Shown here: positions 1-64,000 of the stretch, in pieces
Layout of the letters: each line of letters starts with the position of its first letter
How positions within the stretch are numbered: position 1 is the first letter of the stretch
Origin: an uncultured Alphaproteobacteria bacterium
GTDB lineage: Bacteria > Pseudomonadota > Alphaproteobacteria > HIMB59 > GCA-002718135
Assembly: GCA_902593125.1 (NCBI GenBank)
Contig: CACJGU010000003.1
Location: 46,905-110,904, forward strand
Reading direction: 5' to 3'
DNA length: 64,000 nucleotides
The notes under the pieces: generated by a model
Databases searched by the model: none
Told to the model about the DNA's origin: nothing
Seen by the model: only the letters and a program-made list of their open reading frames with translations
Translations under genes and position numbers: made by a program

Positions 1-9
1 ATGAAAAAG

Positions 10-85
<76 letters not shown>

Positions 86-137
86 ACAAAACATCAGATA
101 AAGTATTTATAATTAAATTCAATTAAAAATAGAATAT

Positions 138-317
138 TTAATCAGATTTTATTTCTAATCCATGTTCATCTGTAAGCCATTTCATTAAGTCAAGATTAGC
201 ACATTTTTTTGAGCAAAAAGGTATAAAAGGTTCTCTAGATACCTTTTTACATGTTGGACACTTAGATTTTTTTTTTAATGAAATAATATTATTTTTTTTA
301 GATTTTTTTACTTCCAT
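138..317 (-). CDS. yacG: YacG-like zinc-ribbon protein (DNA gyrase inhibitor family), 59 aa, below the ORF-track cutoff
   Basis: Hand translation gives [59 protein letters not shown]. The CPxC...PFCSxxCxxxDLxxW pattern matches YacG. The ATG lies inside the last codons of infA (AGATGGAAGTAA). Confidence 0.7.
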
Positions 318-526
318 CTAAAAGTAATTCTGCCTTTAGTTAAATCATACGGAGTCATTTCTACTGTAACTTTATCACCTGCTAATACTCTTATTCTATT
401 TTTTCTCATTTTACCTGATGAATGAGCTAGAATTTCATGATCATTTTCTAATTTTACTTTAAACATTGCATTGGGAAGAAGTTCTAAGACGACTCCTTGA
501 AATTCAATTGATCCCTCTTTTGGCAT
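308..526 (-). CDS. infA: translation initiation factor IF-1
   Basis: 72 aa with an S1-like IF-1 sequence ([60 protein letters not shown]). Confidence 0.95.
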
Positions 527-549
527 ATTTTATAAGCTTATAGTAAAAA

Positions 550-1827
550 TTATTTCTTTTGTCTAATTTTAACTGACAATTTATGTCCATCTAGACCTTC
601 AAGTCCAGACATTTTTTGAGTATCTTCTGAAAGAGCAGAAAAAGATTTTTTATTCATCTCAACTACAGAACTTCTCTTCATAAAATCTAAAACACCTAAT
701 CCAGATGAAAATTTTGCAGCTCCTGATGTCGGCAAAACATGATTCGTTCCTACAATATAATCACCAAAAGCTTCAACAGAATACTCACCTAAAAATATAC
801 CACCGGCATTATTTATGTATGATAATAATTTTTTATTATCAAGAATATGAATATGTAAATGTTCCGGTGCAACAAAATTTATTATATCTGCAGCAATATC
901 TATGTTGTCAACCACGACAATGATGCCATTATTTTTTAAACTTTTCTCAATAATTTTCTTTTTTGATAGATCTTTTTTAATTTTTGTAATTGAATTTATA
1001 ACTTTAGTAGCAAAATTTTTATTGTCAGTAATTAATATTGACTGTGCATTTTCATCATGTTCTGCTTGTGCTATTAAATCTGATGCAACCCAATCTGGAT
1101 TATTATTATTATTTGCAACAACAATTATCTCAGAAGGACCTGCAAGTAAATCTATACCTACTTTACCATATAATTGTTTTTTTGCTTCCGCTACATAAGC
1201 ATTACCAGGTCCAAATATTTTATTAACTGGCTTAATTGTTTGAGTACCAAATGTTAGTGCACTAATAGCTTGTGCTCCTCCTACGAAATATGTTTCCTTG
1301 ATACCTAATTCCTTAATTAATCTTATAAAATATGGATTAATAAATTCAGTTGGAGGTGTTATACAAACAATTCTTCTTACTCCAGCTATAATTGCTGGAA
1401 CTGCATTCATAATTAAAGAGGAAGGATAAAAAGCCTTTCCACCAGGTACATACAATCCTACTGAGTCAATGGGCTTCCATACAGATTTCAATGTTGCACC
1501 ATTATTTTTAAAGACAATATTTTTAGGTAATTGTTTTTTGTGAAATGATGAAATATTTTTTATAGCTTTTTTAAAACTATTAAATATTTGTGGTTCAACA
1601 TTAGATTGAGTTTTTTTGGATAAATCTAAAATAAGATCTTTTTTACTAATTGCAACTTTATCAAATTTTGCTGCATATCTAATTAGAGATTTATCTCCAT
1701 TTTTTTTAACATCATAAATAATTTTATTTACATCTTTTTGAATTGATTTACTAGAAAATGAATTTCTCTTTTCAATCTTTGTCTGAAATTGATTATAAAA
1801 ATTTTTATTAAATTTTATTATTTTCAT
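550..1827 (-). CDS. hisD: histidinol dehydrogenase
   Basis: 425 aa with the AQAEHD signature (DLIAQAEHDENAQ). It has a 4-nt overlap with hisG. Confidence 0.93.
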   Translation of the reverse strand: MKIIKFNKNFYNQFQTKIEKRNSFSSKSIQKDVNKIIYDVKKNGDKSLIRYAAKFDKVAISKKDLILDLSKKTQSNVEPQIFNSFKKAIKNISSFHKKQLPKNIVFKNNGATLKSVWKPIDSVGLYVPGGKAFYPSSLIMNAVPAIIAGVRRIVCITPPTEFINPYFIRLIKELGIKETYFVGGAQAISALTFGTQTIKPVNKIFGPGNAYVAEAKKQLYGKVGIDLLAGPSEIIVVANNNNNPDWVASDLIAQAEHDENAQSILITDNKNFATKVINSITKIKKDLSKKKIIEKSLKNNGIIVVVDNIDIAADIINFVAPEHLHIHILDNKKLLSYINNAGGIFLGEYSVEAFGDYIVGTNHVLPTSGAAKFSSGLGVLDFMKRSSVVEMNKKSFSALSEDTQKMSGLEGLDGHKLSVKIRQKK

Positions 1828-2471
1828 TTAACAAAAGTACCTATTTCAGAAATAATTTTTGAAACCTCATTCATATTTGTCTTATAAGCAGATCTATTGA
1901 CAATTAGTTTAGATTGAATTTTCATAATTTCTTCAATTTCTATCAAACCATTTTCTTTTAATGTTTTTCCTGTAGAAACTAAATCTACTATTCTTCTACA
2001 CATATTCAAAGAAGGTGCCAATTCCATTGATCCACTTAATTTTATAATTTCAACTTGAATGTTCTTATTATAAAAAAATTTTTTTGCAATATTTGGGTAT
2101 TTAGTAGCAATTCTTATATTACTCCATGTTTCAGGATCTTCTTTTTTTAATAATGATTTCAAAGCAGCGACTGATATACGGCAATGGCCAATATTTAAAT
2201 CAAGTGGAGCATATATTTCAGAATACTCAAATTCATTAATTACATCTTCACCAGCAATGCCAATTTGTGCTGCCCCAAATGCAACAAAAGTGCATGCATC
2301 AAAAGCTCTTACTTTTATATATTCAATATTTCTTTTTTTAGATTTAAAAGTTAATTTTCTTGTATCTTTATCAAATAGTAAAGGATCAGGTGCAAAACTA
2401 GTTTTGAGTAAAAAGTTTTTACATTCTTTCGTAATTCTACCTCTGGGCACTGCAATGATTATTTTGCTCAT
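1824..2471 (-). CDS. hisG: ATP phosphoribosyltransferase, short form
   Basis: 215 aa, N-terminus MSKIIIAVPRGRI. It sits directly upstream of hisD and overlaps it. Confidence 0.9.
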   Translation of the reverse strand: MSKIIIAVPRGRITKECKNFLLKTSFAPDPLLFDKDTRKLTFKSKKRNIEYIKVRAFDACTFVAFGAAQIGIAGEDVINEFEYSEIYAPLDLNIGHCRISVAALKSLLKKEDPETWSNIRIATKYPNIAKKFFYNKNIQVEIIKLSGSMELAPSLNMCRRIVDLVSTGKTLKENGLIEIEEIMKIQSKLIVNRSAYKTNMNEVSKIISEIGTFVK

Positions 2472-2517
2472 AAAATGCAGGCTTTTATATTGTGATTGAA
2501 TAAAAAACTACAAAAAG

Positions 2518-3774
2518 TTAGTTTTTCTGTCTTTTTATTTTTACACCCAAACTAACTAATGTTTTTTCTATATTTTCGTATCCCCTATCAAGATGATAAA
2601 CACGATTTAATGTTGTTTGACCATTTGCATTCATTGCAGCTAGAACTAAACTTATACTAGCTCTCAAATCACTTGCCATTACCTGTGCTCCTTTAAATGT
2701 TTGATTACCTATAATTATAGCAGTATCTTTTTCTACTGTAATGTTTGCCCCTAATCGATTCAGTTCAGGAACATGCATAAATCTATTTTCAAAAATTGTT
2801 TCTTTAATTTTAGACTTCCCATCTGAGAGACACATAAGTGACATTAATTGAGCTTGTAGATCAGTAGGGAAACCAGGATAAGGGCTAGTTGAAAGACTAG
2901 TAGATTTTAGCCTTGATCCCTTAAAAACTTTTATTGAATTTTTACTTACTTTTAATTTTGCACCCATTTTTTTTAAAATATTTATTAAAGATTTTAAATA
3001 AACAGTATTAAAGTTTTTAATTTCTAAACTTGAATTTAACATCAAGGCTGCAATTATATATGTACCTGCTACAATTCTATCAGAAATTATTTCATGCTCC
3101 ACTTTTTTTAAATTTGTAACACCTTGCACCAGGATATTTTTTGTTCCTTGACCCTCAATTTTTGCACCCATTTTTATAAGACAATTTGACAAATCTTCTA
3201 TTTCTGGTTCTCTTGCAGCATTTAAAATCTTAGTTTCACCTTTTGCCAATACCGAAGCCATTAGTATATTTTCAGTAGCTCCTACACTTGGAAAAGGTAA
3301 TTTAATTTTATTACCAATCAATTGTGATTTAACACTACCTTCAACAAAACCATTTTGAATATCAAAATTAGCACCTAGTTTTGATAAACCTGCAAGATGT
3401 ATATCAATTGGTCTGGTACCAATTGCACAACCTCCTGGTAAAGATATTCTAGCCTCACCAAATCGAGAGAGCAAAGGTCCTAGAATTAAAATCGAAGCTC
3501 TCATTTTTCTTACAACATCATAATCTGCTGATAGATTCTTAATTTTTGAGGAATTTATTTTTAATTTATTTTTTTTGTGTTCAATTTTTACGCCATAATT
3601 TTTTAGTAATTTTATTAAATTGAGAACATCAACCACATTAGGTACATTTGAAAGTTTTAAAGTTTTTTCAGATAAAAGGGAAGATACTATAATAGGTAGT
3701 GCAGAATTTTTTGCTCCATGAACATTGACTGAGCCAGAAATTGTATTACCTCCCTCTATTATTAATTTATCCAT
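2518..3774 (-). CDS. murA: UDP-N-acetylglucosamine 1-carboxyvinyltransferase
   Basis: 418 aa with GAKNSALPI near the N-terminus and the active-site loop LPGGCAIGTRPID. Confidence 0.94.
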   Translation of the reverse strand: MDKLIIEGGNTISGSVNVHGAKNSALPIIVSSLLSEKTLKLSNVPNVVDVLNLIKLLKNYGVKIEHKKNKLKINSSKIKNLSADYDVVRKMRASILILGPLLSRFGEARISLPGGCAIGTRPIDIHLAGLSKLGANFDIQNGFVEGSVKSQLIGNKIKLPFPSVGATENILMASVLAKGETKILNAAREPEIEDLSNCLIKMGAKIEGQGTKNILVQGVTNLKKVEHEIISDRIVAGTYIIAALMLNSSLEIKNFNTVYLKSLINILKKMGAKLKVSKNSIKVFKGSRLKSTSLSTSPYPGFPTDLQAQLMSLMCLSDGKSKIKETIFENRFMHVPELNRLGANITVEKDTAIIIGNQTFKGAQVMASDLRASISLVLAAMNANGQTTLNRVYHLDRGYENIEKTLVSLGVKIKRQKN

Positions 3775-3913
3775 TTTTGTTAATAGCTTTTTTCCTTTTT
3801 AAAATATTTGATTTGAGTTGTTTTTCTAACCTTTTTAATCTTGTTAAACGTAATTCTTTTTTTGAGTCATCTTTTTGATGATTTAATTTTTCTTTATTGA
3901 ATTTATCAGTCAC
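3767..3913 (-). CDS. hypothetical Lys-rich 48-aa ORF (GTG start); weak call
   Basis: Hand translation gives (V/M)TDKFNKEKLNHQKDDSKKELRLTRLKRLEKQLKSNILKRKKAINKNG. Its stop overlaps the murA start (ATGGATAA). No family was recognised and the sequence is low-complexity. Confidence 0.25.
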   Translation of the reverse strand: MTDKFNKEKLNHQKDDSKKELRLTRLKRLEKQLKSNILKRKKAINKNG

Positions 3914-3922
3914 AAATAAGAT

Positions 3923-4069
3923 TTATTTATTACTTTTTTTGTTTAAAGCATTTTTAGAACATTTCTTAGAACAATATAAAACATTTTTCCAATCTCTTTC
4001 CCATTTTTTTCTCCAATTGAATGATTTATTGCAAACAATGCAAATTTTAGAAGGTAAATTTTTCTTCAA
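3923..4069 (-). CDS. DUF2256-like small zinc-ribbon protein, 48 aa (TTG start inferred)
   Basis: Hand translation gives (L/M)[47 protein letters not shown]. The CxxC..F.WRKKW...W..V.YCS..C pattern is typical of DUF2256. It is missed by the ORF track because it is under 60 aa. Confidence 0.55.
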
Positions 4070-4072
4070 TTT

Positions 4073-5224
4073 TTACTCAAAAAGATAAAAATATCCATAA
4101 GCAACAACTAATGCTGGTATTGCACTATAAAGTGTAGCTAAAATTGCAGCTTTTGGTGCAAGAGCTATTGCTGGGAATAAGGCATCACCATCATTTGAAA
4201 TTGCATTACCTAATTCTGCAGAAAGAGGGATATAACCATTTAGATAAAAAGTTGCTACGACAACTTGTGGTCCACAACCTGGTAAGAAGCCAAATAGAAT
4301 TGCTACTAATGGAACAAAAGGTAGCCATAAATCAAAAAATATTTTTAAATCCAAACTTGTAAAATACATAAAAATTTCAAAGACAAGAAAACCACTTATT
4401 ACCCAGGTAGTTACAAAATTAGTGGTGTCTACTACTCTTGATAATAACCCCCTGCTCTTATCAGTAGAACATTGAAAATCACTTAAAGGATTTAATGACC
4501 ACATGAATATTGAAAGTATTGCTCCAGCAGAAGCAATGAAAACTAAAAGTGAGTTATAAATTGGTGTATCAAATTCTATCTGGAATGCAACTAGAATACC
4601 TAAAATAAAACCAGGAATAAATATAAAAAGCCAAAAGAAATTAAAATTGGATACAAAAGTTTTATTTATTTTTTCAAATTCAACTTTTATTTTTGTTTCT
4701 GCTTGCATAAAGTTTATGCCATGGATAAAATCTATGATATATCCAGATATAGAACCAAAAATTATTCCAATTCCAAATATTAAAAGTCCAGTTGTTGGCT
4801 CAATAGCAAGAATTAAGAATGCTGCATCACCCATTGTTGCTGTTAATACAGCGACTAAGGAGCCAAAAGAGATACGGCCCTGAATATATTGTGTGACTAC
4901 TATTATTGCTCCGCCACATCCAGGTATTGCACCTAAAAATGCTGCTATACCAACATGGAACTTTTGAGTTTTAGATAAAAAATTCTTTACATCAAATTTT
5001 GTTAAACTATCCAAGCCAATAAATACAAAAAGAGTAAATCCTACAAAAACTGAAACCTGAATATAAGCATCTATCATTGATGATCGAATAACTTCACCAA
5101 ATTCACCCCCTTGAAAAACAAGTGAAAGCAGTAATAGACCAAAGAAAGATTTCTTTAATAACCGTCCATCATTCTCAAGAATGATTTTTGTTTTTTCATT
5201 AATAGCGTTAATTAGCGCATTCAT
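4073..5224 (-). CDS. polytopic membrane protein, putative Mn2+ transporter (MntX / ArsP_2-like family)
   Basis: 383 aa and highly hydrophobic. An internal duplication shows a repeated PGCG motif (AIPGCGGAIIVV and FLPGCGPQVVVA). It is divergent from a DtxR/MntR-type gene, with an MntR-box in the 64-nt spacer. Confidence 0.65.
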   Translation of the reverse strand: MNALINAINEKTKIILENDGRLLKKSFFGLLLLSLVFQGGEFGEVIRSSMIDAYIQVSVFVGFTLFVFIGLDSLTKFDVKNFLSKTQKFHVGIAAFLGAIPGCGGAIIVVTQYIQGRISFGSLVAVLTATMGDAAFLILAIEPTTGLLIFGIGIIFGSISGYIIDFIHGINFMQAETKIKVEFEKINKTFVSNFNFFWLFIFIPGFILGILVAFQIEFDTPIYNSLLVFIASAGAILSIFMWSLNPLSDFQCSTDKSRGLLSRVVDTTNFVTTWVISGFLVFEIFMYFTSLDLKIFFDLWLPFVPLVAILFGFLPGCGPQVVVATFYLNGYIPLSAELGNAISNDGDALFPAIALAPKAAILATLYSAIPALVVAYGYFYLFE

Positions 5225-5243
5225 AATTGTATATATAGCTAAT

Positions 5244-5265
5244 AAATATAGCTATGGCTATATTT
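5244..5265. promoter_or_regulatory. MntR-box-like operator
   Basis: AAATATAGC-TATG-GCTATATTT has perfect 9-bp inverted arms around a 4-bp spacer. It closely resembles the E. coli MntR site as I recall it (AAACATAGC-N4-GCTATGTTT). An extra half-site, ATATAGC, lies at 5233..5239. Confidence 0.65.
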
Positions 5266-5288
5266 TCTGTTAATTTTTATTTATTATT

Positions 5289-5693
5289 ATGTTAAAAAAA
5301 GGCATGTCGTTTAGCAAAGTCCGAAATGCTCATAAAACAGAAAATACTGAAGATTATTTAGAACTCATTGCAGAATTATTAAGCTCTAAAGGAGAAGCAC
5401 GCATAGTCGATATTGCAGATAGCTTGGGTATTGCGCAAGCTACAGCTAATAAAACAATTCAAAGATTGCAATCACAAGGTTTTATTAAAAGAGAGCCCTA
5501 TCGATCTATTTTTTTAACACTTAAAGGCCAAAAAATAGCGAGCAAATCAAAAAAGAGACATAATATAGTTTATAATTTTTTAATAAATCTTGGATTAGAT
5601 AAAAGTACCGCCTCTGAAGATGCAGAAGGTATTGAGCATCACGTAAGTGAAAAAACACTAAGAAAAATGGATAATTTTAACTCAAAAAAATAA
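5289..5693 (+). CDS. mntR: DtxR/MntR-family metal-dependent transcriptional regulator
   Basis: 134 aa with an N-terminal winged HTH (TEDYLELIAELLSSKGEARIVDIADSLGIAQATANKTIQRLQSQGFI) and a metal-site region (EDAEGIEHHVS). Confidence 0.78.
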   Translation: MLKKGMSFSKVRNAHKTENTEDYLELIAELLSSKGEARIVDIADSLGIAQATANKTIQRLQSQGFIKREPYRSIFLTLKGQKIASKSKKRHNIVYNFLINLGLDKSTASEDAEGIEHHVSEKTLRKMDNFNSKK

Positions 5694-5734
5694 TTTGAAT
5701 TTGTTGCCAAATTAATTTTAAGTAGTGTATAAAA

Positions 5735-5770
5735 AAAGAAGGGACACGGCGAATATCCCTTCTTTTATAC
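5735..5770. terminator. bidirectional hairpin between convergent genes
   Basis: AAAGAAGGGA (5735..5744) pairs with TCCCTTCTTT (5756..5765) around an 11-nt loop. A/T runs lie on both sides. Confidence 0.55.
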
Positions 5771-5856
5771 ATGTGATTTATTGATGTAGATAAACCTTTA
5801 TTCCTTTTAACCGATTCTCATTTAAGTAACAAATTTTAAAGTATTTGCCAAAAACA

Positions 5857-6480
5857 CTAAATTTTTTGCAATAAAACAAGCCTAATTTTAATTTTATTAG
5901 AAAAATCTTTATTTGCAGGCAAGTAGTTGTTTGGCCCAGATATGAATTTAATTTTAAAATATGATTTATGAGCATTTAATATCTCATTAAAATTTTGTTT
6001 TTTCCATAGATCAATCCTATGAGAAAAAACAAAATAACCATTTTTTAATAGGTAATAATAGATATTTGAAAACAATTTTTTGAAATTCTTACAATATGTC
6101 ATTGCTCCAATCATTGAGACTAATTCAAATTTAATTTGAAAATTTATTTTCTTTTCGAAATCTTTTTTGAAAAGTTTTTTATAGATTTTTTTTTCTTTAG
6201 CTATAATCAAGCTTTTTTCTGAAATATCTGCTCCATATATCTGACTATTTTTATATGTTTTAATAAGCTCTTCACCAAATAGTCCAGTCCCACAAGCTAA
6301 ATCAAGTATTTTATTTGGTCTTATATTAAATTTACTTTTTAACAATCTAATACTTTTTTTAGGAACTGTGTACTTCCATTGATTTAATGTTGAGTCATAT
6401 TTTCTAGACCAATCATCGTAATATTTCTTTGTTGTCTTTAGGTCACCAATACCGCTAACTAAAGATACTGATTTATCCAT
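5857..6480 (-). CDS. class I SAM-dependent methyltransferase
   Basis: 207 aa with SAM-binding motif I, ILDLACGTGLFGEEL. It overlaps the upstream C-N hydrolase gene by 8 nt. Confidence 0.8.
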   Translation of the reverse strand: MDKSVSLVSGIGDLKTTKKYYDDWSRKYDSTLNQWKYTVPKKSIRLLKSKFNIRPNKILDLACGTGLFGEELIKTYKNSQIYGADISEKSLIIAKEKKIYKKLFKKDFEKKINFQIKFELVSMIGAMTYCKNFKKLFSNIYYYLLKNGYFVFSHRIDLWKKQNFNEILNAHKSYFKIKFISGPNNYLPANKDFSNKIKIRLVLLQKI

Positions 6481-7279
6481 GTTTAAGCGAAGGTATTTTT
6501 TTTCTAGCTTCTTTTACTTCATTCAAATTAATTTTTGTATTAAGTAAAGCTGACTTATTAAAACTTTTATTTAATAATTTGCCCCATGGACTTACTAAAA
6601 CTGAATGTCCATACGTTTTTCTATTTTTATGATGAGTACCACACATATTTGTTGCTATTAAAAATACATTGTTTTCTATTGCTCTTGCTCTTGTTAATAT
6701 TTCCCAATGATCTTTTCCTGTTGGGACGGTAAATGCAGCAGGCGATAAAATAACTTCTGCCCCTTTTTTTGCTAATTCACGATACAGATAAGGAAAACGA
6801 AGGTCATAACAGATCGAAAGTCCAAATTTCGTATTTTTAAACTTGGTGATTTTTATTTTTTTTCCAGGTTTAAATGAATTAGATTCTCTATGACTTTCAT
6901 TTTTGTTAATATTTACATCGAACATATGAATCTTATCGTAAAATGATTGTATTTTTCCTTTATTATCAATTATGAAAGACCTATTTACTAATCTCTTTTG
7001 GTTTTTCTTTTTTAATAATAGAGATCCAATATTAATATAAACATTGTTCTCATTTGCAAATTCTTTACTCATTTTTAAAATAGGACAATCATTTTGATAA
7101 TTTGCAAATTTAAACAAATGCTTTTTATCACTTGTAATAATATTTGAACATTCTGGTGTGCATATTAAATCAGGTTTAAATTTAAGAGCTTTCTTATAAA
7201 AATTTTCTAATTGATCACAATTTTCTAGAGGTGTTGGTTTTGCTTCAAATTGTATTTGCGAGATTTTTAAATTTTTCAT
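6473..7279 (-). CDS. carbon-nitrogen hydrolase (nitrilase superfamily, Nit/omega-amidase-like)
   Basis: 268 aa. The catalytic Cys context is GLSICYDLRFP, with a Glu near the N-terminus (CTPECS). Confidence 0.85.
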   Translation of the reverse strand: MKNLKISQIQFEAKPTPLENCDQLENFYKKALKFKPDLICTPECSNIITSDKKHLFKFANYQNDCPILKMSKEFANENNVYINIGSLLLKKKNQKRLVNRSFIIDNKGKIQSFYDKIHMFDVNINKNESHRESNSFKPGKKIKITKFKNTKFGLSICYDLRFPYLYRELAKKGAEVILSPAAFTVPTGKDHWEILTRARAIENNVFLIATNMCGTHHKNRKTYGHSVLVSPWGKLLNKSFNKSALLNTKINLNEVKEARKKIPSLKHG

Positions 7280-7375
7280 TGATTAATTTTTATAATAAAA
7301 TTTTAATATTTTATATTAAGTTATTTATCATATTTTAGTATATTAATATTTAAACATAAGTATATAAGTCAAATT

Positions 7376-8161
7376 GTGAATAATTTACTAGAAATATGGA
7401 AAACAAAAAAAGCTGTTATTAATTCTTGGTTATCAATTCCAAATTCGTTTACAGCTGAGGCCTTTGGTAAAATGGGCTGGGACTCAATAACTATAGATAT
7501 GCAACATGGTCAAAATGATTATCAGTCAAGCATTTCAATGCTTCAAGCACTTTCAAATAGCAATTCAGTACCAATGGTAAGAGTTCCATGGAGTGAACCA
7601 GGTATCATAATGAAAATGCTTGATTTAGGTGTAATGGGCATCATTGCTCCTATGATTAATACAAAAGAAGATTGTGAAAATTTTGTATCTTACTGCTATT
7701 ATCCTCCTATTGGTCAAAGAAGTTTTGGTCCTATGAGAGCTCAATTAATTTATGGTCAAGATTACTTCAATAAAGCAAACAAAAATGTAATGAGTTTTGC
7801 AATGATTGAAACAAAACAAGCAATTGAAAATTTAGATGAAATTATGTCAGTGCCTAATTTAACAGGTGTCTATATTGGTCCAGCAGATATGAGTTCATCA
7901 TATGGTTTACCTCCAAAATTTGATGTAAGAGAAGATCCGGTATTTTCTAACATTAAGCTTATTGCTCAAAAAGCAAAAGACTACGGGAAAATAGCTGGAA
8001 TTCATAATGGAACCACAGATTATGCTAAAGAAATGATTGAGCTGGGATACAAGTTGGTAACTATTCTATCAGATTTTAGAGTGATGAGCTCAAATTCTCA
8101 AAAAATAGTTGATGAAATGAAAAATCAAAGTTCTGATAAATCCGCATCAAGCTCTTATTAA
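7376..8161 (+). CDS. HpcH/HpaI-family aldolase (2-keto-3-deoxy-acid aldolase type)
   Basis: 261 aa (GTG start) with family-typical segments DSITIDMQHG, PMVRVPW and AMIETKQAIENLDEI. Confidence 0.78.
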   Translation: MNNLLEIWKTKKAVINSWLSIPNSFTAEAFGKMGWDSITIDMQHGQNDYQSSISMLQALSNSNSVPMVRVPWSEPGIIMKMLDLGVMGIIAPMINTKEDCENFVSYCYYPPIGQRSFGPMRAQLIYGQDYFNKANKNVMSFAMIETKQAIENLDEIMSVPNLTGVYIGPADMSSSYGLPPKFDVREDPVFSNIKLIAQKAKDYGKIAGIHNGTTDYAKEMIELGYKLVTILSDFRVMSSNSQKIVDEMKNQSSDKSASSSY

Positions 8162-8322
8162 TTTTTTTTTTTAAAATAGGGTATTAGAAATACAATACAA
8201 GCTAAGAAAAAAAATATACTCCCACACATAGCCCAGAAGTTTCCAATACTTGATATAATAAAACAGAGTGAAGAGATTACGAAGAAAATCCAACCAATGA
8301 AATTTAAAAAATTATCATTCAT
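8158..8322 (-). CDS. small two-TM membrane protein, 54 aa (below the ORF-track cutoff)
   Basis: Hand translation gives MNDNFLNFIGWIFFVISSLCFIISSIGNFWAMCGSIFFFLACIVFLIPYFKKKN. The ATG overlaps the ABC-F stop (AATGAATGA) and the stop overlaps the aldolase stop. Confidence 0.4.
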   Translation of the reverse strand: MNDNFLNFIGWIFFVISSLCFIISSIGNFWAMCGSIFFFLACIVFLIPYFKKKN

Positions 8323-10123
8323 TTTTTAATTTTTCCTCTATTTCTAGAAGCTCTAACCATCTATCCTCTTTTATTTTTAATGTTTTATTAAGAGATTCCA
8401 TTTTTTTTGTTATTTCTAAGTATCTTTCATAGTTTTCCAAGTATATGTTTGATTGTTTTAATTCATTAGTCATCATATTTAATTCTTCCTGAATTTCATT
8501 TATCTCTTTTGGGATATTTTCTAATTCGAATCTATATTTATAAGATAATTTTAAAGATTTAGTTGTTTTATCATTCAAGTTTTTATTTTTTTTTGGACTT
8601 TTATTTGTATTTTTTTTAGTCTGTGATTTTAAAAAATCACTATAACCACCTAAAAATAATGATACATTACCATTAGTATCAAAATGAAGAATTTTATTAA
8701 CTGTTTGATCTAAAAAATCTCTGTCATGTGATACAATCAATAATGTACCCTTATAATTTGATAGCATTTCTGTCAGTAAATCTAATGTTTCTAAATCAAG
8801 ATCATTAGTTGGTTCATCCAATATTAAACCTGTTGTAGGGTTTGCTAATACTTTAGCAAGAAGAAGTCTATTTTGTTCACCACCAGATAGTGTTTGAATT
8901 GTATGATTAACATTTTTAGGATCAAACTGAAAATCTTTCACATAACTACAAACATGTCTATCTCTACCTTGAACTTTTAAATAATCACCGCCAGATGGAA
9001 CCAAAATATCTTTTACTGATTTTCTTCCATTTAGATCGTTTCTCATTTGATCAAAATATGAAAATTCTAAATTCTTTTTTAATTTTAACTTTCCCCCTGT
9101 AATTTTAACTTCATTTAATAGAGTCTTTAAAAATGTAGATTTTCCTGTTCCATTATTCCCAAGTAATCCAATTCGATCATTTTTTGCTATTTTAATAGAA
9201 AGTTTTTCAAATACTTTATCTTTTTGATTAGGATATTTAACGTCAACGTCTACATATTCAGCAATAAATTTTGATTGATCAACTGATTTTTTTGCAATTT
9301 GAGGTTTTAAAGATTTGATCGCACTTCTATAAGATGCCTCGTCTTTTTCTAATTGTATTTTTAACTCTCTGGCTCTTCTTAATCTTTTTTCATTTCTCTT
9401 TACTCTTGCTTTAACTCCTTTGTTAGCCCATTCAAGTTCAATATTGACAAATTGTTTTCTGTTTCTTAATTCTCGATATTCCTGATCTAAAAGCTCCTCA
9501 GACCATTTATCAAAATTTTTGAAACCATTTGGACTTACTCTTAACTTTCCTCTATCTAACCAAAATACTTTATTGGTAAAATTACTTAAAAAGGTCCTAT
9601 CATGACTTACACATAAGATTGTTTTATTTAAATCTCTAAGATAATTTTCTAACCACTGGATACATTCTAAATCTAAGTGATTTGTTGGCTCATCTAGAAG
9701 AAGAATATCAGACTCCTTTAATAAAGATCTGATTAAATATACTTTTCTTATCTGACCACCAGATAGACTTCTGATCTCTGATAATTTGTTTAAATTTAAT
9801 CTTTCACAAAAAATATCAATATAATGTTTGTTTTTTTCATTTATTAAATCATTGAAACTTTCTAATATTGTTGAGTTGTTAATTTTTTCAAACTTTTGAT
9901 TAAAATAACTGACTTTTAAATCAGGAAAATTCCAAATAATTCCATTATCTACATCTTGTTCACCACTAATAGTTTTCATTAGAGTACTTTTACCTACTCC
10001 ATTTTTACCCACTAGGGCAACCATATCCTTTTTGTGAAGATTTAGATATAAATTTTGAAAAATAGTTTTTTTACCAAATTTAATCTCAACTTCTCTTAGA
10101 GAAAAAATGAGGTCGCTAGGCAC
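8315..10123 (-). CDS. ABC-F family ATPase (Uup-like, two ABC domains and a C-terminal coiled coil)
   Basis: 602 aa (GTG start) with two Walker A sites (GKNGVGKST, GNNGTGKST) and two signature motifs (LSGGQIRK, LSGGEQNR). No TM domain. Confidence 0.9.
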   Translation of the reverse strand: MPSDLIFSLREVEIKFGKKTIFQNLYLNLHKKDMVALVGKNGVGKSTLMKTISGEQDVDNGIIWNFPDLKVSYFNQKFEKINNSTILESFNDLINEKNKHYIDIFCERLNLNKLSEIRSLSGGQIRKVYLIRSLLKESDILLLDEPTNHLDLECIQWLENYLRDLNKTILCVSHDRTFLSNFTNKVFWLDRGKLRVSPNGFKNFDKWSEELLDQEYRELRNRKQFVNIELEWANKGVKARVKRNEKRLRRARELKIQLEKDEASYRSAIKSLKPQIAKKSVDQSKFIAEYVDVDVKYPNQKDKVFEKLSIKIAKNDRIGLLGNNGTGKSTFLKTLLNEVKITGGKLKLKKNLEFSYFDQMRNDLNGRKSVKDILVPSGGDYLKVQGRDRHVCSYVKDFQFDPKNVNHTIQTLSGGEQNRLLLAKVLANPTTGLILDEPTNDLDLETLDLLTEMLSNYKGTLLIVSHDRDFLDQTVNKILHFDTNGNVSLFLGGYSDFLKSQTKKNTNKSPKKNKNLNDKTTKSLKLSYKYRFELENIPKEINEIQEELNMMTNELKQSNIYLENYERYLEITKKMESLNKTLKIKEDRWLELLEIEEKLKNE

Positions 10124-10242
10124 TAATTATAATACTTGTAATAAATAACAATAGAATCAAGAATAGCAAAAAATATTAATATTATTGCAATTCTTTTTAT
10201 CGACCACTGGCCTTTAGGAAAAATTAAATTAAAATATTTCAT
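10123..10242 (-). CDS. possible 39-aa single-TM micro-ORF; weak call
   Basis: Hand translation gives MKYFNLIFPKGQWSIKRIAIILIFFAILDSIVIYYKYYN. Its stop overlaps the ABC-F GTG start (TAGTG). Confidence 0.25.
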   Translation of the reverse strand: MKYFNLIFPKGQWSIKRIAIILIFFAILDSIVIYYKYYN

Positions 10243-10289
10243 TATTTAATAAATAATATTAAAAATGCGAGTTTCAATACATTTTGTAA

Positions 10290-10312
10290 AAGTGGGCAAT
10301 TTGCGCCCACTT
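10290..10312 (-). terminator. hairpin downstream of the 120-aa membrane protein gene
   Basis: AAGTGGGC pairs with GCCCACTT around a 7-nt loop, immediately 3' of the stop at 10319. The U-tract is weak. Confidence 0.45.
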
Positions 10313-10318
10313 AAATAA

Positions 10319-10681
10319 TTATCTACTATAAAAATAAAAGCCTATTGCAAATAATGCCGTTAAAATAATATTTACATAAGCAGTGGCTCCTGCCACAGCT
10401 CCAGTTATAATATGAAATAAAATAATTAATGTGAATAATAACCCCCCAATAGCAAATAGCATTCCAATTGACTTTAGATTTTCAGCAGCAATATCTGGAA
10501 ATCTCCAACTCCAAATGCCATTAACTATAAAAACCACTCCAAGAAATTGCCCAATGGTAATTAAATCGGCAGTCGGTGTCCAACCAGCTTGTTGAATAAA
10601 AACCGAAGTTAAGAACAAGCTTCCAAATCCATTTATTAAAAGAATTATAGCTTGTGCTTTAAAAATAGTTCTAAGATTCAT
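10319..10681 (-). CDS. hypothetical membrane protein (4 predicted TM segments)
   Basis: 120 aa, hydrophobic throughout. No family was recognised. Confidence 0.6.
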   Translation of the reverse strand: MNLRTIFKAQAIILLINGFGSLFLTSVFIQQAGWTPTADLITIGQFLGVVFIVNGIWSWRFPDIAAENLKSIGMLFAIGGLLFTLIILFHIITGAVAGATAYVNIILTALFAIGFYFYSR

Positions 10682-10747
10682 AAATTTCTCCTAAAAACTA
10701 TTTATTTAATTATTTAGATTCTATCAAAAAACTTATTGAAGTAAAAA

Positions 10748-11344
10748 CTATTGAGAATTTATCCACTTTATACAATCTTCAAGTCTATCATCACCCCAAA
10801 AGACCTCACCTTTGTAAATAAATGTTGGGCTCCCAAATACCCCTGCTTTGTATGCATTTTCTGTATTTTGCAAATATTGATCTTTTATATTTGCTGAATT
10901 TGAATTTTTTATAACTTCATCTTTATTTAAATTAAGTTCATTAAGTACTTCTGAGAGATTGGGTTCAATTGCTGGCTCTTTACCCTCTTGAAACCACTTT
11001 TTATAAGTATGTGTTACATATTTAACACCCCAACCCTCTTTCATTCCTAAAATTGCTAGTCGATTAGCTAAATCAAATTCTTTTAATGGATAAGGTGCTG
11101 GTACGTTAGCAAAAAATCCATAAAACTTCGCTCTTCTTTCAATATCCCTCCACATATAATCTGACTTAATTTTCTTAGATGGTGGAGTAAAAGGAATATT
11201 ATCCATATCCATCATAATTTTTCTGACACTAAATGGTTTCCAATTGAATTTAATATTTACTCTCTGAGAAACTTCATTAAGTCTATTAACTGCTAGATAG
11301 GTATAAGTGCTTCCTATTGAAAACCAAAAATCAATTTCTTTCAT
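10748..11344 (-). CDS. DsbA-like thioredoxin-fold protein (2-hydroxychromene-2-carboxylate isomerase family)
   Basis: The motifs IDFWFSIGSTYTYL and GVFGSPTFIYKGEVFWGDDRLED match the HCCA isomerase/DsbA-like family. I chose the start at the internal Met (MKEIDFW); the ORF track extends to 11377. Confidence 0.78.
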   Translation of the reverse strand: MKEIDFWFSIGSTYTYLAVNRLNEVSQRVNIKFNWKPFSVRKIMMDMDNIPFTPPSKKIKSDYMWRDIERRAKFYGFFANVPAPYPLKEFDLANRLAILGMKEGWGVKYVTHTYKKWFQEGKEPAIEPNLSEVLNELNLNKDEVIKNSNSANIKDQYLQNTENAYKAGVFGSPTFIYKGEVFWGDDRLEDCIKWINSQ

Positions 11345-11477
11345 AATAAAAATTATACTATTATTTATTAATAACAAATAAAAGAATTATTATTAATATT
11401 TGCGTACTTTATATACCTCTTGCACATAATTTAAATTTAGATAGTGAATATAAATAAATTTTAAAATGGAGTAATGA

Positions 11478-12803
11478 ATGAAAAAAATAATTAACTCTCT
11501 ATTTGTTTTATCTTTTTTCTTTTCTTCATCTGCGGTGTTTGCAAAAACGCAAATTTCATGGTGGATGGAAGCGAGAGCTGAGAGAGATCCAATAGTTATG
11601 GAAAAACTTGTTAATGCTTATAATAGTTCTCAAGATGAAATTGAACTGGTTATAGAATTTACAGCACAAGAAGTTTTAGGTGAAAAGTTAAGAACAGCAC
11701 TCATATCTGGAGGTGGTCCTGATATAGTTCGAGCAGCTGGACCCTCTTTCATTAAAGAATATCAAATGGCTGGTATGCTTGAAAACTTAGACGCATATGC
11801 TGAGCAATATGGATGGAATAATAAGATTGTTCCATGGGCATACAATTCTGGTGTTTTTGATGGAAGCTTATATGCATTACCATTAACTTACGAGTCAATG
11901 ATTATGCTATATAATAAAACTTTATTTGCTGAAAATGGATGGGGTGTTCCAACAACTTTAGAAGAATTAGAAGACGTTGCATCAAAAGCTAAGGCAATGG
12001 ATATGAATGTATATTCATATGGTTCGACTGGTTGGCAACCAACACACGAACATTTAGTTGGCATCTACTTAAACAATTATGCTGGTCCAGAAAATGTTTA
12101 CAAAGCTCTTATTGGTGAAAAAGAATGGACTGATCCAGTATTTGTTGAGGCAATTGAATTATTGAGAAAACATATGGTTGATGAAGGATACTGGTCAGGC
12201 AGTCTAGAAAACTATTACGCAATAGATTGGGATCAATTTCATGATGCATTTAGTGCAAGAAATGCTGCTATGATGACAATTGGAACATGGACATTTCAAA
12301 GAACTGAAATGAATTTTTCTAGTATAGATGATGACTGGGGTTGGGCTCCATTACCATCTTTATCTTCTAATTCACCAGATCAGAACTTTATGTTAGCAAT
12401 TGGTACTTCAATTGGATTAAATCCAAATAGCAAAAATAAAGATGCTGCTGCAAGTATGTTAAATTGGCTTTTTAGTAATAAAGATGTTGTAATTAATTTA
12501 TCAAATGCTCTTGAGTTTGCTGAATTTAACTTACCACTTTATTATGAAGACTCAGATTTTCCTGCAGATGTAAATCCAAAGATAAAAGATTTTTTATCAA
12601 CTTTTGGAAAAGTAACTGGTGAGGGAAATTATGGATACTGCACATGGGCATTTTGGCCTGCAGATCCAGGAGTTCACATATGGAAAGACATGGAAGTAGT
12701 GTGGGCTGGTGATATTTCAGTTGAAGATTATATGGCTGATCATCAAAAACTTTGGGATAAGGCCAGAGATAAAGGAACTACTTTATCTATTCCAAACAGA
12801 TAA
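11478..12803 (+). CDS. CUT1-type ABC transporter periplasmic sugar-binding protein
   Basis: 441 aa with signal peptide MKKIINSLFVLSFFFSSSAVFA. The composition is family-1 SBP-like and two MalFG-type permease genes follow. Confidence 0.88.
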   Translation: MKKIINSLFVLSFFFSSSAVFAKTQISWWMEARAERDPIVMEKLVNAYNSSQDEIELVIEFTAQEVLGEKLRTALISGGGPDIVRAAGPSFIKEYQMAGMLENLDAYAEQYGWNNKIVPWAYNSGVFDGSLYALPLTYESMIMLYNKTLFAENGWGVPTTLEELEDVASKAKAMDMNVYSYGSTGWQPTHEHLVGIYLNNYAGPENVYKALIGEKEWTDPVFVEAIELLRKHMVDEGYWSGSLENYYAIDWDQFHDAFSARNAAMMTIGTWTFQRTEMNFSSIDDDWGWAPLPSLSSNSPDQNFMLAIGTSIGLNPNSKNKDAAASMLNWLFSNKDVVINLSNALEFAEFNLPLYYEDSDFPADVNPKIKDFLSTFGKVTGEGNYGYCTWAFWPADPGVHIWKDMEVVWAGDISVEDYMADHQKLWDKARDKGTTLSIPNR

Positions 12804-12818
12804 TTTAAATATTATATG

Positions 12819-12850
12819 ACGAAGCTCTTTTAATGAGCTTCGTTTTATTA
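12819..12850 (+). terminator. intra-operon hairpin / attenuating terminator after the SBP gene
   Basis: ACGAAGCTC pairs with GAGCTTCGT around loop TTTTAAT, followed by TTTTATT. Confidence 0.65.
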
Positions 12851-13725
12851 TGAAAATATTTTTAAATAAATCTTTAATTGCTTGGTACTTTATACTTCCG
12901 GTACTTTTAATCCATTTATTTGTAATAGCAATCCCTTCGATTTCAAGTCTTGCACTATCTTTAACAGATTTCAGAGGTATGGGAAAACTCAATTATATTG
13001 GCTTTGAAAACTTTAATGAATTATTTGATGATAGATATTTTGTAAAAGCAGTTTACCACAATATAATTTGGACAATCGCATTTCTAACAATTCCAGTATT
13101 TGTAGCTCTAGTTTGTGCTTACCTGCTAACAGGTATAAAAAGAGGTCAATTATTTTTTAGATTAGCTTTTTTCTTTCCATATATGTTGGCAAGTGTGGTT
13201 AATTGTCAAATATGGAAATATTTATTCAGTCCTATTTATGGAATTGGAACTGTTTTAAGTAGTTTTGGTTTAGATTTACTTACAACTTCTCCATTTACTA
13301 CAAAAGAATATTCCTTATTCGCTGTAGCTTTTGTAGATGGATGGCATTTCTGGGGATTTCTTGTCGTAATTTATTTAACAGGAATGTATCAGGTAGACTC
13401 TTCACTTTATGAAGCTGCTGATATTGAGGGTGCCTCTAAATATCAAAAATTTAGATATATCACATTGCCTATGATTAGACCTGTTCTTGTATTCACGATA
13501 ATGATTATAACAATTTGGTCTATTCCAGTTTTTGACTATGTTTTCATTTTGACTAAGGGAGGTCCTGCATACAGTTCAGAAGTTATTGGAACATATATGT
13601 ATTCACAAGCATTTGAACGATTTAATGTAGGATACTCCTCGGCGATAGGGACGATGATGTTTTTCTATGTATTAATCATTGTTGGTTTATTCGGTGTTTT
13701 AAGAAGATTGGGATGGGAAGTTTAA
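12850..13725 (+). CDS. ABC sugar permease (MalF/UgpA-like)
   Basis: 291 aa, multi-TM, with EAA loop LYEAADIEGASKYQKFRYITLPMIRP. Confidence 0.9.
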   Translation: MKIFLNKSLIAWYFILPVLLIHLFVIAIPSISSLALSLTDFRGMGKLNYIGFENFNELFDDRYFVKAVYHNIIWTIAFLTIPVFVALVCAYLLTGIKRGQLFFRLAFFFPYMLASVVNCQIWKYLFSPIYGIGTVLSSFGLDLLTTSPFTTKEYSLFAVAFVDGWHFWGFLVVIYLTGMYQVDSSLYEAADIEGASKYQKFRYITLPMIRPVLVFTIMIITIWSIPVFDYVFILTKGGPAYSSEVIGTYMYSQAFERFNVGYSSAIGTMMFFYVLIIVGLFGVLRRLGWEV

Positions 13726-13726
13726 T

Positions 13727-14563
13727 ATGGAAGTAGCTTCATTTAGAAAAAAAGAATTAATTTCAAATTATATTATTCTTGGAATATTTGCTATTGTTTC
13801 ATTAGCTCCAATATTGGTTTTAATTTTTAATGCTTTTAAACCAGCGGTAGAATTTGGAACTAATCCAATAGGGCTACCTAATAACATAACATTCCAAAAT
13901 TTTCCAGATGCATGGGTTCAAGGTGAATATTCAAAGATATTTTTTAACTCTTTTAAGCTTGTTTTTGGAACTTTAATCTTATGTATTTCAGTTTCTAGCT
14001 TAGCAGGTTTTAGTCTTGCAAAATTAAATCCAAAAGGAGCTAATTTAGTCGCAATTTATCTTCTAGTTGGTATTAGCATACCTGCGCAAATGTTTCTTTT
14101 ACCATTATTTTTATTATGGAAAAACCTTGGTCTTTTAAATACCCATATTGGATTAATTATTATTTACAGTGCTCTTAATGCTCCATTCGCAACTTTTTTA
14201 ATTAGATCATATATGATTAGATTACCTGATGAATTATTTGATGCTGCTAAAATAGATGGAGCAAATATTTTTCAACAGTTTTTCAGAGTCGCTATACCTC
14301 TTTCATGGCCAGTCTTACTAACTTCAGCATTAGTTGTTGGTTTAGCGGTATGGAATGAATTTTTATTTGCCTTAACATTTGTTCAAGATGAAAACTTAAA
14401 ACCAATATCAACAATTTTATTTGCTTTCTCTTGGAGATTTATAAATAACCAAGCATTAGTTAGTGCTGCATCAATAATGATGGTGGCACCTGTTGTAATA
14501 TTATTTTTACTATTTCAAAAAAGATTTATTTCTGGTTTAACAAGTGGAGGCTTAAAGGGTTAA
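13727..14563 (+). CDS. ABC sugar permease (MalG/UgpE-like)
   Basis: 278 aa with EAA loop LFDAAKIDGANIFQQFFRVAIPLSWP. The gap to the upstream gene is 1 nt. Confidence 0.9.
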   Translation: MEVASFRKKELISNYIILGIFAIVSLAPILVLIFNAFKPAVEFGTNPIGLPNNITFQNFPDAWVQGEYSKIFFNSFKLVFGTLILCISVSSLAGFSLAKLNPKGANLVAIYLLVGISIPAQMFLLPLFLLWKNLGLLNTHIGLIIIYSALNAPFATFLIRSYMIRLPDELFDAAKIDGANIFQQFFRVAIPLSWPVLLTSALVVGLAVWNEFLFALTFVQDENLKPISTILFAFSWRFINNQALVSAASIMMVAPVVILFLLFQKRFISGLTSGGLKG

Positions 14564-14564
14564 T

Positions 14565-16730
14565 ATGAGTTATAATTTAGATAAAAGCTATGAAGAAAAA
14601 GTTTATGCAGGTGTTCTAGGAAAGATAATAGGTGTATTTCTCGGTAGACCATTTGAAAATTGGTCTTACGAGAGAATAATGAAAGAGCTTGGTCCAATTA
14701 ACTATTATGTTAATGATAAATTAGACTTTCCTCTTCCCATATCTGATGATGACATAACTGGAACTTTTACATTCTTGAGAGCTTTTAAAGATTTTAATTA
14801 TGATAAAAATATTACAGCTAAAGAAATTGGTCAAACATGGTTAAATAATTTAATAGAAGATAAAACAATATTATGGTGGGGTGGCAAAGGTCATTCAGCA
14901 GAAGACACTGCATATCAGAATTTAAAACAAGGTATTCACGCGCCTAAAAGTGGTTCAATTGAATTGAATGGCAAAGTGATAGCTGAGCAAATAGGAGCAC
15001 AAATATTTATTGATGGTTGGGCTTTAGTGACACCTGGTGATCCTGAAAAAGCAATGTACTATGCTAAAGAAGCAGCAAGTGTTAGTCATGATGGTGAAGC
15101 TATAATCGGTGCTCAAGTTGTTGCAGCTATTGAGTCAATGGCATTTCTTGAGAATGATTTATTTAAATTAGTTAATGAGGCTAAAAATTTAATTCCTAAA
15201 GACTCAATTATATTTAAATTAATATCAGATTTACAAGAATGGAGATCAGGTAATTTTGGTTGGGAACAAGCTAGAGAAAAGATTGTTGAGAATTATGGCT
15301 ATGATAAATATTTAGGTAACTGTCATATGGTGCCTAATCATGCATTAATTATAATGGCTCTGTTGTACGGTGATGATGACTTTCAAAAAACTATGATGAT
15401 TGTTAATACTGCTGGGTGGGATACTGACTGTAATTCAGGAAATGTTGGATGCATTTTGGGAATTAAGAATGGTCTCGAAGGATTAAAGAAAGGGCCTGAT
15501 TATTTATCTCCAATTAATGATGTTTTATACTGCCCTACTGCAATTGGTGGTGAAACATTAACAGATGCAATAAGTGAGTCATATAAAATTATAAATACTG
15601 CTAGACAAATCAATAACCTTGATTTTACTAAACCAAAAGAGAATGCAAAATATCACTTTGGTTTAAAAGAATCTACACAGGGCTGGAAGGTAAATTTAAA
15701 AAATAAAAATATTTGTGAAACTAATATCAGTAATATCAATTATGACTCTTCTATTGGCAACAGAGCGCTTGAAATAACATTCAAAGCACTTTCAAGTGAT
15801 AAAATGTGTGAAGTACTTGTTGACACTTTTTATCCAGATGTAATTTTAGATTTAAAAGGAAGAAAAAGAGAAGATTTTTTTCATTATGATTATATTTCTT
15901 GTCCCATCGTCTATCCTGGGCAAAATATAAAAGCTCAAATAAAAAATACTTCTTCGAAATTATTACAAATAAAACTTTTTATTAAATATTGGGGAGCAAA
16001 TGATGAATTAACAAAAATTTCATCAGATATTTTTGAGTTTAATGATAATGAAGAGAAAATTTTGGATTGGAAAATACCGTCGACTGATAATGATCCAATT
16101 GGGCAAGTCGGGATAAATGTGATATCAAAAGAAAAATGTGATGGCTCTATTGTTTTAAACTACTTAACTATTTACGGAGAGGCGAGTCAAACTTTTAGAA
16201 GACCCAAACATATTGAAGAGTATAAAAGAGGTGTCGACTCAAAAGATGGGTACTATGGGCAAATTTGGCGTAACGCATGGGTTCAAGCTTTAGATAAATG
16301 GGAGGAAAGAGGTAAAAATTTTAGAATTTGCCAAAATATTGGTAGAGGAATAATTTATATTGGAACTGAAGTTTGGCAAAATTATTCAATCTCCTCAAAA
16401 ATTACTCTTCAATCAGTTAGATCAGGTGGACTTGTTGCAAGAGTTCAAGGTGTAAAAAGATATTATACATTTGAATTAAACAGTGACAATACTCTTTGTA
16501 TTGGAAAAATGTTTTACGATTACAAAATATTAAAGAAAGTAGAATTTAAAGTACTATTTTTTAAAGAATATTCTTTAAAAATGGAGATTAAAAATAATAA
16601 AATTAAAGGCTATGTAGATGATAGGTTAATTTTAGAAATTGAAGATAATGACAACTTTATAAAAAATGGTGGGTCAGGTTTAACCGTGTCCGATGGTACT
16701 TTAGTATCTGAAGAAGTTAAAGTTAATTAA
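14565..16730 (+). CDS. ADP-ribosylglycohydrolase-family domain fused to a ~370-aa uncharacterised beta-rich C-terminal region
   Basis: 721 aa. Residues ~1-340 carry ARH hallmarks (GVLGKIIGVFLGRPFE, SDDDITGT, GWDTDCNSGNVGCILG). The last ~170 aa resemble a concanavalin/LamG-type jelly roll (GGLVARVQGVKRYYTFEL, GYVDDRLILEIED, GGSGLTV). The gap to the permease gene is 1 nt. Confidence 0.85.
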   Translation: MSYNLDKSYEEKVYAGVLGKIIGVFLGRPFENWSYERIMKELGPINYYVNDKLDFPLPISDDDITGTFTFLRAFKDFNYDKNITAKEIGQTWLNNLIEDKTILWWGGKGHSAEDTAYQNLKQGIHAPKSGSIELNGKVIAEQIGAQIFIDGWALVTPGDPEKAMYYAKEAASVSHDGEAIIGAQVVAAIESMAFLENDLFKLVNEAKNLIPKDSIIFKLISDLQEWRSGNFGWEQAREKIVENYGYDKYLGNCHMVPNHALIIMALLYGDDDFQKTMMIVNTAGWDTDCNSGNVGCILGIKNGLEGLKKGPDYLSPINDVLYCPTAIGGETLTDAISESYKIINTARQINNLDFTKPKENAKYHFGLKESTQGWKVNLKNKNICETNISNINYDSSIGNRALEITFKALSSDKMCEVLVDTFYPDVILDLKGRKREDFFHYDYISCPIVYPGQNIKAQIKNTSSKLLQIKLFIKYWGANDELTKISSDIFEFNDNEEKILDWKIPSTDNDPIGQVGINVISKEKCDGSIVLNYLTIYGEASQTFRRPKHIEEYKRGVDSKDGYYGQIWRNAWVQALDKWEERGKNFRICQNIGRGIIYIGTEVWQNYSISSKITLQSVRSGGLVARVQGVKRYYTFELNSDNTLCIGKMFYDYKILKKVEFKVLFFKEYSLKMEIKNNKIKGYVDDRLILEIEDNDNFIKNGGSGLTVSDGTLVSEEVKVN

Positions 16731-16744
16731 TATTAATAAACATT

Positions 16745-17905
16745 ATGGAAGCTAGAGTATATAATAAAGAAAGAAATGCATCTTTTATAAGTGCATTTCT
16801 TATGATGTTTATAATAAGTATATATTTTGTTCATATTCCTTGGAACATTGATAGATTAGATATCAGTGAGTCAGAATTAGGATTTGGTTTATTTGTTTTT
16901 GGAATTTCTAATTTTTTTTCTAATCAAATTAGTGGTAGAATTATTGTTCCTAAATTTGGGACTTCAAATACAGTAATATTGGGATTAGTCATTTTTTGTT
17001 TTTGTCCACTTTTATTAATCAGTGTTCCAAACTACAATTCCTTTGTGATATCATGGATCCCTTTTGGAATTGCTATTGGATGTATGGTTCCGACTTTAAA
17101 TACACAAATTTCAATTGTTGAAAAAAAAACTGATAAGATTATTCTACCAATATTTCAGGCTTCCTATAGTACTGGATCATTGTTTGGATCAATAGCGGCA
17201 GCTTACTTTATAAGTTATATTTCTGATCCAAGAATTACTTTCTTTTTTTTAGGTACAATTATATTTGTGTATGTTTTTATATTTAAAATTTTTGGTTTAA
17301 AAAGAGAATATGAACCTGAAAAAGAAATTGTAAAGTTCAAATTACCAAAAAAATTAATTCTTATATATGGTTTTATGATGATGATGAATTTTGCTACAAT
17401 AGGAATTATTCTTGATTGGACTCCTGTATGGCTAACAAGAGATCTATCAGCCCCATTATTTTTAGGAGGAATACTTTTGATTTTTTTCAGTATAGGAGAA
17501 ATAGTTGCACGTTTAATGGGTAGCCGATTATTAAATTCGTTGGGCACTTATATTGTTGGGGGTTATTTTAGTATTGCATCAGGTATAGTTTTATTTTTAT
17601 CTGTATTAACAATGAATTTGTATTTTATAATATTTGGCATGTTATTATTTGGATTTGGTACTGCAAATTTTATTGCAATTGTTATACGAGAAGCAATAAG
17701 AATTTCAGATGAATCAATCAATATAACTGTTTCAAATCTTATAACACTTGGTTTTTCAGGGTTTATATTTGGACCAGTAGCAGTTGGGTATTTAGCAGAA
17801 TATTTTGGACTTACTTTTAATATGTATTTACTTTCAATTATTTGGGGCGGAAACGGTATAGCTTTAATTTATCTCATGAATATTAATAAATCAAAGATTA
17901 ATTAA
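16745..17905 (+). CDS. MFS-type transporter
   Basis: 386 aa with about 12 hydrophobic segments. It is co-directional with the ARH-fusion gene and 14 nt downstream of it. Confidence 0.72.
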   Translation: MEARVYNKERNASFISAFLMMFIISIYFVHIPWNIDRLDISESELGFGLFVFGISNFFSNQISGRIIVPKFGTSNTVILGLVIFCFCPLLLISVPNYNSFVISWIPFGIAIGCMVPTLNTQISIVEKKTDKIILPIFQASYSTGSLFGSIAAAYFISYISDPRITFFFLGTIIFVYVFIFKIFGLKREYEPEKEIVKFKLPKKLILIYGFMMMMNFATIGIILDWTPVWLTRDLSAPLFLGGILLIFFSIGEIVARLMGSRLLNSLGTYIVGGYFSIASGIVLFLSVLTMNLYFIIFGMLLFGFGTANFIAIVIREAIRISDESINITVSNLITLGFSGFIFGPVAVGYLAEYFGLTFNMYLLSIIWGGNGIALIYLMNINKSKIN

Positions 17906-18051
17906 TATTCATATTTATTACCAAAGTTCTTTTCTAAATATTGAATCATTTTATAAACTCATAAATAAACTTTGTGGTTCAAATTTGTAACATTACAAAA
18001 TCATTTTTTTTAACTTAATACAATGGCGATATTATGATAAAGAAGTATTAA

Positions 18052-18126
18052 GCCGCAGTAACTCAGGGGTAGAGTAACTCATTGGTAATGAGTAAGCCGG
18101 CAGTTCGAATCTGCCCTGTGGCACCA
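18052..18126 (+). tRNA. tRNA-Thr (anticodon GGU)
   Basis: Folds as GCCGCAG-TA-ACTC-AGGGGTA-GAGT-A-ACTCA-TTGGTAA-TGAGT-AAGCC-GGCAG-TTCGAAT-CTGCC-CTGTGGC-A-CCA. It is 75 nt with an encoded CCA, and the acceptor stem has one G:U pair. Confidence 0.9.
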
Positions 18127-18128
18127 TT
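18082..18128 (+). repeat. direct repeat copy 1 (3' half of tRNA-Thr, from the anticodon loop through CCA plus TT)
   Basis: 47 nt, matching 18599..18645 at 45/47 positions. Confidence 0.9.
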
Positions 18129-18132
18129 TTTA

Positions 18133-18519
18133 ATGAAATACATAATTATATTACTTATTTCCTTTATAAACATAGAAATAATGGCAAAACAAATATCAGA
18201 ATTAAGTTGGAAAAAGAGACTACTTATTGTTTCTTATGAAAAAAAAGAAGATCAAATATTTATCAAAACTAAAAAATTTATATCTGATAACAAATGCGAA
18301 ATTGAGGACAGAAACATAGAAATAATTTTTTATGAAAAATTTAAAAATATAAATTTTTCAAAACCAGAGTTTATTAATAATAATTATGGAATCTGGTTAA
18401 TTGGATATGATGGAATGATTAAAGATTCTAGTTTTGATGATAATATTTTTTTAAGATTATTTGCTTTAATAGACTCGATGCCGATGAGAAAAGATGAGAA
18501 GAATAACGATAAATGTTAA
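18133..18519 (+). CDS. secreted DUF4174-family protein
   Basis: 128 aa from the ATG at 18133 (the track's 18082 start lies inside the tRNA). It has a signal-like N-terminus MKYIIILLISFINIEIMA and DUF4174-like motifs WKKRLLIV, LIGYDGMIK and LFALIDSMPMRKDE. Confidence 0.65.
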   Translation: MKYIIILLISFINIEIMAKQISELSWKKRLLIVSYEKKEDQIFIKTKKFISDNKCEIEDRNIEIIFYEKFKNINFSKPEFINNNYGIWLIGYDGMIKDSSFDDNIFLRLFALIDSMPMRKDEKNNDKC

Positions 18520-18598
18520 CGATTTATTATTCAGTCACTTTTAGTTCATTTTTTTTATGAACCTTTACATTCCGCCAAAAATTTTCCTCGACAAGCCC

Positions 18599-18645
18599 TT
18601 GGTAATGAGTAAGCCGGCAGTTCGAGTCTGCCCTGCGGCACCATT
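18599..18645 (+). repeat. direct repeat copy 2 (orphan tRNA-Thr 3' half)
   Basis: Sequence TTGGTAATGAGTAAGCCGGCAGTTCGAGTCTGCCCTGCGGCACCATT. No tRNA 5' half lies upstream of it. Confidence 0.9.
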
Positions 18646-18661
18646 AAATTTGAAATTTTTT

Positions 18662-19069
18662 TTATTTTTCGGATCTACTAAATTTACGTAATTTAGGATC
18701 AAGTTTATAAAAATCTAGTTTACCTTTTGTAAATATATTTGAGTCTGTTTTTAGTTTTGTTGGATTTTCAAACATTCCTGCAGATATGCTTATAGATTTA
18801 CCTTTTTTGATTTTATAAAAAATACTTGCACCACATTTATTACAAAAACCTCTTTTTGCAAAGTTTGATGAGTTGTACCAACGTAAAGTACTTTTATTAA
18901 TGAAAATAATATTTTGTTCAAGACAGTTTGTATAGGCAGCATAATTACCGTGAGTTTTCATACATTGTTTGCAATGACAATTAATTACATAACGAAGTTT
19001 ACCGAAGATTTTAATTTTTACCCCGCCGCACAGACATTTGACAATTTGAGGTTGTTCTTTTTTTTTCAT
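18662..19069 (-). CDS. GFA-family (CENP-V / glutathione-dependent formaldehyde-activating-like) zinc protein
   Basis: 135 aa with Cys clusters CLCGG, CHCKQC and CNKCG typical of the GFA fold. Confidence 0.78.
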   Translation of the reverse strand: MKKKEQPQIVKCLCGGVKIKIFGKLRYVINCHCKQCMKTHGNYAAYTNCLEQNIIFINKSTLRWYNSSNFAKRGFCNKCGASIFYKIKKGKSISISAGMFENPTKLKTDSNIFTKGKLDFYKLDPKLRKFSRSEK

Positions 19070-19070
19070 A

Positions 19071-19487
19071 TTATAATTTAGAATAATTTCTTATAAATAA
19101 TATACCTGTTAAAAAAGTTATAGCAGAAAATATGTATGCATTACTTGTAATGACTTCAATATTTGTTTCACCGGGACTATCAGTAATAACATATCTCCAG
19201 AAATTTATAGAACAAACTAATTGAAATACAAAAATTGAAAAAAAAACAGGTAATTGGCGATCCAATCCTCTGAATAATATTGTAACCAAACCAATACTGA
19301 AAGTAACAAATATTATTCCAATAATCTCTGATAAACCGGCAACTGCATGATTAAAAAAACCTAAATTGTCTCTTGCAAATTCATCTGTAAAAACTAAAAG
19401 TTGAACAGCGAAATATAGAAAAAAAAAGATATTTATTATAATAATTAATATGTCTATTTTTTTATTCATTATTATGTATGATATCAT
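19071..19487 (-). CDS. hypothetical membrane protein (4 TM)
   Basis: 138 aa and hydrophobic, with a 1-nt gap to the GFA gene. The start could instead be the internal Met at 19469. Confidence 0.55.
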   Translation of the reverse strand: MISYIIMNKKIDILIIIINIFFFLYFAVQLLVFTDEFARDNLGFFNHAVAGLSEIIGIIFVTFSIGLVTILFRGLDRQLPVFFSIFVFQLVCSINFWRYVITDSPGETNIEVITSNAYIFSAITFLTGILFIRNYSKL

Positions 19488-19505
19488 CTATTAAACTTTC
19501 GTAAC

Positions 19506-20162
19506 ATGAAAATAACTTTATATTACTTTAAAATTCCATTTTGGAGAGCTGAAGTAACACGTTTATCTCTATTTATTGGTGACATTCCTTTCAGTGATCA
19601 TAGAATTGAAGGAGATGAATATGACGAATTTAAAAAAACAGGAAAATTACCTAATGGTAAAATTGCCCCATTTAAACAACTTCCAGTTTTAGAAGTTGAT
19701 GAAAAAATCTTTGCACAAACAGGTGCTATTGCAAGATACTGTGGTAAACTTTCTGGCTTATATCCTAAAGATGATGATTATAAATCAGCATTAATTGATC
19801 AAATTATTGAAGCAGCTCAAGATATAAATTTTCTGGTCACTTTGTCTGGGAGAGATAAAGACCCAGAAAAAAAGAAGGTAGCAAGAGACATACTAGCAAC
19901 TAGACACTTGCCAAAATGGTTCCAGTATTTGGAAAATCTGAATAAACAAAATGAGCAATCAATTTATTTTGTTGGAAAAGACTTAACTATAGCTGACTTA
20001 GCTATATGGAGATTGCTCGGTTGGCTAACATCTGGTTTATTAGATGGTGTGCCTACTAAAATTTTAGACATATATCCAAATTTAATTAAACTAAGAAAAG
20101 AAATATATAAAAATCCAAAGGTAATTAAATGGATGGATCAAGTTTACGGAAAAATAATCTAA
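19506..20162 (+). CDS. glutathione S-transferase family protein
   Basis: 218 aa. The N-terminal thioredoxin-like GST region (FKQLPVLEVDEKIFAQTGAIARY) is followed by an alpha-helical C-domain. Confidence 0.8.
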   Translation: MKITLYYFKIPFWRAEVTRLSLFIGDIPFSDHRIEGDEYDEFKKTGKLPNGKIAPFKQLPVLEVDEKIFAQTGAIARYCGKLSGLYPKDDDYKSALIDQIIEAAQDINFLVTLSGRDKDPEKKKVARDILATRHLPKWFQYLENLNKQNEQSIYFVGKDLTIADLAIWRLLGWLTSGLLDGVPTKILDIYPNLIKLRKEIYKNPKVIKWMDQVYGKII

Positions 20163-20166
20163 TTTC

Positions 20167-20904
20167 ATGACAGCATTAAGTGTAAATATAAATAAATTCG
20201 CCTTAGTCAGAAATGCCAGAGGAGCTAATATGCCTGATATAATTAATATTAGCAAAAAATGTCTGCAATATGGTGCAGATGGTATTACTGTTCATCCTAG
20301 ACCAGATGAGAGGCATGCTAAATTTTCAGATTTAGAACCTTTAAAAAACTTAATATCAAAATATAGGAATAAAGAATTCAATATCGAAGGATACCCATCT
20401 GATAACTTTATCAAAAAAGTAATTAATGTGAAACCTAATCAAGTGACACTAGTGCCAGATCCGCCCGGAGCTTTAACTTCATCTTTTGGCTGGGATTGTG
20501 AAAAAAATAAAACTTTTTTAACTGATGTTGTTCAAAAATTTCAGACTAACAACATAAGAGTTTCATTATTTATAAATCCATCAATTAAAACTTTAGAAAA
20601 TTTAGATAAGATTTCAACCAATAGAGTAGAGTTATACACTTATGATTATGCTCATAATTATTCAAAAAATAAATCAGAAGCTATTAAATCTTATATAAAA
20701 GTATCTTCATATTTAAAAAATAAATTTCCTCATATAGAATTAAATGCTGGACATGATTTAAATTTAGAAAATTTGGATTATTTTTTAAAATCAATTGATA
20801 ACATTAAAGAAGTATCAATAGGACACGCTTTAATATGTGATACATTTGAGTTTGGATTAGAAAATACAATAAAAAAATATCTAGAAATATCTTCTAGACT
20901 ATGA
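20167..20904 (+). CDS. pdxJ: pyridoxine 5'-phosphate synthase
   Basis: 245 aa with LSVNINKFALVRNARG and GITVHPRPDERH, both characteristic of PdxJ. Confidence 0.92.
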   Translation: MTALSVNINKFALVRNARGANMPDIINISKKCLQYGADGITVHPRPDERHAKFSDLEPLKNLISKYRNKEFNIEGYPSDNFIKKVINVKPNQVTLVPDPPGALTSSFGWDCEKNKTFLTDVVQKFQTNNIRVSLFINPSIKTLENLDKISTNRVELYTYDYAHNYSKNKSEAIKSYIKVSSYLKNKFPHIELNAGHDLNLENLDYFLKSIDNIKEVSIGHALICDTFEFGLENTIKKYLEISSRL

Positions 20905-21509
20905 CCTTCATATTTTGGTTACAGTTTGCTACTGTATGTATTGCTGGAGCAATGTCTCCTGGTCCGAGCTTAGCTTTAATCATTAGAAATAGTACAAAAT
21001 ATAACAGACTTGCTGGAGTTATGAGTGCAATGGGTCATGGACTAGGTATGGGAGTATATGCAATATTTGCTGTTACTGGACTATCTATTATCCTAACAAC
21101 AAACATTTATATTTTTAAATCAATACAGTTAGCCGGAATTGTACTACTTTTTATTTATGGTATTTTATTTATATTTCAAAAAAATGAAGAATTAAAAATC
21201 GAAAATAATCAAAAAAAATTTAATTCTTTTTTACAAGGATTTTCAATTTCTATTCTTAATCCAAAAATATTAATATGGTTTTCTGCTGTCTTCTCTCAAT
21301 TTGTTATAAGTGATTCAACTTTATTAATAAATTCTATACTTGTGCTAACAGCATCTATTATCGATTGTATTTGGTATATTTTAGTTGCTCTAATAGTAAC
21401 AAGCTATGGTTTAAAAGATTTTTTTCAAAAAAGAATAAATGCTATTCAAAAAATTTCTGGATCACTTCTAGTTATTATTTCAATTCTACTAGTAGTTGAT
21501 TTCTTCTAA
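20901..21509 (+). CDS. LysE/RhtB-family amino-acid exporter
   Basis: 202 aa with 6 TM segments and N-terminal motif AMSPGPSLALII. It has a 4-nt overlap with pdxJ. Confidence 0.8.
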   Translation: MTFIFWLQFATVCIAGAMSPGPSLALIIRNSTKYNRLAGVMSAMGHGLGMGVYAIFAVTGLSIILTTNIYIFKSIQLAGIVLLFIYGILFIFQKNEELKIENNQKKFNSFLQGFSISILNPKILIWFSAVFSQFVISDSTLLINSILVLTASIIDCIWYILVALIVTSYGLKDFFQKRINAIQKISGSLLVIISILLVVDFF

Positions 21510-22571
21510 TACTCTTAAAAAATTATTTCCCATTAGTTTTTCTATCTCTTCTTGATTATAACCCCTACTTTCTAATTTCTCTGCTATCTTTATATGATCT
21601 AAACAATCATTCCATCCTTTAGGCAAACAATCGAGTCCATCATAATCACTTCCCACCCCAACATAATCTATACCTATAAGTTTAATTATGTATTCCATGT
21701 GATCAATGAATAGGTCTAATTCTGGACATATACTTGATAATTTTTTTTGAAAAAAATGTTGTTTTGCAAGCCATTGAGAAGATCTATTAGAATGTTGTAT
21801 TTCAATTGATTTTATTTTTTCTTTATATTCATTTCTTGTCTTTGACTCTCTTTTTTTAAAGGTTGGATCAATAAAAAAGGGATAAGGATTAATGCCAATT
21901 AGTCCCTTTTTATTTTTTATAGCTATTATTTGATCATCATGTAAATTTCTAAAATGTGGACATATCTTGTAAACACTGGAGTGAGATGCAATAAATGGTT
22001 TTTGCGATATATTTTCTATATCCCAAAAACTTTTTTCACCGATATGAGAAACGTCAATTAATATTTTATTTTCTTGGCATATATTTACAACTTCTTTTCC
22101 AAAATCATTTAGTCCAATTGTTTTTAAATTTGTTTTGTTATATTTCTCATCATAATTTGATGATACCCAATCAAGAGAATGATTCCATGTAGGTCCAAAA
22201 TATAATAAACCTCTATTAATAAAGTGATATAAGTTGTCTAAGTTATTTTCCAATGCCTCTCCTCCCTCCATAGATATTGGAAGAAGTAGTTCATTCTTAT
22301 TAATCCCCTCTATTATATCTTTTATTGATCTAGGAATTTTAACATTTTCAATATTTGATAGTTTTTCAAGTTCATCAAACATTCTATTAGCTTTATTGAA
22401 AAAATTTGGATTTTTTGCTTTACTTGAAACCCAAACAATTAATATTTGTAAGTTAATACATGACTCTTTAAGTCGAGGTATATCAGTATGTCCATGCGAT
22501 GTTATCTTTGTAACATCCTCACCTTCCATAATTCTTTGCACAAGATCATTGTGCAAATCAGCAACAAACAT
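21489..22571 (-). CDS. membrane dipeptidase (peptidase family M19)
   Basis: 360 aa with an N-terminal DLHNDL motif, IDVSHIGEKSF and a GSDYDG region. Confidence 0.85.
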   Translation of the reverse strand: MFVADLHNDLVQRIMEGEDVTKITSHGHTDIPRLKESCINLQILIVWVSSKAKNPNFFNKANRMFDELEKLSNIENVKIPRSIKDIIEGINKNELLLPISMEGGEALENNLDNLYHFINRGLLYFGPTWNHSLDWVSSNYDEKYNKTNLKTIGLNDFGKEVVNICQENKILIDVSHIGEKSFWDIENISQKPFIASHSSVYKICPHFRNLHDDQIIAIKNKKGLIGINPYPFFIDPTFKKRESKTRNEYKEKIKSIEIQHSNRSSQWLAKQHFFQKKLSSICPELDLFIDHMEYIIKLIGIDYVGVGSDYDGLDCLPKGWNDCLDHIKIAEKLESRGYNQEEIEKLMGNNFLRVLEEINY

Positions 22572-22575
22572 TTAA

Positions 22576-23142
22576 TTAATCAATAATTTCCATTTTTATG
22601 ATCTTATCAGGATCTGTAGGTGGCTCACCCCTAGTTATATTGTCAACAAATTCCATTCCTTCCACAACTTGACCCCAAACACTGTATTGTCCATCTAAAA
22701 AAGAGCAGTCATTAAAACAAATAAAAAATTGGCTGTTAGCGCTATTGGGATTTTGTGCTCTTGCCATTGATACCGCTCCACGACCATGATTGATGTTTGA
22801 AAATTCTGCTTCTATATCTGGCATAGATGAACCTCCTGTTCCAGCTCTAGATAAATTAAATTTATCATTAGAAGAATTTCCAAATTCTACATCACCTGTT
22901 TGCGCCATAAAACCTTCAATTACCCTATGAAAAACAACTCCATCGTATTGTCCCTCACTTATTAATTTTTTAATTTGACCTACATGTTTTGGTGCTACGT
23001 CTGGTCTAGTTTCAATTACAACAACACCATCTTTTAATGTCATTTGAATCTTACCTCTTTTGTCATCTGCCATAGATTTACTCCCTAATAATATTATTAA
23101 TACAAATAGGTTTAAAAAAATTATTTTATTTAGTTTAATCAT
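22576..23142 (-). CDS. periplasmic peptidyl-prolyl cis-trans isomerase, cyclophilin type
   Basis: 188 aa with a signal peptide. It carries FHRVIEGFMAQTGD and SQFFICF motifs. Confidence 0.9.
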   Translation of the reverse strand: MIKLNKIIFLNLFVLIILLGSKSMADDKRGKIQMTLKDGVVVIETRPDVAPKHVGQIKKLISEGQYDGVVFHRVIEGFMAQTGDVEFGNSSNDKFNLSRAGTGGSSMPDIEAEFSNINHGRGAVSMARAQNPNSANSQFFICFNDCSFLDGQYSVWGQVVEGMEFVDNITRGEPPTDPDKIIKMEIID

Positions 23143-23187
23143 ATTTGTTTTCTTTACCTTATCTTAATTTGTTTTATATATACTTTA

Positions 23188-23652
23188 ATGCACGTCTTTG
23201 AAGAAAATATCAAGCAATTAGGTATAGAGATACCAGACATGCCAAATGCTCTCGCAAATTATGTACCTTACAAGTTATCAAATAGTATTGTTTATGTATC
23301 TGGTCAAGCACCAGTAATGAACGGTAAGCTTATTTATAAAGGAAAAGTTGGTAATGATATATCAATTGAAGATGGTATCAAAGCTGCTGAATTATGCTGT
23401 ATAAACATAATATCAGTTTTAAAAAAAAGCATTAATGGAGACTGGAATAAATTAGATAATTTTCTAAAACTAGGAGGCTTTGTAAACTGTAATAGTGATT
23501 TTGTTGATCAACCACAAATTATTAATGGAGCTTCAGACTTACTCGTTAAAGTTTTTGGTGAACAAGGAAAACACTCAAGGTTTGCAGTTGGTTCAAATTC
23601 TTTGCCTATGAATATTTCAGTTGAAATAGACGCTATAATAAAAATAAAATAA
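23188..23652 (+). CDS. RidA/YjgF/L-PSP family protein
   Basis: 154 aa. The size and the C-terminal region (RFAVGSNSLPMNISVEIDAI) are typical of the family. Confidence 0.75.
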   Translation: MHVFEENIKQLGIEIPDMPNALANYVPYKLSNSIVYVSGQAPVMNGKLIYKGKVGNDISIEDGIKAAELCCINIISVLKKSINGDWNKLDNFLKLGGFVNCNSDFVDQPQIINGASDLLVKVFGEQGKHSRFAVGSNSLPMNISVEIDAIIKIK

Positions 23653-23659
23653 TTATATT

Positions 23660-24793
23660 ATGAGTAAATTTTTTTTTTGCTCTTCTTTAAATTCAATTGA
23701 TAAACAGAGTTGGAATGATTGTGTAAATGATGACCATCCATTTCTTCAATATGAGTTTCTAAGTGCATTAGAAAGAAGTAATAGCGCAACGACTAAAACT
23801 GGCTGGCAACCATATCATTACATTGAAATGGATAATGATGATATAATTGCATTATGCCCTCTTTATATTAAGAGTCATTCATTTGGAGAATATATTTTTG
23901 ATCATTCTTGGGCAGATGCCTATCACAGGTATGGTTTAAATTATTATCCAAAGTTGCAATCTGCTATTCCATTTACACCAGTTACTGGAGATAGAATAAT
24001 CATCAATAATAAAGTAAAAAATAAAAAAGAAAAAGAAACAAAAATAATTAATAATATAATTGCTGAGGCAAAAAAAATTAACGTTTCTTCATTGCATTTC
24101 AATTTTATAAAAAATCCATCTCGATGGGAAAATAATAAGGATATAATGCTTAGATCTAACATTCAATTTCATTGGAAAAATAACGATTATAAAAATTTTG
24201 ATGATTTTCTTAAAAGCTTATCATCACGAAAAAGAAAGACTATTAAAAAAGAACGTCTATGCATAAGTAATAATAATTTAGAGGTTAAATTATTAAATGG
24301 TGATTTAATTAAAGAGGAACACATACAATTCTTTTATGATTGTTATTTGGACACAACTGGAAGAAAGTGGGGCTCTACCTATTTATCTAAAAACTTTTTT
24401 TACGACTTACTCTTAAATTTCAAGGATAAAATACTATTAATAATGGCTTTTCAGGAAAATATTAAAATAGCATCAGCAATTAATTTTTTAAGTAACTCTC
24501 ATTTATATGGAAGATTATGGGGAGCAAAGTATGAAATCCCATTTTTACATTTTGAATTATGTTATTATCAAGCAATAGATTATGCAATTGAAAACAATAT
24601 AAAAATTGTTGAAGCTGGTGCTCAAGGTGAACATAAATTACAAAGAGGATATGTACCAACAAAAACATGGAGTGCGCATTGGATTAAAGATAAAGAGTTT
24701 AGCAATGCTATTCAGAGTTTTCTTAATAAAGAAGGTCAATTAATTGAGAGTGAAAAAAATAAACTTGAAGTTTTATCTCCTTATAAAGGCTAG
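23660..24793 (+). CDS. FemAB-like / DUF482 GNAT-fold acyltransferase family protein
   Basis: 377 aa. The N-terminus (W..C...HPFLQYEFLSALE.S) and the C-terminal GAQGEHKLQRGY are typical of the PF04339-type family. Confidence 0.68.
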   Translation: MSKFFFCSSLNSIDKQSWNDCVNDDHPFLQYEFLSALERSNSATTKTGWQPYHYIEMDNDDIIALCPLYIKSHSFGEYIFDHSWADAYHRYGLNYYPKLQSAIPFTPVTGDRIIINNKVKNKKEKETKIINNIIAEAKKINVSSLHFNFIKNPSRWENNKDIMLRSNIQFHWKNNDYKNFDDFLKSLSSRKRKTIKKERLCISNNNLEVKLLNGDLIKEEHIQFFYDCYLDTTGRKWGSTYLSKNFFYDLLLNFKDKILLIMAFQENIKIASAINFLSNSHLYGRLWGAKYEIPFLHFELCYYQAIDYAIENNIKIVEAGAQGEHKLQRGYVPTKTWSAHWIKDKEFSNAIQSFLNKEGQLIESEKNKLEVLSPYKG

Positions 24794-27063
24794 GCTAATT
24801 CTTTTTTTTCTTCTGGTTTTTTTGAAAAGTTAAAAGCAATTTCTTTATTTTTAAATGATATTTCAACATGACCGCCTTTAGCTAACTTACCAAATATTAA
24901 TTCTTCAGCCATCGGTTTTTTTACTTTTTCTTGAATAACTCTACCTAGCTCTCTTGCTCCATAAACTTCATCATATCCCTCATCAGCTAGATATTCTTTA
25001 GCATCATTATCTATTGATAAAGAAACTCCTTTATCTTCTAATTGTGCTTCAATCTCAATTACAAATTTATCTACAATAGAAAGAACAATTTTTTTCGATA
25101 GATGGTTAAAATGAATAATTGAATCAATTCTATTTCTAAATTCTGGAGAAAAAAGTCTGTTTATTGCATCATTACTATCGTCACTTGATCTGACTGAATT
25201 GAATCCAATTCTTTTTTTCGATACATCAATAGCGCCAGCGTTCGTAGTCATAATAAGAATAACATTTCGAAAATCAACTGTTTTGCCATTATGATCAGTT
25301 AATTTACCATAATCCATAACCTGCAAGAGTATATTAAAAAGATCAAAGTGAGCTTTTTCAATTTCATCTAATAGCAGAACACAATGTGGATTTTGATCAA
25401 TACCATCGGTAAGCAAACCACCTTGATCAAAACCAACATACCCTGGTGGTGCCCCTATTAATCTGCTTACAGTATGGCGCTCCATATATTCGGACATGTC
25501 GAATCTTAATAGTTTGATCCCTAAAGTTTTACTAAGTTGTCTTGCTACCTCAGTTTTACCAACTCCTGTTGGTCCTGAAAATAAATACGAGCCAATTGGT
25601 TTGCCTTCTTCTCTTAAACCAGCTCTAGCAAGCTTAATTGAAGAAGCTAATTCTTGTATTGCCTTATCTTGCCCAAATACGAAATTTTTTAAATCTCTTT
25701 CTAAATTTTTAAGATTATCTTTATCACTTTGATTAATAGATTTTGTAGGAATTCTTGCCATAAGGGCAACAACTGATTCAATATCTTTGGAAAGTATAAT
25801 TTTTTTTCTTTTGGACTCTGGAAGTAAATATTGTGATGCACCAGCTTCATCAATAACATCAATTGCCTTATCAGGTAATTTTCTATCACCAATATACTTA
25901 TTTGATAAATCTACTGCACTAATAATTGCTTCAGGTGAATACTTTATTTGATGATGATCTTCATAATATGTTTTTAATCCTTCTAAAATTTTAATTGTTT
26001 CATCTTTTGAAGGTTCTTTAATATCAATTTTTTGAAACCTTCTAACTAAAGCTCTGTCTTTTTCAAAGTAATTTTTGAATTCTTTATAAGTTGTAGAACC
26101 TATGCATCTTAGGCTGCCATTACCTAATGAAGGCTTTAATAGATTACTTGCATCCATTGATCCGCCACTTGTTGCTCCAGCTCCTATAACAGTGTGTATT
26201 TCATCAATAAACAAAATTGCTTTGTCTTCTTTTTGCAAATCTTTTAGTACTGCCTTTAATCTCTCTTCAAAGTCTCCTCTATAACGAGTGCCTGCAAGTA
26301 GAGCTCCCATATCTAATGAATATATTGTTGCGTCTTCCATTATTTTAGGAACTGCTTTTTCAACTATTCTTTTGGCTAATCCCTCTGCTATTGCAGTCTT
26401 TCCCACGCCCGGATCTCCAACAAAAAGTGGGTTATTTTTTTGTCTTCTACACAAAATTTGTATAGTTCTGTCTAGCTCTGAACTTCTTCCAATTAATTTA
26501 TCGATTTTACCTTTTTTTGATTTGTCGTTTAAATTTATACAAAATTGATCAAGCGCTCTTTTAGTATTTTTAGACTGACCATTTTCATTTATGCCATCAT
26601 CTAAAATTTCCTCAGTTTCTAAACTTTCATTTGCTTTAGATATACCATGAGAAATATATTGAACAGCATCAAGTCTTGTCATGTTTTGCTGGTGAAGAAA
26701 GTACACAGCATGACTTTCTTTTTCAGAGAATAAAGCAACTATCATATTAGCCCCTGTTACATTTTCGCGGCCACTTGATTGAACATGAATTGCTGCACGC
26801 TGCAGCACTCTTTGAAATCCATTTGTTAACTTAGGCTCTCCAGTGAAATTTTCTTTTAAATTTTCTAAATCTTGAGAAATAAAATTATCTATATTTGTTT
26901 TTAATGTATTTGTATCAACAGCACATGCCCTTAGAACACTTAAGGCGTCTTGATCATCCAAGAGACAGAAAAGTAGATGTTCTAGTGTAACATACTCATG
27001 TTTTTTATTAGATGCTAGTTGATAAGCATCCCTTAATGTTTTTTCTAAATTTGGTGAAAGCAT
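24790..27063 (-). CDS. clpA: ATP-dependent Clp protease ATP-binding subunit ClpA
   Basis: 757 aa from [10 protein letters not shown], with two AAA+ modules (GDPGVGKTA, GPTGVGKTE). The start was chosen at the TAATG overlap with the clpS stop; the track's 27084 start adds 7 aa. Confidence 0.93.
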   Translation of the reverse strand: MLSPNLEKTLRDAYQLASNKKHEYVTLEHLLFCLLDDQDALSVLRACAVDTNTLKTNIDNFISQDLENLKENFTGEPKLTNGFQRVLQRAAIHVQSSGRENVTGANMIVALFSEKESHAVYFLHQQNMTRLDAVQYISHGISKANESLETEEILDDGINENGQSKNTKRALDQFCINLNDKSKKGKIDKLIGRSSELDRTIQILCRRQKNNPLFVGDPGVGKTAIAEGLAKRIVEKAVPKIMEDATIYSLDMGALLAGTRYRGDFEERLKAVLKDLQKEDKAILFIDEIHTVIGAGATSGGSMDASNLLKPSLGNGSLRCIGSTTYKEFKNYFEKDRALVRRFQKIDIKEPSKDETIKILEGLKTYYEDHHQIKYSPEAIISAVDLSNKYIGDRKLPDKAIDVIDEAGASQYLLPESKRKKIILSKDIESVVALMARIPTKSINQSDKDNLKNLERDLKNFVFGQDKAIQELASSIKLARAGLREEGKPIGSYLFSGPTGVGKTEVARQLSKTLGIKLLRFDMSEYMERHTVSRLIGAPPGYVGFDQGGLLTDGIDQNPHCVLLLDEIEKAHFDLFNILLQVMDYGKLTDHNGKTVDFRNVILIMTTNAGAIDVSKKRIGFNSVRSSDDSNDAINRLFSPEFRNRIDSIIHFNHLSKKIVLSIVDKFVIEIEAQLEDKGVSLSIDNDAKEYLADEGYDEVYGARELGRVIQEKVKKPMAEELIFGKLAKGGHVEISFKNKEIAFNFSKKPEEKKELA

Positions 27064-27395
27064 TACGATTTCTCCATAGTGCATTGAAGTGGGTGCTCAT
27101 TTTTTTTGGCTAAATCCATTACAGCCTTACATTTTGACTCTGCAACTTCGTAAGTAAATGTCCCACAGACACCTATGCCATTCTTATGTACGTGGAGCAT
27201 TATTTGAGTTGCCTCTTCAGATTTTTTATTAAATACTTTTTCCAGGACCATTACCACGAATTCCATAGGGGTATAATCATCGTTTATTAGCAGAACATTG
27301 TACATAGATGGTTTCTTTGTTTTTGGTTTAGACTCCAATAAAAGCCCTCTTTGTATATCATTTTGATTATCAGTATTATTTTGATTGGAATTCAT
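27063..27395 (-). CDS. clpS: ATP-dependent Clp protease adaptor ClpS
   Basis: 110 aa with the core [24 protein letters not shown]. Confidence 0.92.
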
Positions 27396-27479
27396 AATGA
27401 TTAAATAATATCTTTTTTTATATTTTAAAGCATTTTTTATGTTTGTAAGGAGCCAAATTGATATGTTAATGGAATAGTA

Positions 27480-28586
27480 GTGAAAAAATTTCTTTCAAAT
27501 TATGTGTTATTAATTTTTTTAATATTAATAGCTTTTTCATTTGATTTACTTGCAAAAAAAGCAGCTATAATTGTAGATTTTGAAACCAGTGAAGTTTTAT
27601 TTGAAAAAAATGCAGATACTAAAAATTATCCAGCATCTCTCTCAAAAATTATGACATTATACATTGTTTTTGATTATATCAATAAAGGTAAATTAAATTA
27701 TGAAGATGAAATGCTAGTATCATCTACAGCTGCATCAAGATCTCCTAGTAAGTTATATTTAGAAGAAGGTAGTACTATTAAAGTAAGAGATGCTATCAAC
27801 GCACTGATTATAAAATCAGCAAATGATGTAGCAACTGTTGTATCAGAAAAAATAAGTGGATCAGAAAAAGAATTTGCTAAATTGATGACTAAATATGCAA
27901 GAGACCTTGGAATGAAAAATACAACTTTCAAAAATGCTTCAGGACTTCCAAATAGAGCTCAATTAACTACAGCAAGGGATATTTCAAAATTATCATATGC
28001 TTTAATTAAAAATTTTCCTGAAGAATATAAATTATTTAGTCAAACTTCATTTGAATGGAATGGTAAAACTTATAAAACCCATAATAAATTAATGCTAAAA
28101 TATGATGGTGCTGATGGTATTAAAACCGGATACATAAAAGCATCAGGTTTCCAATTAGCATTCTCTGCAGTAAGAGATGATAAAAGAGTCATAGGTGTTT
28201 ACTTTGGAGGTGATACAGGCAAACAAAGAAATGACCGTCTAAAATTTTACATGGATAATGCCTTTAAAAAAATAAATATTGAAAATATCGATGTAAAAAA
28301 AGAAAAGAAGATAAATGATACTAAAAAACAAACTTCAATAAATAAAGATAACTATTCAATTGTAGTTGGAACTTTTAAATATAGGAAAAGTGCAGAAAAA
28401 CAAATTAATTTAATTAAAAGTAAATATCCCATAACAACGAGTAGCAAAGAATCAAAAATAGTGTTTATAGAAGTTTCGGGAAAAAAATTATACGAGTCTA
28501 GATTTTTAAATTTTAGTAAAAAAGATGCTTACCAAGCATGTAGAAGATTAGCTAAATATGGAAGAGATTGCTTTGTTAGATTGTAA
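27480..28586 (+). CDS. D-alanyl-D-alanine carboxypeptidase (PBP5/6 type) with a C-terminal SPOR-like domain
   Basis: 368 aa (GTG start) with SxxK (ASLSKIM), SxN (KSANDV) and KTG (IKTGY) motifs. The C-terminal [26 protein letters not shown] is SPOR-like. Confidence 0.85.
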
Positions 28587-29982
28587 ATTTAAAATTTACA
28601 TTACTTAATTGGAGTTGATTTTCTACAATATCGATTAATTTTTTTAATCCATTTTTTGATGTAGATTCAACTCTACATGTAAGTTGATTTTGGGTGTTAC
28701 TTGCTCGCATTAAAAACCAACCTTCCTCAGTCTCAACTCTAATACCATCTATATCAATAATATTTCCTTCAAAACTTAATAGTCTTTCTTTTATCTCATC
28801 AATTATTTTAAATTTTTTTATTTCATCAACATCAAACCTTGTTTCCGGAGTAGAAAAAGTTTTAGGATATTTATCAATTATATCATTTAAATTTTTATTT
28901 TTATTTCCAAGAATTCTTAATAGTCTTAAACCAACATACATTGCATCATCATATCCATAAAAATCATCACCATAACAAACATGTCCACTCATCTCTCCAG
29001 AAAGAGGTGATTTTATCTCTTTCATTTTTTCTTTTATAGGTGAATGTCCAGTTCTTTCCATTAAAGGGTCACATCCAAGTTTTTTAGCTTCATCAAAAAA
29101 TACTTTACTACATTTAACATCCATAATAACTTTAGGACTTTGATACAAATTAGCTATTTCAGAACATAATATTAACATGTATTGGTCTGCCCAAATAATT
29201 TTACCAGAATTATCAACAACTCCCAGTCTATCACCATCTCCATCAAAGGCTAAACCAATATCGCATTTATTTTCTTTTACAGACTTTATTAATTGCTCCA
29301 TATTTTTTGGAACTGTAGGATCGGGATGATGGTTTGGAAAATTACCATCAACATCTTGGTTCAATAAAATATTCTCTGTATTTTTAAGTTTTGAAATTAA
29401 TTTATTTATAATAACGCCCATTGCTCCATTTCCTATATCCCAGCTTATTTTTAATTTATTTTTAATAGAAATATTCTTTAGAACTCTCTCAACATAGGCA
29501 TCAATGATATCAATATGTTCTACAGATCCTTCTTTTTTTTCTAATTTAATAGTTTTAAGAATAGTTTTAAATTTTTGAATGTTTTCACTATAAAAACTAT
29601 GTTTGTTCATTACCATTTTAAAACCATTATATTCTGAAGGATTATGGGAGCCAGTTATCATCAGAGCTGCATCTGTTTTAAGATAATAATCGGCAAAATA
29701 TAACATTGGAGTTGGACACATGCCTATACTTTTAACATTGGCTCCTGCATCTTTTAATCCACTACTTAAAGCTTTGTAGAGTTTAGGGGAAGTTAATCTG
29801 CCATCATAACCAAGTGAAATATTATTTGACTTTAACTTTTCAAATACAATGTATCCAAAAACTCTTCCAATGGTATATGCAGTATTTTCAGTAATGTTTT
29901 TATCTACAATACCTCTAATATCATATTCTCTTAATACCTCAGGGTCAAATTGTTCAATCTGATAACTATTTTCCTGTGCCAT
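28576..29982 (-). CDS. phosphomannomutase/phosphoglucomutase
   Basis: 468 aa with active-site TGSHNPSEYNGFK and metal loop FDGDGDR. Confidence 0.9.
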   Translation of the reverse strand: MAQENSYQIEQFDPEVLREYDIRGIVDKNITENTAYTIGRVFGYIVFEKLKSNNISLGYDGRLTSPKLYKALSSGLKDAGANVKSIGMCPTPMLYFADYYLKTDAALMITGSHNPSEYNGFKMVMNKHSFYSENIQKFKTILKTIKLEKKEGSVEHIDIIDAYVERVLKNISIKNKLKISWDIGNGAMGVIINKLISKLKNTENILLNQDVDGNFPNHHPDPTVPKNMEQLIKSVKENKCDIGLAFDGDGDRLGVVDNSGKIIWADQYMLILCSEIANLYQSPKVIMDVKCSKVFFDEAKKLGCDPLMERTGHSPIKEKMKEIKSPLSGEMSGHVCYGDDFYGYDDAMYVGLRLLRILGNKNKNLNDIIDKYPKTFSTPETRFDVDEIKKFKIIDEIKERLLSFEGNIIDIDGIRVETEEGWFLMRASNTQNQLTCRVESTSKNGLKKLIDIVENQLQLSNVNFKFTI

Positions 29983-31261
29983 AATATTTAAAACCTAATT
30001 TTTCTAATTCTAAAGCATTATAAATATTTCTTAAATCAAAAATTTTTTTTGTTTTTACTATTTTACTTATCTCTGAAAAATTGAGTGCTCTAAATTCATT
30101 CCACTCTGTTCCAATAATAATTGCATTGGTATTATTACATGCTTCAAAAGCTGATTCAAAATATCTAAAATGATTAAACTCTTTTTTTGCATTATCCATA
30201 GCAACTGGATCAAAACAGTGTATTTGATAACCTTTTTCAAATAAATAATTTGCAAGCTTAATGGATGATGAGTCCCTTATATCATCTGTGTTAGGTTTAA
30301 AACTTAATCCTAGAAATGATATTACAGAATTATTTTTAACATGCTTCATTATCTTATCACCTATTTTGTCTATTCTTTTTTGATTAGCTTTATCAACTGC
30401 ATTGATTATAGATAAATCAATGTTAAATTTTTTTGCAGTTGAAGAAAAAGCTTTGACATCTTTTGGAAAACAAGAACCACCATATCCAGGACCAGCATTT
30501 AAAAACTTATTACCTATTCTTTGATCTATACCCATAGCCTTAGAAACATCTTGTACATTTGCGCCAACTACTTCACATAAATCTGCAATTTCATTAATAA
30601 AAGTAATTTTGGTAGCAAGAAAACTATTTGATGCATATTTAATGATCTCAGCTGTTTCAATTGATGTTGATACTATAGGCGTTTCTCTAAGATATAGTGG
30701 TCTATAAAGTTCTTTCATGATTTTTTCTGATTTTGAATTTTCACTGCCTATAACAACCCTATCTGGTCTCATAAAATCATCTATTGCTGAACCCTCTCTT
30801 AAAAATTCAGGATTGGATACAACATCAAAAAGATCTTCTGGAACTAACTTACCTATAATTTTTTTAATTTCTTTTGAGGTTCCAACAGGCACTGTTGATT
30901 TGGTTACAACTACACAATATTTTTTTATATTTTTTGCTATTTCATCTGCTACTGACCAAACATATGTTAAATCAGCATCTTCGTTTAATCTCTTGCTTGG
31001 GGTTCCTACTGTTATAAAAACTAAATCTGCATCTTTGATAGTGTCAGTTAAAGATGAAGAAAAAGATAAAAGCTTTGTTTCATTTAAATGTTTTGATAAT
31101 AAATGATCCATTCCTGGTTCATAAAATGGACATTTTCCTAATTTTAATTTTTGTATCTTTTGTATATCTTTATCAATACATATTGTTTGATACCCAAATT
31201 CAGCGAAACACGCTCCAGATACTAAACCAACATATCCTGTCCCCACTATTACCAATTTCAT
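29966..31261 (-). CDS. ugd: UDP-glucose 6-dehydrogenase
   Basis: 431 aa with Rossmann motif VGTGYVGLVSG and catalytic GGSCFPKD. Confidence 0.92.
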   Translation of the reverse strand: MKLVIVGTGYVGLVSGACFAEFGYQTICIDKDIQKIQKLKLGKCPFYEPGMDHLLSKHLNETKLLSFSSSLTDTIKDADLVFITVGTPSKRLNEDADLTYVWSVADEIAKNIKKYCVVVTKSTVPVGTSKEIKKIIGKLVPEDLFDVVSNPEFLREGSAIDDFMRPDRVVIGSENSKSEKIMKELYRPLYLRETPIVSTSIETAEIIKYASNSFLATKITFINEIADLCEVVGANVQDVSKAMGIDQRIGNKFLNAGPGYGGSCFPKDVKAFSSTAKKFNIDLSIINAVDKANQKRIDKIGDKIMKHVKNNSVISFLGLSFKPNTDDIRDSSSIKLANYLFEKGYQIHCFDPVAMDNAKKEFNHFRYFESAFEACNNTNAIIIGTEWNEFRALNFSEISKIVKTKKIFDLRNIYNALELEKLGFKYYGTGK

Positions 31262-31318
31262 TGTGATCCTATAAACCTGATTGAGATTGTATTAAATGAG
31301 AATTATTTAATTTTTTGA

Positions 31319-32338
31319 TTATTTGCAGTTATGAACTGATCCCCTATCAATTATATTTACTTCAGCAAGAAAATTATAGGTCTTGTTTTGTTTTTTATCT
31401 CTATTTAATAGTATATTTATAGCTTTTTTCCCAAGTTCTTTAACTGGAAAGGAAACCGCTGTAATTGGCGGCGTACTAAGATCTCTTACTAATGGACCAT
31501 CAAATGTAATAATGGAAATATCTTTTCCAATTTTTAAATTTAAATAGTTACAAGCTTTGATTGCACTTAATGCAGAATATTCTGTTGAGCAAATAATAGA
31601 TGTTATTTTTTTATTTCTTGATAACATATTTTTAATAATCTCAAAACTTTTCTCAGGCTCTTCAAGTTTTACTGATGCATAATAATTTTTATTGAAAGTA
31701 ATTTTATTTTTTTTTAAGATTTTTAAAAAAGAATTTTTACGTTCGCTCGCAAAATTATATTTTTCTGAGATATTTATGTACGAAATGTGCTTGTGTTTTC
31801 TTTCAATTAAGTAGTTAACTATTTTTTCAATTGCTTTTTTATTGTCTAAATCTACCCAAGAAAAATTAGAACCCTCTTTTGTTTTACCCCATGCAACATA
31901 GTTTATTTTATATTTATTTAAAAGGTCTATACGCTTATCTTTAGTTTTAATATTTTGAAGTACAATATTTTCTATTTTTTGTTCTAAAATTAATTTTTCA
32001 TATGCTTTAATTTCTTCATCTTCACTTTTTGCAAATAAAATTTGTAACTGAATACTTTCAGATAATAACTTATCAGACATCCCTGCTATAAATTGAAAAA
32101 AATTTCCTTGATTCAATGTACTGGCATTTGTTCCATAGATTGGAAGAACGTAACCAACTGTTTTAGTTCTGCCAGAAGCTAAAACACTAGCATAAGGATT
32201 TGGGCTATATTGATACTTATTAGCAAATTTTTTTACTCTTTCTCTAGTTTTTTCACTTACATCCGAATAACCTCCTAAGGCTCTAGAAACTGTAGTAATA
32301 GAAAGATCTAATTTTTTTGCCAATTCCTTAATATTCAT
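31319..32338 (-). CDS. LacI-family transcriptional regulator
   Basis: HTH region MNIKELAKKLDLSITTVSRALGGYSDVSEKTRERV, followed by a periplasmic-binding-protein-like core. I chose the start at MNIKE; the track extends 4 codons to 32350. Confidence 0.9.
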   Translation of the reverse strand: MNIKELAKKLDLSITTVSRALGGYSDVSEKTRERVKKFANKYQYSPNPYASVLASGRTKTVGYVLPIYGTNASTLNQGNFFQFIAGMSDKLLSESIQLQILFAKSEDEEIKAYEKLILEQKIENIVLQNIKTKDKRIDLLNKYKINYVAWGKTKEGSNFSWVDLDNKKAIEKIVNYLIERKHKHISYINISEKYNFASERKNSFLKILKKNKITFNKNYYASVKLEEPEKSFEIIKNMLSRNKKITSIICSTEYSALSAIKACNYLNLKIGKDISIITFDGPLVRDLSTPPITAVSFPVKELGKKAINILLNRDKKQNKTYNFLAEVNIIDRGSVHNCK

Positions 32339-32367
32339 AATAAATTGCATAACTCAGAAATAAAAAA

Positions 32368-32389
32368 TTGACAACCAAAACGTTTTGGT
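32368..32389. promoter_or_regulatory. TTGACA hexamer abutting a perfect 16-bp LacI-type palindrome (operator 1)
   Basis: TTGACA (32368..32373) is followed directly by ACCAAAACGTTTTGGT (32374..32389), which has a central CG. The site lies in the divergent spacer between the LacI-family gene and the SBP gene. Confidence 0.7.
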
Positions 32390-32427
32390 AAAGTATGATT
32401 TGTATATTTATAAATATGGAGGAATTA

Positions 32428-33738
32428 ATGAATAAATTAATTAAAATTTTATTAGCTTCTTTCACATCTTTATTTCTTAGTGTTTCGGCTTTTGCTGGAG
32501 GACATTTATATTCTGGACCAGATTTAAGTGGTCAGAAAGTTGTAATGTTTGGTCCTTGGCTTTCTCCAGAACAAGAAATAATGAGAGAGGTCGGAGCTAT
32601 ATTTGAAAAAGCTACTGGAGCAACTTTTGAGTACGGTGGATCTGATAGCTTTGAGCAACAAGTAATGATTGACTTAAAAGCTGGAAGTGCTGCTGACTTA
32701 GTAGTATTTCCTCAGCCAGGTTTAGCGGCAAATGCGGCAGCTATGGGTGGTCTGGTTCCACTTGGTGATGACATCAAACAAATGGTTTTAGATAACTATG
32801 CAGCTGGACAGTCTTGGGTTGATCTATCAACTTACGCTGACGAAAATGGAAATGATCAATTTAACGCTATCTTCTTTAGAACAAATGTTAAAAGTTTAGT
32901 TTGGTACTCTCCAGATAACTTTGAAGATAATGGATATGAAGTTCCAGCAACTATGGAAGAGCTTATTTCATTAACTAGACAAATGGCTTCTGATGGAAAT
33001 ACGCCATGGTGTATTGGTTTAGGTTCAGGTGCAGCTACAGGATGGCCAGCAACTGACTGGATGGAAGACATTATGCTAAGAACACATACTCCTGATGTTT
33101 ATGACATGTGGGTATCAAATGAAATGCCATTTAATGATCCAAGAGTAATTGAAGCTATGAATTTTTTTGGAACGTTTGCATTGAATGATGATTTTGTTAA
33201 CGGTGGTTCTAAAGCAGTTGCAACAACTGACTTTAGAGATGCTCCAAATGGACTTTTTACTTCACCGGCAGAATGTATGATGCATAGACAAGCAAGTTTT
33301 ATCCCAGCATTCTTTCCTGAAGGAGTAGAAGCAGGTGTTGACTATGATTTCTTTTATTTTCCAGCTTATGAAACAAAAGATCTTGGTACTCCAGTACTTG
33401 GAGCAGGAACTTTGGTAGCGGCTACGAATGATAATCCTGCTACTTTAGAGTTTATTAAGTTCTTAATGCATCCTGAGCCTCATGAATATTGGATGGCTAA
33501 AGGTGGCTTTTTAACACCACATAAAGGTGTTGATGGAAGCAAATATGCTAGTGAAACTTTTAGAAAACTAGGTGAAATTTTGACAGGTGCAACAACATTT
33601 AGATTTGATGCATCTGACTTAATGCCAGGCGCAATTGGTGCAGGTACATTCTGGACTGGTATGGTTGATTATACCAATGGAAAGTCTGCTCAAGATGTGG
33701 CTGATGCGATCCAAGATAGTTGGGACGCAATTAAATAA
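32428..33738 (+). CDS. CUT1-type ABC transporter periplasmic sugar-binding protein
   Basis: Start chosen at MNKLIKILLASFTSLFLSVSAFA (a signal peptide), preceded by GGAGGA. The track starts at 32395. Codon composition is noticeably more GC-rich than in neighbouring genes. Confidence 0.88.
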   Translation: MNKLIKILLASFTSLFLSVSAFAGGHLYSGPDLSGQKVVMFGPWLSPEQEIMREVGAIFEKATGATFEYGGSDSFEQQVMIDLKAGSAADLVVFPQPGLAANAAAMGGLVPLGDDIKQMVLDNYAAGQSWVDLSTYADENGNDQFNAIFFRTNVKSLVWYSPDNFEDNGYEVPATMEELISLTRQMASDGNTPWCIGLGSGAATGWPATDWMEDIMLRTHTPDVYDMWVSNEMPFNDPRVIEAMNFFGTFALNDDFVNGGSKAVATTDFRDAPNGLFTSPAECMMHRQASFIPAFFPEGVEAGVDYDFFYFPAYETKDLGTPVLGAGTLVAATNDNPATLEFIKFLMHPEPHEYWMAKGGFLTPHKGVDGSKYASETFRKLGEILTGATTFRFDASDLMPGAIGAGTFWTGMVDYTNGKSAQDVADAIQDSWDAIK

Positions 33739-33751
33739 TTCCTCTTGTTGA

Positions 33752-33788
33752 AACAGGCGAACAATTAACTTGTTCGCCTGTTTTTTTT
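33752..33788 (+). terminator. strong hairpin / attenuating terminator after the SBP gene
   Basis: AACAGGCGAACAA pairs with TTGTTCGCCTGTT around loop TTAAC, followed by a T-run. Confidence 0.85.
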
Positions 33789-33805
33789 ATATATTTACTT
33801 AATAA

Positions 33806-34789
33806 ATGGATGTCTTGAATTTATTTTTTATAGTTTTTTTAGGAATACTTTTATTCATTTTATATTTTCATATTTCAAATTCTATTTTAGATTTTTATGG
33901 AAAAAAAACTGATAGAAGATATAATTTTGAAAATTCAATCAGAGTTGTAATTTTTATTGCACCAGCTTTTATAGTCCTTTTTATATTTATTTTATATCCT
34001 GTTTTTGAAACTATTAGGCTTAGTTTTTATGATAAATTTGGAAGAGAATTTGTAGGATTCTATAATTATCGTTGGGCTGTTAATGATCCAGAATTTCAGA
34101 GAAGTATATTAAATAACTTAGGCTGGTTATTAATAGTTCCAACCTTAAGTACTTTCTTTGGTTTAGTAATAGCAAATTTAGCTGATAGAGTTTGGTGGGG
34201 ATCTATTGCAAAATCAATAATTTTTATGCCAATGGCAATTTCTTTTGTAGGAGCTGGCGTAATATGGAAATTTATTTATGAATATAGAGGACCTGGTGAT
34301 ACCCAAATTGGACTCCTAAACGCAATAATTGTTTCATTTGGATATGAACCTCAGGCTTGGCTAACAATTCCTGTTTGGAATAATGTTTTTTTGATGGCTA
34401 TAATGATTTGGATACAAACAGGTTTAGCCTTAGTTATTTTTAGTGCAGCTTTAAGAGGTATTCCAAAAGAAACATTGGAGGCAGCAAGAATTGATGGAGC
34501 TAGTGAATTTAAAATTTTTTTTTCAATTATCATACCTTATCTTGAACAAACCATTTTGGTTATTTGGACATTAATTACTATTATTGTATTAAGAATATTT
34601 GATATCATTTTTGCAATGACAAATGGTGAATGGCAAACAGGCGTATTAGCAAATTTAATGTATGATTGGATGTTTAGAGGTGGTGGTGATTCAGGAAGAG
34701 GAAGTGTTTTAGCAATTGTAATAATGATTGGTGTCATACCTATTTTGGCTTGGAATTTATATAAACATAGACAAGAACAAAAAATATAA
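33806..34789 (+). CDS. ABC sugar permease (MalF-like)
   Basis: 327 aa with EAA loop TLEAARIDGASEFKIFFSIIIPYL. Confidence 0.9.
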   Translation: MDVLNLFFIVFLGILLFILYFHISNSILDFYGKKTDRRYNFENSIRVVIFIAPAFIVLFIFILYPVFETIRLSFYDKFGREFVGFYNYRWAVNDPEFQRSILNNLGWLLIVPTLSTFFGLVIANLADRVWWGSIAKSIIFMPMAISFVGAGVIWKFIYEYRGPGDTQIGLLNAIIVSFGYEPQAWLTIPVWNNVFLMAIMIWIQTGLALVIFSAALRGIPKETLEAARIDGASEFKIFFSIIIPYLEQTILVIWTLITIIVLRIFDIIFAMTNGEWQTGVLANLMYDWMFRGGGDSGRGSVLAIVIMIGVIPILAWNLYKHRQEQKI

Positions 34790-35928
34790 TGAAAAAATTT
34801 CAAATATCATCTTTTTTATCTCAGTTATTATTACTCTTTTTTGTAATATTATGGATCATTCCAACTTTTGGACTATTCATTAGTTCCTTAAGAGATAAAG
34901 ACTTATTAGCTATTAGCGGATGGTGGACTTCACTTACAACTACAAAAGTAAATGAAATTTATAGAATGTCTGGAATGACAGAGCAAATTTTTGAAGATGG
35001 TTTTTTTGTTGTAAGGGGAAGTTTGTTTGAAGATAATTCAGGAAAAAAAATTGAAACGTTTGGAATTACATCTAAAAATATAAATGAATTTGTAGTTGGT
35101 GAAATAGCAAGTTTTAAGGACAATAGTCAAGTTACAGTAAATGAAGTTGGTGAATATATTTGGAAATCAGAAAAAGAATTTACAAAAAAGAAGGGAAAAA
35201 GACTTTTTATAACAGCTTTAAGTCCACCCTCTTTTACATTCGATAATTATAAAGAAGTATTGTTTAAAGAGGGAATTGGCCAGGCTTTTTTAAATACTAC
35301 TGCCGTAGCATTACCCTCAACATTAATACCATTAATAATATGTTCCTTTTTTGCTTATGCCCTTACTTGGATGAAATTCTTTGGAAGAGATACCTTACTA
35401 GCAGTTATTATAGCTTCGCTTGTCGTGCCTCTTCAAATGTCATTGATACCAATCCTAACAATTTATAATGATTTTGGTGCCTTATTTGGAGTTGCAGCAA
35501 AATCGTATCCTGGTGTATGGATGGCTCATACCGGTTTTGGACTGGCCTCAACAACCTTTTTATTAAGAAATTTTATAAAATCATTACCAATCGAAATGAT
35601 GGAGGCAGCAAAAGTTGATGGCGCATCTCATTATGATATTTTTTTAAGAATTATATTGCCTCTTTCTATCCCTGCATTTGCCTCTATTTTTATTTTACAA
35701 TTTTTGTGGTGCTGGAATGATCTTTTAGTTGGATTAGTATTTTTGGATCAGGTTCCAAGTGAAATAATTTTGACTGCAAAATTAAAAGAATTACTCGGTT
35801 CAAGAGGCGAAAACTGGGAAATTTTAACCACAGGTGCCTTTGTATCAATGACTGTACCTCTATTTATATTTTTTGCTTTACAGAGGTACTTCATAAGAGG
35901 TTTAGTCGCAGGTTCAGTTAAGGGATAA
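34789..35928 (+). CDS. ABC sugar permease (MalG-like, with a large periplasmic insert)
   Basis: 379 aa with EAA loop MMEAAKVDGASHYDIFLRIILPLSIP. A hydrophilic loop of about 110 aa follows TM1. The start overlaps the upstream stop. Confidence 0.88.
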   Translation: MKKFQISSFLSQLLLLFFVILWIIPTFGLFISSLRDKDLLAISGWWTSLTTTKVNEIYRMSGMTEQIFEDGFFVVRGSLFEDNSGKKIETFGITSKNINEFVVGEIASFKDNSQVTVNEVGEYIWKSEKEFTKKKGKRLFITALSPPSFTFDNYKEVLFKEGIGQAFLNTTAVALPSTLIPLIICSFFAYALTWMKFFGRDTLLAVIIASLVVPLQMSLIPILTIYNDFGALFGVAAKSYPGVWMAHTGFGLASTTFLLRNFIKSLPIEMMEAAKVDGASHYDIFLRIILPLSIPAFASIFILQFLWCWNDLLVGLVFLDQVPSEIILTAKLKELLGSRGENWEILTTGAFVSMTVPLFIFFALQRYFIRGLVAGSVKG

Positions 35929-35957
35929 ATTAAAAAAAAAGTTTATTTTTTTTAATT

Positions 35958-36986
35958 TTGAATTATTTCTGTAATATGAATAGTATGAATAATCAAACTT
36001 CCATTAATAATGTTTCTGGTGAATGGTTTAAACCAGAAATTGACAAAAAAACACTTAAAAACCTCTCAAAAAGAAGTGATTTTGAGGGTTGGAAACATAT
36101 TATTATATTTTTTTCTGCCTTATCAAGTTTGGGACTTCTATCAGTTTATTTTTGGAATACGTGGTTCTTTGTTTTATTTTATCTTGCATACTGTACAGTT
36201 TGGGGAGGAGCAGATGCTATCTGGCATGAATGTGGTCATCGTACTGCATTTAAGACAAGAAGAATAAATGATTTTTTTTACAACATAGCTAGTTTTATGA
36301 ATAACTTTGAGCCCGTGAGATGGAGATGGAGTCACTCATTGCATCACAGTTATACAGCATCTCTTGATCCTCACGATTATGAAGTAGATGGAAGCATTTT
36401 TGCGAAACACACTCTTTTGAGTTTTTTAATTGGTTTCTTACCAGGTATTAATCTCCTTACTCTGCACAAATCCCTTCACTTAGAAATAATTAAACATGCC
36501 CTTGGTATTAATACTAAAGTTATGGTCGATTGTATTCCTGAAGATCAAAGATCTAAGTGTATTACTAGTTCAAGAATATTTGTATTTTTATGGATAGCGA
36601 TATTGCTATCTGGCATTTTAACCAATTCTATTTTACCTATACTATTATTTTTACTTCCAACTTTTTTTAGAAGTCTTAATATGATTTGGGGACTAACTCA
36701 GCACATGGGTTTAAAAGAAGATACAAAAGATCACAGAGAGTCAACTAGATCTGTTAGATTGAATCCTATATTTAGTTTTATATATTGGAAAATGGAATAC
36801 CATATTGAGCATCATATGTTTCCAATGGTCCCTTCATATAACCTACCGAAACTTTATGAAGTAATTAAAGATCAACTCCCAAAACCTCAAACACTGTTTG
36901 AAGCTTATAAAGAGATTATACCTGCTGTAATTAAAAAATCAAAAAATCCTGAATATTATATACCTGTTAAATTATCTAATAGTTAA
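35958..36986 (+). CDS. membrane di-iron fatty-acid-desaturase-family protein (desaturase/hydroxylase, PF00487-type histidine boxes)
   Basis: Three His boxes are present: HECGHR, HSLHHSY and HIEHHMFP. There are several TM segments. The track start is TTG at 35958; an ATG at 35976 is an alternative. Confidence 0.8.
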   Translation: MNYFCNMNSMNNQTSINNVSGEWFKPEIDKKTLKNLSKRSDFEGWKHIIIFFSALSSLGLLSVYFWNTWFFVLFYLAYCTVWGGADAIWHECGHRTAFKTRRINDFFYNIASFMNNFEPVRWRWSHSLHHSYTASLDPHDYEVDGSIFAKHTLLSFLIGFLPGINLLTLHKSLHLEIIKHALGINTKVMVDCIPEDQRSKCITSSRIFVFLWIAILLSGILTNSILPILLFLLPTFFRSLNMIWGLTQHMGLKEDTKDHRESTRSVRLNPIFSFIYWKMEYHIEHHMFPMVPSYNLPKLYEVIKDQLPKPQTLFEAYKEIIPAVIKKSKNPEYYIPVKLSNS

Positions 36987-36996
36987 ACTATTAATA

Positions 36997-37026
36997 TTGA
37001 CATTAAAAAATTATTTAGTTTAAAAT
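36997..37026 (+). promoter_or_regulatory. candidate sigma70-type promoter upstream of the aldehyde dehydrogenase gene
   Basis: TTGACA (36997..37002), an 18-nt spacer, then TAAAAT (37021..37026). In AT-rich DNA such matches can arise by chance. Confidence 0.35.
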
Positions 37027-37057
37027 ACATTAATTACTTTTTTCGGAGGTTGACAAA

Positions 37058-38494
37058 GTGGAACTTAGAAATTTTATTAATGGCCAATTTATAGATTCTA
37101 TTTCAAAAAAAAATATAGATGTGATTAATCCAGCTAATCAAGAACTGGTTGGTAAAATTAATCAAGGATTAGAAGATGAAATTCATTTAGCATACCAAGC
37201 TGCTAGAAAAGCTTTTCAAAAAAGAATTCTTATAGATATGGATCCCAAAAAGAAATCAAAAATAATGCGCGCAATAGCATCAAAACTTAGAGAATACAAA
37301 CATGAGGGTGGTAAGCTTTTAAGTAAAGAAAATGGAAAGACTATAACACAGTGTGAGGGAGAATTTAACGGAGCCGCTGATACTTTTGATTATTATGCTG
37401 GCATGACAGATAAAATTGAAAACAAACTAATTCCTTCAGGAAGTGATACTTTTAATTATGTAGTCTTAGAGCCTTTTGGAGTAACACTACAAATTGTTCC
37501 ATGGAACTATCCAGTTTCAATTTTTGCGAGTATGGTTGCTCAAAATTTAATTGTTGGGAATACAATTATAATAAAACCTCCTGAACTATGTCCAATTTCT
37601 TCAAATCTTTATGGTAGAATATTTCAAGAAGTAGGATTGCCTGATGGTGTTGTAAATATAATTCATGGATATGGTGAAATTACTGGAAGAAAGTTAGTTC
37701 AAAATAAAGAATGTGATTACATCGTATTCACTGGGTCTCCTGAGGTTGCTTCTGAAATACTAAAGGAAACTGCAGATAGAATTATTCCATGTCATTTTGA
37801 GTTAGGAGGAAAATCAGCAGCAATAATTTATCCTGATGCAGATATTGATAAAGCGGTAGACAGCACAATTAAAGGAATTTTTAAACCAAATGCAGGTCAA
37901 ATATGTGTGGCAATGTCGAGAGTAATAATTCATCCTAAAGTGAAAGATGAATATATGACAAAATTAGTATCTAAAACAAAAGAATTAAAAATTGGAGCTG
38001 GAGATAACTCATCTACCGAGGTTACACCTCTTATTTCAAAAGAACAAATTAAGAGAGTGTCAAATTATGTTAAATCAGGTGTTCAGTCTGGTGCAACATT
38101 GACTCTTGGAGGAGAAGAATTAGAAATTGGTAAAGGTAATTATTACCTTCCAACAATTTTTGATAATGTTGATAAAGAATCAACTATAGCGCAGGAAGAA
38201 ATATTTGGTCCTGTTACATCTATTTTTGATTTTGAAGATAATGAACAGGCTATTGAAATAGCAAACTCTACAAATTATGGATTAGCTTCAGGCGTATTTA
38301 CTTCTAATGACCAAAAGGCAAAGTGGACTGCAGAAAGAATAAATGCAGGAATTATCTGGCAAAATGATTGGTTTGTTGATGGAGTTAATCTTCCTGGTGG
38401 AGGTTATAAAAGATCTGGTTATGGGCGTGATGGAGGCATTGATGGAATTTATAGTCATGGCCAAACAAAAAGAATTAGTAAGCGACTAAAATAA
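37058..38494 (+). CDS. NAD(P)+-dependent aldehyde dehydrogenase
   Basis: 478 aa (GTG start) with the catalytic Glu context FELGGKSA, the Cys context AGQICVAMSR, and VPWNYP. Confidence 0.9.
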   Translation: MELRNFINGQFIDSISKKNIDVINPANQELVGKINQGLEDEIHLAYQAARKAFQKRILIDMDPKKKSKIMRAIASKLREYKHEGGKLLSKENGKTITQCEGEFNGAADTFDYYAGMTDKIENKLIPSGSDTFNYVVLEPFGVTLQIVPWNYPVSIFASMVAQNLIVGNTIIIKPPELCPISSNLYGRIFQEVGLPDGVVNIIHGYGEITGRKLVQNKECDYIVFTGSPEVASEILKETADRIIPCHFELGGKSAAIIYPDADIDKAVDSTIKGIFKPNAGQICVAMSRVIIHPKVKDEYMTKLVSKTKELKIGAGDNSSTEVTPLISKEQIKRVSNYVKSGVQSGATLTLGGEELEIGKGNYYLPTIFDNVDKESTIAQEEIFGPVTSIFDFEDNEQAIEIANSTNYGLASGVFTSNDQKAKWTAERINAGIIWQNDWFVDGVNLPGGGYKRSGYGRDGGIDGIYSHGQTKRISKRLK

Positions 38495-38525
38495 CTAATA
38501 TTTTTTGAATTACTCAATGTTTTGC

Positions 38526-38547
38526 TTGACATCCAAAACGTTTCGGA
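38526..38547. promoter_or_regulatory. TTGACA hexamer abutting the LacI-type palindrome (operator 2)
   Basis: TTGACA (38526..38531) is followed directly by TCCAAAACGTTTCGGA (38532..38547), with one asymmetric position. The architecture is the same as operator 1. Confidence 0.65.
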
Positions 38548-38593
38548 TTTTATTTTAATAACAATAAATACAATTAATTTTAGGGAGGATTAA

Positions 38594-39589
38594 ATGAAAT
38601 TAATTAAAATTTTACTAATATCTGTTTTATTTATCCCTTTATCTTTTCAATCTTATGCAGCTCCAACTGGTCAGGATTTGGGAGATAAATGGTGTTCTGA
38701 TGTAAAAATGCATTTTTATGCAGGTGGGCCTGAAGCAGGTGGATTTGCAGGAATTGTAGCTGCAGGTGCAATGAATGCAATTAGAGATACTGGTGCTGAT
38801 GCAGAGATTATCTATTCAGAATGGGATTTTGAAAAAATGGTTCGTCAATTAAGAGAGTCTGTAGGTCTTGGTGTAGATGCTATTGCAATGATGGGTCATC
38901 CTGGTGATGAAGCTCTTATGCCATTAGCAAGAGAGGCCGCTGACAAAGGTATATTGATGACTTATCAAAATGTTGATCCATCAGGAGTTAGAGCAAAATA
39001 TGGTGGCGGATATGTTGGAGCTAATCTTGCTACTCAAGGAAAAGCATTAGCAAGAGAAGCTATAAGACAGTTTGGATTTCAAGCAGGCGATCATGCAATA
39101 GTTATGGTTCCAATTGGAGATTACGCTAGAGCTCAAAGAGAAGATGGTGCAAGAATAATTTTTGAAGAGCACGGTATGACTGTTACAGTTTTAGATGGAG
39201 ATCCAAAATATGCTTCAGATCCAAACATGACTATTCCAATTTTTTCTGCAGCATTAAATGCTAACCCTGAAACAAAAGTTATTGTTCATTCTGGAAGTGA
39301 TATTATGAATGTAGCTGAAGGAATTGCAAAAGCAGCTGGGTATGGACCTAATGAATTATTACAAATTGGTTTCGATACTAGTCCACAAATTATGTCATCC
39401 TTTGAAAAAGGCTATGTTCATCTAACTTCAGATCAACAACCGTTTTTACAAGGTTATTTACCCGTACTTTCTTTATGTCAAACCGCTGTTCTTGGAACAG
39501 GTGCGATAAATCAAGATACTGGTGCAGGATTTGTTGATACTAACAACTATCAAGCTGTAAAAGCACTTGCAGACGCAGGTCTAAGATAA
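38594..39589 (+). CDS. CUT2-type (ribose/fructose-like) periplasmic sugar-binding protein
   Basis: 331 aa with signal peptide MKLIKILLISVLFIPLSFQSYA. The composition is type I PBP-like. A single-domain ATPase gene and a single RbsC-like permease gene follow. Confidence 0.82.
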   Translation: MKLIKILLISVLFIPLSFQSYAAPTGQDLGDKWCSDVKMHFYAGGPEAGGFAGIVAAGAMNAIRDTGADAEIIYSEWDFEKMVRQLRESVGLGVDAIAMMGHPGDEALMPLAREAADKGILMTYQNVDPSGVRAKYGGGYVGANLATQGKALAREAIRQFGFQAGDHAIVMVPIGDYARAQREDGARIIFEEHGMTVTVLDGDPKYASDPNMTIPIFSAALNANPETKVIVHSGSDIMNVAEGIAKAAGYGPNELLQIGFDTSPQIMSSFEKGYVHLTSDQQPFLQGYLPVLSLCQTAVLGTGAINQDTGAGFVDTNNYQAVKALADAGLR

Positions 39590-39600
39590 TATTAACTCGA

Positions 39601-39633
39601 ACTGACTCATTCAATAATGAGTCAGTTTTTTTT
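39601..39633 (+). terminator. hairpin / attenuating terminator after the SBP gene
   Basis: ACTGACTCATT pairs with AATGAGTCAGT around loop CAAT, followed by T8. Confidence 0.8.
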
Positions 39634-39637
39634 ACTT

Positions 39638-40384
39638 ATGGAAAATATCATTGAATTAAATAAAGTTACAAAAAAATTTGGGGGTATAACAGCCTTAAAT
39701 AAAGCATCTCTACATGTAAAAAAAGGTGAAGTTGTAGGACTAATTGGAGATAATGGAGCTGGTAAATCAACTCTAATTAAAACTTTAGTTGGCGTGTATA
39801 GCCCAGATGAGGGTGATATAATAATAAGAGGTAAAGAGGTTAACTCATGGAATGCCCTTAAAGCTAGAGAGGCTGGTATAGAAACAGTTTTTCAAGATAG
39901 AGCTTTAACACCTCAGCAATCTATTGTTAAAAATATTTTTATGGGAAAAGAGTTAAGATATCCTTTTGGTTTTATTAAAGAAAAAAAACAAATAAATGAA
40001 GCTAATAGACTAATTAGAGAAATAGGATTTACTTCAAAACTTATTAATGCTGAATCTGCTGTAGGAAATCTATCAGGGGGAGAAAGGCAAGGTGTTGCCA
40101 TTGCGAGAGCAATTTATAACAATGCAGAATTAATCGTATTGGACGAACCAACAAATAATTTGTCCTTAAATGAAACACAAAAAGTTTTTGATTTTGTATT
40201 GAACGTAAAAAAATCAAATAGATCTGTACTGTTTATAGGTCATAACATTTATCATGTTTACGACATTTCAGACAGATTTGTTATACTAGATAGAGGTGAA
40301 GTAGTTCATGAATTAAATAAAGAGAATGTATCTTCTCCAGAAGAATTAATGAAAATAATGAGACAAACAATAATAAGTCACTGA
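39638..40384 (+). CDS. ABC transporter ATP-binding protein (single ABC domain, FrcA-like)
   Basis: Walker A GDNGAGKST, signature LSGGERQGVAIARA, Walker B LIVLDEPTNNL. The start was moved to MENIIELNKV because the track start at 39617 lies inside the terminator stem. Confidence 0.88.
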   Translation: MENIIELNKVTKKFGGITALNKASLHVKKGEVVGLIGDNGAGKSTLIKTLVGVYSPDEGDIIIRGKEVNSWNALKAREAGIETVFQDRALTPQQSIVKNIFMGKELRYPFGFIKEKKQINEANRLIREIGFTSKLINAESAVGNLSGGERQGVAIARAIYNNAELIVLDEPTNNLSLNETQKVFDFVLNVKKSNRSVLFIGHNIYHVYDISDRFVILDRGEVVHELNKENVSSPEELMKIMRQTIISH

Positions 40385-40391
40385 TAAAAAT

Positions 40392-41366
40392 ATGAATAAT
40401 AACAAATCATTTATAACTAATATGTTTCATAAAAATGGAAGAGCTCTTGGAAGTATTGGGTATTTTACTTTACTTATGGCTATTTTTTTAATTGGAGCTC
40501 CGGAAGCATGGATTAGACCAAATTTACATCAATCTGTTTTTGTAATGATGCCAACATTAATTTTTTTAACTATTCCTCTTGTTTTTCTAGTAGCTTCAGG
40601 AGAAATAGATTTATCTTTTGCATCCACTTATGCAGTTGCTGCTTATGTTTTTGCTTTATTAGTTAAAAATGGTGTAGACCCTGCAATTTGTTTCGTCGCA
40701 GGAGTCTTTACTGGTGCTGCTATTGGGGCATTAGTTGGAACTTTAATAGTTGTTTTTCGTTTATCATCACTTGTTGCCTCTTTGGGCGTTTTGTTTCTAT
40801 TGAGAGGTGTAATTTTACTTTTAACAAAAAGTCGATCAATAACGATAATGGAAGTTGAAAATCACTGGATTTATCCTCTATTAGTAGGAAAATTTTATGG
40901 TTTCCCTATGCAAATTTTTTGGGCAGCGCTATTTGTAATTTTTTGTTACTATTTTTTTAATAAACATGTTTTTGGAATTCATATACAACATGTTGGTGAT
41001 AATTCAGTGAGCGCTGAGCAGATGGGCATTAATGTAAGTGCTGTAAAAATTAAAGCTTTTATGTTTGTTGGTATCGGTGCTGCCTTAGGTGGGATTTTTA
41101 CTACATTGATTACATACACTTTTTTTCCTACGCAAGGTTTTGGCTATTTACTTTTAGCTCTGGCTGCAGTTTTTGTAGGAGGAACCCCTTACTGGGGTGG
41201 ATTAGGAACAATTATTGGTGCTGTTTTTGGAGTTGGAGTTATTGCCTATATGGAAATTGGCATCATAGCAATTGGATGGAGTGGAGAATGGAGGCAGTTT
41301 TTTAATGGCTTAATAATTTTACTTGCTTTATTAGGACATAGGCTGCATGGAGAAAGGGTTAGATAA
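40392..41366 (+). CDS. ABC sugar permease (RbsC/FrcC-like)
   Basis: 324 aa with about 9-10 TM segments. The Gly/Ala-rich helices are typical of CUT2 permeases. Confidence 0.85.
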   Translation: MNNNKSFITNMFHKNGRALGSIGYFTLLMAIFLIGAPEAWIRPNLHQSVFVMMPTLIFLTIPLVFLVASGEIDLSFASTYAVAAYVFALLVKNGVDPAICFVAGVFTGAAIGALVGTLIVVFRLSSLVASLGVLFLLRGVILLLTKSRSITIMEVENHWIYPLLVGKFYGFPMQIFWAALFVIFCYYFFNKHVFGIHIQHVGDNSVSAEQMGINVSAVKIKAFMFVGIGAALGGIFTTLITYTFFPTQGFGYLLLALAAVFVGGTPYWGGLGTIIGAVFGVGVIAYMEIGIIAIGWSGEWRQFFNGLIILLALLGHRLHGERVR

Positions 41367-41368
41367 GA

Positions 41369-42688
41369 ATGGTTAAAATTGTTTTAATTGGTGCGGGAAG
41401 TTCGCAATTTGGATTAGGTACTGTAAGTGATATATTTAAATCTGAAACTTTAAAAAATTGTAATATTACACTTCATGATATTAACGAGAAAGCTCTTGAA
41501 AAAACAAGAGCTACTGCTGAGAAATATAAAAATGATTTTAATGCAAATTGTATTATAGACGCTACAACAAATCGAAGAGATGCTTTAAAAAATGCAGATT
41601 ATTGCCTAATTTCAATTGAAGTAGGAAATAGGTTTGAACTTTGGGATCAAGATTGGAAAATACCACTTCAGTATGGTTTTAAACAAATTTATGGTGAAAA
41701 CGGAGGTCCTGGCGGCCTATTTCATTCATTAAGAATCACGCCTGCAATTTTAGATATATGTGAAGATATTCATGAAATATGCCCTGATGCTTTTGTTTTT
41801 AATTACTCAAATCCAATGCAAAGAATATGTCATGCAGTTACAACAAAATTCCCTGATTTAAAATTTATTGGATTATGTCATGAAATTGCATCGATGGAAC
41901 GCCAATTACCAACTCTAATGGAAACTGAGTTTTCAAATATTGAAATCAAAGCAGGTGGACTTAATCACTTTAGTATTTTGCTAGAAGCAAAATATAAAGA
42001 TACTAAAAAAGATGGCTACCCAATAATTAGAGAGAAATTTGATAAATATTACTCTTCTCTAATTAATGAACATGATGATTATCATAAATCAAAGCCAGGT
42101 GGAGAAAGAGGTGTATTTTTTGAATTATATAAAACATATGGTTACTTACCTATAACAACAGATAGTCATTTAGGCGAATACCTACAGTGGGGTTATAGTG
42201 TAGCTGATCATGATGCAATTTCTCACTTTTATAATCAATACAAAGAACATTGTTTATCTTTTCATAGTGATAAAGTTTCAAAAGAACATTTTTTTGATAC
42301 AAAAGATACAACCGCAAGGGAAAGGATAATTCCTATAATAGAATCAATAATTGAAGATAAGAATATGATTGAAGATGCAGTTAATGTACCTAATAATAAT
42401 TTTATTGATAGCCTTCCAAATGATATTGTTGTTGAAGTTCCTGCAGTTATTAATAAAGATGGGATACATGGGCAGCGATTAGAAAATTATCCTTCTAAAT
42501 TTGGAGCACTATTAAATAATCAAGCAAGTACCATACAGCTAACTACAGATGCTGTGTTAAATAAATCTAAGCATAGTGTGTATTTAGCTTTACTTGCAGA
42601 TCCTATTGTTGATAATGTTGCTTCTGCTGAGAAACTAATAGAAACAATGGTAGAATTTCAAAAAGAATATTTAGGATATTTAAATTAG
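41369..42688 (+). CDS. glycoside hydrolase family 4 (NAD+/Mn2+-dependent glycosidase)
   Basis: 439 aa with N-terminal Rossmann KIVLIGAGSSQFG, NYSNPMQRI, and the GLCHE Cys-His metal motif. The gap to the permease gene is 2 nt. Confidence 0.85.
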   Translation: MVKIVLIGAGSSQFGLGTVSDIFKSETLKNCNITLHDINEKALEKTRATAEKYKNDFNANCIIDATTNRRDALKNADYCLISIEVGNRFELWDQDWKIPLQYGFKQIYGENGGPGGLFHSLRITPAILDICEDIHEICPDAFVFNYSNPMQRICHAVTTKFPDLKFIGLCHEIASMERQLPTLMETEFSNIEIKAGGLNHFSILLEAKYKDTKKDGYPIIREKFDKYYSSLINEHDDYHKSKPGGERGVFFELYKTYGYLPITTDSHLGEYLQWGYSVADHDAISHFYNQYKEHCLSFHSDKVSKEHFFDTKDTTARERIIPIIESIIEDKNMIEDAVNVPNNNFIDSLPNDIVVEVPAVINKDGIHGQRLENYPSKFGALLNNQASTIQLTTDAVLNKSKHSVYLALLADPIVDNVASAEKLIETMVEFQKEYLGYLN

Positions 42689-42761
42689 ATCTTGCTCTAA
42701 ATTTTATAATTATATAATATAAAAATACTTACACTTGTAAGATCGCTCAAAGGAGGATGAA

Positions 42762-43841
42762 GTGGCAGATATAAATATAAACACAGTTAACAAATACTTT
42801 GGGGATGTTCATGTAATAAAAGACATTTCCCTAGATATTAAAAGTCAATCTTTTACAGTTTTAGTAGGACCAAGTGGATGCGGAAAATCAACTATGCTTA
42901 GAATGATAGCGGGTTTAGAAGATATTAACTCTGGAACAATTTCAATTGACGGACAAATTGTTAATGACTTACCACCTAAGCAAAGAAATATTGCAATGGT
43001 GTTCCAATCATATGCATTATATCCACACATGACTGTCTTCGATAATATGGCATTTGGTTTAAAGTTAGAAAAACGATCAAAAGATGAAATTAATGATCGT
43101 GTTAATGAAGCTGCAAGAATTTTGCAAATTGAAGATTATCTCAAAAGAAAACCAAAACAACTATCAGGTGGACAAAGACAAAGAGTAGCAATAGGAAGAG
43201 CTATTACTAGAAAACCAAAAGTTTTCCTATTTGATGAGCCTCTTTCAAATTTAGATGCAGCTTTAAGAGTTCAAATGAGAGTTGAGTTAGCTAAACTTCA
43301 TAATGAATTAGAGGCTACTATGATATATGTAACTCATGATCAAACTGAAGCAATGACTCTTGCTGATGATATTGTAGTTTTGGACACAGGTATAGTGTCT
43401 CAAAAAGGATCTCCGATGGATTTATATAAAAATCCAAATAACATGTTTGTAGGTGGTTTTATTGGTTCTCCAAAAATGAATTTTATAAATACAAAAATTA
43501 CTAGCAAAAGTAATAATTCAACAGAGGTCGACATTCTTGGGAGTTCAAAAATTTCTGTACCTAAATTATCAGCTTCAGCATCTGAAGGTGATAATGTTAC
43601 ATTAGGAATTAGACCAGAAGACCTTCTTGTAAATCAAGAATCTGACGGATCATGGGAGAGCAAGGTATTTGTTGTCGAAAAGTTGGGTTCAGGAACATTT
43701 CTTTATCTTGAAAAGGATGGGGAGCCACTAGTTGTTGAGACTGAAGGTAATTCTAATATTAAAGTGGGTGATTCAGTTAAAGTTGGTTTTCCATCAGATA
43801 GATGTCATCTTTTTGATAGCTCAAATCAAGCATTTAAATAA
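42762..43841 (+). CDS. MalK/UgpC/MsiK-type ABC sugar-transport ATPase with a C-terminal regulatory (TOBE-like) domain
   Basis: 359 aa (GTG start, preceded by AAGGAGGA) with GPSGCGKST, LSGGQRQRVAIGRA and FLFDEPLSNLD. Confidence 0.92.
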   Translation: MADININTVNKYFGDVHVIKDISLDIKSQSFTVLVGPSGCGKSTMLRMIAGLEDINSGTISIDGQIVNDLPPKQRNIAMVFQSYALYPHMTVFDNMAFGLKLEKRSKDEINDRVNEAARILQIEDYLKRKPKQLSGGQRQRVAIGRAITRKPKVFLFDEPLSNLDAALRVQMRVELAKLHNELEATMIYVTHDQTEAMTLADDIVVLDTGIVSQKGSPMDLYKNPNNMFVGGFIGSPKMNFINTKITSKSNNSTEVDILGSSKISVPKLSASASEGDNVTLGIRPEDLLVNQESDGSWESKVFVVEKLGSGTFLYLEKDGEPLVVETEGNSNIKVGDSVKVGFPSDRCHLFDSSNQAFK

Positions 43842-43851
43842 GAAGAATCGT

Positions 43852-43895
43852 AACACTAATTATCTGTAAATTTAGAGGTAATTAGTGTTTTTTTT
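43852..43895 (+). terminator. rho-independent terminator
   Basis: AACACTAATTA pairs with TAATTAGTGTT around a 16-nt loop, followed by T8. Confidence 0.8.
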
Positions 43896-43939
43896 GGAGC
43901 TTTAATTACATTTAATTAAATTAAAATAGAATAGAAAAT

Positions 43940-44004
43940 GGTAGAGAGTTTTTTGATATTATTTCCTCCTATAAGAAGTATTCCTCTTATAAAAATTCTC
44001 TACC
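43940..44004 (-). terminator. long imperfect hairpin downstream of the glpD-like gene
   Basis: Outer stem 43940..43953 pairs with 43991..44004 (14 positions, one of which is G:T). Inner stem 43971..43978 pairs with 43983..43990. On the minus strand the structure is followed by ATTTTCTATTCTATTTT. Confidence 0.45.
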
Positions 44005-44023
44005 TCGTTTTACAATAAAAATT

Positions 44024-45175
44024 TTATAACTTTTCTTTATGAGTCCAAGGATAAAGAATTTTTTTATTTAGATATGGTTTAAGATAATTTAAAACACTTT
44101 CAGAGAGTTTTCTATAGGTAGTAAGTTTGCCTCCATATATATTTAATAAAGGTGCAAAAGAATTATTTATATTAAGATCAAAAATGTAATCTCTTGTTAC
44201 TTTTGATGCTTCTTTGTAATCCTCAATTAATGGTCTCACACCTGAATAGGTATCTAAAATATCATCATTTTTTATTTGTTTTTTAAAAAATTTATTAATA
44301 GTGTTAATTAAATATATTATTTCAGATTGCTCAATTTTTGGATTTTCAGGTGAATGTACCTCAATTTCAGTAGTGCCAATAAGTGAATATTCTTGTTTAA
44401 AAGGAATTACAAAAACTACCCTATTATCTTCATTTTGCAAAGTAAATGCATAGTTTTGATCATAAAGTTTTTTTGTAATTATATGACTTCCTTTTACCAA
44501 TCTTATTTCTTTTTTTGATTTTATTTTAATTATATCTTTTAAAACATTATTAATCCAAGGCCCTGTTGCATTTATTAATATTTTTGATTTTAAAATTTTT
44601 TGGTTACTTAATTTGATTATCCAATAATTTTTTTCTCTTTTTACCTCAATAATTTTTTGGTTTTCAATTATTAATGCTCCCTTTTTTTTAGCATCATTTA
44701 TATTTAATTCGACAAGTTTTTTATCATCTACTTGTAAATCATAATATTGAAAACCTTCTTTAAAATTACTTTTAAGAATATTTGGTATTATTTTTTGAAT
44801 ATTAATTTTTTTTGATTTTGGAAATGAAGATTTACCACCTAAACGATCATACAAAAATAAACCAATTTTAATAATCCATTTAGATCTTTGTGATGGTAGG
44901 TGGGGAATAATAAATGGCAATGGTCTGACTATATCTTGGGCAATAAATTTTATAATTTCTCTCTCCTTTAAAGATTCTCTAACTAATTTAAATTCAAAGT
45001 TTTCAAGATATCTTAATCCTCCATGAATTAGTTTTGTTGACCATGAAGAAGTAGCTGAGCCAATATTATTTTTTTCTATTAAACAAACTTTTATTTTTCT
45101 ACCAGCGGCATCTCTAGCTATACCTGCTCCATTTATACCTCCACCAATAATTATAATATCAAAAATACTATCCAT
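44024..45175 (-). CDS. glpD: FAD-dependent glycerol-3-phosphate dehydrogenase-like protein lacking the C-terminal domain
   Basis: 383 aa with DIIIIGGGINGAGIARDAAGR, KLIHGGLRYLE and GGKLTTYRKL. It ends about where the GlpD C-terminal helical domain would begin. Confidence 0.78.
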   Translation of the reverse strand: MDSIFDIIIIGGGINGAGIARDAAGRKIKVCLIEKNNIGSATSSWSTKLIHGGLRYLENFEFKLVRESLKEREIIKFIAQDIVRPLPFIIPHLPSQRSKWIIKIGLFLYDRLGGKSSFPKSKKINIQKIIPNILKSNFKEGFQYYDLQVDDKKLVELNINDAKKKGALIIENQKIIEVKREKNYWIIKLSNQKILKSKILINATGPWINNVLKDIIKIKSKKEIRLVKGSHIITKKLYDQNYAFTLQNEDNRVVFVIPFKQEYSLIGTTEIEVHSPENPKIEQSEIIYLINTINKFFKKQIKNDDILDTYSGVRPLIEDYKEASKVTRDYIFDLNINNSFAPLLNIYGGKLTTYRKLSESVLNYLKPYLNKKILYPWTHKEKL

Positions 45176-45186
45176 TAATTATTTCC

Positions 45187-45777
45187 CTAAATGTACTTGT
45201 TAATTTCTGAAGTTATTAATTCAGGGTTATTTAAATGTATAGTCTTAAAACCAAGTCTTTGAGCTGTATTAATATTTTCTATTTTATCATCAATAAATAC
45301 TGTTTCTTTTGGAATAAGATTAAAGCGAGAAATAGCGAGATTATAAATTTCTTTGTTAGGTTTAATCATTTTCTCATTTCCAGAAATTATTAAATCATCA
45401 AATAATTTTAAAAATGGAAAATCTTTCTCCATTCCTATGAATGTTTCCCATGACCAATTAGATAAAACATAACACTCATATTGTTTTAATTTTAGATTCT
45501 TTAGTATTTTAACTGATTCATCAAATATTCCGCGAAACATTTTACGATGATTTTTGTAATACATTATAATTTCTTGTTTAAAATTAGGATGCTTAATAAC
45601 TAGTTCATTTTCAGCATCTTTTATTAATCTACCTCTATCCTGCTCTATATTCCAAGCATCATTACATATATTTTTGAGAAAATATTCTCTTTCATGTTTA
45701 TTTTTAATTATTTCTTTATAAAAATGATTTGGGTCCCAATCAAAAAAGACACCTCCTAAGTCAAAAAGAAATTTCAT
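45187..45777 (-). CDS. HAD-superfamily hydrolase
   Basis: 196 aa with motif I FDLGGVFFDW and motif IV VFIDDKIENI. Confidence 0.72.
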   Translation of the reverse strand: MKFLFDLGGVFFDWDPNHFYKEIIKNKHEREYFLKNICNDAWNIEQDRGRLIKDAENELVIKHPNFKQEIIMYYKNHRKMFRGIFDESVKILKNLKLKQYECYVLSNWSWETFIGMEKDFPFLKLFDDLIISGNEKMIKPNKEIYNLAISRFNLIPKETVFIDDKIENINTAQRLGFKTIHLNNPELITSEINKYI

Positions 45778-45809
45778 GTATAAATATTTTGTTTATAAAT
45801 ATATTTTAA

Positions 45810-46670
45810 ATGAATGCATTAATAGACTATATTCAAAAAGAAATACATGTCACATATAATAAAAAATTTTCTAAGAAGTACATAAAAGATAAATTAATCC
45901 CTATAATAAATTATATTTGCTCTAGTAAATCAAAAAAATTTCTATTTGGAGGCTCTCAGGGTATTGGAAAATCGTCGTTTATAAATATTATCTCTAGAAC
46001 TATTGAAAAATTTTATGATAAGAAAATTCTTTTGCTTAGTTTAGATAATTATTATTTATCAAAAAAACAGCGTTTACTTTTATCCAAAAAAATACATAAG
46101 TTGTTGGTGACTAGGGGTGTTCCTGGAACACATAATATTAATGAATTGGTAAAAAATATAAATCAATTTAATCAAGAGAAATATCCAATCATAACCCCAC
46201 TATTTGATAAATTAATTGATGATAGAATTAAATTAAACAAAACAATTAAAACTAAATGTGATATTCTTTTCTTGGAAGGTTGGTGCTGTGGTAGCTCAGA
46301 AATTCCTAAAAAATTTCTTTATAAAAATATAAATAATTTAGAAAAAATTAATGATCCAAAAAATCAATGGAGAAATTTCTATAACAAGAAATTAAAAATT
46401 GAATATAAAAAATTATTTAAGCTATTTGATGAACTAATTTTTTTGAAAACCTCTTCTTTTGATAATGTTTATAAATGGCGATTAAAACAGGAAAAAACTA
46501 ATCAGTCAAAAAACAAAAAATTAAAAAGAATGTCAGCAAATGAAATTAAAGTTTTTGTTCAACATTATGAGAAGATAACCAAATGGATGATTAAGGATCT
46601 AAATAAAAAAGCTCAAATTGTTATTCAATTTGAAAAAAACCATAAAATATCTTCAATAAATTTTAATTAG
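45810..46670 (+). CDS. P-loop kinase (uridine kinase/PRK superfamily, D-glycerate 3-kinase-like)
   Basis: 286 aa with Walker A GGSQGIGKSSF. The LSLDNYY and TRGVPGTHN segments resemble GLYK/TDA10-type kinases. Confidence 0.6.
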   Translation: MNALIDYIQKEIHVTYNKKFSKKYIKDKLIPIINYICSSKSKKFLFGGSQGIGKSSFINIISRTIEKFYDKKILLLSLDNYYLSKKQRLLLSKKIHKLLVTRGVPGTHNINELVKNINQFNQEKYPIITPLFDKLIDDRIKLNKTIKTKCDILFLEGWCCGSSEIPKKFLYKNINNLEKINDPKNQWRNFYNKKLKIEYKKLFKLFDELIFLKTSSFDNVYKWRLKQEKTNQSKNKKLKRMSANEIKVFVQHYEKITKWMIKDLNKKAQIVIQFEKNHKISSINFN

Positions 46671-47125
46671 AAGAAAATCCATCTTTTTACAGACTCACAG
46701 TATCTTTCAAATTCTTCTCCAAATTTGTCTTTCAAATATTTTTCTTCTTCATATATTACAAAATTATTTAACCAAAAAAATAATCCTATAGAACAAATAA
46801 AATACATGGTGTTTTCAAAAGTTAGAAACATTCCAAAATGAAATAAAACAAAACATAGATAAATTGGATTTCTAGAATAAGCATAAATTCCAGTTTTTAT
46901 AATTTTATTTGTTTCAGTTTGTGGAAGTAATTTCTCTTCATGAGCATTAAATGCATTTCTTGAAGAAAAAAACAAAATAGGCATTAAAATAATAATTAAT
47001 ATTCCTATAAGGTTAAGAATATACAAAAGTGGATATTTAGGAAAAATAAATTCACCCAAAATATAGGAAGCTATCAAAAGATAGACTGAAATATAAAGTG
47101 GATTTCCTTTTACATTTGGTCCCAT
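46667..47125 (-). CDS. ICMT/PEMT-like membrane methyltransferase family protein
   Basis: 152 aa with 4 TM segments. The C-terminal motif is YSRNPIYLCFVLFHFG...EEKYLKDKFGEEFERY. Confidence 0.62.
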   Translation of the reverse strand: MGPNVKGNPLYISVYLLIASYILGEFIFPKYPLLYILNLIGILIIILMPILFFSSRNAFNAHEEKLLPQTETNKIIKTGIYAYSRNPIYLCFVLFHFGMFLTFENTMYFICSIGLFFWLNNFVIYEEEKYLKDKFGEEFERYCESVKRWIFF

Positions 47126-47785
47126 TTAAAACTCCTCTATTGCCTTACCTAGACTTTCAAAATCACTAAACACATTCAATGCACCATTGTCAAATAATTC
47201 ATGTTTATCTCTATTTAAATGCCAGTGTTTTCCTGCTGTTATTCCCAATACCTTTACTCCTGCAGCAGTAGCTGCCTTAACACCTACTCCACTATCTTCG
47301 ATAATTATTGTTTCTTCTTTATTAAGCAAATTATCTTCTAAAACTTTTAGGTATATATCTGGATCAGGTTTTGGTCTCTGAACCATATCAAATGAATATA
47401 CCTGGTTACTCAAAAAAAATTTATCGAAACCAACAAACCTTAATCCAGCTAAAATTCTATCTTTATTACTATTTGAACCAATGAAATGTTTTCTATCTGA
47501 TTTACTAATAAAATCTTTTACTCCATCGACTAGTTTCAGATCCTTAGAATAAATTCTGGAAACTATTTCAAATATTTCGTTTGTAAATTTTTCTTTATCT
47601 TCAATATTATATTTAGCTGATAATAAATCTATTACATCAACTGTTTTATTTCCAGCATATTTATAGAATTGCTCCTCTTTAATTGTATAATCAATTTTAC
47701 TAAAATATTTAGCAAATGCTTTAGAAGCTAAAACTTCACTATCAACTATTACTCCATCAAAATCAAAAATTATATTTTTAATCAT
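47126..47785 (-). CDS. HAD-superfamily phosphatase (beta-phosphoglucomutase-like subfamily IA)
   Basis: 219 aa with motif I IIFDFDGVIVDSE, RPKPDPDIY, and motif IV IIIEDSGVGVKAA. Confidence 0.82.
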   Translation of the reverse strand: MIKNIIFDFDGVIVDSEVLASKAFAKYFSKIDYTIKEEQFYKYAGNKTVDVIDLLSAKYNIEDKEKFTNEIFEIVSRIYSKDLKLVDGVKDFISKSDRKHFIGSNSNKDRILAGLRFVGFDKFFLSNQVYSFDMVQRPKPDPDIYLKVLEDNLLNKEETIIIEDSGVGVKAATAAGVKVLGITAGKHWHLNRDKHELFDNGALNVFSDFESLGKAIEEF

Positions 47786-47789
47786 TATT

Positions 47790-48890
47790 TTATATTTCTA
47801 TCTTTCTATATTCAGATTTATCTAGCCACTCAGGATTAATTTCAATACCCCAACCAGGGGCATCTTCAATTCTAACCATTCCATTGGATATTTTAAAAGG
47901 ATCACCTAAAAATAAATTTTGTTGCCAAGGATAATAATCTTTACCCTCTATTGAAAATTCAAGGTAAGGACCAGCATTACTTATTGCTTTTAAAAAATGC
48001 ATTGTGCAAATTGTTACTAAAGATAAATTAGCAGTATGTGGAGTGCATATAAAACCACCTTTTTCAATTATTTTAGCAACTTTTAAAGCTTTTGTTAATC
48101 CTCCTAGATACATAACATCTGGCTGAAAAATATTTACAATTTTTCTTTTAACCATATCTCTCCAAATTCTTAAATCGCAATCTTGTTCTCCTCCAGTTAC
48201 ATCTATCTTCAAACTATCAGTGACTTTTTTGGTTTCTTCTGGTTTCCAGTAAGGACAAGGCTCTTCAAAGTGAGTAACATTATTATCTTCTAAAAGTTTA
48301 CCAATTTCTATTGCTTGATCAGAATTATAACAACTATTTGCATCAACCATTTTAATTACACTTTTATCTAAAGATAAATTTATAGTTTTTACTATATCAG
48401 ACGTTCTTCCCTCCCATTCGTCAACTCCTCTACCACATTCAGAACCAACTCTAAATTTAAATGCATTAACGCCCTTTTCATTAAACAGTATATTAAATCT
48501 ATTTGCTTCATCATCAGGTTTAATATCTCTTTTCATTGATGAGCCATAAATTCTTAAATTACCAGGAGATCCTCCTATTAATGAAACTACAGGTTTACCT
48601 TCAATTTTTCCTTTCAAATCCCAAAGGGCAGTATCAAGTCCCGCTAATGCTCTTAAAAGATAGGAGCCAGGGAATTTGTGCTCTCTTTCAAAAACAAAGT
48701 CTGCCAAATCGTCAAAATCGTAGTAAGTTTTTCCCAAAATCCATGGTGCAACTTGTTTGTGAAAAATTTGATTTGTTATATCTGCGTGGTAAGTTGACAT
48801 TTGACCAAATCCAACTGATCCATCTTCAATGGTTACTTTAACAAAGCTAACATAAGATTTTGTAAAAGTTTCAAGTTTAATTATTTTCAT
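47790..48890 (-). CDS. enolase-superfamily enzyme (mandelate racemase/muconate-lactonizing subgroup, probable acid-sugar dehydratase)
   Basis: 366 aa with metal-ligand contexts MVDANSCY, HFEEPCP and TGGEQD. Confidence 0.83.
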   Translation of the reverse strand: MKIIKLETFTKSYVSFVKVTIEDGSVGFGQMSTYHADITNQIFHKQVAPWILGKTYYDFDDLADFVFEREHKFPGSYLLRALAGLDTALWDLKGKIEGKPVVSLIGGSPGNLRIYGSSMKRDIKPDDEANRFNILFNEKGVNAFKFRVGSECGRGVDEWEGRTSDIVKTINLSLDKSVIKMVDANSCYNSDQAIEIGKLLEDNNVTHFEEPCPYWKPEETKKVTDSLKIDVTGGEQDCDLRIWRDMVKRKIVNIFQPDVMYLGGLTKALKVAKIIEKGGFICTPHTANLSLVTICTMHFLKAISNAGPYLEFSIEGKDYYPWQQNLFLGDPFKISNGMVRIEDAPGWGIEINPEWLDKSEYRKIEI

Positions 48891-50508
48891 ATCTTGACTG
48901 TTTTTTTAAATCCTCTGTAATGATTTTACTACCTAAATTAGCAAGCATCATAACAGGCGCATTAATATTTCCAGAGGTAATATTTGGAAACACTGAAGCA
49001 TCTAAAACCCATAAGTTTTTTAACCCATGTACTTTAAATCTCTCAGAAACCACTCCTTTTGATTTATCTTTATCCATTCTGCAAGTTCCACATGGATGAT
49101 AAATAGAAACAGCATTTTCCTTAAAATGTTCAAACATCTCCTCTTCACTTCCATCTATTAGATTATTATTAATATTATCAACTCTTATATCTTTAATAGA
49201 GCTAGTTTTTGCTAATGTATTAGAAAAATTAATGGCACATTTTACATCATAAACATCCTCATCGTTACATAAGAAGTTTGGATTGATAACTGGTTTATCT
49301 TCTACATAAGGACTTGAAAGATTTACTTCACCTAAACTTTTAGGGCGGCATGAATTATATCCTATTATAAAGCCATCAAATTTGTCTGTTTTTAGAAGGG
49401 GTCTTTTATTTTTATGGGTAATAGAATAAGTTATTGGATTAAAATATATTTGCAAATTAGGATATTTATTGCGAGAATTCCAGTTTACGTATCCTCCTGA
49501 TTGATTCAAACTTAAACTAAACGACCCCTTTCTATAAAAAAGATACTTGTATATTTCCTTTATTCTTCCTGACCATGTTCCCAAAGAACTGTTTAATGTG
49601 GGATGAAAAGTTTTAAATAAATAATCTATACCCAAGTGATCTTGAAAATTTTTACCAACATTAACATTATTAATAATTATTTCCTTATTCATTTTTTTTA
49701 AATCTTCGGCATTACCAACACCAGAGTGCATAAGGATAAATGGTGTCATTATTGCACCAGCACATAATATTGTTGCTAAATTAGGTTTTATTATAATTTT
49801 CTTTTTCTTATTAATAATTTCTATAGCTTCAACTTTATTTTCCTTAATTATCAGTTTATTAACAAATGTTTTTGTCATTAATATTAATCTTTTATTTTTT
49901 AAAATTGGTTTTAAGAAAGCTTTAGAAGATGAATATCTTCTACCTTTAAAAGTAGTAATATTATAATGTCCTATTTGATCACTTAATTCAGTATTTAAAT
50001 TTTTATTGAATTTAATACCCATTTCATCACAGCCTCTAAAAAAATATTTTAGAATTGAATGATGTTGATTACTAACATCATTAACAGGCATTTTGTTCAA
50101 ACTTAATGATGAATAACTTGAATCTACCGGTTGTTCAATTTCTTTAAAACTATTAATTATTTTATCTAATGATAATTCAGAGCTCATATGCCAATTTTCA
50201 TAATCTGTTTTCACTCCTCTTGAATAAACCATGCCATTAATTGAACTAGATCCCCCCAAAACTTTACCCCTAGGATAATAAATTTCCCTATTGTTAAGTT
50301 GATTTTGTTTTTCAGAATAGAAATTCCAATTTATTTTTTTATTATAAAACGTCATTCCATAACCCAAAGGAACGTGCACAACAGGACTACTGTCTTTAGG
50401 TCCAGCTTCAATCAAAAGAATTTTATAATTGGTATTATTTATTAATTTATTAGCTAAAATACACCCGGCTGATCCAGCACCTATAATTACTATATCTATA
50501 TTATCCAA
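48877..50508 (-). CDS. GMC-family FAD oxidoreductase (choline/sugar dehydrogenase-like)
   Basis: 543 aa with DIVIIGAGSAGCILANKL and GGSSSINGMVY, plus the C-terminal catalytic-His region HPCGTCRM. The gene's 3' end overlaps the start of the downstream enolase-superfamily gene by 14 nt. Confidence 0.87.
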   Translation of the reverse strand: MDNIDIVIIGAGSAGCILANKLINNTNYKILLIEAGPKDSSPVVHVPLGYGMTFYNKKINWNFYSEKQNQLNNREIYYPRGKVLGGSSSINGMVYSRGVKTDYENWHMSSELSLDKIINSFKEIEQPVDSSYSSLSLNKMPVNDVSNQHHSILKYFFRGCDEMGIKFNKNLNTELSDQIGHYNITTFKGRRYSSSKAFLKPILKNKRLILMTKTFVNKLIIKENKVEAIEIINKKKKIIIKPNLATILCAGAIMTPFILMHSGVGNAEDLKKMNKEIIINNVNVGKNFQDHLGIDYLFKTFHPTLNSSLGTWSGRIKEIYKYLFYRKGSFSLSLNQSGGYVNWNSRNKYPNLQIYFNPITYSITHKNKRPLLKTDKFDGFIIGYNSCRPKSLGEVNLSSPYVEDKPVINPNFLCNDEDVYDVKCAINFSNTLAKTSSIKDIRVDNINNNLIDGSEEEMFEHFKENAVSIYHPCGTCRMDKDKSKGVVSERFKVHGLKNLWVLDASVFPNITSGNINAPVMMLANLGSKIITEDLKKQSRYENN

Positions 50509-50512
50509 ATTA

Positions 50513-51544
50513 TTAGAATGTTTGAGTTATTTTTCTTAAATATCTTGGTTTATCTGGATTTAAATTTTTACTAAAGGAATAATTGATTATCCACGGATAA
50601 AATTTTGTCATAATATATATTGAGTCTAGAATATTAAATATTTTATTAGACTTAAAATAAAAACTTTTATCGTTGTAATTTTTTTTACTTGAAATTAAGT
50701 AGTATAAATTTGTATATTTGATTATTTCTTTAGCATTATTACTAACTATTTGACCAGATTTGTCATTAGTTTGCAGTACAAACAATTTAAACTTTTTTTC
50801 AATAAGTATTTTTGGGCCATGTAAAACCTCTGCACTACTAAATGGCTCTATTAATTCATAACATAATTCTTTGAATTTTAGAGAAATTTCATTTGCTAAA
50901 GCAAGCCCTACACCTCTACTAATAATAAATCCATGATTAACTTTTTTGTTAATTTTATTTTGACTCCATTGATTAATTTTATCTTTTATCAAAAATTCAC
51001 TTAGCTTTAATATTTCATCATTAATATTTTTTTGATTAATTGAATAAAATATTAATTTTATTATTATAGTAATAGTCATTGTAAATGATTTTGTTGCAGC
51101 AATACTTTTTTCCTGACCTGCATAAATATCAAGAAAGAAGTCAGAGTTTTTTAACATTGGGCTATTTTGATTGTTACAAAGAATAATTGTTTTTGCTCCC
51201 ATTTTTCTTACCTGTTTTTCGCACTCAATTAAGTCCTTACCCATTCCAGATTGAGAGATTACTAGTACTAAAGCATGAGAGAAATTAAATTTTGATTTTT
51301 CAATTGTGATGAGTGAAGGAGGCAGTGAATATGTAGGCAATTTACAATATTTAGCAAATAAATAGGATGAAAATAATGCAGCACAATCAGAAGTACCTCT
51401 AGCTATAGTAACAATATATTTAATTTTTTTACTATTTATTAATTTTGCAATAGATTTATAATCGTTTTTATCATTAATAAAAAGATCATTTAATATATAT
51501 GGTATGTCTAGAGCTTCTTTAAGAACTAATGAATTTTTTTTCAA
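50513..51544 (-). CDS. double-SIS-domain amino-sugar-6-phosphate deaminase/isomerase (NagB-II/AgaS/GlmS-C-like)
   Basis: 343 aa with SIS motifs TIARGTSDCAA and VLVISQSGMGKD. It overlaps the nagA 3' end by 26 nt. Confidence 0.78.
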   Translation of the reverse strand: MKKNSLVLKEALDIPYILNDLFINDKNDYKSIAKLINSKKIKYIVTIARGTSDCAALFSSYLFAKYCKLPTYSLPPSLITIEKSKFNFSHALVLVISQSGMGKDLIECEKQVRKMGAKTIILCNNQNSPMLKNSDFFLDIYAGQEKSIAATKSFTMTITIIIKLIFYSINQKNINDEILKLSEFLIKDKINQWSQNKINKKVNHGFIISRGVGLALANEISLKFKELCYELIEPFSSAEVLHGPKILIEKKFKLFVLQTNDKSGQIVSNNAKEIIKYTNLYYLISSKKNYNDKSFYFKSNKIFNILDSIYIMTKFYPWIINYSFSKNLNPDKPRYLRKITQTF

Positions 51545-52610
51545 CTTCTTCTCCTTTTAAATATACATGTTTTATTTTATATTTTTTATCAAGAACAATA
51601 AAATTTGAAAGATAATTCTCTTTTATTTCACCAACATTACTTAGATTTAAAAAATCAGCAGCATTTGAACTTGTCATTGCTATAACTTTATTTAATTTAT
51701 AGCCTAAATTGATTAAATTAATAAATATATCATACATCGTAACAACACTACCTGCTAATGTATTATTATTTTTTAATTTTATAATATTCCCTTTTTTAAC
51801 TATATCATTATTGAATAATTTATATTCTCCATCCTTTAAACCATTAACACTAACTGAGTCTGTTACTGCATAAAGTTTTTTAATTGATTTTTGCGCTATT
51901 TTAATTGCTTCTGGGCTAACATGGAGTTTATCACAAATAATTTCAGCAAAATTCCCATATGCTAAGGCGGCAGATAATACACCAGGATTTCTATGATCAT
52001 TACCTGACATTGCATTGTATAAATGCGTAAAGCTAACATTATATTTATCCATATATTTTTTACAACATTCAGCTGAAGCTAATGAATGACCAAACTGAAT
52101 TGATATTTTTTTTGAATTTATATATTCTATAAAGGACTCCATACCATCAAGTTCAGGTGCTAAAGTTATAGTTTTGACATCAGCAATATTTAATATTTCA
52201 TCCATAAATTTAATTGATGGCTCTTTAGACAAATCAGGTTGCGCGCCTAATTTATTTGGATTTATAAAAGGACCTTCTAAATGAATACCAAAAATATTTC
52301 CCGCCCTATTACTATCTTTTATATTTTCAAGTGCACTCATTGTGTGCTCCAACGTGCTAGTCCAAGTTGAGGGTAATATCGAAGTTGTTCCATGCTCTAA
52401 ATGAAAAAGAGACATTTTATTAATTGCATCATATCCTTGCATAGTATCAGCACCCACAGCTCCATGGCAGTGTGGATCAATAAACCCTGGTATTATTAAA
52501 TCTTCATTATTTTCTTGTTCTTTAGTAATTTTGTTAATTTTATTTGTAAAAGATATAGAGCCAAAGAAAGATTCTTTATTGTTAACTATTTTACCATAAA
52601 TTTTTTTCAT
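51519..52610 (-). CDS. nagA: N-acetylglucosamine-6-phosphate deacetylase
   Basis: 363 aa with PGFIDPHCHGAVG, HLEGPFINP, and the HLYNAMS region. Confidence 0.87.
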   Translation of the reverse strand: MKKIYGKIVNNKESFFGSISFTNKINKITKEQENNEDLIIPGFIDPHCHGAVGADTMQGYDAINKMSLFHLEHGTTSILPSTWTSTLEHTMSALENIKDSNRAGNIFGIHLEGPFINPNKLGAQPDLSKEPSIKFMDEILNIADVKTITLAPELDGMESFIEYINSKKISIQFGHSLASAECCKKYMDKYNVSFTHLYNAMSGNDHRNPGVLSAALAYGNFAEIICDKLHVSPEAIKIAQKSIKKLYAVTDSVSVNGLKDGEYKLFNNDIVKKGNIIKLKNNNTLAGSVVTMYDIFINLINLGYKLNKVIAMTSSNAADFLNLSNVGEIKENYLSNFIVLDKKYKIKHVYLKGEEVEKKFISS

Positions 52611-52614
52611 TTAA

Positions 52615-53538
52615 TTACTTCAAAATTCTTTTATCATTATATAAATTTTCTACAAATTCTTTTTTCTGTGTCATTAAATATGCACCATCTACAGGATTTG
52701 ATTTATTTATATGTACAAACTTTTTAAATTTATTTGGCGTATATTTAAAATAAAAATTAGATAATCCTCCTGATAAATAAATTTTATTTTTTTTTTTAAT
52801 ATTTATTAAGTGATGTAATATGTTTTCATATTCTAAGATTATTTCTTTAAATATTTTTTTTGATAATTCAGATTGATTTAAATATTTTAAAAAAATTTTA
52901 AAAATAGATGCAATTTTTTCTATATCATTTCTCATTAATTTTTTCATAATAGTTAAGTCATTATTACCAAAATTAATGATCAAATCTTTATATATAGGAT
53001 CATTCTTTTCTAAGTTATCTATATTTTTTAAGAAATAAGTTATAATTTTTTTTCCAATCCAATATCCACTGCATTGATCTCCAAACATATGCCCCCAACC
53101 ACCAATTTGATATTGGGTATTTTTGTTTATGAAGAAATGTATGACTGATCCAGTACCAATATTAAAAGAAGCAATGTCTTTATAATTTTTAATTTCAATA
53201 TTTTGTAAAATTGACAAGAGAGATATATGGCCATCAGTTGATATAAAAATTTTTTTATAATTTTTTAGTCTTTTTCTAATAATATTTTTTTTTGATATAT
53301 TTCTTCCCCCTGCTAATCCTAAGCTGATAACAATATTTTTTTTTCTTATATTTTTTAGTATTTTTGATTTTTTTAAATGATAATCTATACAGTCTAAAGA
53401 TAAATTAAAATTATTTTCAATATTACATAAACCTCCCACATTTTTTTCTATCTTATTTCCATTTGTATCAAAAACTGCAGATGTTGATTTTGAAGCACCT
53501 CCATCTAAACAAAAGATATAATGATTTTTTTTAATCAT
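52615..53538 (-). CDS. BadF/BadG/BcrA/BcrD-type ATPase, N-acetylglucosamine kinase-like
   Basis: 307 aa with N-terminal phosphate-1 motif FCLDGGASKST and GTGSV. The protein is extremely K/N/I-rich. Confidence 0.72.
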   Translation of the reverse strand: MIKKNHYIFCLDGGASKSTSAVFDTNGNKIEKNVGGLCNIENNFNLSLDCIDYHLKKSKILKNIRKKNIVISLGLAGGRNISKKNIIRKRLKNYKKIFISTDGHISLLSILQNIEIKNYKDIASFNIGTGSVIHFFINKNTQYQIGGWGHMFGDQCSGYWIGKKIITYFLKNIDNLEKNDPIYKDLIINFGNNDLTIMKKLMRNDIEKIASIFKIFLKYLNQSELSKKIFKEIILEYENILHHLINIKKKNKIYLSGGLSNFYFKYTPNKFKKFVHINKSNPVDGAYLMTQKKEFVENLYNDKRILK

Positions 53539-53559
53539 AATTTAGTATAATCAATAATA

Positions 53560-54237
53560 ATGATTAAAAAAAACAAATTAATCCTAGATAACCTAAAAAA
53601 AGGTTTAGTGGCGTCATGTCAGCCAATTCCTCAAGGTCCCATGGATAAATCATCAATAATTTTAGCAATGGCAAAATCTTCATTGATTGGAGGGGCTAAA
53701 GGTTTGAGGATCGAGGGAGAAAAAAATATCAAATTAATAAAAAAAAATACAAATGTTCCAATTGTTGGCTTGATAAAAAGAAATTTAAGTAATTATCCTG
53801 TAATCATTACACCATTTCTTTCAGATATTGAAAAAATAGCAAATGCGGGTGCGGATATAATAGCATTTGATGCCACAAATAGAAATAGACCTGAAAGCGT
53901 AAAAAGTATTATTAATGAAATAAAAAAATTTAATAAGATTTCAATGGCAGATTGCTCATCTATATTTGATGTTAAAAATGCAATTAAAAGCGATGTCGAT
54001 ATAATTAGTACAACATTATCAGGATATACAAAGAATAAAATTCCTGAATATCCAGATTTTAAATTATTAAGAGAATCTATAAGTTTAAAAATACCGGTGA
54101 TTGCAGAGGGAAGATTCAACACCCCTTATTTGGCTAAAAAAGCAATAAAAATGGGTGCACATTGTGTTGTTGTTGGAACAGCATTAAATAGAGTAGAAAT
54201 AATTACAAATAATTTTGTGAATACTATTAATGAGTAA
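53560..54237 (+). CDS. nanE: N-acetylmannosamine-6-phosphate 2-epimerase
   Basis: 225 aa with GLVASCQP, GLRIEG and VIAEGRFNTP. Confidence 0.85.
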   Translation: MIKKNKLILDNLKKGLVASCQPIPQGPMDKSSIILAMAKSSLIGGAKGLRIEGEKNIKLIKKNTNVPIVGLIKRNLSNYPVIITPFLSDIEKIANAGADIIAFDATNRNRPESVKSIINEIKKFNKISMADCSSIFDVKNAIKSDVDIISTTLSGYTKNKIPEYPDFKLLRESISLKIPVIAEGRFNTPYLAKKAIKMGAHCVVVGTALNRVEIITNNFVNTINE

Positions 54238-55093
54238 AAATTTTGTATCCGTAGATATTGGAGGTACGAAAATATCAGTATGTTTTTTTAAAAAAAATAT
54301 AATCGTAAAGAAAAAAAAGTTTAAAACTGAAAATTTTGGTCCCTCTAACTTGTTAAATATAAGAAATTTTCTTTTGAATAACGTAAATGATATTTCATCT
54401 ATAGGAATAGCTACAACTGGTTTAGTATATAAAAAAAAATGGTCTACTTTGAATAGAAATATGATTGGTAGTTTTGATAATTTTCCAATAGTTAATTTCT
54501 TTAAAGAGAAGTTTAAAATACCAATTTTTGCTATTGGAGATACACACGCCGCATCATTAGGTGAATCATATTATGGGAATGGAAAAGATTTAAAAGATTT
54601 TTTCTATATTACAGTATCAACAGGTATAGGAGGAGCTGCAATTATAAATAAAAAAGTTTTAAATTCGAATAAAAAAATAGTTGGGCAAATCGGACATACT
54701 GTAATTAAATATAATGGGAATATTTGTGGCTGTGGCAGAAAGGGGTGTTTAGAGGCTTATTCTTCAGGTACTGCAATACAAAAAAATATTAATAAAAAGC
54801 TTAAATTAAATCTTAAGTTGAAAGAATTGATTAAAAATCATAGTAAAAATAAGATAGTTATAGATTCTTTAAATAGTGCTGCATCAGTGTTATCAGAAAG
54901 TATAGTAAATATTCATAATATTCTTGGTATAAAAAACTTTATTATTGGGGGGAGTGTAGGATTAAATAATGTATTTTTTAATAAGTTAAATTTTATTATT
55001 AAAGATAAAAATATTAAAATTAAATTAAAAAAAGCAGGTTTGAGACATGATGCTGAAGCTTTTGGTTGTTTAGCTTATTCAAAATATAATTAA
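54230..55093 (+). CDS. nanK: ROK-family sugar kinase (N-acetylmannosamine kinase-like, no HTH domain)
   Basis: 287 aa with VDIGGTKISV and the ROK zinc motif CGCGRKGCLEAY. It overlaps nanE by 8 nt. Confidence 0.75.
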   Translation: MSKNFVSVDIGGTKISVCFFKKNIIVKKKKFKTENFGPSNLLNIRNFLLNNVNDISSIGIATTGLVYKKKWSTLNRNMIGSFDNFPIVNFFKEKFKIPIFAIGDTHAASLGESYYGNGKDLKDFFYITVSTGIGGAAIINKKVLNSNKKIVGQIGHTVIKYNGNICGCGRKGCLEAYSSGTAIQKNINKKLKLNLKLKELIKNHSKNKIVIDSLNSAASVLSESIVNIHNILGIKNFIIGGSVGLNNVFFNKLNFIIKDKNIKIKLKKAGLRHDAEAFGCLAYSKYN

Positions 55094-55096
55094 TTA

Positions 55097-55936
55097 TTAC
55101 TTAACAGCACCTGATGTAATACTCCTAATTAATTGTTTAGAAAAGATAATATAAAAAATTAGTATGGGTATTAAGGCTGTTGATAGCGAAGCAAAAACAG
55201 CATTCCAATTGGTTACGTATTGTCCAATATATTGTTGCATTCCCAAAATTACAGTTTGTTTACCACTTGAAGGAGCAAGAACTAAAGGCCACCATATATC
55301 ATTCCATACTGGTACCATTGTAAAAACTGCAACAGTTGCTAATGGTGGTCTTAGCAATGGTAAGATTATATAAAAAAATAATTGATATTCATTCACTCCA
55401 TCACACCTGGCGGCTTCTTTTAATTCATTGTTAACTTGTTTCATAAATTCAGATAAGATCCAAATAGCCAAAGGCAAACTTTGAGCTGTGTAGACAACAA
55501 TTAGGCCAGTAAGAGTGTTGACCAAACCCATTGAATTAAGAACTTGAAGAACACTTACAGTTCCTAATTTAATTGGCATCATAATTCCAAAAGCAAGATA
55601 CAATCCTAACATCGTATTTCCTTTAAATTTATATTCTGATAATGCCCATGCTGCCATTGCACCAAAAAGAAGAACTAAAAAAAGAGTAATTAAAGTAACA
55701 GTGATTGAATTATAAAAAAATATTCCAAAGTCTACTCTTGAAAACATTTTAGTAAAACCTGTTAAACTAAATGTTTCTTCAGAAGGCAAACTTAAAGGTT
55801 CTTTAAAAATAGCTTTTCTTTTTTTAAATGAATTAGATAATAATAAGTAGACAGGAAACATACATATTAGTGTGTACAATAAAAGAACACTATGCATAAT
55901 TAGTTGATTGATTTTTTCTTGATAAGATCTCATCAA
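55097..55936 (-). CDS. ABC sugar permease (MalG-like)
   Basis: 279 aa with EAA loop LKEAARCDGVNEYQLFFYIILPLLRP. Confidence 0.9.
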   Translation of the reverse strand: MMRSYQEKINQLIMHSVLLLYTLICMFPVYLLLSNSFKKRKAIFKEPLSLPSEETFSLTGFTKMFSRVDFGIFFYNSITVTLITLFLVLLFGAMAAWALSEYKFKGNTMLGLYLAFGIMMPIKLGTVSVLQVLNSMGLVNTLTGLIVVYTAQSLPLAIWILSEFMKQVNNELKEAARCDGVNEYQLFFYIILPLLRPPLATVAVFTMVPVWNDIWWPLVLAPSSGKQTVILGMQQYIGQYVTNWNAVFASLSTALIPILIFYIIFSKQLIRSITSGAVK

Positions 55937-56871
55937 TATTGATACCTTGTTATTCTTTTTTGAAAGGCAAATAAGTAAAGCAATACTCCTATAAGTATAA
56001 TACCAAAAGTGGCTGATGCTACTGTTGCACCCATAGTTGGGTTACCCAATTGATGCTGAAATCCAAAAAAAGTTCTATAAAAAAATGTTCCCATTAAATC
56101 TGTTGAAAATTCAGGTCCCGCATATAAACCTCTAATAGCAAAAATGAGATCAAAGGCATTAAAATTACCGACATATGTTAGTATGACCATTAAGCCAACG
56201 GTAGGCATAATAAGTGGTAACTTAATATACCAAAAAGTAGTAATACCATTAGACCCATCAATTTTTGATGCTTCAAGAACCTCATCAGGAATATTTAATA
56301 ATGCAGCATAAAATAACATCATAGGAATACCAACAAACTGCCAAATTGAAATCAAGGATATCGTAATAAGAGCGGTTTCCTTAAGCCCCAACCAAGGTTG
56401 ATAAAGGTTTTCTAAGCCTACTGCACCAAGCAATGTTTGAGGTATTCCCCAGAGGTTTGATAGTATTAGATTGAAGATGTAGCCAACTATAACAATTGAC
56501 ATCATTGCTGGTAAAAATATTAAGGTTCTATAAGTACCTTTAAATTTTAATTCTTTAGATGACAAAAAAGCTGCTATTAATAAGCCTATAGGTGTTTGAA
56601 TTGAAACGTGTAGTATAAAAAAATATGTATTATTTTTTAGGGCATTCCAAAAATGGTATGACCATAATTCATCGAAAAAAAGTATTCTGTAATTATTAAT
56701 TCCAGTAAATGTTCTGACACCAGTGGTATTATCTAAATTACTTCCCATTAAATCCTGGGTGTAGAAACTTATTCTTAAAGTATCAAATAAAGGAAAAATC
56801 ATAAAAATTGTGTAAATAAAACAGGCTGGAAACAAAAATACAATTATATGGTAGGGAAATTTCTTCTTCAT
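55933..56871 (-). CDS. ABC sugar permease (MalF-like)
   Basis: 312 aa with EAA loop VLEASKIDGSNGITTFWYIKLPLIMP. Confidence 0.9.
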   Translation of the reverse strand: MKKKFPYHIIVFLFPACFIYTIFMIFPLFDTLRISFYTQDLMGSNLDNTTGVRTFTGINNYRILFFDELWSYHFWNALKNNTYFFILHVSIQTPIGLLIAAFLSSKELKFKGTYRTLIFLPAMMSIVIVGYIFNLILSNLWGIPQTLLGAVGLENLYQPWLGLKETALITISLISIWQFVGIPMMLFYAALLNIPDEVLEASKIDGSNGITTFWYIKLPLIMPTVGLMVILTYVGNFNAFDLIFAIRGLYAGPEFSTDLMGTFFYRTFFGFQHQLGNPTMGATVASATFGIILIGVLLYLFAFQKRITRYQY

Positions 56872-56895
56872 TTTTTATATATCAAATAGTTTAAT

Positions 56896-56929
56896 AAAGG
56901 ATCGCGGATAATAAATTCCGCGATCCTTT
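56896..56929 (-). terminator. 13-bp-stem hairpin between the SBP and permease genes
   Basis: AAAGGATCGCGGA pairs with TCCGCGATCCTTT around an 8-nt loop. T/A runs lie on both sides. Confidence 0.65.
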
Positions 56930-56934
56930 TTTTG

Positions 56935-58185
56935 TTACTGATGTGGCTCGTACCAATTAGCTAAGCTAGCTTCAGTTTTTGCCGCACCTTCTTCAGGAGT
57001 CATAGTGCCATTAATAACACTGGATACAACTTCGTAGATCACTCCATCTAAGTTTGGCTCACCTCTTCCAACTATATGACTGCTATTTCTAATAGTAGTG
57101 TCACAAGTATCTTTCCAGCTAATAAATTCTTTAGCAACTGGATCGTTAACATTTATTGAATGAGTATGTAGTGGGAAAAATCCTGGAACTTCATTTGCAA
57201 AAATTTCAGCAAATTCTGCACTAGTTAACCACTCCAAGAAAATTTTAGCTTCCTCTTTATTTGTTGAAGCAGAATTTAGGCCAATACCAATATCGGTGTG
57301 ATCATCAATATAACAATCTGCTTGACCATCTTGTGTATAAGGTGGAAAAGCACTAAATTCAAAATCAGCATTTTGAGAAAATGTAAATATTTCCCAAGAT
57401 CCAGTTGGATAAATTGCTGCCATTCCAAGTGTAAATAAATTTTGACTATCAGGGTAAGTTTGAGTTTGATACCCGTCAGCCATATAGTTACTCCATCTTT
57501 GTAATGATGTTAATAAATCCACATAGTGTTGATCAGTGAATTTTTCATCACCAGTTATGATAGCTTTACGACCTTTCTCACCTGCCCAATAATTAGGTCC
57601 AACATTTTGCCAACCCATAATTGCAGTTGCCCATGTATCTGCTGTGCCAATTGCTAATGGAGTATAATTTCCATCATCTTTGATTTTATCCAAAGTTGCA
57701 AAAAATTCACTTTCAGTTTTTGGAATTGATAATCCAAGTTCTGCAAATATTTCTTTATTGTACATAAATCCATGGGAAACTGATGCCATTGGGACACAGA
57801 ATAAATCAGAACCATCATCTGTACTCCAAGCATCTTTTGCAACTTGAGGATAATTATCTAAACCTCCTAAAGAGTTGAGAGAATCTAACCACCCTCTGTT
57901 AAATAATTTTAACGATTGGTCAAATGGAATACAAGTGATTAAATCTCCAGCAGTTCCACCTTCGAGTTTAGCATTCATGCTACCAGCATATTGAACCGGT
58001 ATAGTTGTTTGAAAAATAACTTCAATATCTGGATATTTAGCATTAAATGCAGGGATTATTGCATTGTTCCATGCATCCGCATCATCATTTCTCCAAGATT
58101 CTATGACTAATTTACCAGCATAAGCTGTATTGAATAGAAAAATAGATGAAATAGATATTAATGTTATAGAAATAAATTTCCTCAT
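56935..58185 (-). CDS. CUT1-type ABC transporter periplasmic sugar-binding protein
   Basis: 416 aa with signal peptide MRKFISITLISISSIFLFNTAYA. The gene is GC-richer than the flanking enzyme genes. Confidence 0.88.
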   Translation of the reverse strand: MRKFISITLISISSIFLFNTAYAGKLVIESWRNDDADAWNNAIIPAFNAKYPDIEVIFQTTIPVQYAGSMNAKLEGGTAGDLITCIPFDQSLKLFNRGWLDSLNSLGGLDNYPQVAKDAWSTDDGSDLFCVPMASVSHGFMYNKEIFAELGLSIPKTESEFFATLDKIKDDGNYTPLAIGTADTWATAIMGWQNVGPNYWAGEKGRKAIITGDEKFTDQHYVDLLTSLQRWSNYMADGYQTQTYPDSQNLFTLGMAAIYPTGSWEIFTFSQNADFEFSAFPPYTQDGQADCYIDDHTDIGIGLNSASTNKEEAKIFLEWLTSAEFAEIFANEVPGFFPLHTHSINVNDPVAKEFISWKDTCDTTIRNSSHIVGRGEPNLDGVIYEVVSSVINGTMTPEEGAAKTEASLANWYEPHQ

Positions 58186-58246
58186 AATAATACTCCTTAC
58201 TATCTTTTAATTTTAAAAGTATGTTATAATAATATTATAATTCTTT

Positions 58247-59287
58247 ATGGGTCAAGCTAATATCTTAAACAAAGATGAAGTACTCAAAAAAATATTTATC
58301 AAACATAAAGCAAAAAATCATATAACTGCAAATTTTGAAATACGGAATAACAGTCATAATAAATTAATAAAATTACCCATAATTTCTATGAAAAATATGG
58401 ATGGACCTGTTGTTCTCCTAATAGGTGCTAATCATGGAGATGAAACTGAAGGCTTCATTTCATTATTTAAATTAATAAAAAATCTAAGATTAGAAGAAAT
58501 TAAGGGTCATTTGATTATAATACCAGCTTTAAACTTACCAGCTTTAAATAATGGCAATAGAGTTTCAATGTTAGATAAAATAGATATGAATAGAAGTTTT
58601 TATAATAATAATAATAATAGTTTAACTTTCAAAATATCAAATTTTTTAAAACAAAGTATTTTACCAAATGTGGAAGTAATTTTAGATATTCATTCTGGAG
58701 GAAAAAATAGAAAGTTTTTAGAAATGGCAAAGTATTATCATTATGAAAATAAATTTCTAATGAAAAAATCTAGAGAAATTGCAATGGCTTTTGGTGCACC
58801 AATATGTTTGAAACATTATGAAAAAAATCCGCATGGCATGCTTGATGTTCTAGCCGTAAAATCTAACAAAATATATGTTAGTGCTGAATTGGGTGGAGGC
58901 GGCTTAGCTAACAAAAAATCTATATCAATCGCAGACAATGGAATAAATAATGTTTTGAAATTTCTTAAAATAATAAAATACGATTTAAAATATATTTCTA
59001 AGATTAAAAAAAGAAAATCAAAACTTTTGTATTTTAATGATGTAAGTAAAAATTTTATATTATCAAAAACGGAAGGAATATTTGAAATAAATGTCAATAT
59101 TGATTCAAAAATTACCAAAGATGATTTGATTGGCACTATTCATTTTCCAGATAATCCTAAAAAAGAGCCAAAGAGAATAATTTCAAAGCTATCAGGTACT
59201 GTAATTGGTATAACAAATAAATCATTTATTAAAAAAGGTGATTTTTTAATTTTAATTGGTGTTATAAAGGAAAAAAATTATGATTAA
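58247..59287 (+). CDS. succinylglutamate desuccinylase/aspartoacylase (AstE/AspA) family zinc deacylase
   Basis: 346 aa with zinc motif LLIGANHGDETEG and DIHSGG. The C-terminal region is a beta-barrel-like tail. Confidence 0.75.
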   Translation: MGQANILNKDEVLKKIFIKHKAKNHITANFEIRNNSHNKLIKLPIISMKNMDGPVVLLIGANHGDETEGFISLFKLIKNLRLEEIKGHLIIIPALNLPALNNGNRVSMLDKIDMNRSFYNNNNNSLTFKISNFLKQSILPNVEVILDIHSGGKNRKFLEMAKYYHYENKFLMKKSREIAMAFGAPICLKHYEKNPHGMLDVLAVKSNKIYVSAELGGGGLANKKSISIADNGINNVLKFLKIIKYDLKYISKIKKRKSKLLYFNDVSKNFILSKTEGIFEINVNIDSKITKDDLIGTIHFPDNPKKEPKRIISKLSGTVIGITNKSFIKKGDFLILIGVIKEKNYD

Positions 59288-60005
59288 GAATAATTATGTT
59301 AAAAAATATATTGCTGAAGTCAAAAAATCTATAGAGCTTATTTCAAAAACACAAGATATAAAATTAAATCAAGCTGTAGAGTTATTTTGTACAACATATT
59401 TTAATAATGGCATGATATATATTTTTGGAACAGGTCATTCACATATGATTGCAGAAGAAGGACATTTTCGTGCTGGTGGATTTGCACCAATATGTCCCAT
59501 TTTGTCATCTAGCACTATGCTTCATGAAAGTGCAACTTTTAGTTCACAAATTGAAAGAACTAAAGGTGTAGCTTCTCAATTGTTAGATAAATATAATTTA
59601 ACATCTAAGGATATTATTATTATTATTTCTAATAGTGGTGTCAATCAAGCACCCATAGAGGCTGCCCTTTACGCGAAAAAAAGGAAAAGTAAAGTAATTG
59701 GAATTTCTTCTTTAAAATATTCCAAAAAAATTAATAAAAACAAAAAATTATATCAATTGTCAGATTTACATATAGATAATTGTGGCCCAAGAGGTGATGC
59801 AATTATATCTGTAAATAAGTATAAAGTTGCGCCATTCTCAACAATTGGTGGAGCCGCAATTATTAATTCAATTATTTCTGAAGTGGCATATAAGCTAAGA
59901 GATGAAAACCCGTTCCCGTTTTATATAAGCTCTAATATGCCAAACTCAAAAGTACATAATGAAAGATTATTTGCAAAATATAGATCTAGAAACCCTCATT
60001 TATAA
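59280..60005 (+). CDS. SIS-domain protein (UPF0309-like)
   Basis: 241 aa with IYIFGTGHSHMIAEEGHFRAGGFAP and IIIISNSGVNQAPIE. It overlaps the deacylase gene by 8 nt and has no HTH. Confidence 0.7.
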   Translation: MIKNNYVKKYIAEVKKSIELISKTQDIKLNQAVELFCTTYFNNGMIYIFGTGHSHMIAEEGHFRAGGFAPICPILSSSTMLHESATFSSQIERTKGVASQLLDKYNLTSKDIIIIISNSGVNQAPIEAALYAKKRKSKVIGISSLKYSKKINKNKKLYQLSDLHIDNCGPRGDAIISVNKYKVAPFSTIGGAAIINSIISEVAYKLRDENPFPFYISSNMPNSKVHNERLFAKYRSRNPHL

Positions 60006-61865
60006 TTAAAATAAATGATGCTTCCAGCCAATTTTTTCAAGCATATTAATAATATTAAATAAACAATTCCTAAAACTATTCCAAGATCTCGAAGACCTAC
60101 CTTTCCATGCTATTTCAGATAATGTTGCTAATCTAGGATTAATCATTTCATCAAAGTATTCTTTGTTAGTAATTGTTTCTGACCATAGTTGAGCTTGAAT
60201 ACCTTTAATCATATTTTTATTATTTATTTTTTCATCTGGTATCCAATGAAATATATCCTTTACTTCTATTGTTGATGCCCAAGATAAGCCCCTTTCTTCA
60301 GTTGAATTATTGTAGGCCATATCAAAATATGTTTTCTCACCTGGGCATAAAATTGTTTCAAAATTTTTACTTGTTATTTCTCTTGCAACATCATTATGCT
60401 CCCATGCAAAAATTAAACATGATCTATCAATGTTTCCAGCACTTCCGCCAACTCCATGATCAATATGTGGAGAGACTGCTGCTTCATTCCAAGCTGCTGT
60501 TCTTTTATTTTTTGATTTAATAATACCGATTAAATAATTCATATAATAATCTTGAAATTCTTCTTGTGAATTAATTTTGTTTTTTCTCATAAACTCAATT
60601 ATTGAGGGTGCTCCTTTCCAAGAATTTTCTGGTCTTTCATCTAATCCTACATGTATGGTATCAAAAGTAAAAATTTCACATATTTCCTCAAATAGATTTT
60701 TTAAGAATTTTTTTGTTTTATCTAATGAGGGATCAATAGTATTATTTTTATAAGATCCAATATCTTCACTAATTATATTTGAATTTTTGTCTCTCAACTC
60801 AGGCATTATTTGCAGCAATGTCCAAGAATGGGCAGGTAAATCAATTTCAGGCATAATTTCTATATTGTACTTTTTTGCATATTTAATTAATTTTTTAACA
60901 TCCTTTTTTTTGTAAAAGCCACCATATTGATTAAAGCCACTACCATAAAACGGAGGTATTTTCATATTATAACCTCTGTATCCTCCAATATCTGTAAGAT
61001 CAGGATATTGTTTTATTTCAATTCTCCAAGCTTCATTATCAGTTAGATGCCAATGAAATCTATTCATTTTAAAGAGAGCCATATAATCAAGCAATTTTTC
61101 AATTTCTTTAATTGAATAAAATTGTCTAACGCAATCTAAATGCATTCCTCTCCAAGTATATTTTGGCGTATCATGAATTTCGCATAAGGGTATTCTGTTT
61201 TCATAATAATAAATAATTTGAATAAGCGTCATTGTTGCATAAAATTTTCCTCCATAATTTTTATAAAAAATTAAAATTTTATTTTTTAAAATTTCTAGAG
61301 AATACTCATCGTCAACTAAATCTTTTTCTAAAAAATAAATTGGAAACCCTTTTGTTTTCATAAATTTTATATTAAGATTTGATATTAATTTTTTAGTATT
61401 TTTAAATATATCTTCGCCATTAATTAATTTGAATTCTCGATTAGTAATATCTGCTAAATCATTTTTAATTAAACATTTCAAAGGTTCCGGTATAATGGGT
61501 ACAAAATTTTTTTCTATTTTCAGATCTTTGTATTTAGGTTTTTTTATTATATTTTCGAATAACAGTTCATTTACGTAAACTTTTTCATGTTCATTTTTTT
61601 TATTAATTAAAAAAACTCCCTCTGGACCACATGACTTATTATAAGAACCTATCTTTGGTACTTGTAAGTTAATTAATATAGTGTGCTTTTTAACTTCAAG
61701 CTCATAATATCTTCCTATTTGTTTTATAATATTTGCACCTTCAATAGATTTTATAGAATAAACTAATGAAAAACATAATTTTAAATTGTTATTCAAAATA
61801 TTTTTACTTAAATCCATTTTTAGTTGGTTTTTTTTTGTAAATGATGGATTTATCTGAAATAACAT
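60006..61865 (-). CDS. GH20 beta-N-acetylhexosaminidase (no signal peptide, likely cytoplasmic)
   Basis: 619 aa with RGMHLDCVRQF, NRFHWHLTDNEAWR and the catalytic pair in HVGLDE. An alternative start, MDLSKN, lies at 61817. Confidence 0.87.
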   Translation of the reverse strand: MLFQINPSFTKKNQLKMDLSKNILNNNLKLCFSLVYSIKSIEGANIIKQIGRYYELEVKKHTILINLQVPKIGSYNKSCGPEGVFLINKKNEHEKVYVNELLFENIIKKPKYKDLKIEKNFVPIIPEPLKCLIKNDLADITNREFKLINGEDIFKNTKKLISNLNIKFMKTKGFPIYFLEKDLVDDEYSLEILKNKILIFYKNYGGKFYATMTLIQIIYYYENRIPLCEIHDTPKYTWRGMHLDCVRQFYSIKEIEKLLDYMALFKMNRFHWHLTDNEAWRIEIKQYPDLTDIGGYRGYNMKIPPFYGSGFNQYGGFYKKKDVKKLIKYAKKYNIEIMPEIDLPAHSWTLLQIMPELRDKNSNIISEDIGSYKNNTIDPSLDKTKKFLKNLFEEICEIFTFDTIHVGLDERPENSWKGAPSIIEFMRKNKINSQEEFQDYYMNYLIGIIKSKNKRTAAWNEAAVSPHIDHGVGGSAGNIDRSCLIFAWEHNDVAREITSKNFETILCPGEKTYFDMAYNNSTEERGLSWASTIEVKDIFHWIPDEKINNKNMIKGIQAQLWSETITNKEYFDEMINPRLATLSEIAWKGRSSRSWNSFRNCLFNIINMLEKIGWKHHLF

Positions 61866-61876
61866 TGATATAAATT

Positions 61877-62944
61877 ATGGGATTTGAAGATATATTTAAA
61901 CATAAACCTCAAATAAAAGAAAGTGCTAATGCACGTGTCAATCTAATTGGAGAGCATACTGATTACACCGGAGGTTATGTTATGCCTACTTTGTTGAATT
62001 TTAAAAATACTGTTGAACTATCAAAAAATGATGAAAAAAAATTTGTTGTATTTTCACAATATTTTAATGAAAAAAAAGTTTTTAATGATTTTATTAAATC
62101 AAAAAATAGTGATTGGTCTGATTATATAAAAGGATGTTTTTTTATTTTTTTTGATGAGAACAAAAAGATCAAATTAGAACATTTTAATATGTATATCAAA
62201 TCCACAATTCCATTAGGACGTGGTATTTCATCTTCATCGGCACTATGTGTATCAATATTAAAAGCATTGAATACATATTTTAATACTCAAATAAATGAAA
62301 AGCATTTGGCTATTTTGGCGAAGAAAGTTGAAAATGAATATATTGGTATCTCTAGTGGTATAATGGATCAAATGGTTTCTTCAATTGGCAGGTATGAAAA
62401 AGCATTTTTTTTAGATTGTCTCAATTTAAAATATGAACTTATAAATTTTCCATCAAATTGGAAATTTTGCCTTATTGATTCTGAGGTACAAAGAAATTTA
62501 CGAAGTAGCTCATACAACGATCGTTTTAATGAATTAAAGATAGCGGAAAAAGAACTTGATGTTGAATATTTAGGTGGAGTTGATTTAAATAAATTTGATT
62601 CAGATAAAATTTCAGATCCAACAGTTATAAAACGAGCAAGACATGTTGTGAGTGAAAACAACAGAGTCTTGAAAGCCAAAGAATGTTTGTTAAAAGATGA
62701 TATCAATCAATTTGGTAAATTAATGATTGAAAGTCATAATTCCTACTCAAAGGATTTTGAAGCATCTACTGCAGATGTTGATGAAATTGTTAAAAGATCA
62801 TTTCAATGTGGAGCTTTAGGAGCAAGATTAACAGGTGGTGGATTTGGAGGTTTTACTGTTTCTCTAATAGAAAAAGAAAAATTTTCAGATTGGTATAAAA
62901 AAATTAATAAATATTACCCTAAAGAAAAAATATTTGAAGTATAA
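61877..62944 (+). CDS. galK: GHMP-family galactokinase-like sugar 1-kinase
   Basis: 355 aa with the galactokinase signature RVNLIGEHTDY, GHMP motif PLGRGISSSSAL, and GGGFGG. Confidence 0.83.
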   Translation: MGFEDIFKHKPQIKESANARVNLIGEHTDYTGGYVMPTLLNFKNTVELSKNDEKKFVVFSQYFNEKKVFNDFIKSKNSDWSDYIKGCFFIFFDENKKIKLEHFNMYIKSTIPLGRGISSSSALCVSILKALNTYFNTQINEKHLAILAKKVENEYIGISSGIMDQMVSSIGRYEKAFFLDCLNLKYELINFPSNWKFCLIDSEVQRNLRSSSYNDRFNELKIAEKELDVEYLGGVDLNKFDSDKISDPTVIKRARHVVSENNRVLKAKECLLKDDINQFGKLMIESHNSYSKDFEASTADVDEIVKRSFQCGALGARLTGGGFGGFTVSLIEKEKFSDWYKKINKYYPKEKIFEV

Positions 62945-62945
62945 G

Positions 62946-64000
62946 TTATTTTAATAGCCTTCTTAATTTACCTTCTGTAGAATCATGATCAATATAACAT
63001 CCTTGTAAATGTCTAAATCCAGTATTCGGATCAAATTTTGATCTTCCGTGTAATGTACGTAAATTATCAAACATAGCAATCATACCTTTAGATAATCTAA
63101 ATTTAATTTTATATTGATCAGAATTACAAAGTTCATACATACATTTTCTAGCTCTATAAAAAGTTTTTAATTTTTCTTGATTTAGAAGCGGGACATAATC
63201 CAATCTTCCACTAAAACTAATTTGCTTAAACTCACCATCATCATCTAGCTCAATAAGTTTGGATTTATTCTCTAATATAACATCAGCATCAGTAAACTTA
63301 AAATTTACATTAGTGTTAGTCAGTATGTGATAAAATTCTTTATTGTTATTTTTTAAATATTCAGCAACACTAAAACCATCAACTAAGCTTGAATCACCCC
63401 CTGTTGATTCATTTGCTATACAATGCAAAAGTTGGATACCAGGTACGGGCTTACGATATGGATTATCAGAATGTGATTTTAATTCTAAAGCAGTATATGC
63501 TAGATCATTAGGATTAGGCTTTGATACAACATTAAATAATTTTCCCCAATTAGTAGTTCGAACAGAACCAATTTTTTCAGCAAAATTTAATACTTCATTT
63601 TCCACGGCTTGCGTATTTTCGATTATTACATATCCATACTCATAGAAAGTTTCTAACATTTGAATTAAGCTTTCCGAATTTTCAAAAATCTTTTTATTAT
63701 TAAATATTTGTAAAGAGTCGTTTTTTTTCCAAATTTTTTTTTTAGGAATAACATCAATAGAATTTATTTCTTGATATAATTCTTCAACACTAATCTTTCC
63801 TTTTACACCATCAGAAAATGTAATACTTAAAAAATTATCTTTAATTGAATAACTTACAATCAATAGGTTTTCATCTAGCAATGAAGGTTCATATAATCTT
63901 TGAAGATTATTAGGATCAACAAATTCATCGCCTGATAGTCTTTCTCTAAGCCATAAACTATGTAAAATAGTACCTTTTAATACCCCTTCTTTTATAATTA
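62946..64000 (-). CDS. gamma-butyrobetaine dioxygenase/TauD-family Fe(II)/2-oxoglutarate dioxygenase (5' end beyond the window)
   Basis: The His-x-Asp context SHSDNPY and the distal His (TLHGRS) are present. The reading frame stays open upstream of the track's TTG start to position 64000 (..IIKEGVLKGTILHSLWLRERLSGDEFVDPNNLQRLYEPS-LLDEN..). HSLWLRE resembles the BBOX N-terminal-domain motif. Confidence 0.75.
   Translation of the reverse strand, partial: IIKEGVLKGTILHSLWLRERLSGDEFVDPNNLQRLYEPSLLDENLLIVSYSIKDNFLSITFSDGVKGKISVEELYQEINSIDVIPKKKIWKKNDSLQIFNNKKIFENSESLIQMLETFYEYGYVIIENTQAVENEVLNFAEKIGSVRTTNWGKLFNVVSKPNPNDLAYTALELKSHSDNPYRKPVPGIQLLHCIANESTGGDSSLVDGFSVAEYLKNNNKEFYHILTNTNVNFKFTDADVILENKSKLIELDDDGEFKQISFSGRLDYVPLLNQEKLKTFYRARKCMYELCNSDQYKIKFRLSKGMIAMFDNLRTLHGRSKFDPNTGFRHLQGCYIDHDSTEGKLRRLLK

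Follow-up and report, generated by a model that had tools for sequence, protein, structure and literature searches.

The locus studied here raises a simple question: what feeds NanE and a NanK-like kinase when NanA, downstream of which NanE and NanK usually act (PMC2693436), is not encoded beside them? It lies in a 64-kb stretch of DNA (hereafter the window) from a streamlined, abundant ocean alphaproteobacterium of the HIMB59/AEGEAN-169 clade. The three closest genomes are single-cell genomes of the order HIMB59 (AEGEAN-169), classified as o__HIMB59; f__GCA-002718135; g__AG-337-I02 (PMC10734472, supplementary file 5). We consider the best explanation, with a confidence somewhat above even, to be a salvage island for N-acetyl-hexosamines (HexNAc) with a NanA-free entry and no dedicated regulator. 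This amino-sugar island perhaps measures ~12-17 kb (50.5-62.9 kb), its lower edge being possibly at 46.7 kb.

The original prediction described five genes, a minus-strand kinase-nagA-deaminase string diverging from nanE-nanK, and an ORF check found all of them, with their coordinates and junctions, to be correct. The string begins with a BadF/BcrAD-type sugar kinase, NagK/MurK-like (52615..53538, minus strand; PF01869, 35.7 bits). It scores 90 bits against NagK_SO3507, under the cut-off of 370, and in the PDB it is closer to broad-specificity hexokinase and MurK, the closest structure being the S. tokodaii hexokinase (2e2n) and the second a MurNAc/GlcNAc kinase (8zo3). After a 4-nt gap (52611-52614) comes the GlcNAc-6-phosphate deacetylase NagA of the HxH binuclear type (51519..52610, minus strand), which is borderline for TIGR00221 (218.2 bits, cut-off 225.65) and carries all canonical metal-binding motifs (DPHCHG, HLEGP, THLYNAM, TD). 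Its ORF overlaps by 26 nt (51519-51544) with that of a double-SIS glucosamine-6-phosphate deaminase of the NagB-II type (50513..51544, minus strand), which aligns over positions 5-342 of 343 with NF046059 (NagB_SO3506; 212.8 bits, cut-off 430) and matches PDB 8eol/3hba (E=2.5e-40), 8eol being a solved NagB-II structure. NagB-II comes after NagA in all relatives, and an independent gene call on a TARA scaffold (L035) gave ORF lengths and a 26-nt overlap identical to those of the window. The string holds as predicted from kinase to deaminase, but it does not stop there. It continues with a GMC oxidoreductase and an enolase-superfamily enzyme (together 47790..50508, minus strand; Pfam; 4-nt gap, 14-nt overlap), a HAD protein and a PEMT-family protein, with 4-nt, overlapping and 0-nt junctions. 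The first two genes follow NagB-II in every relative whose contig reaches there; the enolase-superfamily protein matches structures 3t8q/3u4f/3tcs (E=1e-157 to 1e-150), whose names are generic racemase-family only.

On the plus strand, the ManNAc-6-phosphate 2-epimerase NanE (53560..54237; PF04131, 236.7 bits) exceeds the PRK01130 cut-off (274.3 bits vs. 189) and shares 43% identity with E. coli NanE. It overlaps by 8 nt (54230-54237) with a ROK-family kinase (54230..55093, plus strand), NanK-like by its best models and structures. This kinase stays below the cut-offs of both NanK models (PRK05082, 185 bits vs. 283; the other, 156 vs. 450) and is 28% identical to E. coli NanK. Its top PDB matches are all NanK (6jdc, E=2.8e-33), and the ROK motifs DIGGTK (ATP) and H..CxC..C (zinc) are seen. 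The BadF, NagA, NagB-II and NanK matches are thus each under their NCBIfam equivalog cut-off.

The original prediction also held that NanA, NanT, PTS and regulator genes were missing between 44 and 64 kb, and Pfam and six-frame tblastn agree. In the whole window, Pfam searches of ORFs of at least 100 aa detected no DHDPS/NanA, no MFS, TRAP or SSS sialate transporter, no NagB-I, no PTS and no GntR-, RpiR- or ROK-type regulator. The only regulators, an Fe-dependent repressor (5289-5693) and a LacI protein (31319-32350) adjoining another ABC system, belong to other loci. E. coli NanA, NanT, NanQ and NanR, used as queries in six-frame tblastn, gave no match in the window and 63 lineage loci (504 kb), whereas the same search on distant control loci (262 kb) found NanA in 13, NanT in 11, NanQ in 11 and NanR in 3 loci, with DHDPS, RpiR, MFS and YhcH confirmed by Pfam. 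Past the window end, the syntenic relative L004 has genes for TauD and Amt, a GlnA-like gene and genes of methylamine type, and no nan gene or regulator. A canonical Nan sialic acid cluster was ruled out on the lack of lyase and sialate transporter (Pfam, tblastn), NanE being its only unequivocal member here. The pathway could also be split: the locus would be its downstream half, in keeping with the usual place of NanE and NanK after NanA (PMC2693436), and the lyase gene nanA and a sialate transporter gene would lie at another genomic site. We regard this as improbable: no Nan lyase or transporter accompanies any of 64 independent module copies over these 504 kb, NanQ and NanR being equally missing, whereas the controls have these genes within 10 kb, and the streamlined genomes considered here cluster genes tightly by pathway.

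The same gene set was found again in 4 genomes and 57 metagenome contigs, so the grouping is more than chance. Our census covered 57 marine metagenome loci of the lineage (334 kb, 358 ORFs), with a single unmatched ORF, of the arginase family. The ROK kinase comes next after NanE in 49 of 49 lineage loci, and NagA next after the ROK kinase in 27 of 34. Together with the zero Nan matches in 504 kb, these linkages indicate that the Nag/Nan hybrid is, as read from gene content and order, a conserved, NanA-independent module. Typically, its genes make up a co-directional NanE-ROK-NagA-NagB-II operon. The predicted divergent layout is real in the window but not typical of the lineage (5 of 57 loci), the window being a minority rearranged variant. 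Loci L004, L035 and L042-L045 are syntenic with it (proteins 69-99% identical), and the transporter proteins are 96-99% conserved against nucleotides ~85-90% identical, which indicates purifying selection. As the NanE reaction is reversible, the enzyme could instead convert GlcNAc-6-P to ManNAc-6-P for cell-surface sugars, or the adjacency might have no functional meaning. We give hardly any credence to either, since in most loci NanE-ROK reads in the same direction as NagA-NagB-II and the importer genes and overlaps with them, and NeuB/NeuA-type genes were not found nearby.

The island has a single transporter, a CUT1-type ABC system made of two permease genes (55097..56871, minus strand; PF00528) and a periplasmic solute-binding protein (SBP) of a GlcNAc/MurNAc-locus family (56935..58185, minus strand; PF01547/PF13416), with a signal peptide and the N-terminus MRKFISITLISISSIFLFNTAYAG. 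Between the SBP and permease genes, a GC-rich 13-bp stem-loop (56896..56929, minus strand) is the sole terminator-like site within 46-64 kb. The permeases are 53-62% identical to those of GlcNAc/MurNAc loci in Thalassospira, Hahella and Pseudodesulfovibrio (L037-L039), and the SBP is 57-61% identical to those of the same loci, where its neighbours are NagK-NagA-NagB, GntR and MurQ. A MalK/MsiK-type ABC ATPase (42762..43841, plus strand; ABC_tran, OB_MalK and TOBE_2), 52-55% identical to the ATPases adjoining these orthologous transporters, sits 11 kb from the importer genes and is the likely candidate to energise them. Among census contigs showing any transporter, the BadF kinase is restricted to loci with the GlcNAc-type ABC importer. 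Near the importer, a cytoplasmic GH20 beta-N-acetylhexosaminidase (60006..61865, minus strand; PF00728, 314 bits) has no signal peptide, an intact HVGLDE (HxGxDE) catalytic pair and, as best structure, the beta-N-acetylglucosaminidase Nag2 (6ezr, E=6.6e-76); it stands immediately upstream of NanE-ROK-NagA in some relatives. These features fit the alternative already proposed, in which an imported HexNAc glycoside is cut by the nearby GH20. Always divergent from it is a GHMP galactokinase-family kinase (61877..62944, plus strand; TIGR00131, 275.7 bits vs. 226.65), the GalK/GH20 pair being found in L002, L003, L004, L041, L045, L056 and L082. Three kinase families (BadF, ROK, GHMP) therefore do lie inside 10.3 kb, as predicted.

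In the scheme that we favour, the SBP and two permeases would take up either an N-acetyl-hexosamine or a small HexNAc glycoside, powered by the shared MalK-type ATPase encoded upstream, and GH20 would cleave beta-linked HexNAc in the cytoplasm. The BadF-type kinase would produce GlcNAc-6-P, while ManNAc would enter via the NanK-like ROK kinase and NanE (ManNAc-6-P to GlcNAc-6-P); NagA and NagB-II would then yield fructose-6-P, with release of acetate and ammonium. Because entry would take place at the HexNAc level and not at sialic acid, a lyase would be unneeded. We infer the substrates, the kinase specificities and the use of the distal ATPase in this scheme. The predicted route from GlcNAc and ManNAc to fructose-6-P is borne out for gene identities and enzyme capacity, free ManNAc being a presumed substrate. 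Several points speak against the scheme. One is that its BadF, NagA, NagB-II and NanK matches stay under the equivalog cut-offs. Free ManNAc is, to our knowledge, no obvious abundant marine substrate. Loci L080-L082 (GH20-NanE-ROK-NagA) are without the BadF kinase, so the ROK kinase or an unlinked one would also have to accept GlcNAc. L002 and L003 keep NagA, NagB-II and UPF0309 and lack NanE, ROK and BadF. Finally, the scheme gives no role to the near-universal UPF0309.

The importer ancestry, the distal ATPase, this NagS-like UPF0309 and a DoeB-like deacylase had been left out of the original prediction, and may alter the view of the substrate. The UPF0309/SIS_2 protein (59280..60005, plus strand; PRK02947, 253 bits vs. 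135) matches PDB 3cvj (E=2.2e-38) and NagS (9eol, E=9e-22, 30.6% identity). All of the NagS catalytic residues H53, R64, E94 and D179 are conserved in it, as are S91 and N228, and H53, R64, E94, D179 and N228 are invariant in 30 of 30 lineage sequences. Its gene accompanies almost every variant (35 of 57 loci, directly beside NanE in 23) and forms two paralogue groups, each with its own ABC transporter. NagS is a GlcNAc-6-P dehydratase (GlcNAc-6-P to 6P-chromogen I) that accepts GlcNAc-6-P as well as ManNAc-6-P as substrate and is phylogenetically close to MurQ (PMC12680351). UPF0309 may be the actual source of ManNAc-6-P. The cargo would then be a 3-O-substituted HexNAc, MurNAc-like or a 3-O-glycoside; BadF or ROK would phosphorylate it at position 6, UPF0309 would strip the 3-O group via a C2-C3 enol(ate), as a NagS/MurQ-like enzyme, and rehydration without strict C2 stereocontrol would give GlcNAc-6-P and ManNAc-6-P. 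As this route would yield the manno epimer, NanE would be present to rescue it, for reasons of chemistry rather than because of sialic acid or free ManNAc. The frequency of UPF0309 beside NanE, its paired transporters, its invariant NagS-essential residues and the MurNAc/GlcNAc kinase as second-best structure of BadF agree with such a route, as does the presence of MurQ beside the orthologous SBP in Thalassospira and Pseudodesulfovibrio, the position of UPF0309 here. We nevertheless hold it to be unlikely: NagS homologues sharing 26-36% identity showed little or no activity, those ~30% identical having no GlcNAc-6-P dehydratase activity (PMC12680351), UPF0309-NagA-NagB-II occurs without NanE in L002 and L003, NanE occurs without visible UPF0309 in L080-L082, and UPF0309 and MurQ match only weakly when their profiles are compared (probability 30%, limited to the SIS core).

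The deacylase, an AstE/AspA-family, DoeB-like zinc enzyme (58247..59287, plus strand; PF24827; DoeB model, 217.9 vs. 402.7; PDB 6twm, E=4.7e-47), shares an 8-nt overlap with the UPF0309 gene. Its family cleaves N-acyl amino acids with a free carboxylate, which, with the MurK-like BadF kinase and the MurQ adjoining orthologous transporters, could suggest scavenging of peptidoglycan. GlcNAc-MurNAc-type fragments would be imported and GH20 would split the disaccharide, the deacylase clearing a lactyl-linked amino acid, BadF acting as MurK and UPF0309 as etherase. This wholly inferential reading is very improbable: it leaves NanE and ROK unexplained, and no AmpD, AnmK or LdcA homologue was seen. 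Moreover, the deacylase is confined to the window-type variant (position kept in L004, L035, L042, L044 and L045); its close relatives form only 6 clusters, beyond which identity falls to 41%.

Under the HexNAc salvage reading, how would expression be controlled? No dedicated nag regulator (LacI-type NagR or GntR-type NagQ) was found in 44-64 kb or in the 57 lineage loci, while GntR was seen in L037, L038 and control loci. That control is either absent or encoded elsewhere, as first proposed, fits with the larger-genome loci of orthologous transporters, where a regulator (GntR) and a neighbouring ATPase occur, both missing here. The kinase and NanE genes, both starting with ATGATTAAAAAAAA, diverge across 21 nt (53539-53559). 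An inverted repeat with 18-nt arms (53525-53542/53556-53573, 94% complementary) covers both start codons and this spacer, and a TATAAT lies 8 nt upstream of the nanE ATG. The junction shares 96% identity with L004 and L035, a modest peak compared with a background of ~85%. The genes are probably expressed constitutively or under the control of signals within this tiny conserved junction.

Compared with E. coli nanATEK-yhcH, the window likewise has NanE and a NanK-like ROK kinase translationally coupled and feeding NagA/NagB. Unlike the E. coli cluster with its NanR, neither the window nor 63 related loci contain NanA, NanT, NanQ/YhcH or NanR/RpiR, and NanE/NanK form part of a nag operon that includes an ABC importer. 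As in the Shewanella GlcNAc pathway, BadF-type NagK (SO3507), NagB-II (SO3506) and NagA families form one string. The Shewanella system has the NagP permease and a LacI-type NagR, whereas here the three enzymes are under equivalog cut-offs, an ABC transporter is present without a regulator, and NanE and NanK are added. With Streptomyces NagS (SCO4393, PMC12680351), the window UPF0309 shares the family, the conserved catalytic and phosphate-binding residues and the link to NagA. True NagS is defined by its authors through Streptomycetaceae, at least 58.7% identity and dmdR1 linkage (PMC12680351); at 30.6% identity, in a catabolic operon of an alphaproteobacterial host and with other neighbours, the window protein is ruled out as an ortholog in that sense. 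The Thalassospira, Hahella and Pseudodesulfovibrio loci share the orthologous SBP and permeases alongside BadF kinase, NagA and NagB, but their MalK-type ATPase is adjacent instead of 11 kb away, they have a GntR regulator, two of the three have MurQ where the window has UPF0309, and their enzymes are only 18-30% identical to those of the window. The hybrid is therefore a variant on already known Nag/Nan pathways which, if our reading is true, would let the ocean HIMB59 clade turn N-acetyl-hexosamines into fructose-6-phosphate, ammonium and acetate.

The ORF list of the window reproduced exactly the coordinates and junctions originally predicted for five amino-sugar genes, and Pfam, NCBIfam and PDB sequence searches agreed with one another and with the predicted gene families. 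On the minus strand, the gene of a BadF-type kinase (52615-53538; PDB matches to hexokinase/MurK) is separated by a 4-nt gap from nagA (51519-52610), which overlaps by 26 nt the gene of a double-SIS protein, NagB-II (50513-51544; PDB 8eol). Across a 21-nt divergent spacer (53539-53559), nanE (53560-54237, plus strand) overlaps by 8 nt a NanK-like ROK kinase gene (54230-55093, plus strand; PDB matches to NanK structures). NanE scored above its subfamily cut-off and NagA was borderline (218.2 vs. a cut-off of 225.65), with all canonical motifs present. The matches of NagB-II and the BadF and NanK-like kinases are full-length and fall below the equivalog cut-offs; these proteins are therefore divergent members of their families.

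The gene set proposed for the minus-strand string was correct, but the string does not end at the deaminase. After a 4-nt gap, it runs on into a GMC oxidoreductase gene overlapping one for an enolase-superfamily enzyme (together 47790-50508, minus strand), with HAD and PEMT-family genes next. In every relative whose contig reaches that far, the GMC and enolase-superfamily genes come after NagB-II. PDB matches of the enolase-superfamily protein are entries 3t8q, 3u4f, 3tcs and 3t9p (E = 1e-157 to 1e-148), which bear generic racemase-family names only. A sugar-acid branch (e.g. from galactose to galactonate) was weighed for the two genes and not adopted. Beyond the ROK kinase gene lie two ABC permease genes and that of a solute-binding protein (SBP) with a signal peptide (55097-58185, minus strand). 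Divergent from these, the gene of an AstE/AspA-family (DoeB-like) deacylase (58247-59287) overlaps by 8 nt a UPF0309/SIS_2 gene (59280-60005; 253 bits against a cut-off of 135 for the UPF0309 model). The deacylase gene is confined to island variants of the window type; only 6 protein clusters are closely related to the enzyme, and identity then falls to 41%. GH20 hexosaminidase, galactokinase-family and TauD genes come next. The GH20 enzyme has no signal peptide and retains the catalytic D-E pair; among proteins of solved structure, its best match by sequence is the beta-N-acetylglucosaminidase Nag2. For the TauD ORF called in the window, no exact protein match is on record.

No ATPase gene lies in the island; a MalK/MsiK-type ATPase is encoded at 42762-43841. 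Two more CUT1 sugar ABC systems and one CUT2 system are encoded in the regions 11478-17905 and 31319-43841, together with a LacI regulator, a GH4 glycosidase, an MFS transporter and a protein of 721 aa that has an ADP-ribosylglycohydrolase domain; sugar-uptake genes are unusually many in the window for a streamlined genome. A PGM/PMM-family phosphohexomutase gene adjoins that of UDP-glucose dehydrogenase (28576-31261). It may bear on the statement that AEGEAN-169 has no phosphoglucomutase, needed to join galactose metabolism to glycolysis (PMC10308909).

Then, we searched for a sialic-acid pathway and for regulation. Among all ORFs of at least 100 aa compared with Pfam, no DHDPS-family lyase was found in the 64 kb, nor any sialate transporter (MFS, TRAP or SSS), PTS component or NagB-I; in 44-64 kb, there was no regulator gene either. 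Only two regulators are encoded in the window, an Fe-dependent repressor at 5289-5693 and the LacI protein (31319-32350), which adjoins a different ABC system. In 44-64 kb, Rfam matched no RNA family, riboswitches and ribozymes included, at E values up to 1. By six-frame tblastn, E. coli NanA, NanT, NanQ and NanR had zero matches in the 504 kb of the window and lineage loci, against 13, 11, 11 and 3, respectively, of the 23 control loci (contigs with a more distant NanE), where DHDPS, RpiR, MFS and YhcH genes adjoin NanE-NanK according to Pfam. The original prediction named as one counter-case a nanA/nanT pair with a regulator just outside the window; none lies on either side as far as is visible, the region past the window end being viewed in a syntenic relative, the single-cell genome AG-893-O06. 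There, an ammonium transporter gene comes after TauD, then a GlnA-like gene and a trio of GATase, GXGXG and glutamate-synthase genes, with no nan gene or regulator.

This relative is, with AG-893-I03 and AG-365-O06, among the closest genomes; its locus is wholly syntenic with the window, with proteins 77-99.7% identical. The identical NanE protein sits on an 885-bp TARA Oceans scaffold, the sole exact match. The three single-cell genomes are classified as o__HIMB59; f__GCA-002718135; g__AG-337-I02; their GC content is about 28.8%, and their size is put at about 1.6 Mb (PMC10734472, supplementary file 5 for the classification). The order o__HIMB59 corresponds to the AEGEAN-169 clade, for which 'SAR11 subclade V' is another name. 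The window itself has about 25-34% GC and densely packed genes. The missing dedicated regulator is consistent with the streamlining of this lineage, in which mean intergenic spacers are 2-3 bp (PMC10734472).

Marine metagenomes abound in NanE homologues (59-66% identity). A metagenome scan with a NanE alignment yielded 80 loci; the 57 whose NanE is at least 57% identical make up the marine lineage (358 ORFs in 334 kb). All ORFs of these 57 loci match genes of the window or its relatives, with the exception of one arginase-family ORF. The ROK kinase comes next after NanE wherever the contig permits (49 out of 49 loci), and NagA next after the ROK kinase in 27 out of 34. Upstream, the neighbour of NanE is UPF0309 (23 loci), a GlcNAc-type permease (18), BadF (4) or GH20 (3). 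The divergent layout of the window is a minority form (5/57); the usual one, also present in the relatives L040 and L041, is co-directional: SBP-permease-permease or SBP403-UPF0309, then NanE-ROK-NagA-NagB-II-GMC-enolase-superfamily. The loci of AG-893-I03 and AG-365-O06 have no NanE, ROK, BadF or AstE-like gene. Because of this gene order and of the tblastn contrast between lineage and control loci, the Nag/Nan hybrid is a conserved NanA-independent module, and neither a chance adjacency nor a contig-edge artefact. A metagenome survey tallied 1,789 'partial' clusters with nanE-nanK and no nanA (PMC10570557); here, such pairs are a conserved, selected module and not assembly fragments.

We also looked for expression signals. 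The BadF kinase and nanE genes both start with ATGATTAAAAAAAA (MIKKN), and an 18-nt inverted repeat (53525-53573) covers the two divergent start codons. The 21-nt spacer contains a TATAAT, 8 nt ahead of the nanE ATG, a position suggestive of transcripts with a very short leader or none. In AG-893-O06 and in L035, a TARA scaffold, the junction has an identity of 96%. This is only a modest peak against a background of about 85%, so that an operator there is possible. The promoter scan yielded more sites in shuffled sequence than in the real one and is uninformative on such AT-rich DNA. A 13-bp stem-loop (56896-56929), GC-rich in a genome of about 28% GC, lies in the 63 nt that separate the SBP gene from the first permease gene; it is the sole terminator-like site found in 46-64 kb and could tune SBP expression relative to that of the permeases.

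Homologues of the SBP number in the thousands (about 57-61% identity), and we inspected the context of its orthologues in three genomes (Thalassospira, Hahella and Pseudodesulfovibrio). In each genome, SBP-permease-permease and then a MalK-type ATPase lie divergent beside a BadF-type NagK, NagA and NagB; the window ATPase (42762-43841) is 52-55% identical to these three ATPases. The Thalassospira and Hahella loci contain a GntR regulator, unlike the island. Judged by these orthologous loci, the island belongs with the widespread ABC-type GlcNAc/MurNAc loci and has lost its regulator and adjacent ATPase. The SBP family (56935-58185 in the window; homologues P0126, P0132, etc.) carries a KEGG-style 'raffinose/stachyose/melibiose' label, also used for AEGEAN-169 transporters in PMC10308909, where the kinase is put in 'galKMT'. 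In four genera that are far apart phylogenetically, the neighbouring genes speak for HexNAc (GlcNAc/MurNAc) as cargo instead. The best PDB match of the SBP, a mannan-oligosaccharide binding protein, reaches only E = 2e-15, and structures therefore give no ligand inference. The transporter proteins (55097-58185) are 96-99.7% identical to those of AG-893-O06, L035 and four further relatives (L042-L045), against 69-90% for flanking enzymes. Such protein identity (96-99% among variants) suggested a recent horizontal transfer, a reading rejected because the nucleotides are only about 85-90% identical. In the comparison with AG-893-O06, L035 and L042-L045, where nucleotide identity is only about 85-97%, the near-identical proteins indicate that the importer is under unusually strong purifying selection.

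In Thalassospira and Pseudodesulfovibrio, MurQ is encoded directly upstream of the SBP gene (NF003915, 290 and 282 bits vs. a cut-off of 168), and UPF0309 holds this place in the window. A Gfo/Idh/MocA oxidoreductase, weakly similar to UDP-GlcNAc 3-dehydrogenase, levoglucosan dehydrogenase and glycoside 3-dehydrogenase models, recurs in HexNAc loci of HIMB59 variants (AG-893-I03, 11874-13019; L041, 5000-6157), Thalassospira (3812-4879) and Pseudodesulfovibrio (4741-5823). UPF0309 is 30.6% identical to the Streptomyces GlcNAc-6-P dehydratase NagS (PDB 9eol), and the NagS-essential H53, R64, E94, D179 and N228 (and S91 as S/T) are kept in the window protein and in 30 out of 30 lineage homologues. 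These form two paralogue groups, each with its own ABC transporter, and the gene lies within nag operons in the window, AG-893-I03 (16085-16816), L040 (4607-5335) and L041 (9224-9952). NagS accepts both GlcNAc-6-P and ManNAc-6-P and clusters near MurQ; homologues at about 26-36% identity are inactive or nearly so on GlcNAc-6-P, and NagS was reported as confined to Streptomycetaceae (PMC12680351). A NagS-like enzyme with intact catalytic residues is thus placed in catabolic operons far beyond that family. The MurQ position and these NagS data underlie the main rival reading, rather unlikely, in which NanE owes its presence to UPF0309 and not to sialic acid or free ManNAc, the cargo being a 3-O-substituted HexNAc. 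A MurNAc-like or 3-O-glycoside HexNAc would be imported and 6-phosphorylated, a MurQ/NagS-type elimination-hydration would remove the 3-O substituent and scramble C2, NanE would rescue the manno epimer, and NanE, NagA and NagB-II would lead to fructose-6-P. However, the UPF0309-MurQ profile comparison is weak (30% probability) and uninformative, and catalytic residues cannot be equated from it. If true, this would be an undescribed route in HIMB59/AEGEAN-169 and the first physiological role for UPF0309 enzymes outside Streptomyces.

We consider it fairly probable that the island serves a regulator-free, sialic-acid-independent HexNAc salvage, in which two kinases and NanE pass GlcNAc and ManNAc on to NagA and NagB-II. 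What had been observed in the original prediction thus stands in full and its interpretation in part, open to widening by the longer string, the importer ancestry and UPF0309. The HIMB59/AEGEAN-169 clade is abundant in oceans worldwide and has hardly been cultured, and its sugar use has so far been described only generically; amino sugars and chitin are unmentioned in two clade-wide genomic papers. The island indicates that many clade members are able to harvest N-acetyl-hexosamines as a joint carbon and nitrogen source, which would need only a minimal gene set without a regulator. In the literature on SAR11, AEGEAN-169 and HIMB59 with GlcNAc, ManNAc or chitobiose, we found no published description of this locus; the module is a variant of the known Nag/Nan systems.

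Follow-up and report, generated by a model that had tools for sequence, protein, structure and literature searches.

The closest described counterpart of the locus reported here is NagS of Streptomyces (SCO4393; PDB 9eol, 9f7o and 9f7v), a UPF0309 protein characterised in 2025 that dehydrates GlcNAc-6P and ManNAc-6P (PMC12680351). Its product, 6P-chromogen I, is deacetylated by NagA in a promiscuous activity of that enzyme, and mutagenesis identified H53, R64, E94 and D179 of NagS as essential (PMC12680351). The authors confined NagS orthologues to proteins of at least about 59% identity, within the Streptomycetaceae and encoded divergently from dmdR1; GlcNAc-6P was not a substrate for the UPF0309 homologues tested at 26-36% identity to NagS (PMC12680351). 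In the oxidised-chitin pathway of marine bacteria, the GH20 enzyme OngA stands beside OngB, a GlcNAc1A deacetylase with its ancestry among the amino-acid deacylases (PMC9537276, PMC12017989). A third system is DoeB/EutE (PDB 6twl and 6twm), the N-alpha-acetyl-L-2,4-diaminobutyrate deacetylase of ectoine catabolism. Finally, MurQ is the MurNAc-6P etherase, which in B. subtilis is encoded in the murQ-murR-murP-amiE-nagZ recycling operon.

The 64,000-nucleotide stretch of DNA analysed in this report (the window) carries an island for the uptake and catabolism of chitobiose and N-acetylhexosamines (HexNAc) in a SAR11-like alphaproteobacterium of 29% G+C. The island encodes NagB-II, NagA, a BadF-type kinase, NanE, NanK, a CUT1 importer, a GH20 enzyme and a GalK-like protein (Table 1). 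In its midst lie two overlapping genes, for a zinc N-deacylase and a UPF0309-type SIS protein, transcribed divergently from the sugar importer and abutted at their far end by the convergent GH20 gene: the two stop codons meet with no gap, the SIS one ending at 60005 and the GH20 one beginning at 60006. This geometry, the shared 61-nt spacer, the zinc motif of the deacylase, the UPF0309-like character of the SIS protein and the position of nagA some 6 kb away all stand as given in a preliminary description of the locus. We propose, with a probability of about 0.35, that the deacylase is a lineage-specific accessory enzyme that works beside the NagS-like protein on an anionic HexNAc-derived intermediate. 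Literature searches combining SAR11 or Pelagibacter with N-acetylglucosamine, chitobiose, amino sugar or GH20 returned nothing on this island.

Table 1. Features of the deacylase-SIS locus and its island (window coordinates)
Feature	Coordinates	Strand	Remarks
Enolase-superfamily MR_MLE protein	47790-48890	-	kept at nagB-II operon end in relatives
GMC oxidoreductase	48877-50508	-	kept at nagB-II operon end in relatives
NagB-II	50513-51544	-	
NagA	51519-52610	-	roughly 6 kb from deacylase-SIS pair
BadF/BadG-type HexNAc kinase	52615-53538	-	
NanE	53560-54237	+	
ROK NanK-like kinase	54230-55093	+	
Two ABC permease genes	55933-56871 and 55097-55936 (span 55097..56871)	-	
CUT1 solute-binding protein (SBP), divergent importer operon	56935..58185	-	
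Divergent spacer between SBP operon and deacylase-SIS unit	58186..58246	.	61 nt, between the deacylase start and the SBP start codon; TATAAT-rich, palindrome-like stretch (AATAATATTAT); nearly invariant across clade
AstE/AspA-superfamily zinc N-deacylase	58247..59287	+	346 aa; Pfam PF24827
Start/stop overlap	59280..59287	+	ATGATTAA; 8 nt; 14 nt in locus L001
UPF0309/PRK02947 SIS_2 protein, NagS-family	59280..60005	+	241 aa; PF13580, NF002805
GH20 exo-beta-N-acetylglucosaminidase, convergent	60006..61865	-	best PDB match Nag2, 6ezr, 6.6e-76
GHMP galactokinase-like (GalK-like) kinase	61877..62944	+	adjoins GH20 in relatives too

The SIS protein matches PF13580 (SIS_2) at 1.9e-40 and NF002805/PRK02947 with 253.1 bits (cutoff 135), its residues 6-241 aligning with positions 3-246 of the 247-position profile; a profile search for HTH families gave no match to it. 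The closest solved structure, PDB 3cvj from B. halodurans (2e-38, 36.6% identity), is a structural-genomics entry labelled “putative phosphoheptose isomerase” and is silent on the substrate of the window protein. The match to 9eol, titled “UPF0309 protein SCO4393” (NagS), is weaker (9e-22, 30.6% identity). All the catalytic and binding residues checked in an HMMER alignment to that entry (in NagS numbering H53, R64, E94, D179, S91 and N228, with the phosphate serines S54, S119 and S121) are kept in the window protein, as H53, S54, R64, S89, E92, S117, S119, D173 and N219; residues 50-67 read GTGHSHMIAEEGHFRAGG. These positions are invariant across 22 relatives. Further, dN/dS for the SIS gene is 0.09-0.13 out to a dS of about 1, apart from a single 0.28 where dS is low. 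The protein thus resembles NagS in family, key residues, amino-sugar context and the possession of a deacetylase partner. It differs in its 30.6% identity, in its SAR11-like host and in its neighbours, which include SBP and GH20 genes and, among those annotated, no dmdR1-type iron-regulator gene; it therefore falls outside NagS orthology as the authors of that study define it. NagS also has a role in signalling and toxicity, whereas the window gene belongs to a catabolic island and has an importer as its neighbour, and the partner of NagS is NagA rather than a dedicated AstE/AspA-fold enzyme.

UPF0309 was taken in the preliminary description to have no assigned function, and the SIS protein to be an isomerase or deaminase. 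The first view has been overtaken by NagS; searches under the names UPF0309 and COG4821 found no literature. With a GlcNAc-6P dehydratase now known in the family, a dehydratase or beta-eliminase of the NagS/MurQ type seems the more likely identity of the protein, judging from its sequence. It is not a NagB-II paralogue: it has a single SIS_2 domain, where NagB-II/GlmS-type proteins have two SIS domains and match NF046059, which it does not, and a BLASTP comparison with the NagB-II of the island aligns the generic phosphate loop alone (E = 0.007). Nor is it a MurQ orthologue, its scores against the MurQ models TIGR00274 and NF003915 being 17.4 and 20.1 bits, over residues 90-149 only, against cutoffs of 302 and 168. 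MurQ nonetheless exemplifies the chemistry that we propose for it, since C2 enolisation and C3 beta-elimination are there carried out by an SIS enzyme on a 2-acetamido sugar 6-phosphate.

The deacylase matches PF24827 (AstE_AspA_cat) at 1.4e-34 and 119.7 bits (cutoff 25) over residues 53-239, with the HGDETEG zinc motif at residues 63-69. H63, E66, H149, E214, R105 and N115-R116 show no variation among 35 aligned sequences, its own included. By homology with ASPA and carboxypeptidase A, we take H63, E66 and H149 to be the zinc triad, E214 to be catalytic, and R105 and N115-R116 to contact the substrate. In the AstE/AspA superfamily, the Asn-Arg pair equivalent to N115-R116 clamps the substrate carboxylate. 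DoeB/EutE (6twm) is the closest relative of solved structure by sequence (4.7e-47). An AF2 model (pLDDT 91.4, pTM 0.90) has its two-domain fold, with a Foldseek E-value of 1.2e-38 and TM-scores of 0.86/0.91; the fold is thus predicted with high confidence to be DoeB-like, with the zinc ligands, catalytic Glu and Asn-Arg pair in common.

Against TIGR02994, the DoeB model, the deacylase scores 217.9 bits (cutoff 402.7) and its whole clade 198-218; the nearest relatives reach 357-421, and proteins that NCBI names DoeB 461-583. Nine positions that are invariant in 26 relatives (DoeB and the nearest proteins) are replaced in the clade: Y67T, P70F, N113D, P119Y, H164Y, E204V, H239F, Y311I and R322I; the zinc ligands and catalytic Glu are retained. 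L155R and D156K are further exchanges, Asp156 being conserved in DoeB. The shift from acid to base (D156K, L155R, E204V) would suit a substrate of negative rather than positive charge, if these residues line the pocket, as group-wise conservation, rather than ligand contacts in DoeB, leads us to assign them. Mais et al., as quoted in PMC8739950, recognised DoeB/EutE genes by their juxtaposition with the gene for the Creatinase_N/M24 hydrolase EutD/DoeA; the deacylase gene is flanked instead by SBP, SIS and GH20 genes, in a sugar rather than an ectoine context. We therefore reject DoeB orthology, which, had it held, would by the terms of the preliminary description have been fatal to its proposal. 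The deacylase, an AstE/AspA-superfamily enzyme, appears to be of DoeB-like descent and to have a remodelled pocket. Purifying selection acts on it (dN/dS 0.16-0.21, to a dS of about 1). A recent transfer from a GC-rich donor was also considered and rejected, as the gene has 24% G+C and the window 29%.

The strict retention of N115-R116, R105, the zinc ligands and E214 raises the somewhat unlikely but serious possibility that the deacylase pre-processes an amino-sugar derivative bearing a carboxylate. In one version, it would be a MurNAc-L-Ala-type amidase that frees MurNAc, which the BadF-type kinase would phosphorylate and the SIS protein, as a MurQ-like etherase, convert to GlcNAc-6P; such a set would parallel the B. 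subtilis murQ-amiE-nagZ operon without homology to it, with the same logic of eliminase, amidase, exo-beta-N-acetylglucosaminidase and transporter. A BadF-type kinase gene does adjoin the SIS gene in relatives, and MurQ is the nearest cluster to NagS among SIS proteins (PMC12680351). However, the amidase and glycosidase families differ from those of B. subtilis, the SIS protein falls far short of the MurQ models (17-20 bits against 302 and 168), and MurNAc finds no support here as a substrate.

In the other version, a 2-acetamido-2-deoxy-aldonate (GlcNAc1A, its 6-phosphate or a dehydrated enamide) would be deacetylated much as in the OngA/OngB pathway, its source being oxidised chitobiose via GH20, or else the GMC oxidoreductase and MR_MLE protein of the island. 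D156K and L155R would suit an anionic or polyol tail, the GMC and enolase-superfamily genes are conserved in the island, and the ong pathway likewise places a GH20 enzyme beside a deacetylase re-evolved from an amino-acid lineage for a sugar acid from marine chitin. Yet OngB has the D-aminoacylase (beta/alpha)8 fold, the ong pathway contains no SIS protein, and no OngC, OngD or KdgK partner was found among the scanned window ORFs. GlcNAc1A has the D configuration at C2, and all characterised substrates of the AstE/AspA superfamily are, to our knowledge, L. For both versions, a Pfam scan of the larger window ORFs, a set that leaves out several between 1824 and 24793, found no family for MurQ, D-lactate use, KDG kinase, KDPG aldolase or an OngC-like deaminase. 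GMC, MR_MLE, GH20 and SIS genes all occur in relatives that lack the deacylase, and NanE, NanK and the GalK-like gene are left unaccounted for. Literature on PDB 3T8Q, 3U4F, 3TCS and 3T9P, consulted for the function of the MR_MLE neighbour, comprised unrelated papers only.

Conservation of the pair is sharply bounded. It is present in all eight loci of its own narrow clade (the window, L001, L013 and L093-L097), and in all eight the deacylase overlaps the SIS start codon, an arrangement kept through a dS of about 1. Because this arrangement recurs in seven loci besides the window and dN/dS is low, both ORFs are genes rather than chance ORFs. The overlap suggests translational coupling, and from the gene geometry the pair would be co-transcribed, probably from a promoter in the divergent spacer. 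A promoter scan gave 20 promoter-like sites against a chance expectation of 18.8, no enrichment over shuffles, and an accompanying search for terminators found none. When 5.8 billion proteins were searched with the deacylase, no sequence fell between 41% and 69% identity; every locus recovered for the clade at 69% identity or above has the same SIS context. Beyond the clade, AstE-like and SIS genes adjoin in only one of the best 80 of 329 UPF0309 loci, surveyed at species level, and in none of the seven contexts of the nearest deacylase relatives. In Mesorhizobium (L084), an AstE-like gene lies about 6 kb upstream of the SIS gene, but its companions are genes for an amino-acid-type ABC permease and Amidohydro_3, and a pair of GntR genes with an FGGY kinase gene stands between it and the SIS unit; we do not count it as an independent co-occurrence. 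The pairing is thus a lineage-specific addition and not a general module: the preliminary description held that its proposal would be refuted if the two genes did not stay neighbours elsewhere, and this is largely what the surveys show, the pair being fixed only inside the clade.

The SIS gene, by contrast with its partner, belongs to the conserved core of the HexNAc islands that Pelagibacteraceae, SAR116 and HIMB59 carry. Its position divergent from the SBP gene is common to SAR11 and SAR116, and in HIMB59-type loci it heads a SIS-NagA-NagB-II operon. Among the best 80 of 329 UPF0309 loci, its neighbours include NagA (14/80), GATase1_like (4/80) and ceramidase-like (2/80) genes, together with a GntR/UTRA regulator in 45/80 and an FGGY kinase in 34/80, the last two without a deacylase. 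The majority layout of GntR/UTRA, SIS, SBP, two permeases and FGGY kinase contains no amidohydrolase, and a general rule of SIS plus any amidohydrolase was dropped.

These surveys bear on a second alternative, that the deacylase has no sugar role. It would then be an N-acyl-amino-acid deacylase that has diverged, with an acidic or N-acetyl-DABA-like N-acetyl amino acid as its substrate, and would simply ride on the divergent promoter. All seven nearest-relative contexts (31-41% identity) are of amino-acid type, with Creatinase_N/M24, PALP, Cys_Met_Meta_PP, gamma-glutamyltranspeptidase and M19 genes and no SIS or nag gene. The absence of the pair from 79 of the best 80 of 329 species-level UPF0309 loci and the retained carboxylate clamp point the same way. 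We nonetheless consider this reading unlikely. The SIS start-codon overlap has been kept in all eight loci through a dS of about 1, no DoeA/EutD-type M24 gene adjoins the deacylase, and the replacement of nine invariant residues and the halving of the DoeB model score argue for a new substrate. A lasting, coupled insertion into the catabolic island of a streamlined genome would be more simply explained by a function there.

The preliminary description put forward a third possibility, in which the deacylase would deacetylate imported HexNAc or HexNAc-6P directly, in place of NagA, after which the SIS protein would isomerise or deaminate the amino sugar as NagB does. The amino-sugar island and the inclusion of the GlcN-6P deaminase NagB-II among SIS proteins gave it some appeal. 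However, NagA and NagB-II are retained in every deacylase-SIS locus long enough to show both, and so a simple bypass of NagA in the same island is improbable. The SIS protein is of the NagS family and not the GlmS/NagB-II type, the pair is unconserved outside one clade (79 of the best 80 of 329 UPF0309 loci lack it), and NagS does not bind GlcN-6P (PMC12680351). We regard this scheme as highly improbable. The idea of an undescribed two-step module also has to be given up, because a UPF0309 enzyme followed by a deacetylase has been described as NagS and then NagA (PMC12680351).

We return to the proposal of an accessory N-deacylase beside a NagS-like enzyme. The SIS protein would open a HexNAc-6-phosphate-type sugar, enolise C2 and eliminate the C3 substituent (OH or ether), yielding or consuming a 2-acetamido-2-ene intermediate of the 6P-chromogen-I type by NagS/MurQ chemistry. 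The co-translated deacylase would strip the N-acyl group from this anionic sugar-derived intermediate or its immediate precursor. Labour would be divided as between NagS and NagA in Streptomyces, but with a dedicated deacylase of a different fold, and the canonical NagA/NagB-II route would run in parallel. The catalytic set of the SIS protein, the NagS-NagA precedent, the HexNAc island, the overlap in eight of eight loci and the remodelling of the deacylase together lend support to such a role.

Several observations stand against it. At 30.6% identity to NagS, the SIS protein falls among the UPF0309 homologues (26-36%) that were inactive on GlcNAc-6P. By analogy with Streptomyces, where NagA suffices for the second step, the NagA that the island already encodes might do so here, and the toxicity of the NagS/NagA product in that genus would make a catabolic role less obvious. 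The deacylase strictly keeps N115-R116, yet 6P-chromogen I has no carboxylate. Finally, most of the surveyed UPF0309 loci elsewhere lack a deacylase, and the family therefore has no general need of one.

A bolder form of the scheme, which we consider doubtful, is a “dehydrate, then deacetylate” route independent of NagA and NagB, carried out by the SIS enzyme and the remodelled deacylase. HexNAc-6P would be dehydrated to a 2-acetamido-2-ene sugar phosphate, whose deacetylation would give an enamine and then an imine; spontaneous hydrolysis of the imine would release a 2-keto-3-deoxy sugar phosphate and ammonia. The GMC oxidoreductase of the island might then oxidise this product towards KDPG.

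The chemistry of a UPF0309 dehydratase and NagA is already known; what is new is the pairing, in one lineage, of an AstE/AspA-fold deacylase with a NagS-like enzyme. The pairing is confined to a small clade and is not a widespread new module, and the deacylase offers a clean natural case of how an amino-acid deacylase is re-tooled within an island for sugars. Chitin and peptidoglycan supply seawater with a large pool of amino-sugar carbon and nitrogen, of which no potential consumers are more numerous than SAR11-type bacteria. UPF0309 function is the subject of a single published study, which limits bona fide NagS to the Streptomycetaceae and describes it as a toxicity gate (PMC12680351). In SAR11, SAR116 and HIMB59-type bacteria, however, the HexNAc islands consistently include a NagS-family enzyme alongside NagA and NagB-II, and the canonical marine GlcNAc pathway may therefore lack a step or a substrate. 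If the route independent of NagA and NagB were true, a chemistry so far described only for toxicity and signalling in Streptomyces would be a productive pathway of catabolism and deamination in abundant marine oligotrophs, and UPF0309 enzymes would supply a core step that present accounts of HexNAc use in SAR11, SAR116 and HIMB59 lack.

The deacylase-SIS gene pair belongs to a chitobiose/N-acetylhexosamine (HexNAc) island, whose members are listed in the table. Both ORFs are genuine genes. The same arrangement occurs in seven other loci. Up to dS ~1, the deacylase shows dN/dS values of 0.16-0.21 and the SIS gene 0.09-0.13, apart from a single 0.28 for the latter at low dS. The preliminary description had located every feature exactly: the ORFs and their domains, the HGDETEG motif (deacylase residues 63-69), the 8-nt ORF overlap (ATGATTAA), the 61-nt spacer (58186-58246) before the divergent gene for the solute-binding protein (SBP), and the abutment of the convergent GH20 gene, which starts one base past the SIS stop codon. 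The spacer is nearly unchanged across seven loci, though synonymous divergence of the flanking genes reaches ~1; it holds a palindrome-like AATAATATTAT(T/A) element, possibly an operator, or else -10 boxes that overlap.

Features of the gene pair and the surrounding island (window coordinates)
Feature	Coordinates	Strand	Remarks
MR_MLE (enolase superfamily)	47790-48890		island member
GMC oxidoreductase	48877-50508		island member
NagB-II	50513-51544		island member
NagA	51519-52610		island member
BadF-type kinase	52615-53538		island member
NanE	53560-54237		island member
NanK	54230-55093		island member
Two permeases	55097-56871		island members
SBP	56935-58185		island member
Deacylase ORF	58247..59287	+	346 aa; PF24827 AstE/AspA catalytic domain, 1.4e-34
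SIS ORF	59280..60005	+	241 aa; SIS_2 PF13580, 1.9e-40
GH20	60006-61865		island member, convergent to the pair
GalK-like GHMP kinase	61877-62944		island member

The window has a G+C content of 28.7%. Among genomes, the nearest locus (L013) comes from the single-cell genome "uncultured Alphaproteobacteria AG-893-O06", whose proteins are 90-100% identical throughout the island, followed by relatives annotated as Pelagibacteraceae, SAR116 and HIMB59. Among solved structures, the GH20 protein is closest to the exo-beta-N-acetylglucosaminidase Nag2 (6ezr, 6.6e-76), and the SBP is weakly similar to chitin-oligosaccharide binding proteins, among others. Between Pelagibacteraceae MAGs, SAR116 SAGs and the window lineage (compared loci L002-L008, L014, L016-L020, L022), the importer, made up of the SBP and the two permeases (55097-58185), retains 78-88% identity, whereas in these islands NagA and NagB-II retain just 47-62%. 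With dN/dS of 0.00-0.03 for the SBP and one permease, this points to extreme constraint or else to transfer of the transporter between clades. In the unit at 47790-50508, the MR_MLE protein matches PDB 3t8q, a structure without assigned function, at 2e-157; the MR_MLE and GMC genes form the tail of the nagB-II operon in every surveyed SAR11- or HIMB59-type locus reaching that far, which may indicate that the island has an oxidative, acid-sugar branch.

The deacylase-bearing lineage has been rearranged in other respects. Its BadF-type kinase gene has moved from a SIS-adjacent place to lie between NagA and NanE (window 52615-55093 versus 5180-6731 and 10755-11672 in the comparison locus L006), and NanE and NanK have the opposite orientation to that in other Pelagibacteraceae islands. 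Missing from the window lineage are the aldehyde dehydrogenase and Creatinase_N/M24 genes that relatives carry between the GalK-like gene and the TauD/BBOX-like one (62944-63881 versus L006 14740-18481), and the window's TauD-like ORF is ~50 aa shorter than theirs. More sugar-uptake clusters lie at 11478-17905 and 38594-43841; in one of them a CUT1 importer precedes a 721-aa protein, whose N-terminal domain is an ADP-ribosylglycohydrolase domain, and an MFS transporter, and another combines a ribose-type ABC system, a GH4 glycosidase and a MalK-like ATPase.

Is the pairing itself conserved? An alignment of SIS relatives, scanned against one genome per species, gave 329 confirmed loci; six-frame ORFs of the best 80 were searched with proteins of the window and other loci. 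An AstE-like neighbour was found in one of these 80, L013, which belongs to the same lineage as the window. The SIS gene of Pelagibacteraceae and SAR116 is still divergent from the same SBP operon, with no deacylase and a spacer of ~120-150 nt, and that of HIMB59-type loci heads the operon SIS-NagA-NagB-II-GMC-MR_MLE. From the deacylase side, a search of 5.8 billion proteins returned six clusters of at least 69% identity, the next matches being at most 41% identical, and a metagenome scan added five loci; all eight loci of this clade carry, in this order, the SBP, the divergent deacylase-SIS unit and the convergent GH20. No SIS or nag gene stood in seven contexts of the nearest deacylase relatives, which hold amino-acid-type genes, including a DoeA/DoeB-like M24 and AstE pair (L010). 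That the deacylase is an unrelated N-acyl-amino-acid deacylase riding on the promoter is unlikely. Since both surveys agree, the SIS gene is the conserved core, with a deacylase between it and the promoter region in this clade only. The earlier interpretation holds in part. The general deacylase plus isomerase/deaminase module proposed earlier fails on neighbour conservation, the measure proposed with it; a lineage-specific coupled pair remains.

Outside SAR11-type clades (L021-L092) the dominant order, usual in Chloroflexota, Inquilinus and Rhizobiales, is GntR/UTRA-SIS-SBP-permease-permease-FGGY kinase (e.g., L030 4344-10057, L084 9279-14918); among the best 80 of the 329 loci, 45 have the GntR gene and 34 the FGGY kinase. 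This layout resembles B. subtilis frlR/frlBONMD, so the imported sugar derivative on which these UPF0309 proteins act may be a different one. In Chloroflexota, other amide-hydrolase-type genes adjoin UPF0309 genes: four loci (L028, L030, L034, L045) have a GATase1_like gene (PF07090) after SIS-ROK, and two (L050 11171-13012; L091) have a neutral-ceramidase-like gene beside UPF0309. In some Pelagibacteraceae islands (L002-L005, L020, L022; e.g., L002 11788-16744) UPF0309 is present a second time, as a paralogue with 44-46% identity to the window protein; along with it, the stretch from the BadF kinase to GH20 holds a second CUT1 importer and an oxidoreductase of the GFO_IDH_MocA type.

The SIS protein is a UPF0309 member (NF002805/PRK02947, 253 bits; cutoff 135) that contains GTGHSHMIAEEGHFRAGG; domain searches found no HTH domain in it. 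Identification as a NagB-II paralogue was rejected, as was MurQ, whose models and curated definition exclude it. Relatives with solved structures are 3cvj (2e-38), which has no assigned function, and 9eol, "UPF0309 protein SCO4393" (9e-22). The earlier view of UPF0309 as lacking an assigned function is out of date, because SCO4393 was characterised in November 2025 as NagS (PMC12680351). NagS converts GlcNAc-6P, and at a lower rate ManNAc-6P, to 6P-chromogen I by dehydration, is inhibited by 6-phosphogluconate, and hands its product to NagA for deacetylation to an enamine/imine (PMC12680351). The window protein shares 30.6% identity with NagS and falls outside its authors' orthology criteria, but keeps all the essential or important residues (H53, R64, S91, E94, D179, N228) and the phosphate serines; the NagS-type catalytic residues and these serines are invariant across 22 SIS relatives. 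Judged from its sequence, it likely shares NagS chemistry, but its substrate may be another, since homologues 26-36% identical to NagS are inactive on GlcNAc-6P (PMC12680351).

The deacylase is an AstE/AspA superfamily member whose predicted structure (pLDDT 91.4) superposes on product-bound EutE/DoeB 6twm (TM 0.86/0.91). Against the DoeB equivalog model it scores 218 bits (cutoff 402.7), compared with 357-421 for its nearest relatives and 461-583 for NCBI-named DoeB, and so lies outside the curated definition. Comparison of seven clade members with 19 near relatives and seven DoeB sequences shows that the zinc ligands H63, E66 and H149 are retained, as are R105, N115-R116 and E214. Nine positions that never vary among the 26 outgroup sequences carry other residues in the clade (Y67T, P70F, N113D, P119Y, H164Y, E204V, H239F, Y311I, R322I). 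Further, Asp156, conserved in DoeB, has become Lys, and the adjacent Leu155 Arg. By analogy with carboxypeptidase A, this His+7 position presumably lines the S1' pocket; on that reading, an acidic pocket suited to the ammonium group of DABA would have become basic. The gene is AT-rich, as its host is, and under purifying selection. The protein is no true DoeB but a neofunctionalised DoeB-like enzyme.

The analysis establishes the families, the conservation of the catalytic residues, the geometry of the operon, its confinement to one lineage and the remodelling of the pocket. For the pair's function we infer, with a probability of roughly 0.35, an accessory N-deacylase whose direct partner is the NagS-like enzyme and whose substrate is an anionic intermediate derived from HexNAc. 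NagS plus NagA is the known system that its working most resembles; the division of labour would be the same, with a dedicated enzyme taking the second step. Against this reading, the island already has a NagA, the NagS/NagA product is toxic in Streptomyces (PMC12680351), 6P-chromogen I offers no carboxylate to the retained clamp, and distant NagS homologues do not act on GlcNAc-6P (PMC12680351). A productive dehydrate-deacetylate-deaminate route from HexNAc-6P is quite improbable, and the NagA/NagB-like bypass first envisaged is very improbable indeed. Retention of the Asn-Arg clamp, together with the GMC and MR_MLE genes in the island, would instead suit pre-processing of a carboxylate-bearing amino-sugar derivative, either MurNAc-L-Ala with a MurQ-like SIS step or N-acetylhexosaminate as in OngA/OngB, a possible but doubtful alternative. 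A 40%-identical deacylase relative lies ~4 kb from a gene of the NamZ exo-beta-N-acetylmuramidase family (L009 4133-10470); this bears on the peptidoglycan-fragment hypothesis and may be coincidence.

Bona fide NagS has been regarded as confined to Streptomycetaceae (PMC12680351). That SAR11, SAR116 and HIMB59-type bacteria have a NagS-family enzyme as a fixed component of their HexNAc islands falls outside that view, and we consider this by-product more interesting than the pair itself.
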